Below, piece by piece: positions 1-64,000 of a stretch of DNA of 64,000 bases. The first letter of the stretch is position 1. The number at the start of each line of letters is the position of its first letter. This DNA comes from a virus. Its lineage: Duplodnaviria > Caudoviricetes. Made by a program: the position numbers and the translations under genes. The stretch covers positions 2,630-66,629 of the IMG/VR virus record IMGVR_UViG_3300033120_000570; one strand, written 5' to 3'. The notes beneath the pieces were generated by a model. The model saw only the letters and a list, made by a program, of their open reading frames with translations, did not search any database and was not told the DNA's origin.

Positions 1-292
1 CAATCATGTCACGAGCTTTATCGACAGGCACTGATAGTGACAATGTATGATTACAAGCTTCAGCATAGTCTTCGTTCTCGAAGTCTTCTACCGACTTGTC
101 AAAACCATACTCTGACATAGCTTTAAATGATACAATAGCATATTCGTCGCCGTTGTCCCATTCAAAAGCATCTCCATGCTTATCAGTAAATCCCACATGA
201 GCAACCTCAACACCTTTAAATGGTGTTAACATTTCGTCAATAACAGGACGAGATTCGATAATCTTTTGAGCAATTTCTTTAGTAAGTTCCAT
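1..292 (-). CDS. Hypothetical protein (runs off window edge); probable first gene of the leftward early/replicative cluster
   Basis: Manual translation, not in ORF track: ATG at 292, MELTKEIAQKIIESRPVIDEMLTPFKGVEVAHVGFTDKHGDAFEWDNGDEYAIVSF..., open to position 1; less AT-rich than neighbours. Confidence 0.75.
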   Translation of the reverse strand, partial: MELTKEIAQKIIESRPVIDEMLTPFKGVEVAHVGFTDKHGDAFEWDNGDEYAIVSFKAMSEYGFDKSVEDFENEDYAEACNHTLSLSVPVDKARDMI

Positions 293-339
293 AATAATAA
301 AGTTTTAAGATGACGGTGCCGATACATAGGCTAACTCGT

Positions 340-347
340 CAAAGTTA
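340..347 (-). promoter_or_regulatory. Leftward Bacteroidota-type -7 element (TAACTTTG)
   Basis: CAAAGTTA on + strand = TAACTTTG on - strand, about 48 nt upstream of the ATG at 292; matches TAnnTTTG. Confidence 0.45.
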
Positions 348-493
348 ATGTTTTAAGTTTGCGATATCCATAATAGTCTACAATAATAGCTACACGGGTA
401 TATCCCAAAATCAGGAAAGGGTCGGGGTATGACTTTGGATTATCAACTGATCACATCAATAAAAAACTTTTCAAAAAATTTTTCCAAAAAAAA

Positions 494-527
494 TTAGGAA
501 ATGTCAAATATATTCATTATCTTTACA
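494..527 (+). promoter_or_regulatory. Class I phage promoter copy 1
   Basis: TTAGGA-AA-TGTCAA-N10-TATCTTTA, directly upstream of ORF 541. Confidence 0.75.
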
Positions 528-540
528 AAAATTATTAATT

Positions 541-714
541 ATGACACAAGTAGATGAACAAGAGTTTAAAGAATTCTTAAAAGGAAAAATTTATACAAGA
601 AAACAGGGAGATGTATTTCATTCTGAATATTATGAAGACTTAGACGGAATTAAAATAGCATATATTGAAACAAGTTCTTATGGCGCTAGTGATTTATTTA
701 TGATAAACGAATAA
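541..714 (+). CDS. Small hypothetical protein (57 aa)
   Basis: Manual translation MTQVDEQEFKEFLKGKIYTRKQGDVFHSEYYEDLDGIKIAYIETSSYGASDLFMINE*; below ORF-track cutoff; follows promoter. Confidence 0.7.
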   Translation: MTQVDEQEFKEFLKGKIYTRKQGDVFHSEYYEDLDGIKIAYIETSSYGASDLFMINE

Positions 715-760
715 AGTGCTATAGCTTAATACAACTTTATTGAAAATAAGTGCTAAATAA

Positions 761-794
761 TTAGGAATTGTCAAATATTAATTGTATCTTTGTA
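761..794 (+). promoter_or_regulatory. Class I phage promoter copy 2
   Basis: TTAGGA-AT-TGTCAA-N10-TATCTTTG. Confidence 0.8.
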
Positions 795-1050
795 GCTCAG
801 TAAAATAATTACGCAACTTATATAGGTGGTTGTTGCTATTTCATAGTATATTTAATATACAGTCCAGGGCAAAAGAGGATATATGAGTAGATAACGGGTT
901 TTAAGGGTACGACGACTTCAACAAACTATATAAGCCAAGAGCTTCCAACAAACATCAGTTTCGTGGGAAACCCTTTTGTGTTTAATTATTAACTAATTTA
1001 AAATAAACTTATAACTTTAATGTTATAGTTATAGGAAACTTATATCTAAT

Positions 1051-1154
1051 TATAATGTGTTGGAATTGGAATACATAAAAGACTGACGGGAATGCTTATA
1101 TATGCGTCGTTAAATAAGACTATAAGATTAAGAGTTCGACTCTCTTCATTATAA
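1051..1154 (+). ncRNA. tRNA-like element / tRNA pseudogene without a recognisable anticodon arm
   Basis: 7-bp acceptor stem TATAATG/CATTATA, T-arm AAGAG-TTCGACT-CTCTT, D-loop-like GGAATTGG; 53-nt middle is non-canonical; no CCA. Confidence 0.55.
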
Positions 1155-1163
1155 TTAATTATC

Positions 1164-1197
1164 ACCCACTTTAACTTATGTTTTAGTGGGTTTTTTT
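1164..1197 (+). terminator. Intrinsic terminator
   Basis: ACCCACT...AGTGGGT stem followed by T-run. Confidence 0.7.
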
Positions 1198-1246
1198 GTG
1201 TCTTTTAAATTATTTTCATTATTTTTTAAAAATAAATGACTTTTTA

Positions 1247-1280
1247 TTAGGATATGTCAATTATTATTATTATCTTTGTA
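1247..1280 (+). promoter_or_regulatory. Class I phage promoter copy 3
   Basis: TTAGGA-TA-TGTCAA-N10-TATCTTTG upstream of ORF 1296. Confidence 0.8.
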
Positions 1281-1295
1281 TAAATAAATTAAGAT

Positions 1296-1589
1296 ATGAA
1301 AGGTATTGTAGAACAAATGAGAGACTCTAAACATATTGTTTTAGATGGTAAATTTACTAAAGAAGACTTTGATAATATGGTTAATAAACTTAAAATTATC
1401 CAAGAAGAAGATCTTCAATACAGATCTAACAGAATGAAAGAACTTAAAGAAAATGAAAAGCATATGCTTAAAAGATCTAAAGAACTTAATAAAGAAATAC
1501 CATTAGAGTTAGCATATCACTGTTATCTTAGTTTTAATAAAACATATGTAGGTTCAGATTTTATGAATAAGTATAAAGAATGGTTTTAA
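1296..1589 (+). CDS. Hypothetical protein
   Basis: ORF track; follows promoter; co-directional operon. Confidence 0.7.
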   Translation: MKGIVEQMRDSKHIVLDGKFTKEDFDNMVNKLKIIQEEDLQYRSNRMKELKENEKHMLKRSKELNKEIPLELAYHCYLSFNKTYVGSDFMNKYKEWF

Positions 1590-1602
1590 TTATATAAATA
1601 AT

Positions 1603-1785
1603 ATGAAAGAATATAAAGGAATGAATCCTTATAAAAATGTATTAGATATTGAGCAACATATTGCAAAAGAAGAATATTTAAAAAAAGCTATAACTCCTGG
1701 AACTTTAGAGTATAAACTTAAAGAACGTTTTGAGAAAATGATTTTATCTCAATTTTTAAATCACGTTAGTATAAAAGAAAAGTAA
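1603..1785 (+). CDS. Hypothetical protein
   Basis: ORF track; tight packing with neighbours. Confidence 0.6.
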   Translation: MKEYKGMNPYKNVLDIEQHIAKEEYLKKAITPGTLEYKLKERFEKMILSQFLNHVSIKEK

Positions 1786-1786
1786 T

Positions 1787-2023
1787 ATGGCGCAATTAGT
1801 AATATGTAATGAATCAGCACCTTACTTTAAAGCTGAACCAATAGTAAGAAATACAGACCCAGTAGGATTCCAAACCTGGGCAGCTAAGATGGAGCAATGT
1901 AAGTACATAGCTTATCTTGCAGATGGTACAACTATAGATGTACAAATGTTTATAGATATGAATGATGTCTTCGACAATGGAGCTTATACTAACTTTTTAC
2001 TTAATAGATATAATGAGTTATAA
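1787..2023 (+). CDS. Hypothetical protein
   Basis: ORF track; abuts previous stop. Confidence 0.65.
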   Translation: MAQLVICNESAPYFKAEPIVRNTDPVGFQTWAAKMEQCKYIAYLADGTTIDVQMFIDMNDVFDNGAYTNFLLNRYNEL

Positions 2024-2237
2024 TGGAAAAGATCCTTGGATTGATTTTGATAGATGGAGACAAGAAAACGAGTTTAAATCTATACTCTATAAACAAAAAG
2101 TTAATTTATCTGAATCCATGAAACCAATAATTAACACTCTTCTAACAGAAGGCAAGATTGAGTTAGATGAATATTTTAAATATATATTAGACGAAACAGG
2201 AACTTATATCCCTAAAACAAAAAAAGATGAGTTATAA
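2013..2237 (+). CDS. Hypothetical protein (start revised to MSYNGK)
   Basis: ATG 2013 overlaps upstream stop in ATGAGTTATAA. Confidence 0.65.
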   Translation: MSYNGKDPWIDFDRWRQENEFKSILYKQKVNLSESMKPIINTLLTEGKIELDEYFKYILDETGTYIPKTKKDEL

Positions 2238-2451
2238 AGAAGAATACGACAAGTATAACCTATTAGAGAAAGATGTTTTAATAGGTATGTTGATAGAGAA
2301 ATATAGAGATAAAAAAGTAGGTGCTTTGCAAGGTTTAAAAACAGAACAAAAAACTTGTGCTTTTTATATGGCAGGAACAGATACTTCTTGCAGGTGTATT
2401 CATTGCGGAAAGTTAAAATGGGAACATACCGGTTTTTATCAAATGTATTAA
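2227..2451 (+). CDS. Hypothetical protein with C-terminal Cys/His cluster
   Basis: CAFY...CRCIHCGKLKWEH; ATGAGTTATAA overlap with previous gene. Confidence 0.65.
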   Translation: MSYKEEYDKYNLLEKDVLIGMLIEKYRDKKVGALQGLKTEQKTCAFYMAGTDTSCRCIHCGKLKWEHTGFYQMY

Positions 2452-2478
2452 AATAATTTAAAAATAATTCTAAATAAA

Positions 2479-2512
2479 TTAGGATATGTCAAAAACATTT
2501 TGTATCTTTGTA
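2479..2512 (+). promoter_or_regulatory. Class I phage promoter copy 4
   Basis: TTAGGA-TA-TGTCAA-N10-TATCTTTG. Confidence 0.8.
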
Positions 2513-2634
2513 TAAATAAATAAATAATCACTCTGCGTTGCGTGTTCGAATCCTCTTAATGGCATCTTGGAAAGACTCGGAGTAAGGCAGAATAGGATGC
2601 TCAAAGCTGCATAATTATCAATTAAAAAAATAAA

Positions 2635-2898
2635 ATGGGAGAAGCAATATATAATCATATAAGACAAGATTTAATTTCGAATCAAAGAGACTTACTTAAT
2701 ATGCAACATTACTACACGCATAAACACAGAAGTAATGACAGACTATTAGATATTAATGTAGCTATATTTAAAGACACTAGAGACACAAATATAGTTCAGA
2801 TATACGTAGCTGATAAGAATTTTAAAGTAAGAGAGCAATTAGTATTAACTAATTACAGTTCAATAATAGACACAAACGTAATAATAAAAAGAAAATAA
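2635..2898 (+). CDS. Hypothetical protein
   Basis: ORF track; first gene after promoter 4. Confidence 0.65.
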   Translation: MGEAIYNHIRQDLISNQRDLLNMQHYYTHKHRSNDRLLDINVAIFKDTRDTNIVQIYVADKNFKVREQLVLTNYSSIIDTNVIIKRK

Positions 2899-2902
2899 GA
2901 AT

Positions 2903-3175
2903 ATGAAAGACTTGAGAATAAGAGGAGAACAAGTAATGGAAATGAAAACAAAAAATGGTATACTTAACGAAGAAAATGTTAAGCTAGTTCAAGAAACAGT
3001 ACTATTTAATGCGTTAAGAGAACATAGAGCATTGGTTAAATATAAAAAAGAATATCCGCAAGACGAAGTCACCGAAGTTAAATTTAAAGCAGACTTTATG
3101 ATTTTAACTACAGATAGATATATGGAGTTATTAGCAATGTCTGGAGAAACTAATTACAAACAATTTAATAAATAA
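2903..3175 (+). CDS. Hypothetical protein
   Basis: ORF track; coupled to next gene (TAATG). Confidence 0.7.
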   Translation: MKDLRIRGEQVMEMKTKNGILNEENVKLVQETVLFNALREHRALVKYKKEYPQDEVTEVKFKADFMILTTDRYMELLAMSGETNYKQFNK

Positions 3176-3444
3176 TGGAATCATATAAAAGCTCTATAAG
3201 AAAGTTTAAACTACAAGAGAAGAAACAAACTAAAAAGCATTTAAAAGAATTTTATAAAGGACTTGATAAAATGGAAGAAATAGCTTCTGAGTTAAGAGAA
3301 CTTGATGTTGTTTTTACAGAAGATAATTTACAAGAATATGCGACTCCGATATTAGGAAGAGATTTAGATTCAATGGAGAAGTTTGTATTATTGGGAAAGC
3401 TTAATTTTAAAAAAGAATTAAACAATGAGTCAATTGATACTTAA
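3175..3444 (+). CDS. Hypothetical protein
   Basis: ORF track; overlapping start/stop. Confidence 0.7.
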   Translation: MESYKSSIRKFKLQEKKQTKKHLKEFYKGLDKMEEIASELRELDVVFTEDNLQEYATPILGRDLDSMEKFVLLGKLNFKKELNNESIDT

Positions 3445-3646
3445 ATTTGATAGGCTGTCTGATATAAGAGAAATATCTACATGTATAATTCTAGATAAAG
3501 AAGAAACGGAAAAATACCATATATTACCAGGGGCATTTAAGGAACTTGACAATGGGTGGATGGAATACATAACATTTGATGGATTACCAAAAATAATAAA
3601 ACAATCATTAGTAGAAATGTATGTCACAGAAGATAACGTTAAATAA
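3425..3646 (+). CDS. Hypothetical protein
   Basis: ORF track; overlaps neighbours. Confidence 0.65.
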   Translation: MSQLILKFDRLSDIREISTCIILDKEETEKYHILPGAFKELDNGWMEYITFDGLPKIIKQSLVEMYVTEDNVK

Positions 3647-3908
3647 CATATATAATTATATATCAGGAAATGCCAACATGATACTTGATAAGGCCGGGAT
3701 GGTTTCTCAGGCCTTTAAAGAACAAATAGCGTTTAGGCATTTAAAATGTAAAGACGATTGTGTTAAGGCAGGAAAATGCAAGCATTGTGGATGTGGACTT
3801 CCGGGAAGGTTCTTTACAGTTAAAAGCTGCAATAATGGAGATAGATTTCCAGACATAATGGAAGAAGAAGAATGGAAACAATACAAAATAGAAAACAAGA
3901 TTGAATAA
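3621..3908 (+). CDS. Cys-rich putative zinc-binding protein
   Basis: CKDDCVKAGKCKHCGC...C motif. Confidence 0.7.
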   Translation: MSQKITLNNIYNYISGNANMILDKAGMVSQAFKEQIAFRHLKCKDDCVKAGKCKHCGCGLPGRFFTVKSCNNGDRFPDIMEEEEWKQYKIENKIE

Positions 3909-4113
3909 CACTTACGAAATACCAGAAATGGAATTAAAAGAAATTCTAGATAAAATAGATAAATTTGTTTTAAACATGGAAACATTTAAACTAAAACACT
4001 CTAGTTATTCTTACGATATACTATTAAACAACAACAACGACATGTGGTCGGCAAAAATTAAAATAAAAAATGGAAAGCAAGAAGGTAACAGAATACCTGA
4101 TAGCGCTATCTAA
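3901..4113 (+). CDS. Hypothetical protein (TTG start)
   Basis: ORF track; fills the gap between two genes. Confidence 0.55.
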   Translation: MNNTYEIPEMELKEILDKIDKFVLNMETFKLKHSSYSYDILLNNNNDMWSAKIKIKNGKQEGNRIPDSAI

Positions 4114-4390
4114 ACACCTTCATTACTATAATGTATTATCGCCATTTCCGGTATTTGATACAGAATATATTAAAGACTTAGACAACAAAATTAGGGAGAT
4201 TAAGGAGAATAAATTAAAAGACTACGACAATGAACCAGTTGTAGCTTGCAAACACTGTAACAGTTTACATATAGTGGTTGATGAAATAGACAATAATGTA
4301 TGTTTTAGATGCGGATCAGTAAACGATCTAAAAGACTTTAAAAACATATATGAGTACAACGATTACGTACAAAAAAGAAAAAATGAATAA
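4070..4390 (+). CDS. Zinc-ribbon protein
   Basis: CKHC-x15-CFRC zinc-ribbon signature. Confidence 0.7.
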   Translation: MESKKVTEYLIALSKHLHYYNVLSPFPVFDTEYIKDLDNKIREIKENKLKDYDNEPVVACKHCNSLHIVVDEIDNNVCFRCGSVNDLKDFKNIYEYNDYVQKRKNE

Positions 4391-4781
4391 TGTTAAAGAA
4401 GCTAATATTAATTTAAAATTAAAAGACTTGTTTACTAGATGGCTAGATGTGACTAGAAGTTTTCACAAGCTAAACAATCAACAACAACAAGTACTATCTT
4501 TATTGTTATACTATCATTATCAGTACAAAAAAGAAATAACAAACAACAAGATATTATGGAAGATATTGTTTGATTACGACACTAAAATAAAGATAATGGA
4601 AGACCCTGTGTTTGGGGAAAAAGGAATGACAAGCAATGGATTGCATAATATACTTACGATATTAAGAAAGAAAAAAATAATAGTGGACGGAGAAATATCA
4701 AAAATGTTTATTCCAGAATTAACAAACAATTGTAAAAACTTTAAAATAATATTTAATTTTAATATAGTAGATAATGAATAA
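4383..4781 (+). CDS. Winged-HTH DNA-binding protein (MarR/RepL-like)
   Basis: LNNQQQQVLSLLL... SNGLHNILTILRKKKIIVDGE helix-wing pattern; start revised to ATG 4383 overlapping previous stop. Confidence 0.55.
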   Translation: MNNVKEANINLKLKDLFTRWLDVTRSFHKLNNQQQQVLSLLLYYHYQYKKEITNNKILWKILFDYDTKIKIMEDPVFGEKGMTSNGLHNILTILRKKKIIVDGEISKMFIPELTNNCKNFKIIFNFNIVDNE

Positions 4782-5082
4782 AGTTGATGAAGATGCGTTA
4801 AAAAAACTTATACATACTATAGGGTTAAAACACAATCTTCAAGACAGTATAATTAATAAAATAGTGAACTCTCCATATAGGTTTGCAAGAGAAACTATTA
4901 CTAATATTGATATAGAAAATATTAAAGACGAAGATGAATTCAATAAATTAAAAACTAATTTTTTGTTTGCTTATATTGGAAAGTTATATACCAGTTATAG
5001 TATATATACAAAAATATTAAAACAAAAAGACAAACTCAAAGAATACCATAATTTAAAACAAAGCAAAAATGAGATTAAGTAA
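4774..5082 (+). CDS. HU/IHF-like DNA-binding protein
   Basis: LIHTIGLKHNL..IINKIVNS helical N-terminus and FLFAYIGKLY strand typical of the HU/IHF fold; position matches crAss-like gene order. Confidence 0.6.
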   Translation: MNKVDEDALKKLIHTIGLKHNLQDSIINKIVNSPYRFARETITNIDIENIKDEDEFNKLKTNFLFAYIGKLYTSYSIYTKILKQKDKLKEYHNLKQSKNEIK

Positions 5083-5428
5083 AGAAGATGTTGGGAGCAT
5101 TATGATTGACTTTCCGTACGAACCTATTTTTAATAAAGTAATTATTACTTTAAATAACTTAGAAATAGATGGAGATCTAGTTCTTTCAGAAAACGTATTG
5201 TCAGATAGACAATATCTAGTTGCTGGAGAAATAATTTACAGAGATAAAAAAATATCTCCAGGAGACGAAGTTCTAATCGATATAGAAAGAATGATGGTTC
5301 CTGTAAAAACAGAAACAAACAATGCTTACGAAGTAAGAGAACAAATTAAAATAGATCCGCTAGAAGTAAATGGAAACACTTTTGCGATCATTGAAGACAG
5401 GTTTATCAAATCAAAAATTTTAAAATAA
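5069..5428 (+). CDS. groES: GroES/Cpn10-like co-chaperonin
   Basis: PIFNKVII (cf. PLHDRVIV), DGDLVL mobile-loop analogue (GGIVL), ISPGDEVLI (VKVGDKVLF), VNGNTFAIIEDRFI (IDGEEYLIM). Confidence 0.65.
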   Translation: MRLSKEDVGSIMIDFPYEPIFNKVIITLNNLEIDGDLVLSENVLSDRQYLVAGEIIYRDKKISPGDEVLIDIERMMVPVKTETNNAYEVREQIKIDPLEVNGNTFAIIEDRFIKSKILK

Positions 5429-5438
5429 TTATATAAAA

Positions 5439-5630
5439 ATGGAACAAGTAGTAAATGTAATAGAGCAAGCTTTAAATGTAGCTACTCAAAAAGGAGCGTT
5501 TGGATTAAAAGATGCGTCTGTTGTAAATCAAGCTTTAGAATTATTAAAGACTCACTTTGAAAAAAAGGACGAAGGAGAGAAAGCGAGTGAAGGAAAGCCT
5601 GAAGGGCCTAAAAACAGTCCAAAAAAATAA
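5439..5630 (+). CDS. Hypothetical protein
   Basis: ORF track; helical N-terminus, charged disordered tail. Confidence 0.7.
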   Translation: MEQVVNVIEQALNVATQKGAFGLKDASVVNQALELLKTHFEKKDEGEKASEGKPEGPKNSPKK

Positions 5631-6196
5631 TGAAGTTATTTACAATGATAGACTTTAGCCTCTGCGTCTCTGAAGAGACTTGGGGGCTTTTGCCTTTTAA
5701 AGCAATACTGAAAAGAGATAAGTCTAGAAATAAAGAGACTGCTTTTAAAGAAGTTTTGTTCATATATTACTATTCAGACATAAGATCTGACTACGTTTAT
5801 ATAACAGACGACAAGATAAGAAGCAGTGAAATAATAAAAGATATAGGCTTAGATAGCGAATGGAAAGTTGACGACATTATAAAAGAAGCTATAAAGTTTT
5901 ATGAAAAAATGTCGATAAGTCCAATAGCTAAACTATACAAGAGTTCGTTAAAGTCTGCAGATGATATATCAGATTACCTTCTAAAGACAAATGAATTACT
6001 TGATGAAAGAACTAGTAGCGGAGGAACCGTAACTACTTTGCCAATGATTGTTGCGGCAAATAAAGGAATACCAGACATAATGCGTAATCTTAAAACAGCA
6101 TATAAAGAAGTTTTAAGTGAACAAAAAGAAATGGAAGGAAGAACTAAAGGAAGCAGAACACTTAATGCATTTGAAGATGGATTGCAATATGAATAA
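5630..6196 (+). CDS. Conserved crAss-like protein upstream of TerL (candidate small terminase subunit)
   Basis: All-helical 188 aa in the usual pre-terminase position; function inferred from position only. Confidence 0.5.
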   Translation: MKLFTMIDFSLCVSEETWGLLPFKAILKRDKSRNKETAFKEVLFIYYYSDIRSDYVYITDDKIRSSEIIKDIGLDSEWKVDDIIKEAIKFYEKMSISPIAKLYKSSLKSADDISDYLLKTNELLDERTSSGGTVTTLPMIVAANKGIPDIMRNLKTAYKEVLSEQKEMEGRTKGSRTLNAFEDGLQYE

Positions 6197-7664
6197 AGAA
6201 ATATATTTTAAAGAAGACGCTAGGCAACTATTATTTAATGGCATTAAAAAATTATCACAAGCGGTAGCTTCTACAATGGGTCCTAACGGAAAGACAGTAA
6301 TTATATCAAATCAATACGGAGATCCTGAAATAACTAAAGATGGAGTTAAGGTTGCTAGAGAAATAAACTTTAAAAATGCTATAGAGAATATTGGTGCTAA
6401 AATAGTAAAAGAAGTTGCTGAGCTACAAGTAGATTTAGCCGGCGACGGAACCACAACAGCAATAGTGTTAGCTAATGCTTTTATACAAAATTTAAAAGAT
6501 TTTGATTCTAACGAAATAAACAAAGCTTTTGATGAAATTATACCTAAAGTACTAGAGCAACTAAAGTTAAACTCAAGAAAATTAGAGCGTAAAGACATTA
6601 AATATCTTGCTAGTATATCAGCTAATAATGATATACATATTGGAGAGATTATACAACAAGCTTATAATCACGCAAGTATAATTAAAGTAGAAGAAAGCAA
6701 TGACAATGAAGATTCTTTAGAATTAATAGATGGAATGTCATTACCGGTATCTTATTTTTCAAAACACTTTATAAATACAAATAAAAAAGCAGAGTGTAAT
6801 TTTGAAGAGCCATACGTATTGTTAATAGATGGTAAATTAGAAAATCTTAAACCATTCGAAGCTCCAATTAAAAAAATAGCAGAAAACAACGAATGCTTAT
6901 TAATAATAACAGAGGCTTTATCTGAAAATATATTAAGATTATTAGAATCTAATGTTTTAAGCGGGTCTTTAAAATTATGCGTAATAAAATCTCCAGGATT
7001 TTCTCAATACAGAAAAGATTTACTTATGGACATTGCAGACTTCGCTGGAGCTGATTTAATAAGCAATTTTAACAAGCAATATAGTATAGAGTCTCTAGGT
7101 AGGTTAAAGTCTCTAAAAGTAACTAAAAACAATAGTATATTAGTTAAGCATAAAGACGTAGATATTAGAGAATACATAGAAGATTTAAAAGCTTTATCAA
7201 AACTTAAAGAACTAACCAAACAAGACAAAGAGTTAATAGAGCAAAGAATAACAAATCTTACAGGTAAGATATCTATAATTAAAGTTGGTGGCGGTTCTGA
7301 AATAGAAATGAAAGAACGTAAAGACAGATATGACGACGCTGTATTAGCTACAGCTTGTGCGCTAGAAGAAGGTGTAGTACTCGGGGGTGGATGGGGATTA
7401 ATGGATGCTGGACTTACATTAGGAAAAAACATTAATTTAAAAGAAGATAATACAATTGAATCTTTTATTTATAATAGTATTATGAAACCACAATGGCAAA
7501 TTATGCAAAATGGAAATAAAGTTGTAAACGTTAAACCAAGATGGAACGACAATATTATAGATCCGCTTAAAGTTACTAGATATGCATTAGAAAACGCAGT
7601 GTCTGTAGCTAAAACAATACTATCTACAGAGACTGTTGTACTTAATGAAAGACAATGGACTTAA
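6189..7664 (+). CDS. groEL: GroEL/Cpn60-like chaperonin (491 aa)
   Basis: TMGPNG, ITKDGVKVAREI, GDGTTT, KSPGF, EMKERKDRYDDA, EEGVVLGGG, IIDPLKVTR motifs; start revised to ATG 6189 (MNKEIYF). Confidence 0.95.
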   Translation: MNKEIYFKEDARQLLFNGIKKLSQAVASTMGPNGKTVIISNQYGDPEITKDGVKVAREINFKNAIENIGAKIVKEVAELQVDLAGDGTTTAIVLANAFIQNLKDFDSNEINKAFDEIIPKVLEQLKLNSRKLERKDIKYLASISANNDIHIGEIIQQAYNHASIIKVEESNDNEDSLELIDGMSLPVSYFSKHFINTNKKAECNFEEPYVLLIDGKLENLKPFEAPIKKIAENNECLLIITEALSENILRLLESNVLSGSLKLCVIKSPGFSQYRKDLLMDIADFAGADLISNFNKQYSIESLGRLKSLKVTKNNSILVKHKDVDIREYIEDLKALSKLKELTKQDKELIEQRITNLTGKISIIKVGGGSEIEMKERKDRYDDAVLATACALEEGVVLGGGWGLMDAGLTLGKNINLKEDNTIESFIYNSIMKPQWQIMQNGNKVVNVKPRWNDNIIDPLKVTRYALENAVSVAKTILSTETVVLNERQWT

Positions 7665-9916
7665 ATAATTTAAACAAGCATCAAACATCTATTGAACTTT
7701 ATAGAGAGATGCTTGAAAAAAAAGAAATTCCAAAAGAAGTTTATGAGCAATTAATAGAATATATATCTAGTGTAAAATTTATACAAAATTTAATATCTTC
7801 AGAAAAAGAAAGAGGATTTTGTAAAGATAGGCCTAGGGAAAATGAATTTTACAAAGATGGAAGGGTAAGTGTAGATTTAACTAATCCACACATATTAGAA
7901 GATATGGATTACTTTAGACAGCCTGCTATATTTTTTGAAAAGAACGGCAAGTACACTAACATACCTCAAAATTCTAATCCTAAATCAGAGTTTGCTCAAC
8001 ACTGGAAAGATGAACTTTATAAATGGAAACACGGAGTAGTAAGAGAGTCGGACGGAGAATGGATTCCTGGAACTCTATATTTTTACTGGAATTATAGCCC
8101 TATATGGCTCGTAGAAACGGTTGGTTTAAAATCTGAAAATAAAAAAACAAAAGGTGAACGTGTAAAGAAATTTGCTAAGCCATGGCTTGGAGATTATCTA
8201 TATTTTCATTATACACAACAAGCAAAAGATAATGGTCAACATGGTAAAGTGCTCAAGACTAGAGGGATTGGGTTTAGTTTTAAAAATGCTTCTGAGTCTC
8301 CTAGGAATATGTACGTTTATCCAGGCTCAGGAAATCCTAACTTTCATCTTGCATCGGACAAGACGTTTTTATCTGGAGATAAAGGTATATGGGGAAAAAT
8401 TCTTGACACATTAGATTGGATAGGAGAGCATACTCCTTTAGGAAAAAATAGATTAGTGGATGGTAAAAAAGCAATGGAACTACAGCTTGGATACCTAGAC
8501 GAATATGGATTAAGAAAAGGAAACTTATCCTCTATATTTGGAATATCTCTCAAAGACAATCCTGACAAAGCAAGGGGTATTCGCGGACCGTTAATTCATT
8601 ACGAAGAAGATGGTTTATTTAATAATCTTGAAAAAGCTTGGAATGTTAATAGAAAAGCGGTTGAGGATGGTGACGTAGCTTTTGGATTCATGTTAGCTGG
8701 AGGTACTGGAGGTACAATGGGAGCTTCTTTTGCCGGTTCTGAAAAACTATTTTATAAACCAAGCGCTTATAATATATATCCTCTTAAAAATGTTTTTGAT
8801 AAAAATACAAATGGAGAGAGTTCGTGTTCGTTTTTTTGGGGCGCATACTTAAATCGTAATGGTTGTTATGAAGATAAAAATGGAGAACCAGATGTAGTAA
8901 AAGCGTTAGTCGAGATACTAACAGACAGATACTTAGTTAAATACAGTTCTTCTGAATCTACAGCTATTACTCAAAAGAAAGCAGAGGAACCAATAACTCC
9001 TCAAGAAGCTGTGATGAGAACCGAAGGAACTATGTTTCCTGTGTCGGATTTAAAAGAATATCTTGAAAGCATAGCTCCTAAAAAAGAATCGTTTTTAGCA
9101 GAACACTATGTAGGAGAACTTGTTTTAAACAATTCAGGAGATGTGGAATGGCGGCCAAATTCAGATTTAAGTCCGTTAAGATCTTACGATTCTTCTGACA
9201 ATAATAGAACTGGTTGTTTAGAGATATTTGAAATGCCTCGTAAAAATGCTCAAGGAGAAATACAAAGAGGAAGGTATATAGCCGGAATTGACCCTATTGA
9301 CTCTGATACAGGCGGTTCGTTGTTTAGTATTAAAATAATGGATTTATTTGTTGACAGGATTGTTGCTGAATATTCTGGAAGACCAAGACTAGCGAATGAA
9401 GCTTATGAAATAGCATTAAGAACTTTAAGGTTTTATAATGCAGAAGCTAATTACGAATCAAATTTAAAAGGATTGTTTAGTTATTTTGATAGTAAAAACT
9501 GTTTACATTACCTAGCAGACGTACCGCAAGTATTAAAAGATATGGATATGGTTAAAGCTACTAATCTATATGGAAATAAAGCAAAAGGAACTCATGCTAA
9601 TGCAAAAATAAATAGTTGGGGAAGAATGCTTCAGGCCGAATGGATGAAAACAAAAGCTCATGGAGACGATGACGATGAAAGGCTTAACATGCACAGGTTG
9701 AGAAGCATACCTTATGTAGAAGAGTGTATTGCCTGGAATAGCGATGGAAACTTTGATAGGGTTTCTGCGGCAGGCATGCTGTTCATACTTAGAGAAGACA
9801 GGATTAAAAGAACCGCAGTAGCTAAAGGTAATCAAGATAAAAAGATAACAAACGCTTCTGCCGACAACTTTTTTAATAAGAATTATAAACCAATACAAAA
9901 TAACAATTGGCAATAA
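7655..9916 (+). CDS. terL: Terminase large subunit
   Basis: Walker A-like KTRGIGFSFK, Walker B IHYEE, GGTGG, RNase H-like GIDPID, FDRVSA; crAss-type length. Confidence 0.92.
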   Translation: MDLNNLNKHQTSIELYREMLEKKEIPKEVYEQLIEYISSVKFIQNLISSEKERGFCKDRPRENEFYKDGRVSVDLTNPHILEDMDYFRQPAIFFEKNGKYTNIPQNSNPKSEFAQHWKDELYKWKHGVVRESDGEWIPGTLYFYWNYSPIWLVETVGLKSENKKTKGERVKKFAKPWLGDYLYFHYTQQAKDNGQHGKVLKTRGIGFSFKNASESPRNMYVYPGSGNPNFHLASDKTFLSGDKGIWGKILDTLDWIGEHTPLGKNRLVDGKKAMELQLGYLDEYGLRKGNLSSIFGISLKDNPDKARGIRGPLIHYEEDGLFNNLEKAWNVNRKAVEDGDVAFGFMLAGGTGGTMGASFAGSEKLFYKPSAYNIYPLKNVFDKNTNGESSCSFFWGAYLNRNGCYEDKNGEPDVVKALVEILTDRYLVKYSSSESTAITQKKAEEPITPQEAVMRTEGTMFPVSDLKEYLESIAPKKESFLAEHYVGELVLNNSGDVEWRPNSDLSPLRSYDSSDNNRTGCLEIFEMPRKNAQGEIQRGRYIAGIDPIDSDTGGSLFSIKIMDLFVDRIVAEYSGRPRLANEAYEIALRTLRFYNAEANYESNLKGLFSYFDSKNCLHYLADVPQVLKDMDMVKATNLYGNKAKGTHANAKINSWGRMLQAEWMKTKAHGDDDDERLNMHRLRSIPYVEECIAWNSDGNFDRVSAAGMLFILREDRIKRTAVAKGNQDKKITNASADNFFNKNYKPIQNNNWQ

Positions 9917-9994
9917 AATGCTATTACGTAATATAGAAAAATACAAAATAAATCAATATTTATATTGATTATGGATTTATAATTCGTATATTTG
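9913..9994 (+). promoter_or_regulatory. Class II promoter: upstream 23-nt box plus -7 element (portal)
   Basis: ATAAAATGCTATTACGTAATATA at 9913-9935; TATATTTG at 9987. Confidence 0.65.
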
Positions 9995-10031
9995 CTAGTT
10001 AGCAATATAATTATAATTAAATATATAAAAT

Positions 10032-12437
10032 ATGGAAGGTCCAAGAATTAACAATCTAGTCTTACCTAGACAAAGATTACCTTATAGCAAAAAGGACAGA
10101 CAATGGAGAGAAGACAATGTTAATTATGGAGACAGACATTCTTTTTACAACAATGAAAGAGTAAGAAAGAGTCTTCAAAATAAAATAATAAATTTAAATT
10201 TATACAACGGAGTTATTGACATTAGAGATTTAACAAACGTTGTTAATCCAAATCAAATAGACGCTAGCTTCGTTCCTGATAACTTACCTCACCATCCAAT
10301 AATTGTTCCAAAAATAGATCTATTAGTTGGAGAAGAAATTAAAAGAAGATTTGATTGGGCTTGTATAGTTACAAATCCTGATGCAATAACTATGAAAGAA
10401 GAAGATAAAAAGAAATTTTTATTTCAAAAACTTAGTGAAATGTATAGCAGTAACTATTCTGATAAAGAACTAGAGCAAAAACTAAAAGACCTTGAAAAAT
10501 ACATGAAGTATAATTGGCAAGATCTTAGAGAAAAAATGGCTAATCAAATACTTAAGCATTATTCACAAGAGCAAAGATTTGATAAAACATTCTCTGAAGG
10601 GTTTAAGGATGCTTTAATATTTGGAGAAGAAATATATCAGTGTGATATAGTTAACGACGAACCTGTAATGTTTAAGTTAAATCCATTAAAAGTTCATTCT
10701 GTAAAATCTGGTAATTCAGATAAATTAGAAGATTCTTCTATTATAATCATACAAGATCACTGGTCTCCAAACAAAATTATAGACGTATATCATGACGAAC
10801 TAAAACCTGAAGATATAGATTATATAATGGAGTACAGCACTACATCTTCTAAAGGATCTTATTCTGACGATCAGAATAATCATGTATTGTTAAGAGACGC
10901 TTTAAATACAGGTGTTGAAGGAATGTACGACACTATATTTAATTTAGCTGAATTAAATGGTCATTTCTTTGGATCAAACTATACTGATGATACCGGAAAC
11001 ATAAGAGTATTTAAATTGTTTTGGAAATCTATTAAGTTGATAAAACAAGTAAAATATTATGACGAAATGGGTGAAGAGCAATATAAAATTGCTTCAGAAG
11101 AATATATAGCTGATAAAGATAGAGGTGAAGAAATTAAAGAAATGTGGGTTAATGAATTTTGGGAAGGCGTAAAAATAGGTAAAGATATTTACTTAAACAT
11201 AAAACCTAGAAAGATTCAGTATAACAAGGTACATAATCCTTCTTATTGTCATGCCGGTATAATAGGTCAAATATATAACACTAATCAATCAAAAGCTGTA
11301 TCGTTAGTTGACAGATGTAAAAACTATCAGTATATGTATGATGTACTATGGGATAGATTAAATAAAGCTATATCCACTAATTACGGTAAGATATTTGAAT
11401 TAGATATTGCTAAAGTGCCAGAAAACTGGGAAGTTGAAAAATGGATGCACTTTGCTGTTGTTAATAAAATAGCTGTAATAGATTCATTCAAAGAAGGTAA
11501 TCAAGGAGCTTCTACTGGTAAACTAGCAGGGTCAATGAATACTCAAGGAGGTCGTGTTATGGATATGGAAACAGGATCTTATATTCAACAACACATACAG
11601 TTATTAGAGTTTATCAAAATGGAAATGGGCGAAATCGCTGGCGTTTCTGCTCAACGTCAAGGTCAAATAGAAAACAGAGAAACTGTTGGCGGTGTAGAAA
11701 GATCTGTAAATCAATCATCACACATTACTGAATATTGGTTTATGCAACACGAGCAATGTAAAATACGTGTTCTTGAATGCTTTTTAGAAACAGCTAAAGT
11801 TGCTTTAAAAGGAAAAAACCTTAAAGTTCAAAACATACTTGACGATCAGTCTGTTGAAATATTGAACATAGAAGGAGAAACTTTTTCTGAAAACGATTAT
11901 GGCTTAGTAATAACTTCTAGCTCTAAAACGGCTGAACTAGAGCAAATGATAAAATCAAACGCTCAAGCATTTATACAAAATGGAGGGTCCTTATCTACTA
12001 TAATGGATATTTATTTTAGTCCTTCGTTGTCTGACATGAGAAGAAGATTAGAAGATGCTGAAGAACAATTACATCAACGTCAATCAGAAGCTTCACAACA
12101 GGCTAATGAAACTCAGCAAGCTGCAAACAAAGCCTCTCAAGAATTAGAGATTCAAAAACTTCAATTAGAAGATACTATATCTCAAAGGGAAGACGCTACT
12201 AAACGATATGTAGCTGAGCTTGCAAAGTCTATAGGAGAAAGTGACGCTGTTGATTCTGAAGACGGAATTGAAAACCCTTTAGAAAGAGATAAGTTTAACT
12301 TAGATATAGAAAAAGCAAAAGCCGATCAAGTAGCTAAAATGAAGTCTTTAGATCAAGATATGATTAAGCATAAAGACCAAATGAAAGCTAAGGAAGTAGA
12401 TCAATCTATAAATAGAATAAAAAAGAAGTCTACATAA
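10032..12437 (+). CDS. Portal protein
   Basis: 801 aa directly after TerL; LPRQRLPYSKK N-terminus, PKIDLLVGEE, GVSAQRQGQI..ETVGGVERSV crAss-type portal motifs, coiled-coil C-terminus. Confidence 0.9.
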   Translation: MEGPRINNLVLPRQRLPYSKKDRQWREDNVNYGDRHSFYNNERVRKSLQNKIINLNLYNGVIDIRDLTNVVNPNQIDASFVPDNLPHHPIIVPKIDLLVGEEIKRRFDWACIVTNPDAITMKEEDKKKFLFQKLSEMYSSNYSDKELEQKLKDLEKYMKYNWQDLREKMANQILKHYSQEQRFDKTFSEGFKDALIFGEEIYQCDIVNDEPVMFKLNPLKVHSVKSGNSDKLEDSSIIIIQDHWSPNKIIDVYHDELKPEDIDYIMEYSTTSSKGSYSDDQNNHVLLRDALNTGVEGMYDTIFNLAELNGHFFGSNYTDDTGNIRVFKLFWKSIKLIKQVKYYDEMGEEQYKIASEEYIADKDRGEEIKEMWVNEFWEGVKIGKDIYLNIKPRKIQYNKVHNPSYCHAGIIGQIYNTNQSKAVSLVDRCKNYQYMYDVLWDRLNKAISTNYGKIFELDIAKVPENWEVEKWMHFAVVNKIAVIDSFKEGNQGASTGKLAGSMNTQGGRVMDMETGSYIQQHIQLLEFIKMEMGEIAGVSAQRQGQIENRETVGGVERSVNQSSHITEYWFMQHEQCKIRVLECFLETAKVALKGKNLKVQNILDDQSVEILNIEGETFSENDYGLVITSSSKTAELEQMIKSNAQAFIQNGGSLSTIMDIYFSPSLSDMRRRLEDAEEQLHQRQSEASQQANETQQAANKASQELEIQKLQLEDTISQREDATKRYVAELAKSIGESDAVDSEDGIENPLERDKFNLDIEKAKADQVAKMKSLDQDMIKHKDQMKAKEVDQSINRIKKKST

Positions 12438-12443
12438 ATTAGC

Positions 12444-12525
12444 ATAAAATGCTATTACTTAATATAAAATAATTAAAAATAAATTAACTTTTTATTGTAT
12501 TTAACATATAAAAAGATTATATTTG
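12444..12525 (+). promoter_or_regulatory. Class II promoter: upstream 23-nt box plus -7 element (scaffold/MCP operon)
   Basis: ATAAAATGCTATTACTTAATATA at 12444-12466; TATATTTG at 12518. Confidence 0.65.
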
Positions 12526-12553
12526 TACTTTATAAATTAAACGGGGAGAAATA

Positions 12554-13639
12554 ATGGAAGGAAATGAACAAACAATGGATATATTTGGTTCCGGAATGGA
12601 ATTAAATTTAGACTATAATAACTATGAACAAGATTTTGATACCGACCCGTCCGACAGTAGTATTGAGGACGGAGACGGAGATACAGATTTAGAAAAAAAT
12701 AACCCTATTGAGGAGAATGATCCGGAGAGCGTAGATGGGGAAGAAGACGAAAATAACGAAGAGGATGAGTCTGATGTAGATTCTTCTCCCAACTTGTATT
12801 CTTCCATCTCAAATGTTCTTTTTGAACAAGGAATCATTCCTTCGTTAGAGTCTTCTGAAAACATTAAGACATCTGATGATTTTGTAAATGCTCTTAAAAA
12901 AGAGATAGACGTTCAGACAGCAAATAAGCTTGAAGAATATTTACAAAATTTAGATCTTAATAAAATTGCAGTTTCTAGAAAAACTCAACTAGAGTTGTCT
13001 AACATTGATGAAGATTATTTAAAAGATAATCTAGATGTAGCTAAAGACATAATATTTAGAGATTACATTAATCAAGGCCTTTCAGAAGAGAGAGCTACGA
13101 AGTTACTTAGAAAGACGATTGACTTAGGTGAAGATATGGTTATTGAAGATGCTCTTGAATCAGCTCAAAGTTTAAAAGAATTTGAAGCAAGATCAGAACA
13201 ACAAGAAAGAGTCAGATATACTCAACAATTAGCTGAGCAAGCTGCTGAACAGGAAAATATTAATAATGCTATTAAGAATACTATATATAGTTCTAAAGAA
13301 GTAATTAATGGATTGCCTAACACAAAAGCTTTACAGGACAGGGTCTTTAAAAGCATGACTGAAGTCGTTTCTAAAAATCCAACTACAGGAGAAATGCAAA
13401 ATAAATTCATGCAAAGCAGATCTGCTAATCCGATAGAGTTTGATACAAAGATGTATTATCTTTACGAACTAACTAATGGATTTAACGATTTGTCTAGCAT
13501 ATCAAAAACAGTAACTTCTAAAGCTGTAAAAAATTTAGAAAAAGTGCTTAGAAAAACAAGATTTGAAGATAACGGCACTCCTGATTATCTACAAGATCCG
13601 CCAAGTTATGGAGGTATTGGGACAGAACTTGTTTACTAA
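12554..13639 (+). CDS. Putative capsid scaffolding/assembly protein
   Basis: Very acidic N-terminus, coiled-coil core, located between portal and MCP as in crAss-like phages. Confidence 0.6.
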   Translation: MEGNEQTMDIFGSGMELNLDYNNYEQDFDTDPSDSSIEDGDGDTDLEKNNPIEENDPESVDGEEDENNEEDESDVDSSPNLYSSISNVLFEQGIIPSLESSENIKTSDDFVNALKKEIDVQTANKLEEYLQNLDLNKIAVSRKTQLELSNIDEDYLKDNLDVAKDIIFRDYINQGLSEERATKLLRKTIDLGEDMVIEDALESAQSLKEFEARSEQQERVRYTQQLAEQAAEQENINNAIKNTIYSSKEVINGLPNTKALQDRVFKSMTEVVSKNPTTGEMQNKFMQSRSANPIEFDTKMYYLYELTNGFNDLSSISKTVTSKAVKNLEKVLRKTRFEDNGTPDYLQDPPSYGGIGTELVY

Positions 13640-13674
13640 GTAAAAACAATATTAATAATTAAAACAAAAAAACT

Positions 13675-15180
13675 ATGTCTTTAGGGAAGTTTGTAATGAC
13701 CAAAGGTAAAGCTTGGTCTGGCTTGACGCTAAAAAATCACATCGGTGCTATCTTCGGATCTCAACCACAATTAGTATCACCGTTAACAACCGTGTTGCTT
13801 CAAAGTTCAGGAATGAAAAACTTAGATACAACTTTGTCTTTGTTCCCTGAAAAAGTATTAAATACCGCAGATGACTTTGTTTGGAAAGTTGTTGGTTCTG
13901 ACGAGAGAAACATTCCTCTTGTTGAAGCTAGAGCTTTTGGAGCGGTAGTTGATACAAATACTGTAGGCGTTGGTATTGCTCGTAGTAAATTCGAGTTGGT
14001 ATTTGCTGAAAAATGGTTTACTGCAATGCACGTAATTGCAGGTCCTCGTCCAGATGTTTATCAAATAAGAATTACTGAAGAGCCTTATGAAGAAGGTTCT
14101 AATTATGTTTACTCATGTGAAGCATGGGGTGGACAAGAATCATTAGCTGGTATTCCTGGAGATGAGCTTTTACCTGGAAACAGATTCAGTATTGAATCTG
14201 CTTACACAGAAGACGAGCTTTCTACAAGAGGTGCTGGTATTCAATTTACTTCTCCTTATTTAATGAGAAATTCAATCTCTACACTTCGTATGGAACACAA
14301 GGTTTCTGGAGCTATGATTGATGTTAAAGTTGAGCCTGTATATTTTGCAGGTATTGAAACTCGTGATCCAAATACAGGAAAAGTACATAAATCAACAACT
14401 TGGATGCAAGAGGTTTACTGGCAGTTTGAAAAAGCATTGTCACGTATCAAATCTCGTACCATTATGTTTGGAAAAACTAACCGTGATGAAAATGGTCGTT
14501 TCTTGAACAAAGGGGCTTCTAATATTGAAATTAAAGCCGGTTCAGGAATTCGTGAGCAAATGGAAGTATCTAATACTATTTCTTACAACAGATTCTCAAT
14601 GCGTCTTTTGGAAGACGTTCTTTCTGAGTTATCAGAAGGTAAATTGGATTTTGACGAAAGAAAATTCATGCTACGTACAGGAGAAAGAGGTGCTGCTCAA
14701 TTTAACAGAGCCGCAACTGCTGCTGCGTCAGGATGGAAATCAATGTTCGATAATACTAATCAAAATGCAATTAAAGGAGTTTCTTCTAAATTCCATGACA
14801 ATTCATTCCAAGGAGGATTCCAATTCACGGAATGGAGAGCTCCTAATAATATTCATATTATGTTGGAAGTTGATCCAATGTATGATGATAAAGTTCGTAA
14901 CAAAATTCTTCATCCAGATGGAGGGGTTGCTGAATCTTACAGATATGATATCTTGTATATCGGATCTATGGAAGAGCCAAATATCCAAAAAATCAAAGTA
15001 CGTGGTGATGATGAGTTAAGAGGTTATATGGCAGGTATTCGTGATCCTTTCTCTGGACGTAGAGGAGGAATCATGCAGTTGATGGAAGACTCAGCTACAA
15101 TGACTGCTATGTGCGGAACAGGAGCGATGGTAAAAGATCCTTCTCGTACAGCTTCATTAATTCCTGCATTGTTAGGATAA
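13675..15180 (+). CDS. Major capsid protein (HK97 fold, crAss type)
   Basis: 501 aa; WSGLTLKNHIGAIFG N-terminus; highly-expressed codon usage; position; followed by terminator. Confidence 0.9.
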   Translation: MSLGKFVMTKGKAWSGLTLKNHIGAIFGSQPQLVSPLTTVLLQSSGMKNLDTTLSLFPEKVLNTADDFVWKVVGSDERNIPLVEARAFGAVVDTNTVGVGIARSKFELVFAEKWFTAMHVIAGPRPDVYQIRITEEPYEEGSNYVYSCEAWGGQESLAGIPGDELLPGNRFSIESAYTEDELSTRGAGIQFTSPYLMRNSISTLRMEHKVSGAMIDVKVEPVYFAGIETRDPNTGKVHKSTTWMQEVYWQFEKALSRIKSRTIMFGKTNRDENGRFLNKGASNIEIKAGSGIREQMEVSNTISYNRFSMRLLEDVLSELSEGKLDFDERKFMLRTGERGAAQFNRAATAAASGWKSMFDNTNQNAIKGVSSKFHDNSFQGGFQFTEWRAPNNIHIMLEVDPMYDDKVRNKILHPDGGVAESYRYDILYIGSMEEPNIQKIKVRGDDELRGYMAGIRDPFSGRRGGIMQLMEDSATMTAMCGTGAMVKDPSRTASLIPALLG

Positions 15181-15253
15181 TATTAAAACAGAACTTAGTC
15201 TAGACAATCTGAAAAGATAGGACGAGAGTTTAGACAGTTTTATAAAGGCTTTT

Positions 15254-15285
15254 AAGGGTGTGCCTAAAACACCCTTTATTTTTTT
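15254..15285 (+). terminator. Intrinsic terminator after MCP
   Basis: AAGGGTGT-GCCTAAA-ACACCCTT then TATTTTTTT. Confidence 0.8.
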
Positions 15286-15308
15286 AAAAACTAAAAGGGA
15301 GAATTATA

Positions 15309-16160
15309 ATGGAAGTAAAAGAAAGTAAGTTTACATTACCTGAAACAGTTGTTACGGTAAAGTATATTAAAAGAAAAAAAGGTATGGCATCTAACGTTGG
15401 TGAAGATCACGTTATATCTGGAGGGATGCTTAATGGTTCAGTGAAGAAATTTCAAGCTCCATTACTAAAAAACAATTCTATAGCCAATGTATTGACTAAG
15501 GAAGAAAAAGAATATCTAGAAAGCACTACAGGATTGGATCTTTCTGTTTATGGAGACTTTTGGTATGATCACCAAGTGTCTTTGTATAAGGATGATAATT
15601 TACTTAATTTAAGTAATCCAATAGATTATATCTCTTACAAAATACTTACGTATTTAAAAAATGATATAGCGCCAAGCTGGGCTGAAAGAAATTTAAAACA
15701 AACTTATCAATTTGTAATAACTTCTGCCGATGAAGAGTTGACAGAAAAGAAAGCTGGATTTGATAATAAAAAAGAAGCTTTTAAACTTTACGGAAAAATT
15801 GAAGAAGATAAAGATAAGTTAATTGGTATTCTAGCAATACTTACTAACAAACCAATTTCAAAAGAAACTACTTTAAAATGGATACAAACTAAAGTAGAAC
15901 AGTTTATCGATGAAAAACCAGAATCATTTGTAATTTTAATGAAAGACAAATCGTTAGATACAAAATTCTTAATTAACGATGCTGTTGAAAAAGGAGTTAT
16001 CATTAAAACAGGAAATAAGTATTCTACTAATGACGGTTTAGACTTATGTGAAAATAGTCAAATACCAACATTTGAAAATGCTATTACATATATAGATAAT
16101 CCAAAACACCAAGACGTAAGATCTTTTATAGAGGCTAAATTGCTTGGTAATAAAAAATAA
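15309..16160 (+). CDS. Conserved crAss-like post-MCP protein
   Basis: 283 aa in conserved position; LNLSNPIDYISYKIL-type motif. Confidence 0.65.
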   Translation: MEVKESKFTLPETVVTVKYIKRKKGMASNVGEDHVISGGMLNGSVKKFQAPLLKNNSIANVLTKEEKEYLESTTGLDLSVYGDFWYDHQVSLYKDDNLLNLSNPIDYISYKILTYLKNDIAPSWAERNLKQTYQFVITSADEELTEKKAGFDNKKEAFKLYGKIEEDKDKLIGILAILTNKPISKETTLKWIQTKVEQFIDEKPESFVILMKDKSLDTKFLINDAVEKGVIIKTGNKYSTNDGLDLCENSQIPTFENAITYIDNPKHQDVRSFIEAKLLGNKK

Positions 16161-16166
16161 TAATAA

Positions 16167-16904
16167 TTGACAACACAAGAACTAAAGAATGAATTTTTAA
16201 TTCATTATAACGCAATAGCTACTAATTCCGCTCCTGGTCTTGACGACTACGAGATAAGCGTCTTCTTAACTAAAGCGCAATTAGAATTAGTTAAAAATTA
16301 TTATAATCCAGACGGAAATAAGTATAAAAAAGGATTTGAGAATTCAGAAAAAAGAAGAGTTGATTTAAAGGAACTTGTCAAAGATAACAAGTCTACACAA
16401 ATTGTAACTTCAACATCTAAGCTACACAAAGATTCTAAATTTTTTAAAATACCTGACGATGTCTTTCTTATTGTTTATGACGAAGCTACAATATCTAGTA
16501 CAGATTGCTATAACGGAAACGTTCTAAATGTAATAGTAAAAACGCATGATGAATTTACAATACAAATAAATAATCCTTTTAAAAAGCCTGACAGCTCAAC
16601 TGTTTGGAGAATTGATATTTCTAAAATAGGAGCAGATAGAGTAGTGGAACTAATAAGCCCATATACAATAGCTGAGTATCATTTAAGATATATAATGTTC
16701 CCTCCACCAATTATTATCTCTACACTGTCTTCAACATTTCCTGGAGAAGGATTAAGCATAGACGGAGTTACTACAGCTCAAACATGTGTGTTAGACAAGG
16801 AGTTTCATAGAGAAATAATAGATAGAGCTGTTGAATTAGCTTTAAGGGATTATAAACCGTCTAATTTAGAAAGTAAGGTTCAATTAGATCAACGAAACGA
16901 ATAA
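16167..16904 (+). CDS. Tail ring / head-tail connector protein
   Basis: TTG start; EISVFLTKAQ and CVLDKEFHREIIDRAVELA motifs typical of crAss ring proteins. Confidence 0.7.
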   Translation: MTTQELKNEFLIHYNAIATNSAPGLDDYEISVFLTKAQLELVKNYYNPDGNKYKKGFENSEKRRVDLKELVKDNKSTQIVTSTSKLHKDSKFFKIPDDVFLIVYDEATISSTDCYNGNVLNVIVKTHDEFTIQINNPFKKPDSSTVWRIDISKIGADRVVELISPYTIAEYHLRYIMFPPPIIISTLSSTFPGEGLSIDGVTTAQTCVLDKEFHREIIDRAVELALRDYKPSNLESKVQLDQRNE

Positions 16905-16924
16905 TAATAAATAAAATATAAATT

Positions 16925-17932
16925 ATGTACGGACCAAATCAAGTTGGTGAATTAATTATAGGTAATGCTGTAGCGTCACAAACAACAGCAAAAACGTTTA
17001 TAGCATCAGCTGCTGATAAACAAATAAAAGCTCTTTCTGAATCTGGAATAATTGTTTCAGACGGAACTCCTTTTAATTTCCTTCAAAAAACATCAGGCGA
17101 TGCTTCTAAAGGACTTAACTATGAGTTTTCTGACGTTATTGATCCATCTAAAATAGATAAAGTTACATTAAAAGCTTATGCTGCTGAAGTTCAAAAAGTA
17201 AATACAATTACAGTCGGAACAGCTACTGCTAATACAACTTACGAAATTGAAGTTAGATTGTATAATGATGGAGGTTCTTTATCTCCTGAAAATTTTGCAA
17301 TTATCCAAGGATTTTACGTAACTGGAGTATCTGCAGAAACAACTACTGCTATTAAAGACGGATTACTTCTTTCTTTACAAAAAAACCTTATTAAAAGAGG
17401 TAATTTTGAATTAGATGTAGTGTCTACAGGAGCTTCAACTTTTACTATAACAAGTAAAGTTCAAAAAGTCGTTGCTGGTAAATTAATTGGAAAACAAATA
17501 GAATTTGATGTATTAGGAAAATCTTATTCAAATACTTACGACACTACTCAACCATCTATAAACGGAGGTTTGGTAACTGTAGCGTTAACTACTGCTGCGT
17601 TTCCTGGATCAGGAACTGGTAAATTTGCAGTTAATTTCGAATGGTTTGTTAAAGGAATGAAATATGAAGTTTATCGTCAAACGGGTTATCCTGCTGACTT
17701 TGGAACTCCTTATTACGCTTCTGCGGCCGGAGTTTACAATGTAATTCAAATTAGATATTACTCAGAAAGAAAACAAACTTCAATCGAACGTCAATATAAA
17801 GTACTTACTATCTTAGTAGATAAAGTTACTGATACACCTGCAAACAATGCAGCTACTAACTCAGTTCTTGCTGACTTACGTACGGCAATTGGAACAAGAG
17901 CTTCTGTACCTGCTAACTTAGCTGTAGTATAA
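16925..17932 (+). CDS. Auxiliary capsid / abundant structural protein
   Basis: beta-rich, Thr/Ala-rich 335 aa followed by strong terminator; position as in crAss-like phages. Confidence 0.6.
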   Translation: MYGPNQVGELIIGNAVASQTTAKTFIASAADKQIKALSESGIIVSDGTPFNFLQKTSGDASKGLNYEFSDVIDPSKIDKVTLKAYAAEVQKVNTITVGTATANTTYEIEVRLYNDGGSLSPENFAIIQGFYVTGVSAETTTAIKDGLLLSLQKNLIKRGNFELDVVSTGASTFTITSKVQKVVAGKLIGKQIEFDVLGKSYSNTYDTTQPSINGGLVTVALTTAAFPGSGTGKFAVNFEWFVKGMKYEVYRQTGYPADFGTPYYASAAGVYNVIQIRYYSERKQTSIERQYKVLTILVDKVTDTPANNAATNSVLADLRTAIGTRASVPANLAVV

Positions 17933-17951
17933 TATTAAAATAACAATACCT

Positions 17952-17992
17952 AAAAGGGAGAGAGATATAAAAAACTCTCTTCCTTTTTTTTT
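17952..17992 (+). terminator. Intrinsic terminator
   Basis: AAAAGGGAGAGAG...CTCTCTTCCTTTT with T-run. Confidence 0.8.
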
Positions 17993-18035
17993 GCACAAAT
18001 ATGAAATACTCAAATAATAATTTAAATATAATAAT

Positions 18036-18614
18036 ATGGCGATAGTTATCGACAATTTTGAAATAATAACAAACGGAACACAGTTAGCCATTGAAGTTCA
18101 TACTGAGCTTACTTATAATATTTCTTCTATTTTAGTATGGACGATGCTTGATTATAAAGATTATTCCTTGGCTATAGATTTAGCTCCTTACCTTTTAAAG
18201 GTAAATGAAAAAGAAACATTGATGATAAACGCAACTGATTTTGGATTAACTATATTTAAAGATATAGTTTACATGGAGGTTGAAAGTACATTTATAGATG
18301 TTCCTGGATGTCAGGACTGTCAATCGCCAACAACAGGAGTTACATACAACTTAACTCCATACTATTATTGTTTGTTAAGTTTTTTACTTCAATTAGAAAT
18401 AACTAATTGCGTAGATTGCGACAAGAACAAATCAAATCAAATGGTTATAACTATTAACATGTTAATAGATAATGTTATAAAAGCTTTACAAATAGGATAT
18501 TACACTCAAGCCTCTCAAATGGTTACTAAGTTACAAAAATTATGTACGCTTACTCCATGTACTGATTGCGTGCCAATAGATTGTTCTACTTGTAGCGGAT
18601 ATATACAATCATAA
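18036..18614 (+). CDS. Cys-rich structural protein (tail hub-like)
   Basis: Multiple CxxC motifs; position at head of fibre cluster. Confidence 0.55.
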   Translation: MAIVIDNFEIITNGTQLAIEVHTELTYNISSILVWTMLDYKDYSLAIDLAPYLLKVNEKETLMINATDFGLTIFKDIVYMEVESTFIDVPGCQDCQSPTTGVTYNLTPYYYCLLSFLLQLEITNCVDCDKNKSNQMVITINMLIDNVIKALQIGYYTQASQMVTKLQKLCTLTPCTDCVPIDCSTCSGYIQS

Positions 18615-18620
18615 TAAAGT

Positions 18621-19274
18621 ATGACTGAAATAAACGAAAAAGGACATACTTCAGTAATAATAGGGTCTCTTGAAAAAACATATAGAAAAGCTCGTTTAAC
18701 AGGCAAACTAAATTCAAATGACCCATATATACTAGAAGCTATATATAAGCTGTTAGGAGCGTGCTATACGTCTTTATCGCAGCCAAATAGAAGAACTTTA
18801 ATATTACTATATAATAGAATATTGACAACCTCTAAAAATACATGCATGCCTATGGTTTTAGAACAAGACAAAAGAAGTCCTAAACCACAATTTATACAAT
18901 CTGAATTTTTAGATTGCAATACATATACTTCTTATCAAAAAATATTTTATTGGCAAGAGGCCGATTATTACACTACGAATTCAAATGTAGTTACAAAAGT
19001 TGATGACAATGGTTTTTTAAAGTCTAAACAAAGCGATTCTTTAACTGTTTTTAGCTCAGGAAAAAATATTCCTTACGAAAATATAGGAAGAATATGCTTT
19101 GCGATAACAGATACTAAAAGCACGTCTACCTTTAACATATTAAATTCATTAAACATAGACGTAACATCTGGATTTACTAAAACATTTATAGATAATATAA
19201 ATACAACTTTATTCGTATCAACAAACGTTTATTCATACGGAAGTATATTGTTTAAAATAAATAAACTAACATAA
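18621..19274 (+). CDS. Putative tail hub/fibre-attachment protein
   Basis: ORF track; position only. Confidence 0.5.
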   Translation: MTEINEKGHTSVIIGSLEKTYRKARLTGKLNSNDPYILEAIYKLLGACYTSLSQPNRRTLILLYNRILTTSKNTCMPMVLEQDKRSPKPQFIQSEFLDCNTYTSYQKIFYWQEADYYTTNSNVVTKVDDNGFLKSKQSDSLTVFSSGKNIPYENIGRICFAITDTKSTSTFNILNSLNIDVTSGFTKTFIDNINTTLFVSTNVYSYGSILFKINKLT

Positions 19275-21130
19275 TGTCAGACTATTCAAATATACCATTA
19301 GGTTTAAAAATAACAACTCAAATACCATTAGATGTTAAAACATACATAAAAGACGAAGCATCGTTAATAGATTTAGGTCTCAATAATAATTTAGCATTTA
19401 CATATGTAAAAGGAATGTCTTTTTATTGCATAGCTGAAGGAACAAGATATGAATGGAGGCCTGCTATAGGAGCTGAATCTGGCTTAATGGCGTCAAACTT
19501 TACTTATCCTGCAAACATAGAATCTTTTGGAATAATATACTCAAATGTTCAATATAATTTTTTTAGTTCAAGCACTTCTGCTTCTGGATTACAGCAAGTT
19601 TTAAATGTAAGTAATTCTGCATTAGAAAAAGATATAACTCTTGTTTCTAATACTACAGTATCGTCTGTGTTAAGTCCAATTGAATTAAACTTTAATCACC
19701 CAATAGCAAATTTATCATTAGCATATCAATCTAATGGAATATTTTCTTTTAATCAAAATGCTAAAGCAGGAAATTATACTGGACTTCAATTTCCGGTTAA
19801 TACAGGAAACAATGTTATTTTTCAAACCCCATTAATTGCGGCAGGAACTTATACTTTAGCTACTACTGACGAAGTAAATGCAATTGATTTGCAGAAAGTC
19901 ATTAATGTTGGAGGTTATGCAGAATTAGGAGACCCAAACAGCAGTATTGAATTTGCAAGCAGTGTTGATGATATAACTGACAGAGAAGTTAATTTGAAAA
20001 TAGGGACTGCGATAGAAGTTAATGATTTGCAAATAGATTATATTAGAGCGGGTCTAAATAGCTCAAACTATGAGTTAGGCAATTACGCAAGTATAAAAGC
20101 TGAGAACCAAAATGTATTTTTAAATGTAAAAGCAGGAGCTTACGGAACAACAATCACATCTTTAAAACCATTAATAGATACTACGCTAAACTTCCCCGCT
20201 AAAACAGTAGCAGGAACTTATACAATTTCTACTCTTGACGACATTACTTTTGAAAAAACAGGAACAGGGGTATTCTTAAGAGGAAGAACTACAGCTAATT
20301 ACGGAACTCCAGGAAACAGGTCTTTTGATGTAAGTTATGCTTTCACTCCTTCTGCAGGAACTCCCTACGGAGCTACAGGTTCTTATTCTTTTGCAGTAGG
20401 AAGCAGAGTTAGCTCTAGTGGATACAATGCTGCTTCTTTTGGCTATCTTATTGATAATGGAGGAATAGGAAGTTTTAACTCTGGATACAATCTGTATGAT
20501 AGAGGTTATACTAATTTCTTAGCAGGAGTTGGCCACAATGTAACTTCTATGAATGCTGCAGTAATAGGGCAAGCTGCTAACATTATTAATGAAGGAACAA
20601 CAGATTGGAATGCTTATCCAACTAAAGCCTTATTTACAATAGGTAATGGTACTATACAAAATGCAGACAATTTTTATACAGTTCTTTCTAGAAGTGATGC
20701 TTTTAAAGTAAGATTTAATGGTTCAGTAGAAGCTCCTAGTTTAACTACAGCTTTAATTTCTGCTGATGTTACAGGAAAGATATTAATAACGAAAGAGTAT
20801 TTAAGTAACACTCAAAATCTTCAAAAAGTTATAAATTATCCTGCCGACTTTACAGGGACTAATTACACATTAACCAGTGTAGACATGGGTTATTCTATAA
20901 TAGTAAATAATTCAACTACCGCAGTAACAATAACAATACCTACAGGACTTACGTCTAAAATTAATGTTGGATTTATTCAACAAGGAACAGCAGATGTTTC
21001 TTTTGTTTCTTCTGGAACAACTATAAACACACCTGTCGGCTTAAAAATAAAAGGTCAAAATTATAATGCTTATATTGAAAAAGTAGGAGTTACTGAAACT
21101 TATCAATTACTAGGCAATTTAAAAATATAA
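19274..21130 (+). CDS. Tail/head fibre protein with YadA-like beta-roll repeats
   Basis: About 14-aa periodic G-x-x-S-F-A-x-G repeats (~20370-20570); C-terminal YTLTSVD..VTITIP..GFIQQGT..V fibre-tip domain. Confidence 0.65.
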   Translation: MSDYSNIPLGLKITTQIPLDVKTYIKDEASLIDLGLNNNLAFTYVKGMSFYCIAEGTRYEWRPAIGAESGLMASNFTYPANIESFGIIYSNVQYNFFSSSTSASGLQQVLNVSNSALEKDITLVSNTTVSSVLSPIELNFNHPIANLSLAYQSNGIFSFNQNAKAGNYTGLQFPVNTGNNVIFQTPLIAAGTYTLATTDEVNAIDLQKVINVGGYAELGDPNSSIEFASSVDDITDREVNLKIGTAIEVNDLQIDYIRAGLNSSNYELGNYASIKAENQNVFLNVKAGAYGTTITSLKPLIDTTLNFPAKTVAGTYTISTLDDITFEKTGTGVFLRGRTTANYGTPGNRSFDVSYAFTPSAGTPYGATGSYSFAVGSRVSSSGYNAASFGYLIDNGGIGSFNSGYNLYDRGYTNFLAGVGHNVTSMNAAVIGQAANIINEGTTDWNAYPTKALFTIGNGTIQNADNFYTVLSRSDAFKVRFNGSVEAPSLTTALISADVTGKILITKEYLSNTQNLQKVINYPADFTGTNYTLTSVDMGYSIIVNNSTTAVTITIPTGLTSKINVGFIQQGTADVSFVSSGTTINTPVGLKIKGQNYNAYIEKVGVTETYQLLGNLKI

Positions 21131-21132
21131 AT

Positions 21133-21720
21133 ATGTGGAATTTTAAAAAAGATGTTTACAGTACTGAAGACTTTGTAGATATAATTCCTGGAATATATCA
21201 ATATTTTGTAAACCTATCTGAGTCAAACGGAGGGGCTTCATCTAGTTGTTCAGGAACAACAATATATCCAGTATGGACAAATGAGTTGCTTCTAAGCGAC
21301 GTGGTTGTTAGTTCTGTACTGTATTCTGACTCAGCATTAGCTAATCCTTGGATAGGTCAAGATGAATGGTATGGAATTAATTCTTCTTACGGTAATACTC
21401 CTTTAAAAAGTTTGCAAATAGACAACTTAGGAGTGGTTACAACGACAAGTAGTTGTTATGTTCCTCCTCCTTCGTATTACGCAAAGAATATTAGTAATAG
21501 TACGCCATCGTTGCCTTGCGGATCTCCGTCTATACCGGTTACTTATCCTATAGAAGTATTTACATCTGTACAATATCCTCAAATAAACGATTACTTCTAC
21601 ACTTCTTCAGACTTATCTACAGGATATCCTGGAGATGGAACTTATTATTGGACATCTATTGCTTTTGGATATCAAATTGACAGTAATGGTAAAATAACAA
21701 ATATGATAGATTGTTCTTAA
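21133..21720 (+). CDS. Small fibre-associated protein with an internally duplicated domain
   Basis: Two ~70-aa units ending LQIDNLGVVTTTSSC and YQIDSNGKITNMIDC. Confidence 0.6.
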   Translation: MWNFKKDVYSTEDFVDIIPGIYQYFVNLSESNGGASSSCSGTTIYPVWTNELLLSDVVVSSVLYSDSALANPWIGQDEWYGINSSYGNTPLKSLQIDNLGVVTTTSSCYVPPPSYYAKNISNSTPSLPCGSPSIPVTYPIEVFTSVQYPQINDYFYTSSDLSTGYPGDGTYYWTSIAFGYQIDSNGKITNMIDCS

Positions 21721-21766
21721 TATAATCGTTAAATAAACTATTAATTAAATAGTAAAATAAAAAATT

Positions 21767-22156
21767 ATGACAATAGAATGCAATGAAATATCACAAACAA
21801 TAAATGAACTTTTGATTTCATTTCAAGATTGTAAAAAAATATTAAACTCAGACTTAAGAAAATTAGTAGAATTAATATCCGCAGTTAACACATGTGCTAA
21901 TGGAGGTCCTAATTACGACACTTTAGTTCAAGAAACTTACGAACCAATAAGTAGTCAGTTAGTTGTCTACCCAATAAATACATTTCATTCAATTACAATT
22001 ATAATTGTTTCTGGAAGTATTGTTTATAATACGTTTACTTTTACAGCAGGAACTACTCAAAACATAGAAGTAACAACTTTAAATCAAACAGAAATATCTT
22101 TTGTTGCGAATCCAGGAAGTAAAGTTTTAGTTGAATATTTAAAAGAGACAGTATAA
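21767..22156 (+). CDS. Putative fibre adaptor protein
   Basis: Helical N-terminus, beta-rich C-terminus; in fibre cluster. Confidence 0.5.
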   Translation: MTIECNEISQTINELLISFQDCKKILNSDLRKLVELISAVNTCANGGPNYDTLVQETYEPISSQLVVYPINTFHSITIIIVSGSIVYNTFTFTAGTTQNIEVTTLNQTEISFVANPGSKVLVEYLKETV

Positions 22157-23319
22157 TGGCAAAAATAACAACAACATTATCTAGTTCTGGAACAAAAGTT
22201 CACAACGAATTAAATGGATTAAATGAAGGTGATTATCTTCATTTAACACAAGCTGAAAAAGATAGTTTTGCTATTGATTCAAATGTTGTTCATATATCTG
22301 GAAAAGAAACTATAATTGATACAAAAACATTTGCTAATGGTATAATAACAAATTACGAACAATTTGACACGACATTAGCACAAACTAACGCTGTTGGTAA
22401 GTTAAAATGGAATGACGTTGATGGAACATTAGAGCTTGGCTTAAAAGGTGGTAATGTAACACTACAACTCGGTCAAGAGCAAATTATTAGAGTTGTAAAT
22501 AAAACTTCATCTAATTTAACAGAAGCTGGATATGAAGCTGTTTATATATCTGGAGCCCAAGGTCAAAGATTGAAAGTTGATTTGGCATTAGCTAATAGCG
22601 ATTTGACATCAATAGGAACTTTAGGAATAGTAACGGAAAATATATCTGTAAATCAGGAAGGCTTTGTAACATCAAATGGATTAGTTAGGGGAATAAATAC
22701 AACTGGTTCGCTACAAGGTGAGACTTGGCATGATGGAGATGTATTGTATTTGTCTCCGTTAGTTGCAGGAAGACTTACTAATATAGAACCAATAGCTCCT
22801 CAACACACAGTACATATGGGTATATGTGTTCATGCGCATCAAACTCAAGGAACAATTTTTGTAAAAGTAACGAACGGTTATGAAATAGAAGAGTTGCACA
22901 ACGTGTTAATATCTTTATTATCTAATAATGACGGATTGTTTTATGATTCAGTTTCTAAGTTATGGAAAAATAAGTCAATAACTACTGTTTTAGGATATAT
23001 TCCTGAAAACTTAGCTAATAAACAAAACTCTTTAACAGTAGATGGTACTGGAACTAAATACCCGACGATAGATATACTTAATAATGCTATATCAACAATA
23101 AATACATCTATTGATAATTTTAAAGATAAAAATTATATACATTATCAAATTTCAACATCAAATACATGGATTGTTGTTCATAATTTAAAAAAATACCCAT
23201 CAGTGTCAGTAGTTGATTCTGGAAATAATCTAGTAATAGGAGATTGTATTTACAACTCAATTGACCAATTAACAATAACGTTTACAGCTTCTTTTTCAGG
23301 AAAAGCATATATAAACTAA
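22156..23319 (+). CDS. Tail fibre protein
   Basis: GKETIIDTKTF fibre motif; C-terminal WIVVHNLKKYPSVSVVD domain. Confidence 0.65.
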   Translation: MAKITTTLSSSGTKVHNELNGLNEGDYLHLTQAEKDSFAIDSNVVHISGKETIIDTKTFANGIITNYEQFDTTLAQTNAVGKLKWNDVDGTLELGLKGGNVTLQLGQEQIIRVVNKTSSNLTEAGYEAVYISGAQGQRLKVDLALANSDLTSIGTLGIVTENISVNQEGFVTSNGLVRGINTTGSLQGETWHDGDVLYLSPLVAGRLTNIEPIAPQHTVHMGICVHAHQTQGTIFVKVTNGYEIEELHNVLISLLSNNDGLFYDSVSKLWKNKSITTVLGYIPENLANKQNSLTVDGTGTKYPTIDILNNAISTINTSIDNFKDKNYIHYQISTSNTWIVVHNLKKYPSVSVVDSGNNLVIGDCIYNSIDQLTITFTASFSGKAYIN

Positions 23320-23333
23320 CAAAAAAATAAAAA

Positions 23334-24827
23334 ATGAAATATTTATCTAATATTGATTTAAATTACAATCAATTACAAAACGCAAGGTTACATCCGATTG
23401 GAACTGCTCCTGCAGCACCACAAGAAGGTCAAATTTATTTTAACTCTTCTGTTGGTGATAAAAAAATGTACTATCACAATGGTACTGAATGGATAACACT
23501 TACGTCAGATACTGATAATTATGTAGATTCATTATCATTTAATAGTGCAACAGGTGTTTTGACTCTTGGTCAAACAGGAGTTATATCAGATATTACAGCT
23601 TCTTTAGATGGTAGATATTTAACTCAGCACCCAACAATTATTGCAGCTTCTTCTGCAAACAATTCGGGAAGAACGTATATACAAGATATTACATTAGATG
23701 CTAATGGGCATATTACTGGAATTGTATCAGCAACAGAAACTGTTATCGATACAGATACACATTGGACATCTAAAAATATTATAGGCCCATTAACTACTTC
23801 TGTAGCTAATGGAGTTACAACAAATACAACTACTTGGTTAAACCATATTGAAAATGGAGCTGTAACTTCTACACATAAAATATCAGGTGCGGGAGCTACA
23901 ACTCTTGTTGCAGATGCTAGTGGAAATATTACAATCACATCTACAGATACAAATACAACTTATACCGCTAACAACGGAATAACTTTAACTGGAACAGTTT
24001 TTGGTCACACTAATACAATTACAGCAAGTAATTTTGGAGACGCAGGAATAACAAGAACATTAGCGTTTGGAGAAACATTTGTAGTTCCTTATGTTACATA
24101 TGATGCTTATGGTCATATTTCGACAAAGAGTAATTTAACTCTTACACTACCAGCTAATGTAGATACAAATTGGTACCCAACAACATTTGCTTGGGCCGCA
24201 GGAACTACAGCAGGTCCTACAGGTTCTTTAACTGGTGTAGGAATGTCTGCAGTATCTTATGGAGCAATACCATCAGCGTCTGGGACAAATTCAGGTATAG
24301 TAACAAATGGAACTCAAACATTTGCTGGAGATAAAACGTTTTCAAACAATGTTATAATTACAGGAAACTTAACAGTTAGTGGAACTGTAACAACAGTTAA
24401 TACGGAAACAATAAATCTTGCAGATAATTTAATTACATTAAACAGTAATTATACAGGAGCAACTCCAACTGAAAATGGAGGTATAGAAATAGAGAGAGGT
24501 ACTTTAGCAAATTCTTCATTAATATGGAATGAAACTACTGATAAATGGCAAGTCTCAGCAGACAGTATAACTTTTTATGATATAGTTACATCTGCACAAA
24601 GTTTTTCGACTAGTATAGGTAATGGGGTTCTAACAACAATACCAGTAGCTCACAATTTAGGAACTAGAGACGTTATTGTACAGTTATTCGACATGAGTTC
24701 ATACGATACTGTATTTGCAGACGTTGTTAGAACAGATGCAAATACGGTTACGCTTCTTTTTGCTGTAGCTCCAACAACAAATAATATTAGAGTTCTTGTT
24801 ACTAAAATAGGTTCTTCTATAACATAA
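23334..24827 (+). CDS. Tail fibre protein
   Basis: KYLSNIDLNYNQLQNARLH..APAAPQEGQIYFN N-terminus; GTQTFAGDKTF; C-terminal VAHNLGTRDVIVQLFD domain; Thr/Gly-rich. Confidence 0.7.
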   Translation: MKYLSNIDLNYNQLQNARLHPIGTAPAAPQEGQIYFNSSVGDKKMYYHNGTEWITLTSDTDNYVDSLSFNSATGVLTLGQTGVISDITASLDGRYLTQHPTIIAASSANNSGRTYIQDITLDANGHITGIVSATETVIDTDTHWTSKNIIGPLTTSVANGVTTNTTTWLNHIENGAVTSTHKISGAGATTLVADASGNITITSTDTNTTYTANNGITLTGTVFGHTNTITASNFGDAGITRTLAFGETFVVPYVTYDAYGHISTKSNLTLTLPANVDTNWYPTTFAWAAGTTAGPTGSLTGVGMSAVSYGAIPSASGTNSGIVTNGTQTFAGDKTFSNNVIITGNLTVSGTVTTVNTETINLADNLITLNSNYTGATPTENGGIEIERGTLANSSLIWNETTDKWQVSADSITFYDIVTSAQSFSTSIGNGVLTTIPVAHNLGTRDVIVQLFDMSSYDTVFADVVRTDANTVTLLFAVAPTTNNIRVLVTKIGSSIT

Positions 24828-24837
24828 TATAATATAT

Positions 24838-27408
24838 ATGTCACAAATATTTAATACAAGTTTAGATATAAAAGGAAATGTTTTAGTAAGCGGTACCATC
24901 TCTAAAGTAGGTGGTACTTCTTCTCAATTTTTAAAAGCAGATGGTAGTGTAGATAGCTCTACATATCAAACTGTTGGAGCTACACATTATATAGGTACAA
25001 CTTCAATTGCAAACAATAGAGCAAGTGCTGCACAAACATTAACAGGTGTAAATATAAACGGTTCCATCGATAGACAAAGTAACAACACAATTACAGATTT
25101 AAATATAGTATCTACTGAAAATGGTGTGTTGCGATTTGACACATTTGCGGGTACAGCAACTAATAAACCAGTAAGTGTAAATAATGCTAACGGAGTTATA
25201 TCAATGTTTACTAATCATGGGACTCAATATGGTAAACAAATAGCATTTGCTACAGATGATGACTTATACATACGAAATTTAAACGGTGGTATATATCAGA
25301 CATGGAGAAAAATATGGCACAATGGAAATTTCACTAATTTAAACCAATTAACTACAAGGAATTTCTCAGACCTTCAAAATAAGCCAACAACAATTGCTGG
25401 TTATGGTATAACAGATGCTATAATAACAGGAACAGGAACAGCAGGATACGTTTCTTTTTGGAACGCTGCAAGCACACAAATAGGAAGTTCTAGTTTCTTT
25501 TGGGACAACACTAATAAGTATTTAGGTATAGGTACAAATGCTCCTCAAACTCAATTACACGTAAATAGTGCAGCTTCTGTTGGTATTATGAGATTGCAAG
25601 GTCTTGGAGATGCAGATAACTATTCTGTCCTTGAGATGTGGGATGATACAGGAGCTTCTAAATGGCAATTTGCTCATAAGTTGTATGCAGGACAAACTAA
25701 AGATTTTTCATTTACACATTGGAATGGGACTTCTTGGATAGCTCCTATATTATTTAAAGATAATGGTAGAATCTTAATAAATAAAACCACAGGAGATGAT
25801 GGAGTAAATCAATTGCAAATAAATGGGTATTCAATAGCTACTGGATTTAGAATTCCTTCAGGATTAAGCACTCAATACTTAATGGCTGATGGCTCTACTA
25901 GCACTGGTGGGTCAGGGGATATGTTATTAGGAACTGACCAAACTGTTACTTCATTAAAAACTTTTACTAATACTACTTCAACACAAACAAGAGGCCTTGA
26001 TTTAACAAATAATGGAACAACAGGATCTCATGTTCTTAAAATTACTAATAATTCTTCAGGAACAGGAGTATATCTTTTAAATACTGTTGCTGGGGGCACT
26101 GGGTTTGCATCTGCTAATAGTGCAGGTACAGGAATTAGTTCTGTCTCCAGTGGATTTGGTACTGCTATATCAGTCATTAACTCAGGTGCAGGGATTGGTA
26201 TGATGTATAGTAACAATTCTACTGGTATAGGGTTTCAACTTAGTAATGCTTCATCAGGAAATGCAATTGTAGTAAATAATGCAACTAGTGCAACGGGTAT
26301 TCCTTTTACTATTCAAAAGAATTCTGTAGATACACTTACAATAAATGATAATGGAGAAGTATCAGGAAATAAATTTACAAAGGTTGGAGGATTACCTACC
26401 GAATATTTAATGGCAGATGGCTCTACCTCAACAGGGGGAGGAGGTTCTCCAGCTGGGTCTGATACTCAAATTCAATATAATAATGCTGGAGCTTTTGGAG
26501 CAAATGTTGATTTTGTTTGGAACAACTCTTTAAAAGCTTTAAAGCTTTTAGGTTCAGATACAGAGATAGTAATGAAGTGTGTAACTAACGAACCTCCTAC
26601 TCCTACTGCAGATACTTTAGCTATCTACACTAAAAAAATGGGAGGAAAAGCAGTAGTAAAAACTAAAGATGAATTTGGAGTTGACTTTAGTTTGCAAACT
26701 TCTTTTTGGGATAATAATATAGTAATGTGGAATTGTACAAATGCAACAGCAGGTTTATGGATAGGGACTGTTGGAACTACTGCTGGATCTTTTGCAAATA
26801 CTTTACCTAGTTCAGGCTCTTTAAGTGCAACTATAAAAAGAGCACTTTACAGTAATGTAGTTACAACAGCAAATCAAGTACTTGGTGTTTATGGTTCTGA
26901 AAATTTATTTTTTATAGGACCAGCTCCTTCTTTTGGAGGATTTTATTTTTATTCAAGATTTACATTTGACGTTTGGTCTAATGGAGGAAGATTGTTTACG
27001 GGGTTAAGTGCGGTTGCAACTGCAACTGCAATAATAACTTCAAATCCGTCAACTGCTACAAATATTCATACTTGTGGCTTTGCTGTGGATGACACAAACG
27101 CAGGTGTTATTTACTTTATCACAAATAACGGAACTACAACAACTAAGCAAATCGTTTCAGGCATACCTCCAATTATTTCTAATCGTGCATATGACACTTA
27201 TATTTATTGTGCCCCAAACGGAAATACAATTTACTGGAGAATAGAAGATTTAGTAGGAGGAACAACAGTATCAGGTTCTCAAACATTAACGTTACCAGGG
27301 TCATCTAGTTTTATGAGACCCTATTGTGTGGCTTCAAATGCTGCCTTAACTCCTGTCAATTCAATAAGACTTGGAGTAAACAAAATTTATTTAGAAACAG
27401 ATTACTAA
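24838..27408 (+). CDS. Long modular tail fibre / receptor-binding protein
   Basis: Knob-like QIAF..LYIR..WRKIWHNGN, GTTIAGYGITDA, repeated (F/Y)L(K/M)ADGS linkers, beta-helix-like segment, C-terminal lectin-like beta domain. Confidence 0.75.
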   Translation: MSQIFNTSLDIKGNVLVSGTISKVGGTSSQFLKADGSVDSSTYQTVGATHYIGTTSIANNRASAAQTLTGVNINGSIDRQSNNTITDLNIVSTENGVLRFDTFAGTATNKPVSVNNANGVISMFTNHGTQYGKQIAFATDDDLYIRNLNGGIYQTWRKIWHNGNFTNLNQLTTRNFSDLQNKPTTIAGYGITDAIITGTGTAGYVSFWNAASTQIGSSSFFWDNTNKYLGIGTNAPQTQLHVNSAASVGIMRLQGLGDADNYSVLEMWDDTGASKWQFAHKLYAGQTKDFSFTHWNGTSWIAPILFKDNGRILINKTTGDDGVNQLQINGYSIATGFRIPSGLSTQYLMADGSTSTGGSGDMLLGTDQTVTSLKTFTNTTSTQTRGLDLTNNGTTGSHVLKITNNSSGTGVYLLNTVAGGTGFASANSAGTGISSVSSGFGTAISVINSGAGIGMMYSNNSTGIGFQLSNASSGNAIVVNNATSATGIPFTIQKNSVDTLTINDNGEVSGNKFTKVGGLPTEYLMADGSTSTGGGGSPAGSDTQIQYNNAGAFGANVDFVWNNSLKALKLLGSDTEIVMKCVTNEPPTPTADTLAIYTKKMGGKAVVKTKDEFGVDFSLQTSFWDNNIVMWNCTNATAGLWIGTVGTTAGSFANTLPSSGSLSATIKRALYSNVVTTANQVLGVYGSENLFFIGPAPSFGGFYFYSRFTFDVWSNGGRLFTGLSAVATATAIITSNPSTATNIHTCGFAVDDTNAGVIYFITNNGTTTTKQIVSGIPPIISNRAYDTYIYCAPNGNTIYWRIEDLVGGTTVSGSQTLTLPGSSSFMRPYCVASNAALTPVNSIRLGVNKIYLETDY

Positions 27409-27422
27409 AAAAAATAAAAATC

Positions 27423-27689
27423 ATGATAGAAATTCAACCAATTAGTTTAGGTCTTCCTCCTCAACAAGGAGTTAAAATATGGATTAGACCTTTAATAGGA
27501 TCTACAACAGATGTAACATGTGAGCTTTATTATGAAGTTCTTTCTGCTGAAAATAAAAACTTAGCTTGTGGAAACATCATTGTAGATGAAGAACAATTTG
27601 CTGCTTGGGGACAGGAAATGTCTTATGTTGAAGACATAGTGTTAATAAATTTAGGTTTGCAAAGATACGTTCCTGCAGAGGAAGTTTAA
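27423..27689 (+). CDS. Small protein after fibre (possible fibre chaperone)
   Basis: Start revised to ATG 27423 (MIEIQPISLG); acidic; typical position. Confidence 0.5.
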   Translation: MIEIQPISLGLPPQQGVKIWIRPLIGSTTDVTCELYYEVLSAENKNLACGNIIVDEEQFAAWGQEMSYVEDIVLINLGLQRYVPAEEV

Positions 27690-27723
27690 TTAGTTTTTAA
27701 ATATAATTAAAAAGCTACAAAAA

Positions 27724-27915
27724 ATGAGCAGACAGGAAATAATAGACAAGTACTTGGGAAAAGCCATAAGTAAAACATTTACGGTTTTTATAATAGCTAC
27801 AATAGCTTTGTTTACATCTAATTTAACAGGAGCTGAATGGACAACCATAGCTGCAATATATATTGGAAGTGTAAAAGTTACAGAAACGATATTAAAATTT
27901 AAAGACAAAATATAA
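27724..27915 (+). CDS. Holin-like membrane protein
   Basis: Two hydrophobic helices (TFTVFIIATIALF; WTTIAAIYIGSV), basic C-terminus, upstream of endolysin. Confidence 0.6.
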   Translation: MSRQEIIDKYLGKAISKTFTVFIIATIALFTSNLTGAEWTTIAAIYIGSVKVTETILKFKDKI

Positions 27916-27926
27916 GTTGTAAAAAA

Positions 27927-28250
27927 ATGAGCGAAGAATCAGTAATAAGAAATAGAAAAAAAAGCGTAATGGAAGAAAAAATAGATCGTTTAGAAAATCA
28001 TTTTAAAGTCTACAAATCTGATATGGTTGACGTAATAGGAAGCGTTAGAAATATAGAATCCGCGTTAATAGGGTCTTCGTTAAATGGTCACAAAGGAATG
28101 GTTTCTCTGTTGGACTCTTTAGACAAAAGAGTTCAAGCTTTAGAGGATAAAGAAATATTAAATGCAGACAAACTAGAAACATTAAAATGGTTTCAAAGAG
28201 GTTTGATAGGAATAATATTTTCTTACGTTTTATGGCTTCTAACTAAATAA
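27927..28250 (+). CDS. Holin/antiholin-like protein
   Basis: Coiled coil plus single C-terminal TM (GLIGIIFSYVLWLL). Confidence 0.5.
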   Translation: MSEESVIRNRKKSVMEEKIDRLENHFKVYKSDMVDVIGSVRNIESALIGSSLNGHKGMVSLLDSLDKRVQALEDKEILNADKLETLKWFQRGLIGIIFSYVLWLLTK

Positions 28251-28257
28251 AAAAAAT

Positions 28258-28833
28258 ATGATAAATAGATTAAATTTTTATAACAACTATAGATTAAATT
28301 TTTCAAAACTATCTTCTTCTCAGGTAAGTGGTTTTGAAGCTATATTTAATGAATGGGATCGTAAAAAGTTTAATGATACTAGGTGGCTAGCTTATATGTT
28401 AGCCACCACTTATCACGAAACTGCAAAAACTATAAAGCCCATAGAAGAATACGGAAAGGGCAAAACAAGACCTTACGGAAAAAAATTAAAGCACTCTGGA
28501 GTTTCTTATTCAAATCCAAATAAATTGTACTACGGAAGAGGTTTTGTCCAGTTGACTTGGTATGAAAATTACGAATTACTAGGAAGGATATTAAAACTAG
28601 ACCTACTTAATAATCCCGAATTGTGTCTAACGTTAGAAGTTGCCACTAAAGTGATGTTCGAAGGAATGCTTAAAGGCTCTTCTAGTATTGGCGATTTCAC
28701 AGGAAAGTGTTTAGAGATGTATTTTAATGACACTACAGAAAATCCAGTAGGGGCTAGAAGAATTATAAACGGAACTGATAAAGACAAGCTTATTGCTGAT
28801 TATTATTGGTTATTTAAAAAATGCTTGTTATGA
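28258..28833 (+). CDS. Endolysin, glycoside hydrolase family 19
   Basis: LAYMLATTYHET..PIEE, YYGRGFVQLTWYENY, ARRIING motifs. Confidence 0.9.
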   Translation: MINRLNFYNNYRLNFSKLSSSQVSGFEAIFNEWDRKKFNDTRWLAYMLATTYHETAKTIKPIEEYGKGKTRPYGKKLKHSGVSYSNPNKLYYGRGFVQLTWYENYELLGRILKLDLLNNPELCLTLEVATKVMFEGMLKGSSSIGDFTGKCLEMYFNDTTENPVGARRIINGTDKDKLIADYYWLFKKCLL

Positions 28834-29462
28834 TTTATTTTAAAAAAATGGTATATCCAATAATAATAATTTTTTTATTATTTATTATATTTATTCAAAG
28901 AGGATGTGAGGACAATAAATTACCTTCTAAAGAAGCAAAAGAAATTATTATCCCAGCCAAAAAAGGATCTTTCACTTCCGTAAAACCAATAAAAATACAC
29001 GATACAATTATAAAGGATAGTATTGTTTTTAAAAATAAAAAAATAATACTAACAAATCCTGTAGATAAAAAGTTAGTATTGCAGTATTTAGAAGCTAAAG
29101 ACAGTATAAGTAAGTTAAAAATACTTATAAACTCTGTAAAAATTAACAAATATTCTACTAAGTTTAATAATGAAGATATAGATTTAACTATAGATACAGA
29201 AACAACAGGAACTTTAAACTCAATAAAGCCAGCTTACATAATCAAAGAAAAAAAAGTTGACGTTCCGGTCAAAACTTTAAATTCAGTTTTTGCTTTATAT
29301 ACTGGCGTTGAAATATATAACAATAAAAACTTAAATAATCCAGGAGCTAAGATAGATTTAGGTATTCAAAATAAAAAAGGAGACATATATTCGCTAGGAT
29401 TTGATACTAATAAAAACTTTTTTGTTGGATATAAGCTTAGAATTATAAACATTAAAAAATAA
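28830..29462 (+). CDS. Spanin-like envelope protein
   Basis: ATGA overlap with endolysin stop; hydrophobic N-terminal segment ending QRGC; C-terminal amphipathic beta strands. Confidence 0.5.
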   Translation: MIYFKKMVYPIIIIFLLFIIFIQRGCEDNKLPSKEAKEIIIPAKKGSFTSVKPIKIHDTIIKDSIVFKNKKIILTNPVDKKLVLQYLEAKDSISKLKILINSVKINKYSTKFNNEDIDLTIDTETTGTLNSIKPAYIIKEKKVDVPVKTLNSVFALYTGVEIYNNKNLNNPGAKIDLGIQNKKGDIYSLGFDTNKNFFVGYKLRIINIKK

Positions 29463-29485
29463 ATTATAAAATAAACTTGATTTTA

Positions 29486-29519
29486 TTAGGAATTGTCAAT
29501 TATTTGTTCTAACTTTGCA
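29486..29519 (+). promoter_or_regulatory. Class I phage promoter copy 5
   Basis: TTAGGA-AT-TGTCAA-N10-TAACTTTG. Confidence 0.8.
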
Positions 29520-29541
29520 ATGTTAACATTAAAACACAAAT

Positions 29542-30465
29542 ATGAATTTAATAGAGGTAAAAGATTTTTTAAGGACTAGTCCTGGATATCAAAAAGAAGG
29601 AGCTTCAAGGTTGGCTAATAAGTTAAATACAAAAATAGATATATGTTATCAGGCTTTGTCTGAAATAAGAAGTGAGAATAGACATAAAAATGAAGAAATA
29701 ATTTATAAATCTTCTTCTATAGAAAAACAATCTCATACAGATATATTTAGAGACGCATTTCAAAACAGGAAAAAACATTACAATGAAATATCTTTAGATG
29801 TAAAAAAAGGAAAATATGGTAAAAACGTATTAGTAATAGGTGATTTACATCTTCCATTTTCATTAAACGGATATTTAGAACATTGCAAAAAAACATATAT
29901 AAAATACAACTGCAATGAAGTAGTGTTTATAGGTGATATAATAGACAATCACGCTTCTAGCTACCACGAAACTGACCCTGACGGATATAATGCTGGAGAA
30001 GAGCTTAAAATAGCTATACAGCAAGTAAAGGAATGGTATGATGCTTTTCCAAAAGCTACAGTAATAATAGGCAATCACGACAGAATTATAATGCGCAAAG
30101 CTTATTCTAGTGGATTATCTAAAATGTGGATTAAAGATTACGCTGAGGTGCTTGGGACTCCTGGATGGAATTTTACCGAATCTGTAGAAATAGATAATGT
30201 TTTATACATTCACGGAGAAGGAGGAACTGCAAGGTCTAGAGCTAGAAGAGATTTACAATCAATAGTTCAAGGTCATTTACATTCTCAAGCTTATATAGAA
30301 TGGATTGTAGGAGCGAGATTTAAAATATTCGGAATGCAGGTTGGATGCGGAATAAACCACAAATCATATGCAATGGCTTATGGTAAGGAAGGTCCCAAAC
30401 CAGCAATAGCGTGTGGAGTTATTATTGAAGGAGAAGTTCCAATAAACATAATGATGAATTTATAA
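29542..30465 (+). CDS. Calcineurin-like metallophosphoesterase with N-terminal HTH-like segment
   Basis: GDLH, GDIID, GNHD, HGE, GHLH metal-binding motifs. Confidence 0.85.
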   Translation: MNLIEVKDFLRTSPGYQKEGASRLANKLNTKIDICYQALSEIRSENRHKNEEIIYKSSSIEKQSHTDIFRDAFQNRKKHYNEISLDVKKGKYGKNVLVIGDLHLPFSLNGYLEHCKKTYIKYNCNEVVFIGDIIDNHASSYHETDPDGYNAGEELKIAIQQVKEWYDAFPKATVIIGNHDRIIMRKAYSSGLSKMWIKDYAEVLGTPGWNFTESVEIDNVLYIHGEGGTARSRARRDLQSIVQGHLHSQAYIEWIVGARFKIFGMQVGCGINHKSYAMAYGKEGPKPAIACGVIIEGEVPINIMMNL

Positions 30466-30495
30466 CAAAAAAAACTTAACAGTAATATAAACCTT

Positions 30496-30532
30496 AGCTC
30501 TCAACCTAAATATTAGTTTGGGAGCTTTTTTA
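30496..30532 (+). terminator. Intrinsic terminator
   Basis: AGCTCTCAA..CTAA/TTAG..TTGGGAGCT imperfect stem then T-run. Confidence 0.6.
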
Positions 30533-30542
30533 TTTAAAAGCA

Positions 30543-31235
30543 ATGAAACTTTCAAAAATAATTTACGACGTAAGAGAGTCGTTAAAGCTCTATACAGATG
30601 ACGGAGAAATTTCAAATCGTTATATAACTTATTTGTTAGGGATAAAAAGAAGTAAGTACTTAAGGCAAGATCTTAACAATCATCAACATACTACAGACAT
30701 ATCAACTACACAAACGTTATGTTTAGGATTAGAAGTTGTTTCTGCGAATCAATGTGGATTAACTCTTGAATGCGACACTATATTAAGAACTAAACGTCCT
30801 ATTCCTCAACCTATAGAATTACATATTAAAACCGCTATTTCTAGCGTAAGACCAACAAACAGAATAGCAATACCGTTTAACTTTACTACAAAAGAAAAGG
30901 CTATTTATAGCGAGCATTCTCCTTTTAGTAAAGCTATATTTGCATTTATTGACAATGATAAACATATATACTTACTTAGTAAGCTAAATACTGTAAACTT
31001 GCTTGAATGTATAACTATAACAGGAGTTTTTGAAGACCCTTTGGATTTAATAAATTATACAAATTGTTGCGATTGTAATGACGCCCCTTCTTGTTTTGAC
31101 GAAGATACTACAGAGTATCCACTACAACCTCATTATGTAGATTTAATAAAAACAGAAATAGTAAATGAAATTGCGGCCAAAATGACTATAAAAGAAGATA
31201 AAACAAACGACTCTAACAGTAATGGTGAAAAATAA
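30543..31235 (+). CDS. Tail ring / tubular protein
   Basis: ITITGVFEDP and DEDTTEYPL motifs of crAss ring proteins. Confidence 0.7.
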   Translation: MKLSKIIYDVRESLKLYTDDGEISNRYITYLLGIKRSKYLRQDLNNHQHTTDISTTQTLCLGLEVVSANQCGLTLECDTILRTKRPIPQPIELHIKTAISSVRPTNRIAIPFNFTTKEKAIYSEHSPFSKAIFAFIDNDKHIYLLSKLNTVNLLECITITGVFEDPLDLINYTNCCDCNDAPSCFDEDTTEYPLQPHYVDLIKTEIVNEIAAKMTIKEDKTNDSNSNGEK

Positions 31236-31773
31236 AAGAACTGAAGGAAAGATAAACTCTGATTACGGAATTAGCGATTACTTTAAATATTTTAAACAAA
31301 ACAACAAAGATATAAAAATATCTAGCGCACAATACAAAGACATTATATCTGAATTCAACAAAGGAATAATAAATTTAATAATAGAAAAAGGTTTTGAATA
31401 TAATATTCCTTATATAGGATCAACTTTATGTATAAGAAAAGACAAAAGAGTCCCTAAAATAGTAAATGGAAAGTTGTATAATTCAGCTCCTGTTGACTGG
31501 GTCGCTACAAATAAACTCTGGTCGGAAGATGCTGATTCTAAAGAAAAAAAACTATTAGTTAGGTATTTAAATACTCATACTTCAAAGTATGTATTTAGAG
31601 TATATTTTAAAAAATACAATTTACATTTTGCAAATAAAAAACTATTTTCATTTAAAGTAAATAGAAAATTTAGTAGACTGTTAGGTAAAAGAATAAAAGA
31701 CGAAGATAAAGAAAAATTTGATTCGTTTTTACTGTACAATAAAAAAGAAAAAATAGAAAATGAAAGTAATTAA
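31222..31773 (+). CDS. HU/IHF-like protein of the tail module
   Basis: YKDIISEFNKGIINLII..FEYNIPYIGSTLCIRK; VDWVATNKLW; FSFKVNRKFSR; conserved position between ring genes. Confidence 0.65.
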   Translation: MVKNKRTEGKINSDYGISDYFKYFKQNNKDIKISSAQYKDIISEFNKGIINLIIEKGFEYNIPYIGSTLCIRKDKRVPKIVNGKLYNSAPVDWVATNKLWSEDADSKEKKLLVRYLNTHTSKYVFRVYFKKYNLHFANKKLFSFKVNRKFSRLLGKRIKDEDKEKFDSFLLYNKKEKIENESN

Positions 31774-32518
31774 TTATAAGTCACTAGGTACTATATTATG
31801 GAGGATATTAAAAAACCCTTTAGCCTCGGAACTTTCTTATGAAGAAGCTGCTGAATTTGCATTGGAATTCATAAGATTACTAGGAGCTCCTGTTGTTTAT
31901 GTAGATAAAGTTTCTGAAAATATAACTATTCAAAATCACAAAGCAGAACTTCCTTGCGACATACTTACATTAAGCGGAGTGAGATATATGGATACTGACG
32001 AGGACGGAGTGTTAAATCATCCAATAGCAATGAGGGAATCTACTAATATCTACCACTTTGATCCAAACGAGTTTGAAAATCAAGGAAACACAGAATTTGA
32101 ATTAAGAGGGAATCATAATCGTAACGAATATACTTACTCAATACAAAAAGGAGTTTTATTTACTTCGATAAGAGACGGAAGTGTTCAAGTTGCTTATAGA
32201 GGTATAGCTACTGACGAAGATGGGTATCCTTTAATACCAGATAATGAAAAAGTGCTACTTGGTATGGAATATTATATTTTAAGCCGTTATTTAGAGCCTA
32301 TGTGGTTAATGGGTAAGATAACAGATAAGGCTTTTGAGTTTATACAACAAAAAAGATATTTTTACATGCCTTCAGCTTATACTTCATTACAGATGCCAAG
32401 TGTTGACGGAATGGAATCGGTTATGAATTCTATAAATAGATTGATATTATCTAATACAAGTCACGAATCTTTCTTTAAAAAATCCGGAGAAAAAGAAAGA
32501 ATAAGAAAATTCCGTTAA
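31760..32518 (+). CDS. Tail ring / tubular protein
   Basis: VQVAYRGIATDEDGYPLIPD motif. Confidence 0.75.
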   Translation: MKVINYKSLGTILWRILKNPLASELSYEEAAEFALEFIRLLGAPVVYVDKVSENITIQNHKAELPCDILTLSGVRYMDTDEDGVLNHPIAMRESTNIYHFDPNEFENQGNTEFELRGNHNRNEYTYSIQKGVLFTSIRDGSVQVAYRGIATDEDGYPLIPDNEKVLLGMEYYILSRYLEPMWLMGKITDKAFEFIQQKRYFYMPSAYTSLQMPSVDGMESVMNSINRLILSNTSHESFFKKSGEKERIRKFR

Positions 32519-32540
32519 CAATATAAAACATTTTTGAAGA

Positions 32541-35500
32541 ATGGCTAATAAACAAATAACTCATTCCTATGGAGGAATGATGCAAGACACTACAAAATCT
32601 AAATTTCCAAACTCATTTTACTACGAAGGCAGAAACATTAGAGTTTTTGCTACAGATTCTCAATCTACAGGGTCTTTAACTAATGAAAAAGGAAATTCTT
32701 TAATATTTCAAGTACCTACACCCGTTATAAACAGGTCTACAAAAGTTATATCATATTATGGAAAAACTTTAAATTATACTACAAGCGAACTTTCAGGAAC
32801 AAATCAAAGCGGAGACCAAGTAATTGTAGGTCATTCAAACAGTAGAAAGTATATATTATTATTTACTACGGACAACAATGGCTTTGATTGTATATGGAAA
32901 GTTCAGTACGACAATTATGATATAACTTTGTTATATATGAGAGATTTGTCTTTTTCTTCAAACTATCCAATACAGGTTATAAATAATTTTGAAAATAAAA
33001 ATATTGATAAAATTTACTGGGTTGACGGAAATAGTCAATTAAGATTTTTAAACATAGAACATTCTATTGCAAACGAAGACTTAGAAGAGCTAATAAACGT
33101 TCCTGTAAACGTAATAGATATGGTTGGCAAGTATAACTTGTCGCAACCTATTATAACCAGCGTTTCGTTAGGAGGAGTTCATACTTCTGGAATGATACAG
33201 TATGGATATAATTTATACAGACTAAATTCTTCTCAAACAAAAATAAGTCCATTAAGCGAATTAGTTTCTTTAGACAAGAAGTCTTTAGGTGGAGGAGACG
33301 TTAATGAGGTTGTTGGAGCTTCTCCGATAATATCAATAACAGGTATAGACACTTCTTTTACAAACATAAGGGTTTACGCCATAAAATACACCTCTTACAA
33401 CGAAACGCCTTCTATTTCCATTATAGATGACAGAAGCGTTCCGGCTAGCGGAAACATGGAGATATTTGATGACGGAAATGTAATATCAACACTTTCTTTA
33501 GAAGAGTTTTTATTTTTAGGTTCCGATATAATTATACCTAAACATATAAATACAAAATTTAATAGGTTGTTTTTAGCTAACTACAAAGAAGTTAATTTTA
33601 ACGTTGACTTAGATTGCAAAGCATATTCTTTTAACAGTTCAGGAACGTCTGTTGTTTATGAAAATTTATATTTAGATTTAGGAAATCCTTCAGGAACTCC
33701 TTTTACTATATCTACAGATGCTGATTACTCAAATCCCATACTTAAGCAGCACGATTGTGTAAATTTAAGTTACGATGTTTATAAATATCAAAAAAACGGA
33801 ACTACTTATGGCGGAGAAGGTAAGTATCTAAAATATGAATTAACTCAGTCAACTTCTTATAATAAAAGCAATAAATATTTTAAAGACGAAGAAATTTACA
33901 GAATAGGAATAACTTTTTATAATAGTTACGGTCAGTATTCTCAACCAAACTGGATTGCTGATTTTAAGTCAAGAGAAGGGAACTTAAGAGGTTACTATAA
34001 TACATTAAAAGTTACTTTAAAAACTGATTTTTTTACATGGCTTTCCACTAATGCATTTGAGTCTGAGTATGACAAGCCTATAGGTTATAAAATAGTTGTT
34101 GCCAATAGAACTATAAATGATAGAACTATTGTTGCTAATGGGATATTAGGAACGATGATGGTTAATTATAAAACTACAGATCAAACTCAGGCAGATACCG
34201 GTCCCGGAATAACAATAACAAATAGTCTTCCAAAATTGCCAAATGTTCTTTTAAGAAATTGTAATGCAACTACAGTTTATGGCGGCATAGGACCTTCTTA
34301 TAAATGTAGCCATCTTTATCCGTTGAGTAGAAATAGAGCTACAGGCGGTGATTCAGGAGACACCGAGACTCAAAGAGCTTATTTTGGAGATACTGATAGC
34401 GCCGGAAGATTTTGGCAATTTAATTCTATGTTACAAATGTACTCTCCTGAAGTTATGTTCGGAAACACAGTTTCTGTTTCAAACAGTACGAGACTAAGGA
34501 TTAAGGGTTCTTTAAAAAACAATATAAATTATTCTTGGGGAAGAATATACAATACAGACAATAGCTTAATTTCTGTAGAAGGAAAAGTTTCTAACGGAGT
34601 AAGTCCTTATTATTCTTCTTACTCAAACATAACAGGAGAGTTAAAAGATTGTTTTAAAAGCGGTTTTATAGGTCAAAGATACGATAGTAATACAAACAAT
34701 GTAAATTATCAAATGTATTACAGGGGGTATGGGGATTTGGAGCCAGAACTTGGATCAAATACGTTATTTACTAAAACTTCTTCTAATTTAGTTTACGATA
34801 TATACGGAAAACCTGAAGTCACAGAAAAAGGTCAAGGAGGAACTAATTACAACAATGACCCTAACTATAGATATATAAACTCATTAGAAAGTTGTCTTAC
34901 GGACGGAGATAGTCATTTCGATAATGACGGAAAGTATAATAGAAAAATTGTATCTGTAATGACTTATGGAAATAGGTGTTTAACTATTGTTCCTGGAAAT
35001 GAAACTGACGCCCACAATGTTCGCCCTAGGTTAGAGACTATATTTGCTTCAGGAGGATTTGGAGGAGACAATAATGGTATAATAGCTGAATTAGTAAAAA
35101 CTGACGAAGAGATATATTTAGGTAATATATATGGAGGAAATAGTTATGAAGATAAATTAAGAACAGACTACGTAGAGATAGGTAGTTTTTTAAAATTAGA
35201 CTCTTTAACTCCTTCTGCGACTATAGAATCTCCAGGAGATACTTATGTAAATAACTTTAGATTTGCTAGATTAGTAAGGACAGACGTTAGCTCAATTGCA
35301 GAAGGATATGTTGTAAATGAAGAAATTGTTGATTTTATAACAGAAACTACTGTAGATTTAAAAAATAGAAATGATTTAAGCTTAAACTCTTGGGATACGA
35401 GATTTCAGCCTCAAGATGCTGAATATCATAAGTACAATAAAGTTTATTCTCAAAATCCAACTTTAATTAAGTATACTAATTTAGGATATAACGTAAAAAG

Positions 35501-36560
35501 ATTGAAAAGTCTTGACGCAAATATAATATCTACAAAGTTAAAATCTGCAGGAGAAATTATAGACAGTTGGACCGACGTTTCCGTAAATGATGTAATGACT
35601 CTTGATGGAAAGCATGGAAGTATAAATTCTTTAGCTAGTTTTAATGACGAAATATATGCTATACAAGATAAAGCTTTAGCTTTTATATCAATAAACCCTA
35701 GAGTTCAAGTTCAAGGTCAAGACGGACTTGCTATTCAGTTAGGAACTGGAAACGTATTAGATAGGTATAAATACTTGTCAACTAATTCAGGAACTGTAAA
35801 CAAGTGGAGTGTAGTTGCTTCTCCTAGAGGGCTGTATTATTATGACGCACTTAACAAGAGTTTAGGAATGCTTTCTGACTCAGTACATGAACTTTCAGAC
35901 GAAAAAGGTCTTCATGTATTCTTTTTAAATAACAGCGTCTCTAATAGCCTTAAAATAGATAATCCTTTATTAAAAACAGGAGTAGCTTCAGGGTATGATT
36001 ATATAAACAGTGAAATGTTTATGACTCTACATCAAGGATCTTCTTCTTTTACGATATCTTATAACGAACTTAATCAACAGTTTGTTTCTTTCTACGATTA
36101 TATGCCTAGTATGTATATTAGTAAAGGAGAGTATTTTATCACAACAGATCCTTCTGTAAAAAACATATACAGACAATACGCTGGAAATTACAATACGTTT
36201 TACGGAGTTTATTATCCTTCGTCAGTTACATTTAACGTAAATCCAGAAGCTACTCAAGACTGTGTGTTTGATAATATAAATTTTAAATCTGAAGTATATT
36301 TAAATGGGGTAGATCAAGTTGACAAGACTATAACTGGCATTAGAATTTATAATGATTATCAAGATTCTGCTTTAGTTCCTTTGACGATTGGAAGAAACAA
36401 TAACCTTAGACGTAAATTTAGAGATTGGAATGCTTTAATACCAAGAAGCGGAAGAAATAGAGTTAGAGCTCCTTTTGTAAAATTAAAGTTAGAATTCAAT
36501 CAACCTTCTAATAATTATAAATTTGTATTACACGATATAGGAGTCTATTACACAGTATAA
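32541..36560 (+). CDS. Tail stabilization / muzzle protein (P22 gp10-like)
   Basis: 1339 aa; GGMMQD N-terminus; beta-propeller-like repeats; RKFRDWNALIPR..RVRAPFVKLKL C-terminus. Confidence 0.8.
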   Translation: MANKQITHSYGGMMQDTTKSKFPNSFYYEGRNIRVFATDSQSTGSLTNEKGNSLIFQVPTPVINRSTKVISYYGKTLNYTTSELSGTNQSGDQVIVGHSNSRKYILLFTTDNNGFDCIWKVQYDNYDITLLYMRDLSFSSNYPIQVINNFENKNIDKIYWVDGNSQLRFLNIEHSIANEDLEELINVPVNVIDMVGKYNLSQPIITSVSLGGVHTSGMIQYGYNLYRLNSSQTKISPLSELVSLDKKSLGGGDVNEVVGASPIISITGIDTSFTNIRVYAIKYTSYNETPSISIIDDRSVPASGNMEIFDDGNVISTLSLEEFLFLGSDIIIPKHINTKFNRLFLANYKEVNFNVDLDCKAYSFNSSGTSVVYENLYLDLGNPSGTPFTISTDADYSNPILKQHDCVNLSYDVYKYQKNGTTYGGEGKYLKYELTQSTSYNKSNKYFKDEEIYRIGITFYNSYGQYSQPNWIADFKSREGNLRGYYNTLKVTLKTDFFTWLSTNAFESEYDKPIGYKIVVANRTINDRTIVANGILGTMMVNYKTTDQTQADTGPGITITNSLPKLPNVLLRNCNATTVYGGIGPSYKCSHLYPLSRNRATGGDSGDTETQRAYFGDTDSAGRFWQFNSMLQMYSPEVMFGNTVSVSNSTRLRIKGSLKNNINYSWGRIYNTDNSLISVEGKVSNGVSPYYSSYSNITGELKDCFKSGFIGQRYDSNTNNVNYQMYYRGYGDLEPELGSNTLFTKTSSNLVYDIYGKPEVTEKGQGGTNYNNDPNYRYINSLESCLTDGDSHFDNDGKYNRKIVSVMTYGNRCLTIVPGNETDAHNVRPRLETIFASGGFGGDNNGIIAELVKTDEEIYLGNIYGGNSYEDKLRTDYVEIGSFLKLDSLTPSATIESPGDTYVNNFRFARLVRTDVSSIAEGYVVNEEIVDFITETTVDLKNRNDLSLNSWDTRFQPQDAEYHKYNKVYSQNPTLIKYTNLGYNVKRLKSLDANIISTKLKSAGEIIDSWTDVSVNDVMTLDGKHGSINSLASFNDEIYAIQDKALAFISINPRVQVQGQDGLAIQLGTGNVLDRYKYLSTNSGTVNKWSVVASPRGLYYYDALNKSLGMLSDSVHELSDEKGLHVFFLNNSVSNSLKIDNPLLKTGVASGYDYINSEMFMTLHQGSSSFTISYNELNQQFVSFYDYMPSMYISKGEYFITTDPSVKNIYRQYAGNYNTFYGVYYPSSVTFNVNPEATQDCVFDNINFKSEVYLNGVDQVDKTITGIRIYNDYQDSALVPLTIGRNNNLRRKFRDWNALIPRSGRNRVRAPFVKLKLEFNQPSNNYKFVLHDIGVYYTV

Positions 36561-36638
36561 TTAAAAATATTATAAAATATATATGTTAAAGTTTTTTTAT
36601 TTAATTTTTATTTTGTATATTGCGTAAAATTTAAAAAA

Positions 36639-37313
36639 ATGATTGGAATTTACTGTATAAAAAATATAATAAATAATAAAATATATATAGGTTCTAGTAT
36701 AAATATAGAAAATAGATTTAAACAACATTTAAGCGATTTAAGAAATAATAATCATCATAATAGTCATTTACAATTTTCATATAATAAACATGGTGAAAAT
36801 AATTTTGTATTTTATGTATTAAAATATTTTTCAGATATTAATAGAGACGAATTGTTTTGTATAGAAAAAGAAGAAATAATAAAACATGGATTTAATAATA
36901 CATATAATCAAACTATTGAAACAAAATGTGGGTGTAGTGAATTATTAAAAAAAGAATGTTTTGTAATTGATTTAAATGGAAATATAGTAAGTAAATTTAA
37001 TTCAATAGCTGAAGCATCTGTTTTTTTAAAATTAAAATACAATCCAAACTCTAAATCTATAAATAATTCTTCTATACTTAGATTAAAATACAGATTGGTT
37101 ACTAAAGATTTTTATGAAAATGAATTAGAATTAATATTGTCTTGGAGGAAATATAATACTATTAAAGATAGTTTTGTAGATTATTATAAATATGATAATA
37201 ATATTAATAGATTTGTTGTGTTTCATAATAATGAAATTGTATGTGAATTTAAATCCGAAAAAGACGCTATAAAAATAAGTAAATATTTACTAAAACTAGA
37301 TACTAATAAATAA
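36639..37313 (+). mobile_element. Free-standing GIY-YIG homing endonuclease gene
   Basis: MIGIYCIKN..IYIGSS..RFKQH..HHNSHLQ; NUMOD1-like FNSIAEAS; visibly more AT-rich than flanks. Confidence 0.85.
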
Positions 37314-37336
37314 TTTTAAAAAACAACAACAACTTG

Positions 37337-37368
37337 GGGATGAAAGTAAAAAATTCATCCCTTTTTTT
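37337..37368 (+). terminator. Intrinsic terminator
   Basis: GGGATGAA-N9-TTCATCCC-T7. Confidence 0.8.
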
Positions 37369-37380
37369 TATATAAAAAAT

Positions 37381-40176
37381 ATGGCAAAAACAAGGGCGCA
37401 AGAATTAGACTCAAATCCAAATAGATTGAAAAACGAATCTAATGATTCGTATAATCAAAGGGTTAAATACAATGCTTTTAGGTTAAAACAACAAGAAGAT
37501 AAAAATTTAGTTAAAAAATATTGGAATAAAGTTGAAAACAATATTAACAACGAATCTAATTATTTTTTAAAATCAGCAGAACAAGTTGTCACTTCCCCTA
37601 TAAGATTTGCAAAATATTTAGACAACAAGATAGATATTCAAGATGTTAATAAATATAGAAATGATAAAGCAAAATCAGAAGTTAATCAAAAAGGACTTAG
37701 TTCAGCAATGGATATAGCTACTTTAGCAACTCTAGGAGGCTTAGATAGCGGATTAAAGTCAAAAGCTATGATGATGCAACTTGCTAAAAAAGCTGGAAAA
37801 TACCAAGGAGAGCAATTTATTCAAGATGTTGGATTTGGCATATATAACATAAATGACAAGGCTGACGGCGGATATATTAATAACGAATTAAACCCAAAAT
37901 ACAATAATTACTTAAATATGAGACAATATGCTCAAGGTGGAGACCTTACTCGATTTAATGAAGGCGGAACGCATGAAGCTTCGCCTTTAGGAGGAATACC
38001 TCAAGGACAAGCCCCTGACGGAAGTCAAAACAGAGTAGAGCAAGGAGAGTCTAAAAAAGGAAATTTTATATATTCAAATAGAATTGAACTTAACAAAGAC
38101 TTAATTAAGCAATTTAATCTTCCTGGTTATGTTGCTAATAAATCAGTTTCTGATGCGTCTAAAGCTATAGATGATAAGTTTAAAGATAGGGCTGATAAGT
38201 ATGCTCAAGAAACAAAGAAAACTCTTTTAGACAGACTAGCTAACGCTCAAGAGTATTTAAAACAACAAGAGCAAGCTACTGCGGATCAAGCTAATCAATC
38301 GATGCAGGCTAATTCCCAACAAATACCTGATCAAATGAACGGTCAAGTTCCTGAAGGAATGGAAGAATATGTTAAAGGACCTAATAGTAATCCTCAAGAA
38401 GAGCAAGTAGAGCAAATGCAAGGGCAACAACAAATGACGTCTTCTCCTATAGCTGCTTTTGGAGGTTATCAAATAAATAAATTTTTTAATGGAGGAGTTG
38501 TTCCTTTAGAAAATAGTTTAAAACCAGCCGGATTAAACACACTTCAGGGAGCTAAAATTACAGCTCCTCAAGTTCCTGCTTCTGCAGGAGTGGCGCCTTC
38601 TATTAATCCACAAGAAACTGCAGGAACACCTGCCGGAGCAATCGTTAATGCCGCTTCAACTGCTTTTGATTTAGGTAAAACTGCTTTTGGAAAAGCGGCT
38701 CAAGACACTACAGGGCAAGCTGAGTCTGCAAAAGTAGATAAAGTAGGAATGATTGGAAATTCTGCATTAAAAGGAGCTCAAGCTGGAGCTGCATTTGGTC
38801 CTTGGGGAGCTGCGATAGGAGGTGTCGTTGGAGCAGGAGCAGGTATATTAGGCTCTAACAAAGCTGAAAAAGCAGCTTTAATAAATGGCAACAACTTTGG
38901 AATAAATACAAACAACAAGGTTTCTGATAATTATGCAGCTAACGGAGGAACTTTAAATATAGACCCTAACAAAAAAGCAATTCCAATAACTAAAGACGGC
39001 TTAAATAATTTAAATGTCGCTCCAGGAACAAGAACATCTGACCAAGTTGGTAGATATACAAAAATTGTTGGATACCAACCAGGAGTTACAGAAGGAAAAA
39101 CAGGAAGGCAAGGAGCTTATGTTTATAGCCCTGAACTTGCTGGAGGAAGAGAATTTGTAAATAGTTCAGGATTAGCCTCTTTACACAACTCAGATACTTG
39201 GAGGCAGTATCAAACAAGTATGAAAGCTCAAATAGCTTCAGAACAAGCTGCAGGATTGCCAGTTAGTAGTTATGCAAATTTAACAAACAAGTTTTTTGAT
39301 GGAGGGAATTTAAATGGAAGTTACAATCCTAACTTGGATATGTCAAAAATATTTAAAGTTAAAGAAAATTTAAACCCTCAAGTAACTCAAGACTTAATGA
39401 AAAAAAACGACTTAGCAACAAATAGTTCGGCATTGTCGGCATACAATAATGAAGCTATAAACCCAGGTTTTTATTCTACACAAAAACAATTAGACGGAGA
39501 TAGATATAGTTTAAAAAATAGACTTGGAAGAGCCGGAGAAACGCTTAATGAAAACGCAGGAGATTTAATGAGACTAGCTCCTGTCGCAATGAACGCTTAT
39601 CAATTAAAAAACTTAAAAAAACCTCAAGGATTCCAATATCAAACACTAGATAATAGGTACAAGCCTAGTTATGTAGATGAAGCTCAAATGCAAAGAAATG
39701 TTGATCAGGAGGGGAGAAATACTTTATCTGCAATTGGTCAAATGGGAGGTTCAGAAGGAGCTATACGTAATGCTATATTAGCGTCTGGAATTAATAATAC
39801 TAGAGGGTTAAGCGATGCATATGCTAATGCTTCTGCTCAAAATAGAGCTCAAGACGCAGCTGCTCAACAATTTAATCTAGGAGTTGATTCTCAAAACACA
39901 TCTATAAGAAATAAAGCTATTGATGAAATGAGAGCTGATAAAGGAGCTTACGATTCTGCAAAATCTAAATATCTTTCTGCAATAGGTACAGACATTGGAG
40001 ATATTGGCAAAGAAAAAAATGCTTCAGACGCAGCCATCGCAATGTTTGGCTATACAAGAAAAGGAAAATACGTAGTGGATAAAAATGGTAATAAAGTTAG
40101 TCCTGAAGAACTATCAAAAAGACAGGCTGATTACGCATCATATATATCTGAACAAAATAAAAAAGATAGAAAATAA
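37381..40176 (+). CDS. Cargo/ejection protein 1
   Basis: GGTHEASPLGGIP..VEQGE motif, Gln/Ala-rich, glycine-zipper TM segment GAAFGPWGAAIGGVVGAGAGILG; no Cys. Confidence 0.75.
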   Translation: MAKTRAQELDSNPNRLKNESNDSYNQRVKYNAFRLKQQEDKNLVKKYWNKVENNINNESNYFLKSAEQVVTSPIRFAKYLDNKIDIQDVNKYRNDKAKSEVNQKGLSSAMDIATLATLGGLDSGLKSKAMMMQLAKKAGKYQGEQFIQDVGFGIYNINDKADGGYINNELNPKYNNYLNMRQYAQGGDLTRFNEGGTHEASPLGGIPQGQAPDGSQNRVEQGESKKGNFIYSNRIELNKDLIKQFNLPGYVANKSVSDASKAIDDKFKDRADKYAQETKKTLLDRLANAQEYLKQQEQATADQANQSMQANSQQIPDQMNGQVPEGMEEYVKGPNSNPQEEQVEQMQGQQQMTSSPIAAFGGYQINKFFNGGVVPLENSLKPAGLNTLQGAKITAPQVPASAGVAPSINPQETAGTPAGAIVNAASTAFDLGKTAFGKAAQDTTGQAESAKVDKVGMIGNSALKGAQAGAAFGPWGAAIGGVVGAGAGILGSNKAEKAALINGNNFGINTNNKVSDNYAANGGTLNIDPNKKAIPITKDGLNNLNVAPGTRTSDQVGRYTKIVGYQPGVTEGKTGRQGAYVYSPELAGGREFVNSSGLASLHNSDTWRQYQTSMKAQIASEQAAGLPVSSYANLTNKFFDGGNLNGSYNPNLDMSKIFKVKENLNPQVTQDLMKKNDLATNSSALSAYNNEAINPGFYSTQKQLDGDRYSLKNRLGRAGETLNENAGDLMRLAPVAMNAYQLKNLKKPQGFQYQTLDNRYKPSYVDEAQMQRNVDQEGRNTLSAIGQMGGSEGAIRNAILASGINNTRGLSDAYANASAQNRAQDAAAQQFNLGVDSQNTSIRNKAIDEMRADKGAYDSAKSKYLSAIGTDIGDIGKEKNASDAAIAMFGYTRKGKYVVDKNGNKVSPEELSKRQADYASYISEQNKKDRK

Positions 40177-42026
40177 TGAATAGATATTCAAACTACGAAA
40201 CATCAGCATATAATCCAATGACTACTCAGGAGATTTGGGCTCCAGCAGCAGCTATGAGACAGCAACATAACGATGCTGACAAACAGTTACAAACTCAAAT
40301 ATCAGAATTAGATAAGGTTAGTCCTTTAGATGTTCATTACGATAGAGCTCAAAAAATAAAATCTGACTTAATAAAGCAAATAGATACGCAAGCTTCTAAA
40401 TTAGCTACTGAAGGTTTTAACGGAAGTACAACTTCCGGTGTGTACAAAACAAATAGAGAGCTGCAAAATCAATTTTCACCTACAGGAGAACTTGGACAAA
40501 TAAATGCAGCTAAGACTGCGTACGAAACAGAAAAAGCTACGTATTTAGAAGACGCGACAAAGACTTCTAAAATAGGAAGAGAACAAGCTTTAAAGAACTG
40601 GGAAAAATACGCTAAATCTAAATATACAGGATACAGCGAAGATGGTAAAAAAATAACAAATATAAGAGCATTAGGATCTCCAGCTTATCAAGATTATGAA
40701 ACTGATAGAAATCAGTATCACGCATTGTTAGGAAGTGTTACGAGATCCGCTAAGGCTAGTGGACATGGAATAATTACAGATCCAACTACAGGCTTATTAG
40801 TTATGGTTAATAAAGGCGGAAATGTAGTTCATTCAGATAATTTAAACGCACTAAACGCCGCTACAAAAGGAATGAAGGATAAGTGGGTTAGTGAGTCTGG
40901 AGAAGGTCGTAAATGGGCAGATGCTGCAGGATGGGATCCGGTTCATACGAATTACAGAATAAATCAAGACTTCAATGCTATGAAAGAAATTTCTAATGTT
41001 GACAACAGAACAGAAAGTTACGATGTTTTGCCTGGACAAACTCCAAAGAATCCTCTACCTGAAGAAGGTCCTCAACCAGTAAGTCTTCCAAATGCAAAAA
41101 CTTATAAAGCAAATGAAGACTTGCTTCGTAAAATGAAAGGAGATACTAATAATCCATTTCCAAGCATACCAACGCCAGTTGGATTTATAGGATCAATACC
41201 TCAACAACAGGAATATTCTAAAGGAGTAACTTCTGAAATATTTAAAAAATCAGTAAAAAGTCCTGAATATGTCGCTATAGCTAATGGATTAAATAGAGGC
41301 CTTCCTGCTAATAAACAATTTAAAAGAGGAAGTAACGAAGAGTTTAATGCAGTAGCTGGTTATTTAGAAAAACATAAAAATTTGACAACTCAAAATTCTT
41401 ACATAGCACCATTTACATCTAAAACTGGTTTACTATTTGCGGATAAGTCTTTAACTAAGGATGTTGGAGAAGCCTCTAAAGAAATATTTAATAGAATAGG
41501 AAATGGAGCTGTCGATGTTTATGTAGATTCTCCTGATGGAGGAAAAACTAAGGTTAAAATAGATCCTTCAACAATAAGTGGATTTGAATATTCTGGAGAC
41601 ATGTCTCCTGAGTCATATGTAAATGCCTTTCCTAATCCAAAGCAAAACATAATGCCTCATTATGGCGTTATAACAATAGGTAGTGGAACTGATGCTAGAA
41701 GGGTTCGAGCTTATGTTTCGAGAGATCCAAAAGATTTCTCTTCGGCTCAATATAAAGGAGCTAAAGATATAAATTCAGTAAAAAATGCAATAAGAGTTAC
41801 TCCAGGAATATTTAAACATCTTAATACAGATGCAGTTTCTGGATTTAAAAAACATGGAATGAAAGATGTTTTAGTAAAATATAATCCAGGTTCAAAAACA
41901 TATGATATTAATTTTAAATATCCAGTTGCAGACGCTAATGGAAATGAAAAATTAACAACAATGTCTATGCCTGAATCAATGACTGAGGATGGATTAAATT
42001 CATGGTTAATAAGTTTAAACGAATAA
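40176..42026 (+). CDS. Cargo/ejection protein 2
   Basis: MNRYS..YNPMTTQEIWAP N-terminus; position in crAss cargo block; no Cys. Confidence 0.65.
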   Translation: MNRYSNYETSAYNPMTTQEIWAPAAAMRQQHNDADKQLQTQISELDKVSPLDVHYDRAQKIKSDLIKQIDTQASKLATEGFNGSTTSGVYKTNRELQNQFSPTGELGQINAAKTAYETEKATYLEDATKTSKIGREQALKNWEKYAKSKYTGYSEDGKKITNIRALGSPAYQDYETDRNQYHALLGSVTRSAKASGHGIITDPTTGLLVMVNKGGNVVHSDNLNALNAATKGMKDKWVSESGEGRKWADAAGWDPVHTNYRINQDFNAMKEISNVDNRTESYDVLPGQTPKNPLPEEGPQPVSLPNAKTYKANEDLLRKMKGDTNNPFPSIPTPVGFIGSIPQQQEYSKGVTSEIFKKSVKSPEYVAIANGLNRGLPANKQFKRGSNEEFNAVAGYLEKHKNLTTQNSYIAPFTSKTGLLFADKSLTKDVGEASKEIFNRIGNGAVDVYVDSPDGGKTKVKIDPSTISGFEYSGDMSPESYVNAFPNPKQNIMPHYGVITIGSGTDARRVRAYVSRDPKDFSSAQYKGAKDINSVKNAIRVTPGIFKHLNTDAVSGFKKHGMKDVLVKYNPGSKTYDINFKYPVADANGNEKLTTMSMPESMTEDGLNSWLISLNE

Positions 42027-42028
42027 AT

Positions 42029-45000
42029 ATGGCAAAAGGAAGATTTTACGGAAATCCTACTATACAAAATAGTAGTCCAGACAACAACACAAGTCCAAAT
42101 GCTGGTAAAAAGCTAAATCCATTAGAATTATATCAAAAAATATCAGACCCTAAAAGAAAACAAACCCCTATGGATTTGTGGTCTAAAGCTGCTGTTGCTA
42201 ACACATTTGAAAACACTAGTGTTGGAAATTCAAAATACGATGAAGGTCTTAATTGGAATACTGATGTCGACACTGAAGATATAGAAGGTTCTATTAATGA
42301 ACATAGATCTAACGAACAATCTGGATTAACACAGTTAGGAGCTGGATTGTTAAGGGCTGGAACTAAAGCTGCTATTGAAGTTGCAAAACTTCCAGGAGTT
42401 ATAAGTGGAATAGCTGCGGCTCCTTTTGCGGAAGAAGGAAAAGGATATGATGTAGCATTTAATAATGCATGGATAAAAGGATTAGACAAAGTAAATGAAG
42501 AAATTAATTCTGAATTTTTACCAGTATATGCTAAAAAAGCAGTCACTGAAGGAAATTTATGGGATAATATTACTTCAACGTCTTTTTGGGCTACAGATGG
42601 AGCTGATGGACTTGGATTTATGCTTGGAATGATGGCTCCTGGAGCAATAATTAGCAAATTAGGAATGGGAGCTAAATTATTAAACGGATCTAGAAAATTA
42701 GCTCAATATGCAGGAATGGCTGAAAAAACAGAATCAGCTGTTAGTGTTTTAAAAGGTCTTGGACTTACCGCAAGATCTATAGACGTAGGTACTGGCGCTG
42801 TAGTTAATACAATAACAGAGGCTGGCGCTGAAGCCAAGGGCGTTGGAGACGATATGGACGGTAAAAAACCTCAATATTTTTCAGAAAATTTTCCAAAAAA
42901 TATAGCTAAATTAAACGTTAATAACGTTCCGGAAATGATCCAAGGAAGTATGCGTCTTGTAAAAAACTTAGACGGAACTCAATCAATGGTTTCTGAAGGA
43001 TTAATCCCAAACCCTGAATTTGAAGTAATAAAAAAACAAGCTTCAGAACTTACTGAAGCTGAGTTTAAAGAGCAAAGAGCTTTAGCCATGAGGGATACTT
43101 TTAAGTCAAACTTAGCTGTTCTTATAGTTCCTAACTTGTTAATGTCAAAAGCTTTATTTGGTAAAAAAGCAGATAAATTGGTTTCTAACTTAGAAAAAAC
43201 AACATTACAAAAAGCTGCTACAAGGGGTGGTAAAATTGTTAAAAGATATGGAAAAGCTTTTGCGTCTGAAGGACTGTTAGAAGAAGGTAGTCAAACAGCT
43301 ATAGAAACCATGTTCACAGACAAAGCAATGCAAAATGAATTAAAAAGAGGTGATGGTTTTGATGGAGGTTTTGTCTCAGGAGGTCTTCAAGACTTTAATT
43401 TAGGAGAAGCTACAGAAGCTTATTCAGACATGATTAATTCTACAGAAGGAGAAAAAGCAATATTTTTAGGAGCTATAATGGGAGCTCCAATGATGTCTTA
43501 TCAGGGAAGAAAAGAAGATGTTTATAATCAAGAAAAAAGCAATAAAATACTTTCAAATATAGATAGCTCAATAAATAGTTTTAATACTATATTTAATAAT
43601 GATATATATAGAAGAGATCCAAATGATAGTTCTAAGTTTCTATATAAAAAAGATGAAAATGGAAACGACACTACAGAAAGACAAATAGACAGAGTAAAGG
43701 CTATAGAAGTTGCAAAATCTTTAAACTATAACGAACAGCAGTCTAGAAGACTTGACTGGGCAATACAAAATGGTAGAACTGAAATTATTGAAGAATTGAG
43801 AGAAAAGGCTATTTTTGATTTAATACAACCTTCTATTTATTATGGGGAAGCAGGTATAGAAGCTTTAACTGAAAAATTAAAAAATTCATCTCAATTTCAA
43901 GAAGTTTTAGATAGAGATTCTGACCCTCAAAATAAAAATAAAAGTAAAGATTTTGTAGATAATGCTTTAAAAGTAGCTTCTTATCTTCAAAAACAAAATG
44001 AAAAGTTTGTAGATTTTGCAGGAGACATAATAGATTTAAACGACGATAGAGCTAGCAAGGAAGATAAGCAAAACTACATAAATCATTTAAACACACAATA
44101 CTTACAAGCTAAATATAATCAATACAACTCAGAGCTAAAACTAAAACATGCTGTAGAAAAAAGGAATTCTATTTTAGAAGAACTTAACATTCAAATTCCT
44201 GTTAATGAAATATTAGAAAATAATAGACAAGTAAACGAGGCCAGGCAAAATAATAAAATTTTAGATGATAATTTAAATGAAATAAAATTATTAGAAGAAT
44301 CTATAACTTCAAATAAAAAAAACATAAATGAGTTGTGGTCCGGCAAAGACAAAATAGATAAATCTTTTAAAGGATATATAGATAGAGTTAAAGGAGCTGA
44401 AGAATCTCAGTCTGACGAAAAAATAGCAAAAGCAAACGAAACTGTAAGTAAAATTAAAAAAGCTAAGAATAAAAAAGAATTAAACGAAGCTTTAGAGGTT
44501 TCTAGCGCAGAGCTAAGCAAAGCTGTTCAGTCACAAACAATAGACGAGGTTAATGATAGCGTAGATCAAGATTCGTCAATAGACAATCTGCAATTAAATT
44601 TAACTAAATTAAAAAGCTTAGGATTATCTTCTAAAAAAGTAAATAAAGTTATCAATAAAATAGAGTCTATATTACAGTCTAAAATTCAAGAAATAGAAGA
44701 TTTTAAAATATTTTTAGAAGAAGCTATTGCTGATCATAATATAAAAAGTGAAAAAATATTATCAGACATTATAGATACTGAAAACAATATAAAAAAATTA
44801 ATATCTGATAGAGAGTTATTAAAAAAATCTTTAAACAATCAAGATAAATCTCCAAGAGGAAGAAACGCTAAAATTCTTAAAGAATTAATAAGAGAAACCA
44901 AAGACGAGTTAGATAGGGTAGAAAAAGAAATTGAATCATTAACTAAGGATAAAAATAATTTAACCAATGATTTAGAAGTCGCTGATAAGGAAATAGAATA

Positions 45001-47644
45001 TATATTAACTAAATATAATCAATCCAATAAAGAGCAATTTAAATCTATAAAAGACATTATTAATTACTTAGAAAATAATAAAAAGTATTTTACTTCAGAA
45101 CATAGACACGGATTAGAAAAGTTATTAATAAATCAGTTTATAACAGGTAAAGAAATAGATTTTATAAACGAATCTATATCTTCATTAGAAAACTATGTAG
45201 AAGTTCTTAATCAAACAATAAGAAATTTACTAGACAGTGAAGAAAACCATTCTGAAGATTTATACTATCTTCAAGAACAATTAAATGATTCTAAAGAAAA
45301 TTTAGTAAAATATAAAGAAACGTTAAAAGAATTGACTTCTAAAATCAATAGAATAGATGACGCTATTAATTCTAAAGAAGGTTTAAATTCTTTGAATAAA
45401 GAAATTGAGTTTTGGGAAAAGTTTCAAGAATTTAAAAAAGAAAATGTAAATGATCTTTACGATAATCCTGTAATTCAGCAAATTATAGATGAAAAAGAAA
45501 TTGAACTTACAGAAAAAGAATTAAAAGAAAAGAAAAAAGAAGAAAAAAGACAAAGAGAATTAGATAAACAAGCGTCTTTAAGTAATAAAAACGTTAAAGA
45601 AGTTATTGAGCCTGAAATCATAATTAATGAAGATGGTGAATTTGAGTCTGAATCTATTCCGGAAGAATTAGATTCTGAAGTAGTGAGTTCTTTATCTGCA
45701 AACGATATTAATGATACTAAAAGCAATATAGAAAAAGAAGAGTCCTTAATAAAGTCTGGAACTAAATTAATAAGTACAAATCAAAAAACAGGAGAGGCTT
45801 TTAGCGAAGTGTATCAGCAGTTTGTTGATTACGAAAAAGAGCCTAGAGATAAGAGTAAAGATGTTTTTACATTTGATTTAGGAGGTATAAATTTTGCAAG
45901 TGAAAAAGTCAAAAAATCTTATAATAAATTAATAAATAAAGAAAAATTAGACAAGCAAGATGTTATAAATTTAGAAGAAGGTCTTCCTATAAAAGTAATT
46001 GTAAACTACACTACAAAAGATGAAAATGGTGACGATGTAAATAGAAGCGCTTTTTCTTTTATTGAATACAAAAGTAAAGCTATTTCTGAAAATGAAAATT
46101 CTTTAAAAATATACAAAGAACAAAACGAACCTTTAAGAAAAAGTCTAATAAATTATTTAATAGATAATAAATCTTTTGAAGGAGTATCTACTAACTTACA
46201 TAGTCAATTTCCAGGTATTTTAAAAATAGATTCTTTAGAAGATGGCGTTAAAGTAAAAAAGAATAACATTTTTGATTTAGACGTGTTTAAAGACATGAGT
46301 GAAGAAGAAAAAATAGAATACTTTCAAAAAAATACAGCTTACGTTAACACTTACGGAGAACTTTTAAGTACTTTAGGTAATAAAAAGCGTATAAAAATGA
46401 TGTCTCCTGACAATAGAGGTAAAGTTTTTCTTAAAATCCCAATGAGTAACGGGTCTGACTTTTGGTTAAAACTAAACATTAATAGAATAACTGAAGATAA
46501 ATCAGAAGCTGTTTACGAAATGATTAAGGCTATAAGCGCGGTTTCTGAAACTATTGGAGCAAAAGGATTAAATGCAATAAGTATAGATCAATTTTTTAAC
46601 TCACTTGACGAATCAGATCCTATATTAAGCAATAGGCTGCAAACTGTATTAGAAGATGAAATAAAATTAGTAGAAGTTTTTGATAAAGGAAAAGTGGCAA
46701 ATAGAAATCTTGCTAGGTTATTGGATTTAATAGTTTATCATAAGTCTAAAAATAAAAAAACTGCCTTTAATTTAAATAACGATGGTTCTTTACTGTTAGG
46801 TTCTTTAGCTGTTCAATTAATGGATGGAAGTGGATTTAAGGATCAGTTATCAATAAATAAAGAAGAACTTCAATCAGATGTTGCAAAAGATGTAATAATG
46901 AGTTATTTATCAGCTAAAAGATATAATGTCCTTATAACTAAAGATAGTCCTGGTCAATTTGTATTTAACAATAAAGAATATGTAAAATATCTTCTTGGCG
47001 TTGAGAATGGAAACAAGATATTGTCTACAAATGCTGTTGTTAATGAGTCTACTTTTGGAGGGTATAGTAATATATACATAAATCAAAATTTAAACTCAAA
47101 CAAACCTACTGAAGTTAAAAAAGAAATTGTAAAAAAACCTGTAAAAAAAGCAGTTGTCAACAAAATCAACATAAAAACTTCTAACATAGAAGTAGTATCT
47201 GACGCTTCGTATAAAGCTTTTAAAGACAATGAAAGAGTTTCTGACATTATTTTAGATGAAATATCTAGAAAAATATACAACAAAGAAGCGTTGTCTGAAA
47301 GAGAAAATGAAATATATGCTGCTAACAATAAACATATAAATGAAGGTGTTCAAGAGTTAGGTACTAAGCCAGTAGATATAATTAGTTCAGAAGGTGGCGG
47401 AGTTATAAAAACAATGAAAAGATTTGCAGATGCTTTTTCTACTGATAATACTAAAAAAATAGTTGATGCTTATGAAAAAGCAAATGAAGACGCAAAGACT
47501 GAAATAATAATGAATTTATCAGATTTTCTTGAAGAATCTATAAATATGGAAGATTCAGAAGATAAAATATTTAAAGATCTTATAAAAATAGCTAAAAGTA
47601 AAAAAATATCTATTGAAAATAGTGAAAAAATATGTTCACTTTAA
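42029..47644 (+). CDS. Large cargo protein (about 1871 aa) with membrane-like N-terminus and long coiled coil
   Basis: Start revised to MAKGRF; Gly/Ala hydrophobic segments; heptad-rich middle; single Cys at C-terminus. Confidence 0.75.
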   Translation: MAKGRFYGNPTIQNSSPDNNTSPNAGKKLNPLELYQKISDPKRKQTPMDLWSKAAVANTFENTSVGNSKYDEGLNWNTDVDTEDIEGSINEHRSNEQSGLTQLGAGLLRAGTKAAIEVAKLPGVISGIAAAPFAEEGKGYDVAFNNAWIKGLDKVNEEINSEFLPVYAKKAVTEGNLWDNITSTSFWATDGADGLGFMLGMMAPGAIISKLGMGAKLLNGSRKLAQYAGMAEKTESAVSVLKGLGLTARSIDVGTGAVVNTITEAGAEAKGVGDDMDGKKPQYFSENFPKNIAKLNVNNVPEMIQGSMRLVKNLDGTQSMVSEGLIPNPEFEVIKKQASELTEAEFKEQRALAMRDTFKSNLAVLIVPNLLMSKALFGKKADKLVSNLEKTTLQKAATRGGKIVKRYGKAFASEGLLEEGSQTAIETMFTDKAMQNELKRGDGFDGGFVSGGLQDFNLGEATEAYSDMINSTEGEKAIFLGAIMGAPMMSYQGRKEDVYNQEKSNKILSNIDSSINSFNTIFNNDIYRRDPNDSSKFLYKKDENGNDTTERQIDRVKAIEVAKSLNYNEQQSRRLDWAIQNGRTEIIEELREKAIFDLIQPSIYYGEAGIEALTEKLKNSSQFQEVLDRDSDPQNKNKSKDFVDNALKVASYLQKQNEKFVDFAGDIIDLNDDRASKEDKQNYINHLNTQYLQAKYNQYNSELKLKHAVEKRNSILEELNIQIPVNEILENNRQVNEARQNNKILDDNLNEIKLLEESITSNKKNINELWSGKDKIDKSFKGYIDRVKGAEESQSDEKIAKANETVSKIKKAKNKKELNEALEVSSAELSKAVQSQTIDEVNDSVDQDSSIDNLQLNLTKLKSLGLSSKKVNKVINKIESILQSKIQEIEDFKIFLEEAIADHNIKSEKILSDIIDTENNIKKLISDRELLKKSLNNQDKSPRGRNAKILKELIRETKDELDRVEKEIESLTKDKNNLTNDLEVADKEIEYILTKYNQSNKEQFKSIKDIINYLENNKKYFTSEHRHGLEKLLINQFITGKEIDFINESISSLENYVEVLNQTIRNLLDSEENHSEDLYYLQEQLNDSKENLVKYKETLKELTSKINRIDDAINSKEGLNSLNKEIEFWEKFQEFKKENVNDLYDNPVIQQIIDEKEIELTEKELKEKKKEEKRQRELDKQASLSNKNVKEVIEPEIIINEDGEFESESIPEELDSEVVSSLSANDINDTKSNIEKEESLIKSGTKLISTNQKTGEAFSEVYQQFVDYEKEPRDKSKDVFTFDLGGINFASEKVKKSYNKLINKEKLDKQDVINLEEGLPIKVIVNYTTKDENGDDVNRSAFSFIEYKSKAISENENSLKIYKEQNEPLRKSLINYLIDNKSFEGVSTNLHSQFPGILKIDSLEDGVKVKKNNIFDLDVFKDMSEEEKIEYFQKNTAYVNTYGELLSTLGNKKRIKMMSPDNRGKVFLKIPMSNGSDFWLKLNINRITEDKSEAVYEMIKAISAVSETIGAKGLNAISIDQFFNSLDESDPILSNRLQTVLEDEIKLVEVFDKGKVANRNLARLLDLIVYHKSKNKKTAFNLNNDGSLLLGSLAVQLMDGSGFKDQLSINKEELQSDVAKDVIMSYLSAKRYNVLITKDSPGQFVFNNKEYVKYLLGVENGNKILSTNAVVNESTFGGYSNIYINQNLNSNKPTEVKKEIVKKPVKKAVVNKINIKTSNIEVVSDASYKAFKDNERVSDIILDEISRKIYNKEALSERENEIYAANNKHINEGVQELGTKPVDIISSEGGGVIKTMKRFADAFSTDNTKKIVDAYEKANEDAKTEIIMNLSDFLEESINMEDSEDKIFKDLIKIAKSKKISIENSEKICSL

Positions 47645-47678
47645 TTAGGATATATGGAATTAATTCTGTATATTTGTA
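47645..47678 (+). promoter_or_regulatory. Variant class I promoter upstream of virion RNAP
   Basis: TTAGGA-TA-TATGGA-N10-TATATTTG with the same 24-nt offset as other copies. Confidence 0.65.
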
Positions 47679-47691
47679 TAAAATATAAAAT

Positions 47692-50600
47692 ATGAGTTGT
47701 ATAAAAGTAACAAAAACAAATGGCGCTCAATCTATATTAATAGATAAGTTAGAAGAAATTTATGGAGACGAACAAAAAGCTGAAAATGCTTATTCGTTTT
47801 TTGATCAAAGTTCAGAGTCATTTATTAATGATTTTGGAGATTATGTTTCTGCTTATGGAAAAAACATTAAAGGCTTTAAAGGAAGGCTTGATGAAAATGG
47901 AGAGCCGAAATTGTTTTATAACGAAACTGCTAAAAAATACTACTACTTAAATAAGGATAGAGAAGAAATTTTCTATCCTTTAAATAGTAAAGGCTTAAGA
48001 GGGGTTTTTAATTATAAACAAATAGACAAAATAGTTTCTAGATTAGCGAATAATTATTTTAAAAAATCAAAATTAAATTTTAATAATATAGATTTTTCTG
48101 CAGGAGAAAAGTTGCCTGATTTAAAACAATATGTTAAAGAAGAAATAGAATCTAAAATAGAGGATTTAAAATCTAAAGGAATAAAAGGAAAACTATCTGC
48201 TAAATTACTTGAAAAATCTTTATCTCATGTAGATGAATATGTAGAAAAAATAGATTTGCTGTTTAAAAAAATGTCAATTGTTAGAATAGATAATGTTGAA
48301 GAAAATGATTTAAATAGCGAGCAAGATGAAATAAAAGACCCTTCATATATGAAGTCTTCTTTTGAATTAGATAGTAAAAGCGCATTATCTTCTGAAATGA
48401 AGATAAGGTTGTCTTTACTGGAAAACGATCAAGATTTAGATCCTGTATGGAATGAAAATACTTTTGTTCCATTTAACGAAGTTCATAGCACTTTACTAAA
48501 ATCTCTTTCTGATCAGGTTGTTCTTGAAGGAGAAGATATGTTTGAAACTTTTAAATCTTTAATAGAAAAAGAGTCTAATAAAAAAACATATTTAAAGGCA
48601 TTACTTTTAAATTTAAGTGACAAGCAATTTAGTAACAACAGTAAAAATCAATTTGTAAAAGCGTTTAATCTACACTCTAATAATTTTTTAGTAACTGAAT
48701 TAAGTGAAAAATCAACTGAAGACGAAAATGGAATTAAAACTCCTATTTTAAGTATAGCTGTAAAACAAATATCCGAGTCTGGATCTAAAAAAAGCATATT
48801 ACTTTCTAATTGGGGAAGTAATTTTCAAAAATATTTTTTAAATAATAGTAATAAAATAACAGAAGGAGCTTTAGAGCAATTAAACGACATAGAGTCTGAA
48901 TTAAAGTCTTTGTCTAAAAAAAGTCAAGTAAAAAATACTGCTGTTTTTTTAGAAAAAAAAGTAAATGAGTATGTTTCTGCTTTAAGAAATCTAGGTGTAG
49001 AAATGTCTGAAAAAGGTATGTTTAATTTTTTAGACAATGACTCTGATCATTTATTATCTATAGACGAACAAATGGACATTTTAAACAGCTCTATTAATAA
49101 AACGCTGGTTTCATTATCTATTGCTAAAAAGAAATACAATTCAGTAAGTAAAGAATTTAAAAATCCATTTAGTTCTGATAAAATATTTACTCAGTTATCA
49201 AAATCTGAGGCTTATTTTTTACAAGAAGGATCTGATGCAAGCATAAGAACTGGTGGAAAAAGCAAATGGCTATATTCTTATCCTTCTTACTTATCGACTA
49301 AAATACTTCAATGGAAAAAAAATCCACAACTACTAGAAGATTTATATAATCAGTCTGCATATACTAAAGGTTCTGCATTAGCTGAATATCTTTTAGCAAA
49401 GGATTTAGATCCCAATTTTGTATATGAAAATGGATATGATTCAGAAGTTAAAAGACTTTCTAAAGAAAGAATTGAAAACTTGCAATTAGGAGTTTTTAGT
49501 ATGTTTCAAAGCACTAATGGGGAATTTAAAAACACAGACGAATTAGCTTTTAGCGACTATATAATAGACAATGTAAATAAAGTATTGTCAAATAGCTTTG
49601 TAAGAACAACAACTCCTGCAGATAAAGGTACTGATTATCAATTAAAAACAGGATTCTTTATAGATTCTTTTAATTATTCTGAAAACGAAGGGAGGGTAAT
49701 TTACACTAATAAAGTAAAAAAAGTTTTTTTTAACTATTTTAATTCAGAAATCAACAGGATTAAAGAAGCTGGACTAGAAGTTGATAAATTAAAAAATTCT
49801 CCTGAAAAACTAACAATAGGATATCACTATAAAGCAGGAACTGAAATTAATTCAAAAAGTGGAAATGCTTTTTTATCTCAATACTTTCCGGATTTGTCAT
49901 TTAATTCAGAATCTGATAACTTTACTGTAAAAGAAATTAAAAAGGCTTTATACGATGATAAAGGAAATTTAAAACATACTTCAGATATAAATAACAACAA
50001 AGAATTAAAAGCTTTTGTTGAAAGATATATTGACACTGTTCTAAATGAAGGCTTTAAAAATATGTACTCTAAATTTGAAGAAGAAGGTATAATATCTTAC
50101 GACGACAATGGGAATGTTTTGCTTTCAAAAATATCTAATAAATTACTTGAAAATTATTTAGAAAACAATTCTAACAATAAGGAAGAAGCTATAAAGGCTA
50201 TAGTGTCAGATTATCATATAAATGGAATTGTCCAAAATATAGAGTATTCTAAACTATTTAGTGGAGATGTTGCTTTTTATAGTGATATGATGGACTATAA
50301 AAAAAGAGTTCCTGCCACATATACTGACGGCCTTCAATTAAGACTTCAAAAAGACGAAGAATACTTTAGAGTAGCTACTATTAATAAAGTAATGGTTAAA
50401 GCTCCTTATTACGAAGAATTAGTAAAACTTGTAGGCGCTGAAGACGCTTCTGCATATGAAAGAATTAACAGTGCAGATGCTCAAGCATGGATTACTCCTG
50501 CTAGATGGAAATTTTTAACAGAAAGACTTGGTAAGTGGTCAAAAGACCACGATTCTGTTTATTCTAAAATGATTTCTAATAATCCTGAAAAATACACATT

Positions 50601-53600
50601 AAAAGAGTTAAAGATAGCTGCACAGCCTTTAAAAGGAGTTTATTTCTATATGAATGGAAAAGTTCCTACATTTCTTAAATACTCTCAAGCTGTACTTACT
50701 AATAGCATTAGTAATGGAAACGGGCTTGGAGTTATGCTTGCGCAAATGAACAAACAGGGAGTTGACGAGTTAATTACTCTTGATGGTTTTAAGGCCGGTT
50801 CTCCTACACCTACAACGATTCACGATAGCGAAGGAAATGTTCTTGATAATATATCTTTCAATACAAAAGACTTATCAAATAGAGGATGGAAACTTCAGCA
50901 AGATTTACCTGTAAAAACTACTAAACAAACAGACGTTGGTAGTCAGATACAAAAAAATATATACAATGGATTAATTTTTAATACTAAATTAGCCGGGTTT
51001 GTTTTAGATGGCAAAGAGACTAATGGTCAAAAAATTATAGATAATTTAGTAGACGTGGTAGGAGCGTTGACCGAGCAAGGATTAAAAGATCTTGTTAAAG
51101 AATTTAAAATAGGAAAAGACGGCAAGATACAAAATGCAAAAGGTCTTTACAACTCACTTATTAGCGAACTTGAAAAAAGAGATGGTTCTAAAAACATAAT
51201 TGACGCCCTTAAAAAGGAGACGGCATTATACGGAATACCTCAATCTATAGAAAAAATAACAAATGTGTTTTCTTCAATAGTAAATGACCGTTTAATAAAA
51301 ATAAAAACAAACGGAGGTTCATTTATTCAATTGTCTAACTTTGGAATATCAAAACAAGAAGGTAATGATAAAGGAGTAGTATGGCATCCAGAAATAGAAA
51401 ATAACGGAAAAACATATGAGCCTAGAAAATACGTAGACGAAAATGGAAGAGTTAGAATTGAGCCTGCAGGAATATTAATATCTGCCTCCGTAATATCTAA
51501 ATACATTCCGAACTATAGAGATTATAGTGCTAAAGAACTTTTCGTAAGTTATAAAGAAGGTGCTCCTATAATAGATAAAAGAATATCTGAAAATATAATA
51601 GGATATAGAATTCCTAATCAAGGACTATCATCTAACGACTCTTTAAAAATAATAGGATTACTTCCTGAAGAAAACGGAGATACCGTTGTAGCTTACACTG
51701 GTATAACCACAAAAACAGGTTCTGATTTCGATATTGACAAAATGTTTTTAATGATAGCTAACTTTACTAAAAGTAAAGAAAATGATAGGTTGACATACAC
51801 TGAGTTTAATCCAGAATTAGCCAACAACAAGCAATCTAAAGAAGCTTTACAAAATAGGCTTATAGAATTGTATAAATCTGTTTTAACCCATCCAAAAGTC
51901 ATTAAAAACGTAATGAAGCCTCTTGATATAAAAACAATAGAAAGAGAGATTAAGTACTTACTTCCTTCAAAAACTTCATCGGCTATGTATCATTTTGATT
52001 CATACAACGACATTGAATTAAGGTATCAATTTCTAGGTGGTAAATTGTTAGTAGGAATGGAAGCAAATGCAATGGTTGACGTTAACAGAGTTGGAAATTT
52101 AAGTCTAAACAATTATTCTTTAGGGTGGGGATATGTAAATGACAAAGGGGATACTTTGTTAGATAAAGAATATTCTGAAAATTTATCAGAAGAAGATCTT
52201 AATTATTATTTAAATAATATTGATTTAAAAAGCGAAGAAGAAAAAAATAAAATAAAAAAAGAAATTGTAGATGTTAGACTAGCTGATTCTCTTACGCAAG
52301 TGCTTAGTGGGGCAGTAGATATAGCTAAAGATCCTTTTATTACAAGAGGAAATTGGTCTACAAGTACTACTAATATAGGAAATTTACTTTTAAGAGCTGG
52401 AGCTCACCCGTTATATACGGTTTCTTTTTTAGCGCAACCTATTATAAAAGACTTTATAAGTTACCAAAGGTCTTCCGAATCTATAACTAACAAAAGTTCT
52501 GGAGATTTAAAAGATAAATTTAGAAGAAATATTGTTATAAAGAATTTAAAAAAATTAGAAGAAAGCGTTAACTATAATTCAGGAACTTCATTGACTACAA
52601 TATATCAAAAATTTGTAAAAACCGAAGCTCATACAGTTAAAAGACTTGTTGATGAAAAAGCTAAACAATTTTTATATAAAATAATAGATAATAAATTTTT
52701 AGAAGACGAAAATGCTGATAAAATAATTTCAACAATCCTTTCAGAACACAATAAAGCCTTTAGCTCTAGTAAAATAGATGTAATGGACAAGTCTAAGTAC
52801 AACTTAGAGTATTTTAGAAATCAAATTAAGGAAACCTCCGACGGAGACTTTCAGCTAGCTATTCTTGATAAATTCTTTGAGCTGCAAAGAATAAGTAAAG
52901 GAGTTAAAGAAAATGTAGATGTTTCTAAATTAGATACAAACGGAATGGGTAAGAATATAAATTCATTATTTATTACATTTAACTTAAAACAACATATATT
53001 AAATAAAGAAAATAAAGGAGAAACTGGAGTTCTAAATGGGTTTGAGTCTAAATTTGATAAAACTCAACTTGGAAAATATCTTAGATCAATGAGAAATGTA
53101 TTAAAAGTAGTTAGATCAAATCCTATTTTATTCCCACAAGCTCAGCCAGATGTTCAAGATATGTTTAATGAAATATCTCAAGACCTATATAATACTCCTG
53201 CTTTTAATATTGAGTTAATGGATGATTTGGAAAAAGCATATTATACTTATACAATGTCTAAATTTGATCCATTTAACATGGAAAAAGAAGAAATTTCATC
53301 AATACTTACAAATCTTCCAAAAGAATTGGCTGAATTTAAAGATAAAAATAAAAATAAATTTTTAATATTAGATGAATTACAAATAAATTATGCTAAAGCT
53401 GAAAAGTCAATATTTCTAAATAACAGAAAAAAATCTCCTGATTTTGAAGAAATGTTTACTGATTCTTGGAGAGATTTAAGAGTTTCTAATCCAAAATTAG
53501 CAGAAGACTTAATAAAGTATTCTTTTTTAACTTCTGGATTTAAAATGCATTCAAAACAGTTCTACACATACATTCCAAATGAATATATGTTGCAAGAAGA

Positions 53601-56600
53601 TATAAATTCATATATAAGAAGCTTAGATAAGGAAGATAAATCTGATTTTATAGATAAATTTTATTTAAACAACTCAAGTAGTTATAAATATGTTTCTAGC
53701 GTGTTTAATGACGAAATTGATACTGAAAACCAAGGTAGTGGATTTACATTAAAAGAAGCAGGAAAATCAAGATATTATTTAAGGTTGAGTAAATCTACAA
53801 TATATAAATTAGAAGGTTATAATACTGAAAATAAAGCTGTATATACTAGAGTTGAAAAACTTGGAGCCGAAATGTCTGGAGTTAAAATTCCTGAGTACGG
53901 AGAAAAATTTACTAAAAAGAAAATTTCTGAAATAGAAGAAGAAAAAAGTGAAGGATTTAAAGTAGATGATAAATATATTTCTGAATTAAAATCAACAGTA
54001 GTTACTCAAAGAGATAAGTTTAACCCTGATTTTAAATTAGAAGAAGGTTCTAGTTTAGTTGAAGATTCTTTTGAAGAGTTGTCAGATCAGGCAGATTCTG
54101 TAAAGGAGGATTTATTTGAAGATAATTTTAATAAAGATTATGAAATAATTCAAGCTGAAGACGGAACGTTTGACGTTCTTCATGTAGAAGATGGTCTTAT
54201 AGGTGAATATGCTGAAAATATAGAAGCCGCTCAAAAAATTATAGAAAAAGATAAATTAAGTAGATTACCTTCTAAAGAAAAAGAAGTTTCTAATATAACT
54301 TCTATGTCTGAAATAACTAATCATTCTGGAGGAGCTTATGGAGCTGATACGGCATGGGATCAAGTTGGTAGAGAATTTGGGGTTATAAATCAAATGCATT
54401 ATAGAGATGCTGGAAATGAAAGATTATCTCAAACTTTAAAAAATAAAAAAGTAGAAGCTACTATTTTATCTAAAGAACAAATGGATATTGCAAGGTCTGA
54501 AGTTGAAAAACTTTTGGGTAAAAAATATCCTGACACTTTACAAGGCAATTTACAAGTTAGAAATTATTATCAAGTAGCTAATTCTGACGCTGTATTTGCA
54601 ATTGCAAAATTAGATACAGATTTTATGTTTACTGCTAGATCTGTATTTGGAGGAACTAATACAGCTGTTCAATTAGGAATAAAACTAAATAAGCCAGTTC
54701 ATGTTTTTGATTTAACTACAAAAGAATGGTATAAGTGGAATGGTTCTGAATTTTCAAAAACAGAAACTCCAACTTTAACCAAAAACTTTGCAGGAGTAGG
54801 CACAAGAGATATTGAAAACTATAGCGTAAAAGACAAAGAGGGTAATTGGGTATCTAGAAAAGAATATGTTGGTCAAAAAACTGAAGCTTTGGCTATTAAT
54901 GCTATTAGAGAAGTTTATAAAAAAACACAAGAAAGCATTTCTAAAGAAAACTTACCAATTAAAGAATTAAACAATGAAGCTGAAGTTGAAAAAACACCTG
55001 CTAAACAAGGTCAATTTGCAAAATACAATGGTCAGACTTATTTAATTACAAAAGAGAATTCTAATGGAACTTTTCAAATATATAACCCAACATTAGAAGG
55101 TGTTAATTCAAAATTATCTGTATCTAAAGATAATTTAGAAGTTTTAAAATCTTCAGCAAAAGTTATTAACTATAAAGGATCTGATTATTTAGTTACTCCA
55201 GCAAACACTATAATATCTACTATTTCAAATAAAGAAATGAAGTGGGATGCTAAAAACGGAGATAGGATTAATATTTTAAGTTTAGCCGAAAATGGAATAT
55301 TATCTCCAGAAGTAAAAGAAATACAAGTAAATACTAATAAAACATTTACTCCTGTAGTTAAAGAAAGTCCTTTTGTGCCGGCAAACAAACAGCAAAAAAA
55401 TGCCGTAATAGCTATTAAAGATTTTATAAGTAACTCTAATACTCAATACTCGGAATTCTTTATTTTAGAAGGTAAAGCCGGAACTGGCAAAACCACGTTA
55501 ATAGAAGAAGCTATTTCAGACGCAGTTAATCAGGGTAAAAAAGTAATAGTAGGCGCTTTGTCTCATAAAGCAAAAAGAGTTTTATCTGAAAAACTAAACA
55601 AAAGGTATAAAAAAGGAGAAATAGAAAGTGGAACTATTGCTGGACTACTTGGAATGAAGTTAGATCCAGAAACTCAAGAGTTTATCAAAGACTACGATAA
55701 TCCTTACGCTGACGATGCGCCAATAGAAGACGCTGATGTAATAATAATTGACGAAGCGTCAATGGTTGATGAAGGAACTATTTGGACGATAATGGACTCT
55801 AAAAAACGTAATGCTAAAGTTATATTTTTAGGAGACAGAGGGCAATTACCTCCTATAAGAAGTATCCAATCTTATATATTACTTTTAACTAAAAATAAAC
55901 CAGAAGGATGGAAAGAGGTTGTTGCTGAACTAAAAGACTTAAAAGATCAAAAAATAAATGGATCTACAAAAATGGGGCTTGTTCATAAACTTGTAAATAA
56001 ATATAAATTTGATGATTTAATAAGCGGCGCTTTTGAAGGAAAAAATAAAGCTTCTTTAACTGAAAGAGTTAGGCAAGGAGAAGACTCTCCAATACTTCCT
56101 TTTGCTGATTATTATTGGAATAACTCAGAAAATGAAGAAACTGTAGCAAGGCCGGTTCCTCAAAAAGCCATGAAAGATTCCTTAACTAATAAAGGAAATT
56201 TGATTTTTACAGAAAGTTTTGAAGATGCTTTTGATAGCGTTTCTCAAGTATTTAAAAAAGCTGTTCAAGAAAAAAACCTAGACGCAATTAAAATAGTTAC
56301 TTTTAGAAACGCTACTAGAAAAAATTACAATAAAAAAATAAGAAAAGAAGTTTTTGGAGATGAAGCTGAAAAATTTGAAAAAGGTGATTTTATTATGTTT
56401 CAAAACGCATTCCCTGTTAGCAAGGACGTTTCATTTTCTAATAGTGATGAGTTTTCAATAGAATCTGCTAAAAAAACAGAACATCTTGGGTACGAGGTTT
56501 ATAATATAGGTGTTAAGTATGTAAATAATGACAAAACTAAAGGTATAACAACTGAGTATTTTAAAGTTTTATCAGACAAGGATAAAGACAGGTTTGCAGA

Positions 56601-56979
56601 AGATGTTGATAAAAGAATGAAAGAAGCTGCTAGAGAAAAAAATCCTTCTGATAGAAGAGCAAAATTCAAGGCTGCTTATAAATTTAAAGAAACATTTGCA
56701 GATATTGATTATTCTTACGCAATAACCTCTCATAAATCACAAGGCTCAGGTTACGGAGTTTCTGTAGTTGATGTTGAAGACATTTCTAGCGTAACAATGA
56801 ACACTAGTAAAACTAAATCAAGAAGTAATTATACAGCTATTACAAGAGCTATAAATACAGCTTTAATAATAACAAAAGGAGTTGAAACTAGTAAAAAGAA
56901 TATTAGGAAAGCTTTGAATGTTGATAAAAAATCAAAGAGAGAAGGAACTGGAAATCCTAAAGATATGGGGTGCATTTAA
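47692..56979 (+). CDS. Virion-packaged RNA polymerase fused to SLOG-like domain and SF1B (Dda/RecD-like) helicase
   Basis: YRIPNQ and GSDFDIDK (51724-51738) catalytic motif; NHSGGAYGAD..FAGVGTR; GKAGTGKTT, DEASMV, GDRGQLPP, YAITSHKSQGS, YTAITRA. Confidence 0.9.
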   Translation: MSCIKVTKTNGAQSILIDKLEEIYGDEQKAENAYSFFDQSSESFINDFGDYVSAYGKNIKGFKGRLDENGEPKLFYNETAKKYYYLNKDREEIFYPLNSKGLRGVFNYKQIDKIVSRLANNYFKKSKLNFNNIDFSAGEKLPDLKQYVKEEIESKIEDLKSKGIKGKLSAKLLEKSLSHVDEYVEKIDLLFKKMSIVRIDNVEENDLNSEQDEIKDPSYMKSSFELDSKSALSSEMKIRLSLLENDQDLDPVWNENTFVPFNEVHSTLLKSLSDQVVLEGEDMFETFKSLIEKESNKKTYLKALLLNLSDKQFSNNSKNQFVKAFNLHSNNFLVTELSEKSTEDENGIKTPILSIAVKQISESGSKKSILLSNWGSNFQKYFLNNSNKITEGALEQLNDIESELKSLSKKSQVKNTAVFLEKKVNEYVSALRNLGVEMSEKGMFNFLDNDSDHLLSIDEQMDILNSSINKTLVSLSIAKKKYNSVSKEFKNPFSSDKIFTQLSKSEAYFLQEGSDASIRTGGKSKWLYSYPSYLSTKILQWKKNPQLLEDLYNQSAYTKGSALAEYLLAKDLDPNFVYENGYDSEVKRLSKERIENLQLGVFSMFQSTNGEFKNTDELAFSDYIIDNVNKVLSNSFVRTTTPADKGTDYQLKTGFFIDSFNYSENEGRVIYTNKVKKVFFNYFNSEINRIKEAGLEVDKLKNSPEKLTIGYHYKAGTEINSKSGNAFLSQYFPDLSFNSESDNFTVKEIKKALYDDKGNLKHTSDINNNKELKAFVERYIDTVLNEGFKNMYSKFEEEGIISYDDNGNVLLSKISNKLLENYLENNSNNKEEAIKAIVSDYHINGIVQNIEYSKLFSGDVAFYSDMMDYKKRVPATYTDGLQLRLQKDEEYFRVATINKVMVKAPYYEELVKLVGAEDASAYERINSADAQAWITPARWKFLTERLGKWSKDHDSVYSKMISNNPEKYTLKELKIAAQPLKGVYFYMNGKVPTFLKYSQAVLTNSISNGNGLGVMLAQMNKQGVDELITLDGFKAGSPTPTTIHDSEGNVLDNISFNTKDLSNRGWKLQQDLPVKTTKQTDVGSQIQKNIYNGLIFNTKLAGFVLDGKETNGQKIIDNLVDVVGALTEQGLKDLVKEFKIGKDGKIQNAKGLYNSLISELEKRDGSKNIIDALKKETALYGIPQSIEKITNVFSSIVNDRLIKIKTNGGSFIQLSNFGISKQEGNDKGVVWHPEIENNGKTYEPRKYVDENGRVRIEPAGILISASVISKYIPNYRDYSAKELFVSYKEGAPIIDKRISENIIGYRIPNQGLSSNDSLKIIGLLPEENGDTVVAYTGITTKTGSDFDIDKMFLMIANFTKSKENDRLTYTEFNPELANNKQSKEALQNRLIELYKSVLTHPKVIKNVMKPLDIKTIEREIKYLLPSKTSSAMYHFDSYNDIELRYQFLGGKLLVGMEANAMVDVNRVGNLSLNNYSLGWGYVNDKGDTLLDKEYSENLSEEDLNYYLNNIDLKSEEEKNKIKKEIVDVRLADSLTQVLSGAVDIAKDPFITRGNWSTSTTNIGNLLLRAGAHPLYTVSFLAQPIIKDFISYQRSSESITNKSSGDLKDKFRRNIVIKNLKKLEESVNYNSGTSLTTIYQKFVKTEAHTVKRLVDEKAKQFLYKIIDNKFLEDENADKIISTILSEHNKAFSSSKIDVMDKSKYNLEYFRNQIKETSDGDFQLAILDKFFELQRISKGVKENVDVSKLDTNGMGKNINSLFITFNLKQHILNKENKGETGVLNGFESKFDKTQLGKYLRSMRNVLKVVRSNPILFPQAQPDVQDMFNEISQDLYNTPAFNIELMDDLEKAYYTYTMSKFDPFNMEKEEISSILTNLPKELAEFKDKNKNKFLILDELQINYAKAEKSIFLNNRKKSPDFEEMFTDSWRDLRVSNPKLAEDLIKYSFLTSGFKMHSKQFYTYIPNEYMLQEDINSYIRSLDKEDKSDFIDKFYLNNSSSYKYVSSVFNDEIDTENQGSGFTLKEAGKSRYYLRLSKSTIYKLEGYNTENKAVYTRVEKLGAEMSGVKIPEYGEKFTKKKISEIEEEKSEGFKVDDKYISELKSTVVTQRDKFNPDFKLEEGSSLVEDSFEELSDQADSVKEDLFEDNFNKDYEIIQAEDGTFDVLHVEDGLIGEYAENIEAAQKIIEKDKLSRLPSKEKEVSNITSMSEITNHSGGAYGADTAWDQVGREFGVINQMHYRDAGNERLSQTLKNKKVEATILSKEQMDIARSEVEKLLGKKYPDTLQGNLQVRNYYQVANSDAVFAIAKLDTDFMFTARSVFGGTNTAVQLGIKLNKPVHVFDLTTKEWYKWNGSEFSKTETPTLTKNFAGVGTRDIENYSVKDKEGNWVSRKEYVGQKTEALAINAIREVYKKTQESISKENLPIKELNNEAEVEKTPAKQGQFAKYNGQTYLITKENSNGTFQIYNPTLEGVNSKLSVSKDNLEVLKSSAKVINYKGSDYLVTPANTIISTISNKEMKWDAKNGDRINILSLAENGILSPEVKEIQVNTNKTFTPVVKESPFVPANKQQKNAVIAIKDFISNSNTQYSEFFILEGKAGTGKTTLIEEAISDAVNQGKKVIVGALSHKAKRVLSEKLNKRYKKGEIESGTIAGLLGMKLDPETQEFIKDYDNPYADDAPIEDADVIIIDEASMVDEGTIWTIMDSKKRNAKVIFLGDRGQLPPIRSIQSYILLLTKNKPEGWKEVVAELKDLKDQKINGSTKMGLVHKLVNKYKFDDLISGAFEGKNKASLTERVRQGEDSPILPFADYYWNNSENEETVARPVPQKAMKDSLTNKGNLIFTESFEDAFDSVSQVFKKAVQEKNLDAIKIVTFRNATRKNYNKKIRKEVFGDEAEKFEKGDFIMFQNAFPVSKDVSFSNSDEFSIESAKKTEHLGYEVYNIGVKYVNNDKTKGITTEYFKVLSDKDKDRFAEDVDKRMKEAAREKNPSDRRAKFKAAYKFKETFADIDYSYAITSHKSQGSGYGVSVVDVEDISSVTMNTSKTKSRSNYTAITRAINTALIITKGVETSKKNIRKALNVDKKSKREGTGNPKDMGCI

Positions 56980-56995
56980 TAATAAAATATAAAAT

Positions 56996-57478
56996 ATGAA
57001 ATTTATAAACGAAGAAGTAATAAAATTACTTAATTACAGGATTCAACAAGAACAATACAGTTCTAAAGTTTACGAGCAAATGAGTGCATGGTTACAAAAT
57101 GCATCATTTTTAAACTCTTCAAAAATTTGGGCTAAGTTTGCTTCTGAAGAATTAACACATGCCGAGTTGGCTAAAGACTATTTATTGTCTTTTAACATAA
57201 TGCCGGAACTAATGGTTATTGAAGAAGCTCCTAATGATTTCAAAGACATTAAAGAAATTATTCAAGCTACTTTTGATCACGAAGTAATGGTTACAGAACA
57301 ATGCTTAGCTTTAACGAGTAAAGCTATGGATTTAAAAGATTGGACGTTATTTGCTCTTGGTCAAAAATACAATGAAATACAAAGAGTTGAGATGGATGAA
57401 GTTTACAATTTGGTAGATATATCTAATTTAAGCAACGATAATTTAATTTTAGATAAATATATCGGAGATAATTTTTAA
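56996..57478 (+). CDS. ftnA: Non-haem ferritin (FtnA-like)
   Basis: LNYRIQQEQYSS..Y, EELTH, DHE, IQRVE ferroxidase-centre spacing; 160 aa. Confidence 0.8.
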   Translation: MKFINEEVIKLLNYRIQQEQYSSKVYEQMSAWLQNASFLNSSKIWAKFASEELTHAELAKDYLLSFNIMPELMVIEEAPNDFKDIKEIIQATFDHEVMVTEQCLALTSKAMDLKDWTLFALGQKYNEIQRVEMDEVYNLVDISNLSNDNLILDKYIGDNF

Positions 57479-57485
57479 TTTAAAC

Positions 57486-57507
57486 AAAGGGGTGTAAAAA
57501 CCCCTTT
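57486..57507 (+). terminator. Hairpin after ferritin (possible weak terminator or processing site)
   Basis: AAAGGGGT-GTAAAA-ACCCCTTT; only 3 T after stem. Confidence 0.45.
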
Positions 57508-57520
57508 AAACACATAATAT

Positions 57521-60500
57521 ATGAGTTGTAGCTTTCAATATGTTGAAGATGCTTTAAGAGCATCTAGTCCTGAAGAGGCGGACAGGTTAAATGAAAAAGG
57601 TATAGAAACTTGGAAAGAACTTAAAAATTCAAATTTATTTTCTATAAATAAGAATGAAGAATATGGTTTTAGTCGAGAAGGAACAAAACAAAGAGCAAGA
57701 CAAGAATCTTTTATTTCTGAGCTAAATAAAGACATAGAGTTTGTATTTAATGAAGACGATGAAGTTTATGTTGATTTACTTCAATTGACAGATAAAATTC
57801 TTGACAACGTTCCAAAAGAAAAAGAAGTTATTGAGTCTGAAAACAAATACAATTTATCAGATCTAATTGACGATAATAATTCATTACCGTTGTTTAGTGA
57901 AGAATCAGTTTATTACGATTTAAATAACGAAACTCCTACTTTTGTTTTATTTGGAGAAAACGAGCAATATAATATTCATAGCGCAAGCGATGTTTTAAAT
58001 AATATATTAGACAGTTTTAGCGATAGATTTTCTAGTGACGCTAAAATGCTTTTAAATAGAGCTGAAATTTTATTAAAAAAGTCTAAGGCTACTGTTAAGA
58101 TAATTAGCGCAGATAATTTTAATGGAAAAAATAACTTAATGAGATATGACGCTCTTACTAATGAGATATTGGTTAGAGACGATTCTAATGAATACTCTGT
58201 AGAAGATATGGTTTCTTCTTTTTTGCACGAAGCAACGCATTCTGTAACCGCAAGAGCGTATATAGACCCAATTACGTTTGAAGAAAAAGATTTTAAAAAA
58301 TTTATAGACAAAGCTTTTTCTGAATTTAAAAAATACGCTACAGATAAAGACAGGGAAAGATACGGCTTTACTAACGAGTTAGAGTTTATATCAGAGTTAT
58401 TTACTAATCCTAATTTTGAAAGAGTTTTAAGAAGAATAGAGTTTACTGTTAACGAGGGTAAAAACAAAAACAAAGCTATGTCTAGTTTTTTTTCCGAATT
58501 AAATGATTTTATTAGAAGGCTTTTTGGAGCAAAAAAAACAGAAGTTGTAGACGCTTTAATAGAATCTATAACAAGAATAGCTTCTTCCGAACAGTCAGAG
58601 TATAGTGTTGACAAAAGATTCTTTTTAGACAAAATAAAAGAAGACGAAGAAAATGTTGATAATGAGTTAAAATTTATAAAACCAACTTTAGTTAGTTTTG
58701 AAGATAGACTGATGAATTTAATAGGTAAGGCAAAAGATAATATATCGAATGTAAGATCCATAACGATTAAATCAAAAGCTACTACAAATAAAAAAGACCA
58801 TAGAGTTCATCTAGAAAATTTAAATAAATTAATAGAAGAAATGGATTCTCTTTCTGAACTTGAAAAATTAAAAGTTATTGTTCAATATACAAAAACAATG
58901 GCAAAAACCGTATTTCAAGTAAGAAAAGGAATGGATAAAATAAATAAAGAAGCTGGCACAAATAAAGATATTGGGAATTACAAATTAGTAGAAAAGTACG
59001 AAAGCTATTTAGCATCCTATGATTTAATAGTTGACATAAGGGACACTGTAGCGGCTTCTTCTAGAGTAAAACTGTCTGAAGAAGATATTTTGCATATTGA
59101 AGAAATTAAAAAAATATTACAAGAAATAACAAGTGTTCACGATAATTTAATAGCTGAATTTAAAGTATTTAAAAGGGAGGAGGCTATTAAGATAGTATCG
59201 TCTCCAGAATACAACACTCAAGTAGAAACTGATCATAAAAAAAGACTATATAAAGAACATTATGATTTAAAAATAAAAGGAGAATCTAAAGAAGAGTATG
59301 CTAATAGAATGCTTAACACAAGAGACAAAGATTTATACAAGAATGATTTAGTTTCGACTGCAGAAAAAATAGTTAGCGATCCTTCTTTTGATATAAGTAG
59401 TTTTAATAAAAGTTGGGGAGATGCATTAAATACCAATAGCAAACTGGCTCAAATAGTTGTAAATATATTTAGTTCAGTAAGAGACAGAATACTTTCAAAA
59501 TACAAATCTGTTGAAATGAATTTAAGTAATTTATTTGACGATGTAATTAAAGAAAAAGGAAATAAGCCTCCTTCAAAGATGTATCAAAATATTTATGAAA
59601 AAGACAGTAAAGGGAACTTTTTTTTTAAAGGAAGATATAAAATAGAATTTAGAGATAAGTATTTAGACGAATACATGCCTCTAAAAGAAGCTGCTGAAGA
59701 AATTTTAAATAAATTTATCGAAAAAGGTCTTACCAGAAAAGAAGCTAGGACTGAAAAAGATTATAAAGATGCAAATGCTTTAGCTTTAGCTTGGATGGCA
59801 AAACACACAAGATCTGAACGAGCTGATATTAGCGGAAGAACTTGGCTTCCTAATAAAGAATATTTAAACGATGAAGTTACCGGGATTGATGCTCAGGTTT
59901 TAAAAGAGGCTATAGCTATGGCTAAATTTTCCCATAAATCTACATACGGAAAACAATCTTTAATAAAAAAAACAGGTCAAGTTGAATTTTATAGTTTTCC
60001 TTCTATAACAAAATCCGCATTTGAAAGAACTATGGAAGGAGACTTTAAAGGAAGTGTTCAAGATATAAAAGATAATTTTACAAAAATTAGACCTGATGAC
60101 GTTGGTTATGGAGAAGCTATTGATAAAAAAGGAGAAACATTAAAAAGTGTCAAAATACATTTTAGAGGCAAACTTGACGAAAGTCAGCAATCTTTAGATG
60201 TTTTGAGCCTTATTAGAAGCGAATATCTAAATGCTATTAGTTACAGAGAAAAGAAGGACTCTGAAAGCTCTTTATTATTAATGGCAGATATATCTAGAAA
60301 TAAAAATTATTTTCAAAAATCAAGCAAAACAGGCCTTCCTCTTGTAAATTTATTTAATAAAAACGTTCCTGCTGTAGAAATTCCAGGCGAATTTTCAAAT
60401 GAATATGAAAGAATTAAAGGGATGTTGGAAAGGAATCTTTATGACACAATGAGTGTTCATGGAGGAACTATATTAGGGGCAGACGTTAATAAGTTAACTA

Positions 60501-61837
60501 ACTTTATAAACGGAACCGCAGCCTCTGTTGCGATGTCGTTCAATTTAGCTTCCGGCACTGCTAACGTAATGAATGGGTTTACTCAATTACTTATTGAAGC
60601 TGGTGGCGGTAATTTATTTAAAATTAATAACCTTTTAAAAGCAGAAGCAAAATATACTCAAGATTTGCCAAATATTATAAAAGACATGTCGAGTCCTGTA
60701 AAAAAATCATTTTCCAATCAATTGCTTGAAATGTACGATGTTTTTGGAGGGTTTGATCCTTCTACACAGGAGTTTATTAGAAATAGTATTGCTAAAAAAA
60801 TAGCTTCTAGAAAATCAATGAATGGTCTTAATGAAATGGGAGAGCACGCAATGAATGCTGTTGTTACTATGGCTGTTTTAGATTCTTTAAAAGTAATGAA
60901 TAAGGATTTTAAACACATTGATAAAGACGGCAATATAGTAAGCGAAGACAAGGCGGCTTCTCTTTTAGATATGTTAAAGATGGATTCTGAAGGTAAATTA
61001 GTTATGGATAATAAGGTTAAATTTACTAAACACAACTTAACTCTTGAATATCAAAAAGGAGGTAAAATGCATGTTAATCTGCTTATTAAAAATAAAGTGT
61101 TTGACTTATTTGGAGTTTACGATCCTGCATTTAAAAATGAAGTTTCAAAGCATTGGTTAGGAAAATCAGTAATGATGTTTAAAAATTATTTTTTATCAGG
61201 AATGGATTATAGGTACACCGGAATCGCCACTGCTTTAAAGAAAAAAGAAGATTTAACAGAAGATGAATTAAATTATAGTTCTGCTCAAAAAGAATATATC
61301 GAAGGAATTTATACTACGTTTATAAGATTTGTTCCTGCGTTAAAAGGGTTGCAGTTAATGTATGCTAAAGATGTTTATAATAATCTTAGTGATTATGAAA
61401 AATCAAATTTAAAAAAAGCAACTATAGAATTAATGCTTACCGCTGTTATACTACCTGCCGTAGGAAACCTTCTTATGATGGCTGGATCGGACAACGAAGA
61501 TGATGATGCTTTGTGGTTTGCTATATATGAATTTAGAAGACTAGAATCTGAATTATCTCAGTTTAGAAATCCTATAGAAGCAACAAAATTAATATCGAAT
61601 CCAGTAGCCGGAGTTAGGTTTATTCAAAATGGAATTTCTTTTTTATATGAATTAGGAACTCCAATAAATTTTATTCCTAATGAGAAAGAAAATATAATTT
61701 CTTATTTAGATGAAGATGCTAAAGGAAATAACAAGCTTTATAAGAAAGGAAAGAAAATAGCGCCAATTATTACTCAATTTGGTGAAGACTCATTTTTTAA
61801 AGATTATAAAAAGCTAAATAGCTTAATAGATAAATAA
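57521..61837 (+). CDS. Large cargo protein with zincin-like metalloprotease domain
   Basis: HEATH (HExxH) plus downstream ELEFISELFTNPNF; hydrophobic C-terminal helices; single Cys at position 3. Confidence 0.8.
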   Translation: MSCSFQYVEDALRASSPEEADRLNEKGIETWKELKNSNLFSINKNEEYGFSREGTKQRARQESFISELNKDIEFVFNEDDEVYVDLLQLTDKILDNVPKEKEVIESENKYNLSDLIDDNNSLPLFSEESVYYDLNNETPTFVLFGENEQYNIHSASDVLNNILDSFSDRFSSDAKMLLNRAEILLKKSKATVKIISADNFNGKNNLMRYDALTNEILVRDDSNEYSVEDMVSSFLHEATHSVTARAYIDPITFEEKDFKKFIDKAFSEFKKYATDKDRERYGFTNELEFISELFTNPNFERVLRRIEFTVNEGKNKNKAMSSFFSELNDFIRRLFGAKKTEVVDALIESITRIASSEQSEYSVDKRFFLDKIKEDEENVDNELKFIKPTLVSFEDRLMNLIGKAKDNISNVRSITIKSKATTNKKDHRVHLENLNKLIEEMDSLSELEKLKVIVQYTKTMAKTVFQVRKGMDKINKEAGTNKDIGNYKLVEKYESYLASYDLIVDIRDTVAASSRVKLSEEDILHIEEIKKILQEITSVHDNLIAEFKVFKREEAIKIVSSPEYNTQVETDHKKRLYKEHYDLKIKGESKEEYANRMLNTRDKDLYKNDLVSTAEKIVSDPSFDISSFNKSWGDALNTNSKLAQIVVNIFSSVRDRILSKYKSVEMNLSNLFDDVIKEKGNKPPSKMYQNIYEKDSKGNFFFKGRYKIEFRDKYLDEYMPLKEAAEEILNKFIEKGLTRKEARTEKDYKDANALALAWMAKHTRSERADISGRTWLPNKEYLNDEVTGIDAQVLKEAIAMAKFSHKSTYGKQSLIKKTGQVEFYSFPSITKSAFERTMEGDFKGSVQDIKDNFTKIRPDDVGYGEAIDKKGETLKSVKIHFRGKLDESQQSLDVLSLIRSEYLNAISYREKKDSESSLLLMADISRNKNYFQKSSKTGLPLVNLFNKNVPAVEIPGEFSNEYERIKGMLERNLYDTMSVHGGTILGADVNKLTNFINGTAASVAMSFNLASGTANVMNGFTQLLIEAGGGNLFKINNLLKAEAKYTQDLPNIIKDMSSPVKKSFSNQLLEMYDVFGGFDPSTQEFIRNSIAKKIASRKSMNGLNEMGEHAMNAVVTMAVLDSLKVMNKDFKHIDKDGNIVSEDKAASLLDMLKMDSEGKLVMDNKVKFTKHNLTLEYQKGGKMHVNLLIKNKVFDLFGVYDPAFKNEVSKHWLGKSVMMFKNYFLSGMDYRYTGIATALKKKEDLTEDELNYSSAQKEYIEGIYTTFIRFVPALKGLQLMYAKDVYNNLSDYEKSNLKKATIELMLTAVILPAVGNLLMMAGSDNEDDDALWFAIYEFRRLESELSQFRNPIEATKLISNPVAGVRFIQNGISFLYELGTPINFIPNEKENIISYLDEDAKGNNKLYKKGKKIAPIITQFGEDSFFKDYKKLNSLIDK

Positions 61838-61850
61838 AACAAAGGTCAAA

Positions 61851-61886
61851 AAAAAGCCACTATACAATTAAGTATAGTGGCTTTTT
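61851..61886. terminator. Bidirectional terminator between convergent modules
   Basis: Perfect 15-bp inverted repeat AAAAAGCCACTATAC-AATTAA-GTATAGTGGCTTTTT. Confidence 0.9.
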
Positions 61887-61894
61887 GCGTTTAA

Positions 61895-62056
61895 TTATTT
61901 TTTTATTTCTTTCGGAACTTTAACCAAAACGTTTCCGTTTGGTTTTTTAAATATAGCCATAGGTATTCCTGTGCTTTTTACTTGATCAGCTAACCCTTTA
62001 ACAACTTCGTTAAAATCTAAGTCGCTTTCATATTCCATTATAATTTTTTTACTCAT
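61895..62056 (-). CDS. Small hypothetical protein (53 aa)
   Basis: Manual translation MSKKIIMEYESDLDFNEVVKGLADQVKSTGIPMAIFKKPNGNVLVKVPKEIKK*. Confidence 0.6.
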   Translation of the reverse strand: MSKKIIMEYESDLDFNEVVKGLADQVKSTGIPMAIFKKPNGNVLVKVPKEIKK

Positions 62057-62062
62057 TTACTT

Positions 62063-62206
62063 TTATTCTAAATTAATAATCTTAATAACTAATTCTTCAT
62101 CATTTTCGCTCTCTATAAATCCTGCTTCAACAGGAATTTTTCTCATTTTTTCTGAAAACTTATTGTAGTCATCTTCTTTTTCAAAAGTCCAAATTATTTT
62201 TTTCAT
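62063..62206 (-). CDS. Small hypothetical protein (47 aa)
   Basis: Manual translation MKKIIWTFEKEDDYNKFSEKMRKIPVEAGFIESENDEELVIKIINLE*. Confidence 0.55.
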   Translation of the reverse strand: MKKIIWTFEKEDDYNKFSEKMRKIPVEAGFIESENDEELVIKIINLE

Positions 62207-62207
62207 T

Positions 62208-62516
62208 TTATTTTTTATTTAAATTAGATGCGTTTATTACGGTATTTATATTTTTTGGTTTTTCAAAATATTTCATTGCTACATAATGCATACTTATACT
62301 TCCAATTACAGCTCCAACAACATAAGCAACCATAAGCACCCAATTATCAAAACTGTTAACTACATGTCTAATTACAAGTAGCCAAATACCATTAGATAAT
62401 ACAGACGCTAATGTATGATACATTAAACTACTACTATTTCTAGCTCTACTAACTAAAGTAAAACTTGCATTCTGTAGGATTGTTAATCCTAACATTATTA
62501 ATATTTGATTTATCAT
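62208..62516 (-). CDS. Small multi-pass membrane protein (DUF5698/SMR-like)
   Basis: Three to four hydrophobic helices; YVVGAVIGS motif. Confidence 0.65.
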   Translation of the reverse strand: MINQILIMLGLTILQNASFTLVSRARNSSSLMYHTLASVLSNGIWLLVIRHVVNSFDNWVLMVAYVVGAVIGSISMHYVAMKYFEKPKNINTVINASNLNKK

Positions 62517-62689
62517 TTGATTTTTATATTTAATTCATCAACAATCATCCATTGACAATTAGAATCAAGTATAAAGCAACCATCTTCATCTGTCATATCT
62601 TCAGGACAATCCCAAACATTTTCATCATAATCATATATTAGAACATTTGTTGTTCCAAAATCTAAAATGATTATTTTTTTCTTACCCAT
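62513..62689 (-). CDS. Small acidic hypothetical protein (58 aa)
   Basis: Manual translation MGKKKIIILDFGTTNVLIYDYDENVWDCPED...; ATGA-coupled to next gene. Confidence 0.65.
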   Translation of the reverse strand: MGKKKIIILDFGTTNVLIYDYDENVWDCPEDMTDEDGCFILDSNCQWMIVDELNIKIK

Positions 62690-63389
62690 TAATTCTTTTA
62701 TTAATTACGGTTAATGTTTCTTTAAAAGGGTTGCCTTCTATATTTTCTACAAGCTCCCACATTTGCCGTGCAACTTCTCTAATTTCTAATTGAGCATGTT
62801 CATTATTTCTAAGTTTAATAAAATTAGCAAAACTTCTCATATTAAAACTAACATCACCTTGTATTTGAGAGTTATATGTCTTAAAGAACCTAGCCGACTC
62901 TTTAGCTCTTTTACGACCTAAAAAAGGTGTTAAATCTTCTAAACAAGAATGATATAAAGTATTTCCTATTTCAGTATATCTTTCTAAAATATTAAACCAA
63001 TCTTTTCCAGACTCATTGACAATTTCTCTTTCTACGGAATGTGGTTCATAAGGATGTAAATTTTTATTAAATTTAATTCCTTTCCAATCTTCAGGTATAT
63101 AAAATTTATCTTCTTTTAATTCCTTATATCTAGCTGATTCACCGTTAAAAGAACTCATGCGATGTTTAAGTAAATGAATATGACTAGCAATATCGGTATC
63201 AACAAGAAAATGAACGATTCCTTTTTCAAAAGGTGTTTCATGTCCATTTTCCCATAACATTTTAATTAAATTAGGTATTCTTGCTTTCTTTTCAGGAGAT
63301 AAATCTCTAGATGTAGATGTCCATGCTGAAGATGCTATAACTTCATCTGAACCATAAAATCCTAATAATTCAACTTTATTTTTGTTCAT
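62682..63389 (-). CDS. thyX: Flavin-dependent thymidylate synthase
   Basis: GHETPFE, HLLKHRMSSFNGESARY (ThyX motif), LGRKRAKESAR, NMRSFANFIKLR..HAQLEIR. Confidence 0.92.
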   Translation of the reverse strand: MNKNKVELLGFYGSDEVIASSAWTSTSRDLSPEKKARIPNLIKMLWENGHETPFEKGIVHFLVDTDIASHIHLLKHRMSSFNGESARYKELKEDKFYIPEDWKGIKFNKNLHPYEPHSVEREIVNESGKDWFNILERYTEIGNTLYHSCLEDLTPFLGRKRAKESARFFKTYNSQIQGDVSFNMRSFANFIKLRNNEHAQLEIREVARQMWELVENIEGNPFKETLTVINKRING

Positions 63390-63849
63390 TAATTCTTTTA
63401 TTAAAGTATTCTAAATATTTTTTATTTAATTTATCTAAAGAATTATATTTTTCAAAAAATTTAATTATATTTTTAATGTGATCTAACTCTAAATCCATAA
63501 GCAGCCTAAATTCAGTCTCATTTAAGGGTTTTTCATTTTTATCATAATTTACTCCCCAAAATTTAATTTCTTCAATATTAACATGATTATTTTTAATTAA
63601 CCAATCATCTTCTTCAATATTCCAAATAATATTTTCAACTAATTTATCTACAAGATTTAAATTACATAATAATTGTCCGAATCGATAATCTGGGTATTTA
63701 ATCCATTCTTTTTCAATTAATTCCCAATTTTGATGTATAATACTTACTAATTCTACTTTCTTAGTTTCCTTTGTATTTAAAAAGTCATGTAAAATTTTAT
63801 TTTGAAATAATAATTTTAAACAGATTGGTATTCTTTTACTTTGTCTCAT
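63376..63849 (-). CDS. Hypothetical protein
   Basis: ORF track; WIKYPDYRFGQLL motif; LELDHIKNII. Confidence 0.7.
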   Translation of the reverse strand: MRQSKRIPICLKLLFQNKILHDFLNTKETKKVELVSIIHQNWELIEKEWIKYPDYRFGQLLCNLNLVDKLVENIIWNIEEDDWLIKNNHVNIEEIKFWGVNYDKNEKPLNETEFRLLMDLELDHIKNIIKFFEKYNSLDKLNKKYLEYFNKRINEQK

Positions 63850-64000
63850 TTATTTAAATTTCCTTTATTTTGATTAACTTCTTTGTCCATTATTTCGTAA
63901 TGCTTAATTAAAGCTTCGTTTATTTTATTTTGGCATTCGTCACAATAAAATCTTTCTACTTTTTTGCCAGTAGCTATTATTGTTCTACATTTATTACAAA
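63846..64000 (-). CDS. Partial zinc-finger protein (start outside window)
   Basis: CNKC..YCDEC; stop TGA overlaps ATG of next gene. Confidence 0.6.
   Translation of the reverse strand, partial: CNKCRTIIATGKKVERFYCDECQNKINEALIKHYEIMDKEVNQNKGNLNK

Follow-up and report, generated by a model that had tools for sequence, protein, structure and literature searches.

The three giant proteins examined here, protein A, the virion RNA polymerase (RNAP) and a zincin-motif protein, carry cysteine only within three residues of the four termini that face one another in gene order, and this rule is conserved across the Crassvirales and covaries with gene architecture. We propose that two disulfides between proteins probably connect the three head to tail in the virion, one that would link Cys1878 of protein A to Cys3 of the RNAP, and another that would link Cys3094 of the RNAP to Cys3 of the zincin protein. 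The window (the whole stretch analysed, 64,000 nt of a Caudoviricetes virus, IMG/VR record IMGVR_UViG_3300033120_000570, positions 2,630 to 66,629) encodes the following cargo genes and terminal Cys codons:

37381-40176, + strand: cargo protein 1, 931 aa, 0 Cys (PF25725 crAss_CARG1, E = 2.5e-20, 73.3 bits vs a cutoff of 27).
40176-42026, + strand: cargo protein 2-like ORF, 616 aa, 0 Cys, outside the proposed Cys-linked chain; assigned from its place behind cargo protein 1 and from BLAST matches to equivalent ORFs of related loci, with no Pfam or PHROG match.
42002-47644, + strand: protein A, a gp67/gp47-type virion protein with a single Cys, 1880 aa from the first ATG or 1871 aa from the ATG at 42029 (the A-core HMM also matches phi14:2 g067).
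47633-47635, + strand: TGT codon of Cys1878 of protein A, which ends ..EKICSL (ORF Cys count, as for the three codons below).
47692-56979, + strand: virion RNA polymerase, 3095 aa, with a C-terminal DprA-like and SF1 helicase extension (match to PDB 6VR4; helicase and DprA-like matches).
47698-47700, + strand: TGT codon of Cys3 of the RNAP, which starts MSCIK.
56971-56973, + strand: TGC codon of Cys3094 of the RNAP, which ends ..DMGCI.
56996-57478, + strand: inserted ferritin-like gene, 160 aa, one internal Cys (residue 103), outside the chain (PF00210, E = 2.8e-15, 56.9 bits vs a cutoff of 24.5).
57521-61837, + strand: zincin-motif protein of gp65/gp49 type, 1438 aa, single Cys (HExxH motif, HEATH at residue 236; tblastn to phi14:2 g065, E = 6e-80, 81% of query covered).
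57527-57529, + strand: TGT codon of Cys3 of the zincin protein, which starts MSCSF.

The window RNAP matches 6VR4_A, the solved structure of phi14:2 gp66, with E = 5.4e-217 over query residues 12-1370, and its DFDxD catalytic motif is DFDID at residue 1345; its sequence identifies it as a Crassvirales virion RNA polymerase of the two-barrel gp66 type. These matches, together with those listed for the zincin and ferritin-like proteins, show that the labels given in an earlier note on this DNA (RNAP, zincin, ferritin) were correct. Virion packaging and host delivery of this RNAP have been reported only for its phi14:2 and crAss001 homologues.

Recounting the five cargo ORFs (cargo proteins 1 and 2-like, A, RNAP and zincin; 7,960 aa) yielded exactly the four Cys that the earlier note had counted by eye, all near facing termini and with no internal residue missed: they stand at -2 in protein A, at +3 and -1 in the RNAP and at +3 in the zincin protein. 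Protein A indeed has no N-terminal Cys, and the zincin protein no C-terminal one. To appreciate this scarcity, we note that the window's other + strand ORFs contain 0.92% Cys (105 in 11,419 aa) against 0.05% in the cargo, so that ~73 Cys would be expected in the 7,960 cargo residues. The probability of finding four or fewer is ~2e-26, and that of all four lying at most three residues from the four facing termini is ~5e-12. Elsewhere in the window a Cys in the first 10 residues is found in 3 of 38 ORFs, and one in the last 10 also in 3 of 38.

The terminal pairing, which had been predicted to be conserved in homologues, holds across the order. After dereplication at 90% RNAP-core identity, 50 lineages remained, phi14:2 and crAss001 among them, and a junction was scored as paired when a Cys lay within 10 aa on both facing ends. 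This was so for 43/43 split RNAP-zincin junctions and for 20 of the 21 split A-RNAP junctions, with Cys at only 1/33 outer N-termini and 0/41 outer C-termini; six more TAG-recoded lineages obey the same rule. In related chain proteins, totalling 275,693 residues, internal Cys account for 0.03%. The purge is incomplete: gut and TAG-recoded lineages tolerate 3-13 internal Cys. Among 125 zincin-protein representatives with mutual identity below 50%, a Cys falls in the first 10 residues of 118 and in the last 10 of none, and 113 contain a single Cys; for the RNAPs, both terminal Cys are present in 113/115 and exactly two Cys in 99/115.

The terminal Cys are retained at 22-25% identity, where all their surroundings have changed. 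RNAP Cys3 is nearly invariant in alignment A2, and the AF2 model places it in a non-helical N-terminal segment ahead of the first helix, which starts at residue 15. When the last 250 aa of protein A are aligned, only the Cys column reaches 90% conservation, and C3 of the zincin protein is the sole invariant column within the first 400 aa.

Exceptions to the rule include L005, where the Cys of protein A lies 31 aa from the end, L067, whose zincin protein is split without any Cys, and P0065, which has 0 Cys and no upstream start to supply one; P0130 and P0149 may be further exceptions. At least four of the seven zincin-protein exceptions among the 125 representatives are artefacts. Six candidates were rejected as exceptions: P0036 is a start-codon miscall, with an upstream ATG that yields MDCPIRQ.., P0030 runs off the contig edge, P0109 sits after a scaffold gap, and L050 is a fused gene carrying two frameshifts; P0144 is an N-truncated RNAP-zincin fusion fragment, and in L079 a break within the helicase domain divides the RNAP, whose downstream fragment has the Cys at its end. 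The first four illustrate a use of the rule in annotation, where it flags wrong starts, truncated genes and frameshifts in giant ORFs.

Relatives with fused genes had been predicted to lose the junction Cys, and these are absent exactly at the fused junctions. Thirteen A-RNAP fusions keep only the C-terminal Cys, save the Cys-rich L027, which has another one near its N-terminus. In the RNAP-zincin fusions P0123 and P0094 the sole Cys is N-terminal, and the protein A upstream of P0123 has a single Cys, at -1. Full fusions (n = 7; 4,627-5,346 aa) have 0 Cys. On the RNAP-core tree the state of the RNAP-zincin junction changed at least 3 times and that of the A-RNAP junction at least 4-5 times, and independent contrasts between architecture and Cys pattern were concordant in 7/7 cases; the contrasts being few (4 and 3), neither phylogenetically controlled test reached p < 0.05 alone.

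The location of the Cys indicates that it tracks chain ends rather than domains. Break points vary by lineage, with the RNAP core starting at ~850-1020, 1381, 1720-1980 or 2537 aa, and L011 has an additional 1167-aa link with a Cys at both its ends. Where C-terminal modules were added (helicase, AlkB and others), the Cys sits at the new end: relatives that have no helicase carry their terminal Cys 80-270 aa past the point aligning to window RNAP residue ~2060, and the window RNAP has no Cys at that end point, having one at its new C-terminus instead. The flanks of each junction, 100-270 residues, do not align between fused and split forms, so the Cys could not be placed on specific residues of the fused chain. 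The rule also holds when the gene for protein A is on the opposite strand (crAss001, L048, L063, L075), over gaps of -10 to 541 nt, and over inserted genes. It therefore acts at the protein level, and DNA-level causes such as translational coupling or a shared start/stop cassette are excluded.

In the arrangement we propose, each disulfide would take the place of a peptide bond by which fused relatives connect the same modules, and the product would be one quasi-linear thread of ~6,400 aa. Since the Cys lie a few residues from the chain ends, each joint would be nearly as thin as a single chain. Selection would have removed all other Cys, since free thiols endanger a protein that waits in an oxidising particle and has to cross the host envelope unfolded. 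Protein A, the RNAP and the zincin protein would consequently be packed 1:1:1 and exit in a fixed order, and reduction in the cytoplasm would cut the links. The bond, the timing of its formation and its role in ejection are what we infer from the sequence patterns. Particle assembly takes place in the reducing cytoplasm, so that oxidation must occur inside the particle or after lysis; gut crassviruses, moreover, live without oxygen, which counts against a disulfide. A complex prediction with the last 250 aa of protein A and the first 400 aa of the RNAP (10-row alignments) scored 0.23, the mark being 0.32, with an uncertain fold for the partner itself, and weighs neither for nor against the link. 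In crAss001 virions inter-subunit disulfides are present in the tail and at the portal vertex, the cargo being unresolved in the maps (PMC10172136).

A disulfide of the proposed kind has been seen in another phage. The cryo-EM structure of cyanophage A4 has one between gp27 Cys1715 and gp26 Cys5 in the packed virion (PMC12002296). In A-4L, gp27 (1717 aa) has its only Cys at -2 and gp26 (1114 aa) has only Cys5, so that, as in the window, consecutive giant ejected proteins have their sole Cys near the facing ends. The crassvirus A, RNAP and zincin proteins show no homology to gp27 or gp26 by HMM or BLAST, and the likeness is therefore one of functional analogy, not of family membership. The cyanophages have a single link instead of a chain, and no RNA polymerase takes part in it; the A4 bond was presented as stabilising one particular phage and not as an order-wide rule of fission and fusion. 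It is possible, though we hold this only tentatively, that a redox-cleavable disulfide replaces a peptide bond plus a protease, compensating for the fission of a giant ejected polyprotein both in Crassvirales and, by convergence, in one or more unrelated podophages; the cargo would then exit as one ordered thread, with the RNAP in mid-chain, and be split by the reducing cytoplasm.

The A4 bond also bears on two other ways in which the facing Cys might be used. They could pair only after ejection, through the thiol oxidases of the host periplasm and within a trans-envelope complex, the thiols being free in the virion. This predicts an identical sequence rule, and suppression of Cys in ejected proteins has been ascribed to periplasmic disulfide-forming enzymes (PMC11445570). 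We nevertheless consider it unlikely: the equivalent A4 bond is already present in the packed virion, free terminal thiols would meet the same hazard that purged the internal Cys, and the RNAP must reach the cytoplasm, where such a bond would be reduced anyway. Alternatively, the facing Cys could bridge a metal ion (Zn or Fe), either with two copies of each partner, as in the Rad50 zinc hook, or with a nearby His or Asp. A pairwise need for thiols at facing ends would yield the same covariation; some zincin-protein N-termini read H-C-x-x-H (L001 and L009), and in the window's clade a ferritin-like or DUF5856 gene lies at the RNAP-zincin junction. The DUF5856 gene occupies the ferritin-like gene's site in the same L001 and L009, and the window's ferritin-like protein had no match to the 120-aa ORF of L001 by pairwise BLAST. 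A single Cys at each terminus supplies only two ligands, however, no adjoining His, Asp or second Cys is conserved, the Cys being the only conserved column, and the sole solved case with this signature, A4, is a disulfide; a metal bridge is thus quite improbable.

The fused forms also weigh against the idea that the Cys have no linking role and are a mutational scar of gene splitting, or harmless leftovers at chain ends. Junctions often have C-K-stop on one side and M-A-C-K on the other, and both MSC starts of the window share an identical 9 nt, ATGAGTTGT, which could suggest a shared cassette. Yet the fused forms, with no Cys at the junctions, offer no duplicated target, the outer termini are almost devoid of Cys (0/125 for the zincin C-termini), and the residue persists amid changed surroundings and turns up again at the new ends that domain gain creates and at differing break points, all of which makes this reading very improbable. 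Protein ligation into a true polyprotein, by split-intein trans-splicing or native chemical ligation, had been offered as an option in the earlier note because such junctions need a Cys and fused homologues exist, and it can practically be dismissed, since intein chemistry uses Cys1 of an intein of at least ~100 aa plus a +1 Cys, intein-sized segments are absent here, the placement of the Cys, 0-2 aa short of the C-terminal end and at residues 3-5 at the N-terminal one, fits neither chemistry, and ligation would leave junction Cys that the fused relatives do not have.

The disulfide-linked chain we propose can be compared with known ejection systems. The cargo blocks of phi14:2 and crAss001 are homologous to that of the window, phi14:2 gp66 being PDB 6VR4. 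Both phi14:2 gp67-gp66-gp65 and crAss001 gp47-gp50-gp49 have been reported as virion components (PMC10172136; bioRxiv 10.1101/2020.03.07.982082), and these papers make no mention of the terminal Cys. In phi14:2, gp67 ends in C, gp66 reads MAC..ECK and gp65 starts MSC; in crAss001, gp47 ends ..RCNS, gp50 has Cys5 and a Cys at -8, and gp49 has Cys5. The window differs from both in that its RNAP adds the DprA-like and helicase module and a ferritin-like gene precedes the zincin gene. Single-ORF 'polyprotein' forms of the crassvirus RNAP block, noted in the preprint of Drobysheva et al. after Yutin et al., carry the modules of the split forms in unchanged order on one chain, with 0 Cys and with peptide bonds at the sites of the window's Cys pairs; that preprint proposed cleavage of the polyprotein into separate parts.

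Schitoviridae (N4 gp50/51/52, DEV gp71/72/73) likewise have a giant virion RNAP and co-ejected proteins that are nearly free of Cys, with 0 Cys in the 4,294 aa of the N4 proteins, and this suppression is already known and ascribed to envelope passage (PMC11445570). They differ in having no terminal Cys, and therefore no covalent chain, and their RNAP belongs to the unrelated T7-like family.

Crassviruses, which rank with the most abundant phages in the human gut, must pack roughly a megadalton of protein and then eject it through a narrow tail. Our searches of the freely accessible literature on these phages turned up no account of terminal Cys in their cargo, nor any non-reducing analysis of these proteins. 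The order of ejection has been considered as probably set by packing and mutual interactions in the structural study of crAss001 (PMC10172136). A conserved covalent chain, if true, would give a concrete answer to the question of ejection order for three of the five cargo proteins. The connected state, rather than the cleaved one, may be functional, and the fused 'polyprotein' forms would then have to be reread. Because an unrelated cyanophage has the identical signature, with the bond seen by cryo-EM, the analogy also suggests that ejected phage proteins may follow a general design principle.

The cargo block of the window holds the following genes:

931-aa cargo protein 1: crAss cargo protein 1 domain, no Cys
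616-aa cargo protein, from translation of the block: no Cys
42002-47644: protein A, a single Cys two residues from the C-terminal end
47692-56979: virion RNA polymerase (RNAP), 3095 aa, Cys3 and Cys3094 only
56996-57478: inserted ferritin-like gene between the RNAP and zincin genes, 160 aa, one internal Cys
57521-61837: zincin protein, 1438 aa, Cys3 only

For the 3095-aa protein there is a match to the RNA polymerase structure of phi14:2 gp66 (6VR4, E = 5e-217) and a catalytic-type motif, DFDID, at residue 1345; the 1438-aa protein has a HEATH motif and a match to phi14:2 g065. Because of these matches, the cargo protein 1 domain and the ferritin-like insert, the window is identified by its sequence as a crAss-like phage; the Cellulophaga phage phi14:2 is its closest cultured relative within the phage collection.

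An earlier note had counted only four Cys in the large cargo proteins, and translation of the block bore out that count. At the Cys frequency of the window's other + strand ORFs (0.92%), about 73 would be expected in the 7,960 cargo residues; the chance of no more than four is ~2e-26, and that of all four lying within 3 residues of the four facing termini is ~5e-12. The 1339-aa ORF directly 5' of the block (32541-36560) contains 9 Cys, and Cys depletion therefore starts exactly at the first cargo gene. An annotated virion structural protein encoded just upstream of the crAss001 cargo block, gp44, has 10 Cys. Both MSC starts in the window (47692-47700 and 57521-57529) share the identical nine bases ATGAGTTGT, probably reflecting codon bias in a genome of ~29% GC, and a GC-rich hairpin lies at 57485-57508, 3' of the ferritin-like gene.

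The terminal pairing proposed for the window is kept in its homologues. We collected 80 related viral loci together with phi14:2 and crAss001 and used iterated HMMs to mark the A, RNAP and zincin cores; dereplication at 90% identity of the RNAP core gave 50 lineages. Where RNAP and zincin genes are separate, a Cys occurs within 10 residues of both facing ends in 43/43 junctions, and the same holds for 20 of the 21 split A|RNAP junctions, the exception being L005, whose protein A has its Cys 31 residues before the terminus. At the outer ends of the chain, a Cys is present in 1/33 N-termini and 0/41 C-termini. The placement of the junction Cys varies little: 56/69 junction C-termini have it 0-2 residues from the end, and 62/70 junction N-termini at position 3-5. 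Both cultured phages, phi14:2 and crAss001, fit the rule, and when the hypervariable terminal regions are aligned, no column but that of the Cys is conserved. Relatives fragmented under table 11 (L039, L040, L046, L053, L054, L056-L062, L065, L066, L068-L073 and L076) yield giant ORFs (4,200-5,254 aa plus 1,555-1,792 aa) only under a code with TAG as Gln, adding six conforming junctions; these have 3-12 internal Cys, more than marine-type lineages, and keep the junction pair. In 21/70 junction N-termini the Cys is followed by Pro (C-P-N-K/F or C-P-L-P), at zincin-type N-termini (L006, L016, L023, L028-L030, L034, L035, L037, L040, L042, L045, L046, L054, L056, L064, L065, L067 and L074) and at some RNAP N-termini (L074, L078), which suggests a recognisable short motif, more than a mere Cys.

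A wider set of 125 full-length zincin representatives (mutual identity <50%) gave the same picture: a Cys lies among the first ten residues of 118 (at position 3 in 86 of them) and among the last ten of none, and 113 contain a single Cys. In the RNAPs, whose C-terminal add-ons vary, the C-terminal Cys is present in 115/115 cases and both terminal Cys in 113/115. Artefacts account for four of the seven zincin exceptions (a truncated fragment, a contig edge, a scaffold gap and a miscalled start, for which an upstream ATG brings back M-D-C-P); the other three are P0065, P0130 and P0149, and P0065 may be a real exception to the N-terminal rule.

The Cys pattern is predictable from the positions of the chain breaks. 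Thirteen A+RNAP fusions kept only the C-terminal Cys, with an additional Cys near the N-terminus in the Cys-rich fusion L027; the reciprocal RNAP+zincin fusions, P0123 and P0094, have a single N-terminal Cys each, and on the P0123 contig the only Cys of the upstream protein A lies one residue from its end. Full fusions (4,627-5,346 aa) are Cys-free in five cases in the 50-lineage set, and a representative search added two more. Junction Cys are thus absent where genes are fused, a check that the earlier note had put forward. An extra 1167-aa link in L011 has a Cys at each end. The RNAP core starts ~850-1020, 1381, 1720-1980 or 2537 residues in, depending on lineage, and each of the differing break points has its own pair. 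The RNAP-core tree calls for a minimum of 3 changes of the fused or split state for RNAP|zincin and of four or five for A|RNAP; the independent contrasts (4 + 3) all go in the predicted direction, being too few for p < 0.05 on their own.

Where C-terminal modules were gained, the Cys is at the new end. Helicase-less relatives have their terminal Cys shortly past the point aligning to window RNAP residue ~2060, near which the window RNAP has none, with Cys3094 instead. Window positions 54300-56979 (RNAP residues ~2200-3075) encode a DprA-like region (phrog_768) and a Dda/RecD-like SF1 helicase (phrog_325, PF13604). This helicase is common to the window, L001 and a separate clade (L029, L033/34, L045, L049, L064, L079, L080); other relatives have AlkB (PF13532), PF25176, PF08719, PF12694 or an acetyltransferase domain at the same end, which from these domain assignments looks like a hot spot of domain gain. 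The RNAP|zincin junction repeatedly holds a small gene, ferritin-like in the window and DUF5856 in L001 (19131-19493) and L009 (14746-15108); the two 120-aa DUF5856 proteins are 64% identical, and pairwise BLAST found no similarity between the window ferritin-like protein and that of L001.

Pairing of each Cys with its own copy in a homodimer, or within one protein, is disfavoured: A+RNAP fusions retain only the RNAP C-terminal and zincin N-terminal Cys, which must therefore be partners, and by parsimony the protein A C-terminal Cys pairs with the RNAP N-terminal one. A neutral leftover is excluded, as Cys are nearly absent at outer termini and the junction Cys persist at 22-25% identity. A DNA-level or translational cause is likewise excluded, since neither a protein A gene on the other strand (crAss001, L048, L063, L075) nor gaps of differing length nor an inserted gene breaks the rule. 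The earlier note had raised a ligation; intein splicing or native chemical ligation fits neither the Cys positions nor the Cys-free fused forms.

From these comparisons we regard the pairing rule of facing terminal Cys as very well supported. The most economical reading would be a disulfide at each gene break, giving a chain A-RNAP-zincin. We infer the bond, the timing of its formation, its role in ordered ejection and its release by reduction: the virion likely contains a covalent disulfide chain, and an ordered train released by reduction is plausible at a more tentative level. Assembly takes place in a reducing cytoplasm. In an AF2 model RNAP Cys3 lies in a non-helical N-terminal stretch before the first helix, a predicted position that suits a tether. 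If free thiols are purged from ejected proteins, the retained terminal thiols are probably not free.

The disulfide reading is supported by precedents: a gp27-gp26 Cys pair forms a disulfide in the packed pre-ejectosome of phage A4, as seen by cryo-EM (PMC12002296), disulfides join subunits of the tail and portal vertex in crAss001 virions (PMC10172136), and Cys suppression is documented in Schitoviridae ejected proteins, where it was ascribed to envelope passage (PMC11445570). The 4,294 aa of coliphage N4 gp50/51/52 are free of Cys. In Anabaena phage A-4L, gp27 has its sole Cys at -2 and gp26 its sole Cys at residue 5, the same signature as in the crAss chain; gp29 has none, and gp28 has two closely spaced ones, at residues 1036 and 1039, towards its C-terminus. 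We detected no homology between A-4L gp27/gp26 and the crAss chain proteins, so the shared signature looks like convergence. A preprint by Drobysheva noted the fused polyprotein and proposed cleavage, and neither full-text literature searches nor the two key crassvirus papers yielded a mention of these crassvirus cargo cysteines. Already known are the depletion of Cys in ejected proteins and, in A4, a single head-to-tail disulfide; the new element is an order-wide, multi-link Cys rule that follows the splitting and fusing of genes.

Three breaks within giant genes lack a Cys pair: the zincin protein of L067 is split without any Cys (928 + 1278 aa; 5811-8597 and 8705-12541) and is unsplit in its sister L074, L079 has a break within the helicase domain (15433-15603), and L050 is frameshifted twice when compared with L036 (6985-7845). 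Errors of sequencing or assembly, or recent pseudo-splits, probably account for them, and the Cys rule may help to separate genuine gene fissions from artefacts. It may be worth looking systematically for the terminal-pair signature across podophage ejection operons.

Follow-up and report, generated by a model that had tools for sequence, protein, structure and literature searches.

A crassvirus-type virion RNA polymerase with an optional C-terminal extension carrying a SLOG-superfamily domain and a Dda-like helicase

Introduction

No phages are more abundant in the human gut than crassviruses, which are common in marine Bacteroidota as well. The window analysed here, a stretch of 64,000 nucleotides from an uncultured IMG/VR virus contig, contains a single open reading frame of 3095 amino acids (47692..56979, + strand), in which a crAss-type virion RNA polymerase (vRNAP) is extended C-terminally by about 1,000 residues. 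Why should such a polymerase be joined to a SLOG-superfamily domain and a helicase? The first-pass annotation of the sequence had proposed that the helicase melts the incoming duplex while the SLOG domain holds single-stranded DNA or acts on nucleotides, the whole forming a self-contained machine for transcription and genome uptake, or else that host proteins are cleared from the entering DNA. We ask here whether the extension is better understood as part of a transcription machine or as exchangeable cargo on a polymerase chassis.

Results

The 47692-56979 frame comprises three units, namely a polymerase body, a SLOG domain and a helicase, and the extension itself consists, in order, of a linker, the SLOG domain, a twin-barrel module and the Dda-like helicase. 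That these belong to one uninterrupted frame, with no evident sequencing error fusing them, had been stated at the outset and is borne out by a survey of SLOG and SF1B helicase fusions to crAss vRNAPs, which recovered the continuous architecture in 19 or more close relatives and in hundreds of metagenomic giant proteins, on many independent contigs. The chance that faulty sequencing or assembly fused two or three genes is accordingly negligible: this reading is already refuted by the recurrence of the fusion in close and many distant relatives from independent samples, and no support for it was found.

Genes upstream of the frame match the Pfam families crAss_MUZ (muzzle) and crAss_CARG1 (cargo protein 1), and the gene order in the window (muzzle, cargo protein 1, gp67-like, vRNAP, gp65-like) is that of phage phi14:2. 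The g067-g066-g065 genes of phi14:2, with which the locus is syntenic, are virion genes verified by mass spectrometry in that phage. A megablast search of GenBank phages with the polymerase gene gave zero matches. The genome to which the window belongs is about 67% complete, so that a second helicase may be encoded elsewhere in this phage. An TATATTTG element found by pattern search at 47669..47676 (+ strand), 16 nt ahead of the first codon, is a possible Bacteroidetes-type -7 promoter box, from which the frame could be transcribed. Separate expression of the helicase from an internal promoter is not supported: in two weak scans, the pattern search found no TATATTTG on the + strand within the frame, and sigma-70-like matches in it were no commoner than in shuffled sequences.

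The polymerase body (aa 1-2116; 47692..54039, + strand) corresponds to the whole of phi14:2 gp66 (PDB 6VR4, E 5e-217), BLASTP aligning aa 1-2149 of gp66 with aa 1-2109 of the frame at about 30% identity over the whole length. The catalytic DFDID motif, already named in the annotation, lies at aa 1345-1349 (51724..51738, + strand) and is invariant in 19 relatives, in which R2107, F2114 and L2116 are the last invariant residues of the body; its last motif reads RDKFNPxFxL. With homology across the two-barrel body, the DFDxD motif and a position in the cargo block, the N-terminal part of the frame is, by its sequence, a complete homologue of the gp66 vRNAP. According to the literature, and as the annotation had it, gp66 transcribes single-stranded or denatured DNA well in vitro and double-stranded DNA poorly. 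Whereas gp66 ends after the body, at 2180 aa, the protein of the window adds 986 aa beyond the gp66 equivalent. These begin with the acidic linker noticed earlier (aa 2117-2199; 54040..54288, + strand), which has 26 D/E against 8 K/R in 83 residues and is poorly conserved, being 59-65% identical in relatives that share 69-87% identity with this protein over the polymerase body.

The linker leads to a SLOG-superfamily domain of cpYpsA-like type (aa 2200-2433; 54289..54990, + strand), which occupies what proved to be a variable cassette slot. The glycine-rich pattern from which a SLOG domain had been proposed is matched by the structure predicted with AF2 (pLDDT 95), which displays a Rossmannoid fold with an N-terminal Gly-rich loop and a second, GGT-type loop; an invariant R, the invariant GGT and a near-invariant GGAxGxD are conserved in the family. 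In a wide VIA search the nine best structural matches were all SLOG-superfamily proteins, headed by 3imk (Z 12.3, rmsd 3.4, 146 aligned) and followed by DprA, TM1055, YpsA, MCP, ShosA and TT1887 at Z 6-7, with DprA structures at Z 6.4-7.0 and LOG structures at Z 5-6.6. ThsA is absent from both VIA lists, an absence that does not count against a ligand of the cADPR type. Foldseek of the same model against the PDB returned nothing at E<=0.001, short-chain dehydrogenases heading its list.

At the level of sequence profiles, PHROG 768 ('DprA-like') matched aa 2204-2359 with an E of 1.7e-10, and it is the only DprA-like family to match; Pfam DprA (PF02481) gave no match at E<=10. The domain also misses the gathering score of Pfam cpYpsA (PF12694; 13 bits versus 26.2, E 0.087). 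Despite this sub-threshold score cpYpsA is structurally the nearest family, through 3imk, and the add-on of one relative (L021) passes the Pfam model with 27.6 bits. LOG phosphoribohydrolases possess a PGGxGTxxE motif with a catalytic Glu. The domain studied here reads GGTNTAVQ, with a family consensus of GGTxxAVQ, and comparison by eye finds the acidic residue after the Thr to be absent. An IMG/VR scan with the SLOG domain as a single-protein query yielded no confirmed relative, and SLOG relatives in IMG/VR were recovered by an alignment-based scan instead.

Next comes a 'mid' module (aa 2434-2535; 54991..55296, + strand), modelled as two small beta-barrel-like units and a helix (AF2 pLDDT about 80-90), for which searches gave no Pfam match, no ESM Atlas lead and no known family. 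It is absent from free-standing homologues of the helicase, which at 455-490 aa are as large as Dda and are common in other phages, and it occurs without a helicase in three proteins (P0071, P0077, P0096). A flexible linker (aa 2536-2560; 55297..55371, + strand; pLDDT <50 at model residues 103-120) separates it from the helicase.

The helicase (aa 2561-3080; 55372..56931, + strand) is of the SF1B Dda-like type. PHROG 325 ('Dda-like helicase') matched aa 2544-3071 with an E of 1.5e-71 and Pfam AAA_30 with an E of 1e-21, and the sequence matches in the PDB were 9kwf, 8jx6, RecD, Dda and RecD2. The AF2 model (pLDDT 88) has the overall Dda-type fold, with RecA-like domains 1A and 2A and accessory elements 1B and 2B, and in Foldseek the Dda structures outranked RecD2, RecD and Pif1 (DSH9 8jx6, E 2e-26; T4 Dda 3UPU, E 8e-25, TMt 0.77; 9kwf, TMt 0.81). 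The SF1B motif set reported previously is complete, with motif I/Walker A GKAGTGKTT exactly at 55471 (55471..55497), motif II DEASM (55750-55764), motif III GDRGQLPP (55831-55854), motif IV ERVRQ (56062-56076), motif V HKSQGS (56731-56748) and motif VI YTAITRA (56830-56850), all on the + strand. Since motifs I to VI are all invariant in the 19 relatives, the helicase is predicted to be active. The insert described after motif III as about 55 aa long is real, albeit closer to 50 aa (aa 2724-2774; 55861..56013, + strand; three helices, pLDDT 70-82), and it is lineage-specific, being found in seven of the 19 close relatives (P0001-P0006, P0012) and absent or short in the other 12. The frame closes with a tail (56932..56976, + strand) containing the invariant Cys3094; all close relatives have a Cys 1-5 residues before the end, and gp66 terminates in ...QECK.

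The fused helicase is 26% identical to KP06_gp14, the 'SF1 helicase' of the crAssphage replication block, and may be a relocated version of it. In the helicase tree (FastTree only, midpoint-rooted) many clades contain fused as well as free forms, which points to several gains or splits.

Only two cysteines are present in the entire frame, at aa 3 and aa 3094. The median number of cysteines was zero in 22 of 26 fused-only helicase clades, the corresponding figure for free-standing clades being 4 of 16 (p 2e-5), and cysteines were lacking altogether from 91 of 93 fused SLOG domains versus 48 of 87 free-standing ones. That the fused helicase and SLOG domain are Cys-poor, like the rest of the cargo protein, suggests that they are packaged and ejected too. 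Co-delivery of the extension with the polymerase is plausible in view of the g067-g066-g065 synteny, the Cys depletion, the lack of an internal TATATTTG on the coding strand and the preference of gp66 for single-stranded DNA, which would make a melting helicase a reasonable helper. Some free-standing homologues are Cys-free as well, and the Cys depletion is correlative.

Comparison with relatives bears directly on whether the extension is indispensable. In six relatives, whose genomes are 91-100% complete and whose vRNAP bodies are 39-49% identical, a Dda-like helicase is missing from the entire genome, and a seventh near-complete relative without the fusion has only a marginal Dda-like match of 51 positions; the existence of near-complete, helicase-free relatives implies that the helicase is dispensable. 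In fusion carriers, the fused copy is the only Dda-like helicase of the genome. In close relatives the slot after the first linker holds SLOG, NADAR, DUF7831 or AlkB, alone or combined, and it can also be empty. Thus, P0001 and P0005, with RNAP bodies 80-87% identical, have SLOG and DUF7831, respectively; P0002 and P0006, with linkers 79% identical, have SLOG and NADAR; P0010 has AlkB plus SLOG; and the slot is empty in P0014 and P0016. The SLOG domains of P0003 and P0012 share 82% identity despite their distant bodies, and one SLOG allele has passed from one lineage to another. Slot cassettes that are so far uncharacterised occur in P0004, P0017 and L027.

Slot content and helicase vary independently across relatives. 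Among relatives from IMG/VR the add-ons range from none through NADAR with DUF7831, DUF7831, cpYpsA or SLOG only to the mid module and helicase with or without SLOG; a helicase without SLOG is found in 10 of the close-clade proteins listed, and SLOG without a helicase in L022/L026. Among giant proteins even the order of domains varies, helicase-SLOG, SLOG-RNAP-helicase and helicase-RNAP all being found, and in the giants P0021-P0026 the SLOG-mid-helicase block is 35-48% identical to that of the window, with an RNAP core only 21-26% identical. Judged from these comparisons, both add-ons are optional and modular. The protein also has the features of a polyvalent protein: it is multidomain, it is encoded in a virion gene block, and its domain content varies between relatives.

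Discussion

We consider it on balance probable that the frame encodes a polyvalent injected cargo protein, in which a phi14:2-like crassvirus vRNAP is the chassis and the add-on at its C-terminus is modular. The whole chain would be made late, packaged and ejected together with the DNA. The SLOG domain might then bind or cleave a nucleotide derived from NAD or ADP-ribose, for example a TIR/Thoeris-type signal, before phage genes are expressed, a class of task that it would share with the NADAR domain that replaces it in relatives. The helicase, using ATP, would move 5'->3' along the entering genome, opening the duplex and stripping bound proteins; the opened DNA could provide a template for the polymerase with its preference for single strands, and the helicase might in addition shield the DNA. 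It would thus be an accessory to transcription and not an essential part. Of the mechanism proposed in the first-pass annotation, the identities of the domains are retained and co-delivery is plausible; a self-contained transcription and uptake machine does not agree with the comparisons among relatives, the add-ons being optional and exchangeable. The alternatives named there, sensing or cleavage of nucleotides and removal of host proteins, may still apply.

In the integrated form of that proposal, the helicase would be an obligatory partner that melts promoters or pulls DNA for the vRNAP, and a DprA-like SLOG domain would hold the displaced strand. We regard this as unlikely. It would account for the single-stranded or denatured template that gp66 requires in vitro, for the covalent linkage of polymerase and helicase, the latter being the sole Dda-like gene in the carriers, and for the preservation of the SLOG-mid-helicase block in P0021-P0026, and DprA is indeed among the structural matches of the SLOG domain. 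However, near-complete members of the same family, as well as phi14:2 with its gp66, manage without such a helicase, the helicase and SLOG each occur without the other, and NADAR or DUF7831 stands in the place of SLOG in otherwise near-identical proteins. The closest fold, moreover, is cpYpsA and not DprA, by the Z-scores given above. A nearest fold of cpYpsA type, with its nucleotide pocket, in a slot with swappable content speaks less for a holder of single-stranded DNA than for an exchangeable counter-defence module acting on nucleotides or ADP-ribose, and the SLOG domain is probably a counter-defence module of the NAD/ADP-ribose type. For viral YpsA-clade SLOG and NADAR domains, which are often packaged, processing of immune signals derived from ADPr has been predicted (Iyer et al. 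2022). AlkB and DUF7831, which are not obviously concerned with ADP-ribose chemistry, share the same slot, so that the theme may be broader and include, for instance, reversal of nucleic-acid damage.

Alternatively, the SLOG domain may sense an NAD/ADPr-derived signal and switch the adjacent helicase, the output being DNA repair or anti-restriction. Exactly this was proposed for the sporadic SLOG-SF1 helicase fusions noted in phages (Iyer et al. 2022), and in several distant giants SLOG, mid module and helicase stay together as one block; yet in the close clade the helicase is paired with NADAR, DUF7831, AlkB or no cassette at all, the order of the domains is not fixed among giants, and SLOG and helicase are kept apart by a separate module and a disordered linker, which makes regulation of this kind quite improbable. 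Somewhat more improbable again is that the frame encodes a polyprotein cut at the acidic linker, releasing the helicase, with or without SLOG, as a replication or recombination enzyme resembling T4 Dda, whether packaged or not. Cleavage of fused crAss cargo polyproteins has been suggested as probable (Drobysheva et al.), a zincin-like protease is encoded nearby, the modules are flanked by acidic and disordered linkers, and free-standing homologues of the helicase are common. Against cleavage, the conserved terminal Cys is now found after the helicase, at the new C-terminus, the fused domains are Cys-depleted like cargo, and the junctions showed no conserved cleavage motif; a location in the late cargo operon, where the gene has no promoter-like element inside it, would also offer poor timing for a replication helicase.

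Returning to the chassis model, it is tempting to extend it to crassviruses at large. The C-terminus of the vRNAP may be a general plug-in site, at which SLOG, NADAR, DUF7831, AlkB, the twin-barrel module and the Dda-like helicase are recombined between the body and the Cys tail, disarming nucleotide-signal or DNA-modifying defences before phage genes are read; we would place the likelihood of this generalization a little short of even. If it were true, Cys loss would mark phage domains adapted for ejection, a slot occupant that has lost its cysteines would provide a genomic rule for finding new counter-defence domains, and DUF7831, the 'mid' module and the cassettes of P0004, P0017 and L027 would be such domains. 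A swappable carrier of pre-expression enzymes would also explain the large size and variability of vRNAP genes, and would give a reason, open to testing, for the poor performance of the purified phi14:2 enzyme on double-stranded DNA when some relatives come with a helicase of their own. For the first minutes in a defended host, the add-ons look like optional pre-loaded tools, common in uncultured relatives.

Since the domains, the idea of polyvalent proteins and public crAss fusions were already known, the finding extends known biology and does not constitute a new principle. Public GenBank crAss genomes already carry such fusions. In GenBank/RefSeq, the gut Suoliviridae giants cr118_1 (4946 aa) and cr50_1 (4774 aa), labelled 'DNA helicase', combine a crAss-type RNAP core with a C-terminal Dda-like helicase (PHROG 325, E 6e-83 and 1e-64), and cr109_1 (4328 aa) and cr130_1 (5801 aa), labelled 'DprA-like', have a C-terminal SLOG domain (PHROG 768) in the same CDS as the RNAP core, that of cr130_1 being 56% identical to the SLOG domain of the window. 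In these listed giants, however, the whole three-gene block is fused, helicase or SLOG is present but not both in the order of the window, the RNAP cores are only 23-26% identical to that of the window, and two require TAG=Q recoding. In the papers covered by the literature search, no discussion of a helicase or SLOG domain on crAss vRNAPs was found.

Polyvalent proteins (Iyer et al. 2017) are large, virion-delivered multidomain proteins with variable effectors, helicases included, thought to act on incoming DNA; among them are fusions of the N4 vRNAP (MPTase/ART) and P1 DarB (methylase and SF2 helicase). The chassis here is instead a two-barrel crAss-type RNAP, the helicase is SF1B Dda-like and not SWI2/SNF2 or UvrD, and a methylase is absent. 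On an unrelated chassis, the N4-type vRNAP of Klebsiella phage Pylas harbours the same SLOG family at 42% identity. With the viral YpsA-clade SLOG proteins (Iyer et al. 2022) and 3imk (cpYpsA, 'molybdenum carrier') the SLOG domain shares its fold and Gly-rich loops, and the partners also agree, NADAR occurring in the relatives' slot and DUF4326, ART-PolyVal and AlkB being fused to short SLOG homologues; the present domain differs in being embedded in a polymerase instead of free-standing, and it passes no Pfam model. The helicase has all SF1B motifs and the fold of T4 Dda, DSH9 and Leptospirillum Dda (3UPU, 8JX6, 9KWF; TM 0.77-0.81), but unlike free Dda it is fused to a predicted virion protein, is preceded by a twin-barrel module, contains the 50-aa insert and is Cys-free. 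As for phi14:2 itself, DFDID, gene order and terminal Cys are shared, and the window differs in having a ferritin-like gene between its RNAP and gp65-like genes.

Results

The window's 64 kb come from an IMG/VR virus record of 66.6 kb with an estimated completeness of 67% (CheckV); its source is a crassvirus. Pfam matches mark a crassvirus muzzle protein (32541–36560) and cargo protein 1 (37381–40176), the latter followed by a gp67-like ORF of 1880 aa (42002–47644), the virion RNA polymerase (vRNAP) ORF of 3095 aa (47692–56979), a 160-aa ferritin-like ORF of the Dps/rubrerythrin type (56996–57478, + strand; Pfam Ferritin, E 2.8e-15; PHROG 16594) and a gp65-like ORF of 1438 aa (57521–61837). 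This order matches g067–g066–g065 of Cellulophaga phage phi14:2, whose products have all three been annotated as virion proteins from MS/MS; phi14:2, however, has no gene where the ferritin-like gene lies in the cargo operon, between the vRNAP and gp65-like genes. A TATATTTG box (47669–47676), 16 nt 5′ of the vRNAP start, and a terminator-like hairpin with a 15-bp stem directly 3′ of the gp65-like gene (61851–61886) suggest joint transcription of the vRNAP, ferritin-like and gp65-like genes as a single unit.

The vRNAP matches the sequence of the phi14:2 gp66 crystal structure (6VR4) with E 5e-217. Since its residues 1–2109 align by BLASTP with residues 1–2149 of the 2180 of gp66, the polymerase body, with the DFDID motif at aa 1345–1349, is a complete gp66 equivalent, and the 986 aa beyond it are additional. 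An acidic linker (aa 2117–2199; D/E at 26 of 83 residues) separates the body from three folded units: a SLOG domain, a mid module and a Dda-like SF1B helicase.

The first-pass annotation had read a SLOG pattern in this ORF, and this is borne out. Residues 2200–2433 match PHROG 768 (‘DprA-like’) with E 1.7e-10, the Pfam cpYpsA family giving an E of only 0.087, and an AlphaFold model based on an alignment with 55 free-standing homologues reached a pLDDT of 95. The best match in an exhaustive structural comparison was 3imk (Z 12.3, rmsd 3.4, 146 aligned), a cpYpsA-type ‘molybdenum carrier’, followed at Z 5.9–7.0 by DprA (three entries), TM1055, YpsA, MCP, ShosA and TT1887, SLOG proteins throughout. 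Across the homologue alignment a GGAxGxD loop is conserved, and an Arg and a GGT loop are invariant. The mid module (aa 2434–2535; 54991–55296, + strand) consists of two small beta-rich (barrel) units and a helix, and searches of Pfam, PHROG and the ESM Atlas found no family for it. It adjoins SLOG or the helicase, occurs by itself C-terminally in further giant metagenomic proteins (P0071, P0077, P0096) and is internal in one more (P0023).

The helicase (aa 2561–3080) matches PHROG 325 with E 1.5e-71; its PDB sequence matches include 9kwf, DSH9, RecD, T4 Dda and RecD2. Foldseek searches with its AF2 model (pLDDT 88) retrieved DSH9 (E 2e-26) and T4 Dda (E 8e-25), with TM scores of 0.77–0.81 relative to the targets. 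All six SF1B motifs previously claimed are in place, and they are invariant across 19 relatives. The insert described after motif III is also present, although it measures about 50 aa rather than ~55; it forms three helices in the AF2 model and is restricted to P0001–P0006 and P0012.

A search limited to proteins of 1700–5400 aa gave at least 325 giants with the C-terminal region in common, most of them encoded on 90–130-kb contigs. In the close clade that 19 of these form (RNAP bodies about 50–87% identical to the window's) the mid module and helicase stand at the C-terminal end of 19/19 proteins. Like fusions are found in GenBank/RefSeq crAss genomes: cr118_1 (4946 aa) and cr50_1 (4774 aa) carry a C-terminal Dda-like helicase, and the giants of cr109_1 and cr130_1 a C-terminal SLOG domain, that of cr130_1 being 56% identical to the window's; the automatic product names of all four derive from these domains. 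Such recurrence in giants, close relatives and GenBank/RefSeq genomes rules out an assembly artefact, and with it the sequencing error joining two genes that had been considered earlier. Under table 11 the vRNAP CDSs of cr109_1 (L005, 1129–14115) and cr130_1 (L007, 1–17406) contain 70 and 74 in-frame stops, respectively, and the former reads clean through with TAG=Q; stop-codon recoding has already been described in some crAss-like phages.

Within the close clade, the stretch between body and mid module is a variable slot. It holds SLOG (P0001–3, P0007–13), DUF7831 (P0005, P0020), NADAR (P0006), an AlkB-type oxygenase alone or with SLOG (P0010, P0012, P0018, P0019) or inserts of unknown kind (P0004, P0017), or is empty (P0014, P0016). 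Near-identical bodies carry different cassettes, as in P0001 and P0005 (bodies 80–87% identical), and the SLOG of P0003 shares 82% identity with the P0012 SLOG and just 45% with the P0001 SLOG, even though the P0001 body is far closer to P0003. These sequence relationships point to exchange of cassettes. In phi14:2-type IMG/VR relatives, whose vRNAP ORFs range in length from 2191 to 3047 aa, the tail bears no add-on or carries NADAR plus DUF7831, DUF7831, a Pfam-level cpYpsA, SLOG alone, mid module plus helicase, or SLOG, mid module and helicase. Remoter giants display these modules in other orders, for example with the helicase before the RNAP, the helicase followed by SLOG, or SLOG before the RNAP.

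The vRNAP contains just two cysteines, Cys 3 and Cys 3094 (of 3095 residues); the sole cysteine of the gp67-like protein is residue 1878 of 1880, and that of the gp65-like protein is residue 3. Cysteines of these three giant cargo proteins thus lie almost solely at the ends, a pattern kept in all close relatives.

Discussion

The first-pass annotation saw in the fusion a self-contained machine in which the helicase melts the incoming duplex for the polymerase. Opening of the duplex remains plausible, as gp66 transcription works well on ssDNA and denatured templates but poorly on dsDNA; indispensability of the helicase, in contrast, is contradicted by its distribution. Whole-record searches found no Dda-like helicase anywhere in six fusion-less relatives that are 91–100% complete; a seventh gave a marginal match of 51 positions only. 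Both complete relatives with the fusion have a single Dda-like helicase, the fused one. The near-complete genomes without it show that the polymerase does not need the helicase, which is an accessory that some lineages have gained. Fused and free-standing forms are intermixed in many clades of a FastTree phylogeny of 228 helicase domains (midpoint-rooted only), which indicates repeated fusion or fission.

The near-terminal Cys is retained behind the helicase in all close relatives, as at the end of gp66 (...QECK), so the add-on was inserted upstream of a conserved Cys tail. Fused helicase domains have a median of 0 Cys (zero in 65/112), as against 3 in free-standing ones (zero in 5/107). Counted per homogeneous tree clade, the median is 0 in 22/26 fused versus 4/16 free clades (Mann–Whitney p 2e-5), and SLOG domains without Cys number 91/93 fused versus 48/87 free. 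This depletion is correlative and fits domains under the same constraints as an ejected protein.

According to Iyer et al. (2022), viral SLOG domains belong mostly to the YpsA-like clade, are predicted to process, with NADAR, Macro and DUF4326, immune signals derived from ADP-ribose, and are often packaged, at times fused to SF1 helicases. Polyvalent injected proteins were defined by Iyer et al. (2017); among them are N4 vRNAP fusions and the helicase-bearing P1 DarB. Combined with this literature, the modularity, the dispensability of the helicase and the Cys evidence make a polyvalent cargo protein the best-supported reading of the vRNAP with its add-on. The SLOG cassette would then be a counter-defence module that acts on nucleotides or ADP-ribose and can be exchanged, and the helicase an optional motor acting on the entering genome, where it may unwind duplex on behalf of the polymerase, remove bound proteins, or do both; here packaging, ejection, the SLOG ligand and the helicase substrate are what we infer. 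The parts and the polyvalent concept are already known, and such fusions are present in public genomes; a literature search of incomplete coverage found no paper on helicase or SLOG additions to crAss-type vRNAPs, nor on a variable slot in them.

DUF7831 (PF25176) is the commonest add-on in helicase-less relatives, once adjoining NADAR; in the IMG/VR relatives L011, L014, L023 and L025 it lies within the last 300–660 aa of the vRNAP ORF. This family is thus far a strong candidate among possible new counter-defence domains. The vRNAP of Klebsiella phage Pylas (L003, MH899585, 9046–20505) carries the same SLOG family (aa 984–1112, 42% identity), inserted in the N-terminal third of an N4-type enzyme whose fold is unrelated to that of the crAss polymerase: a convergent use of the vRNAP as carrier.
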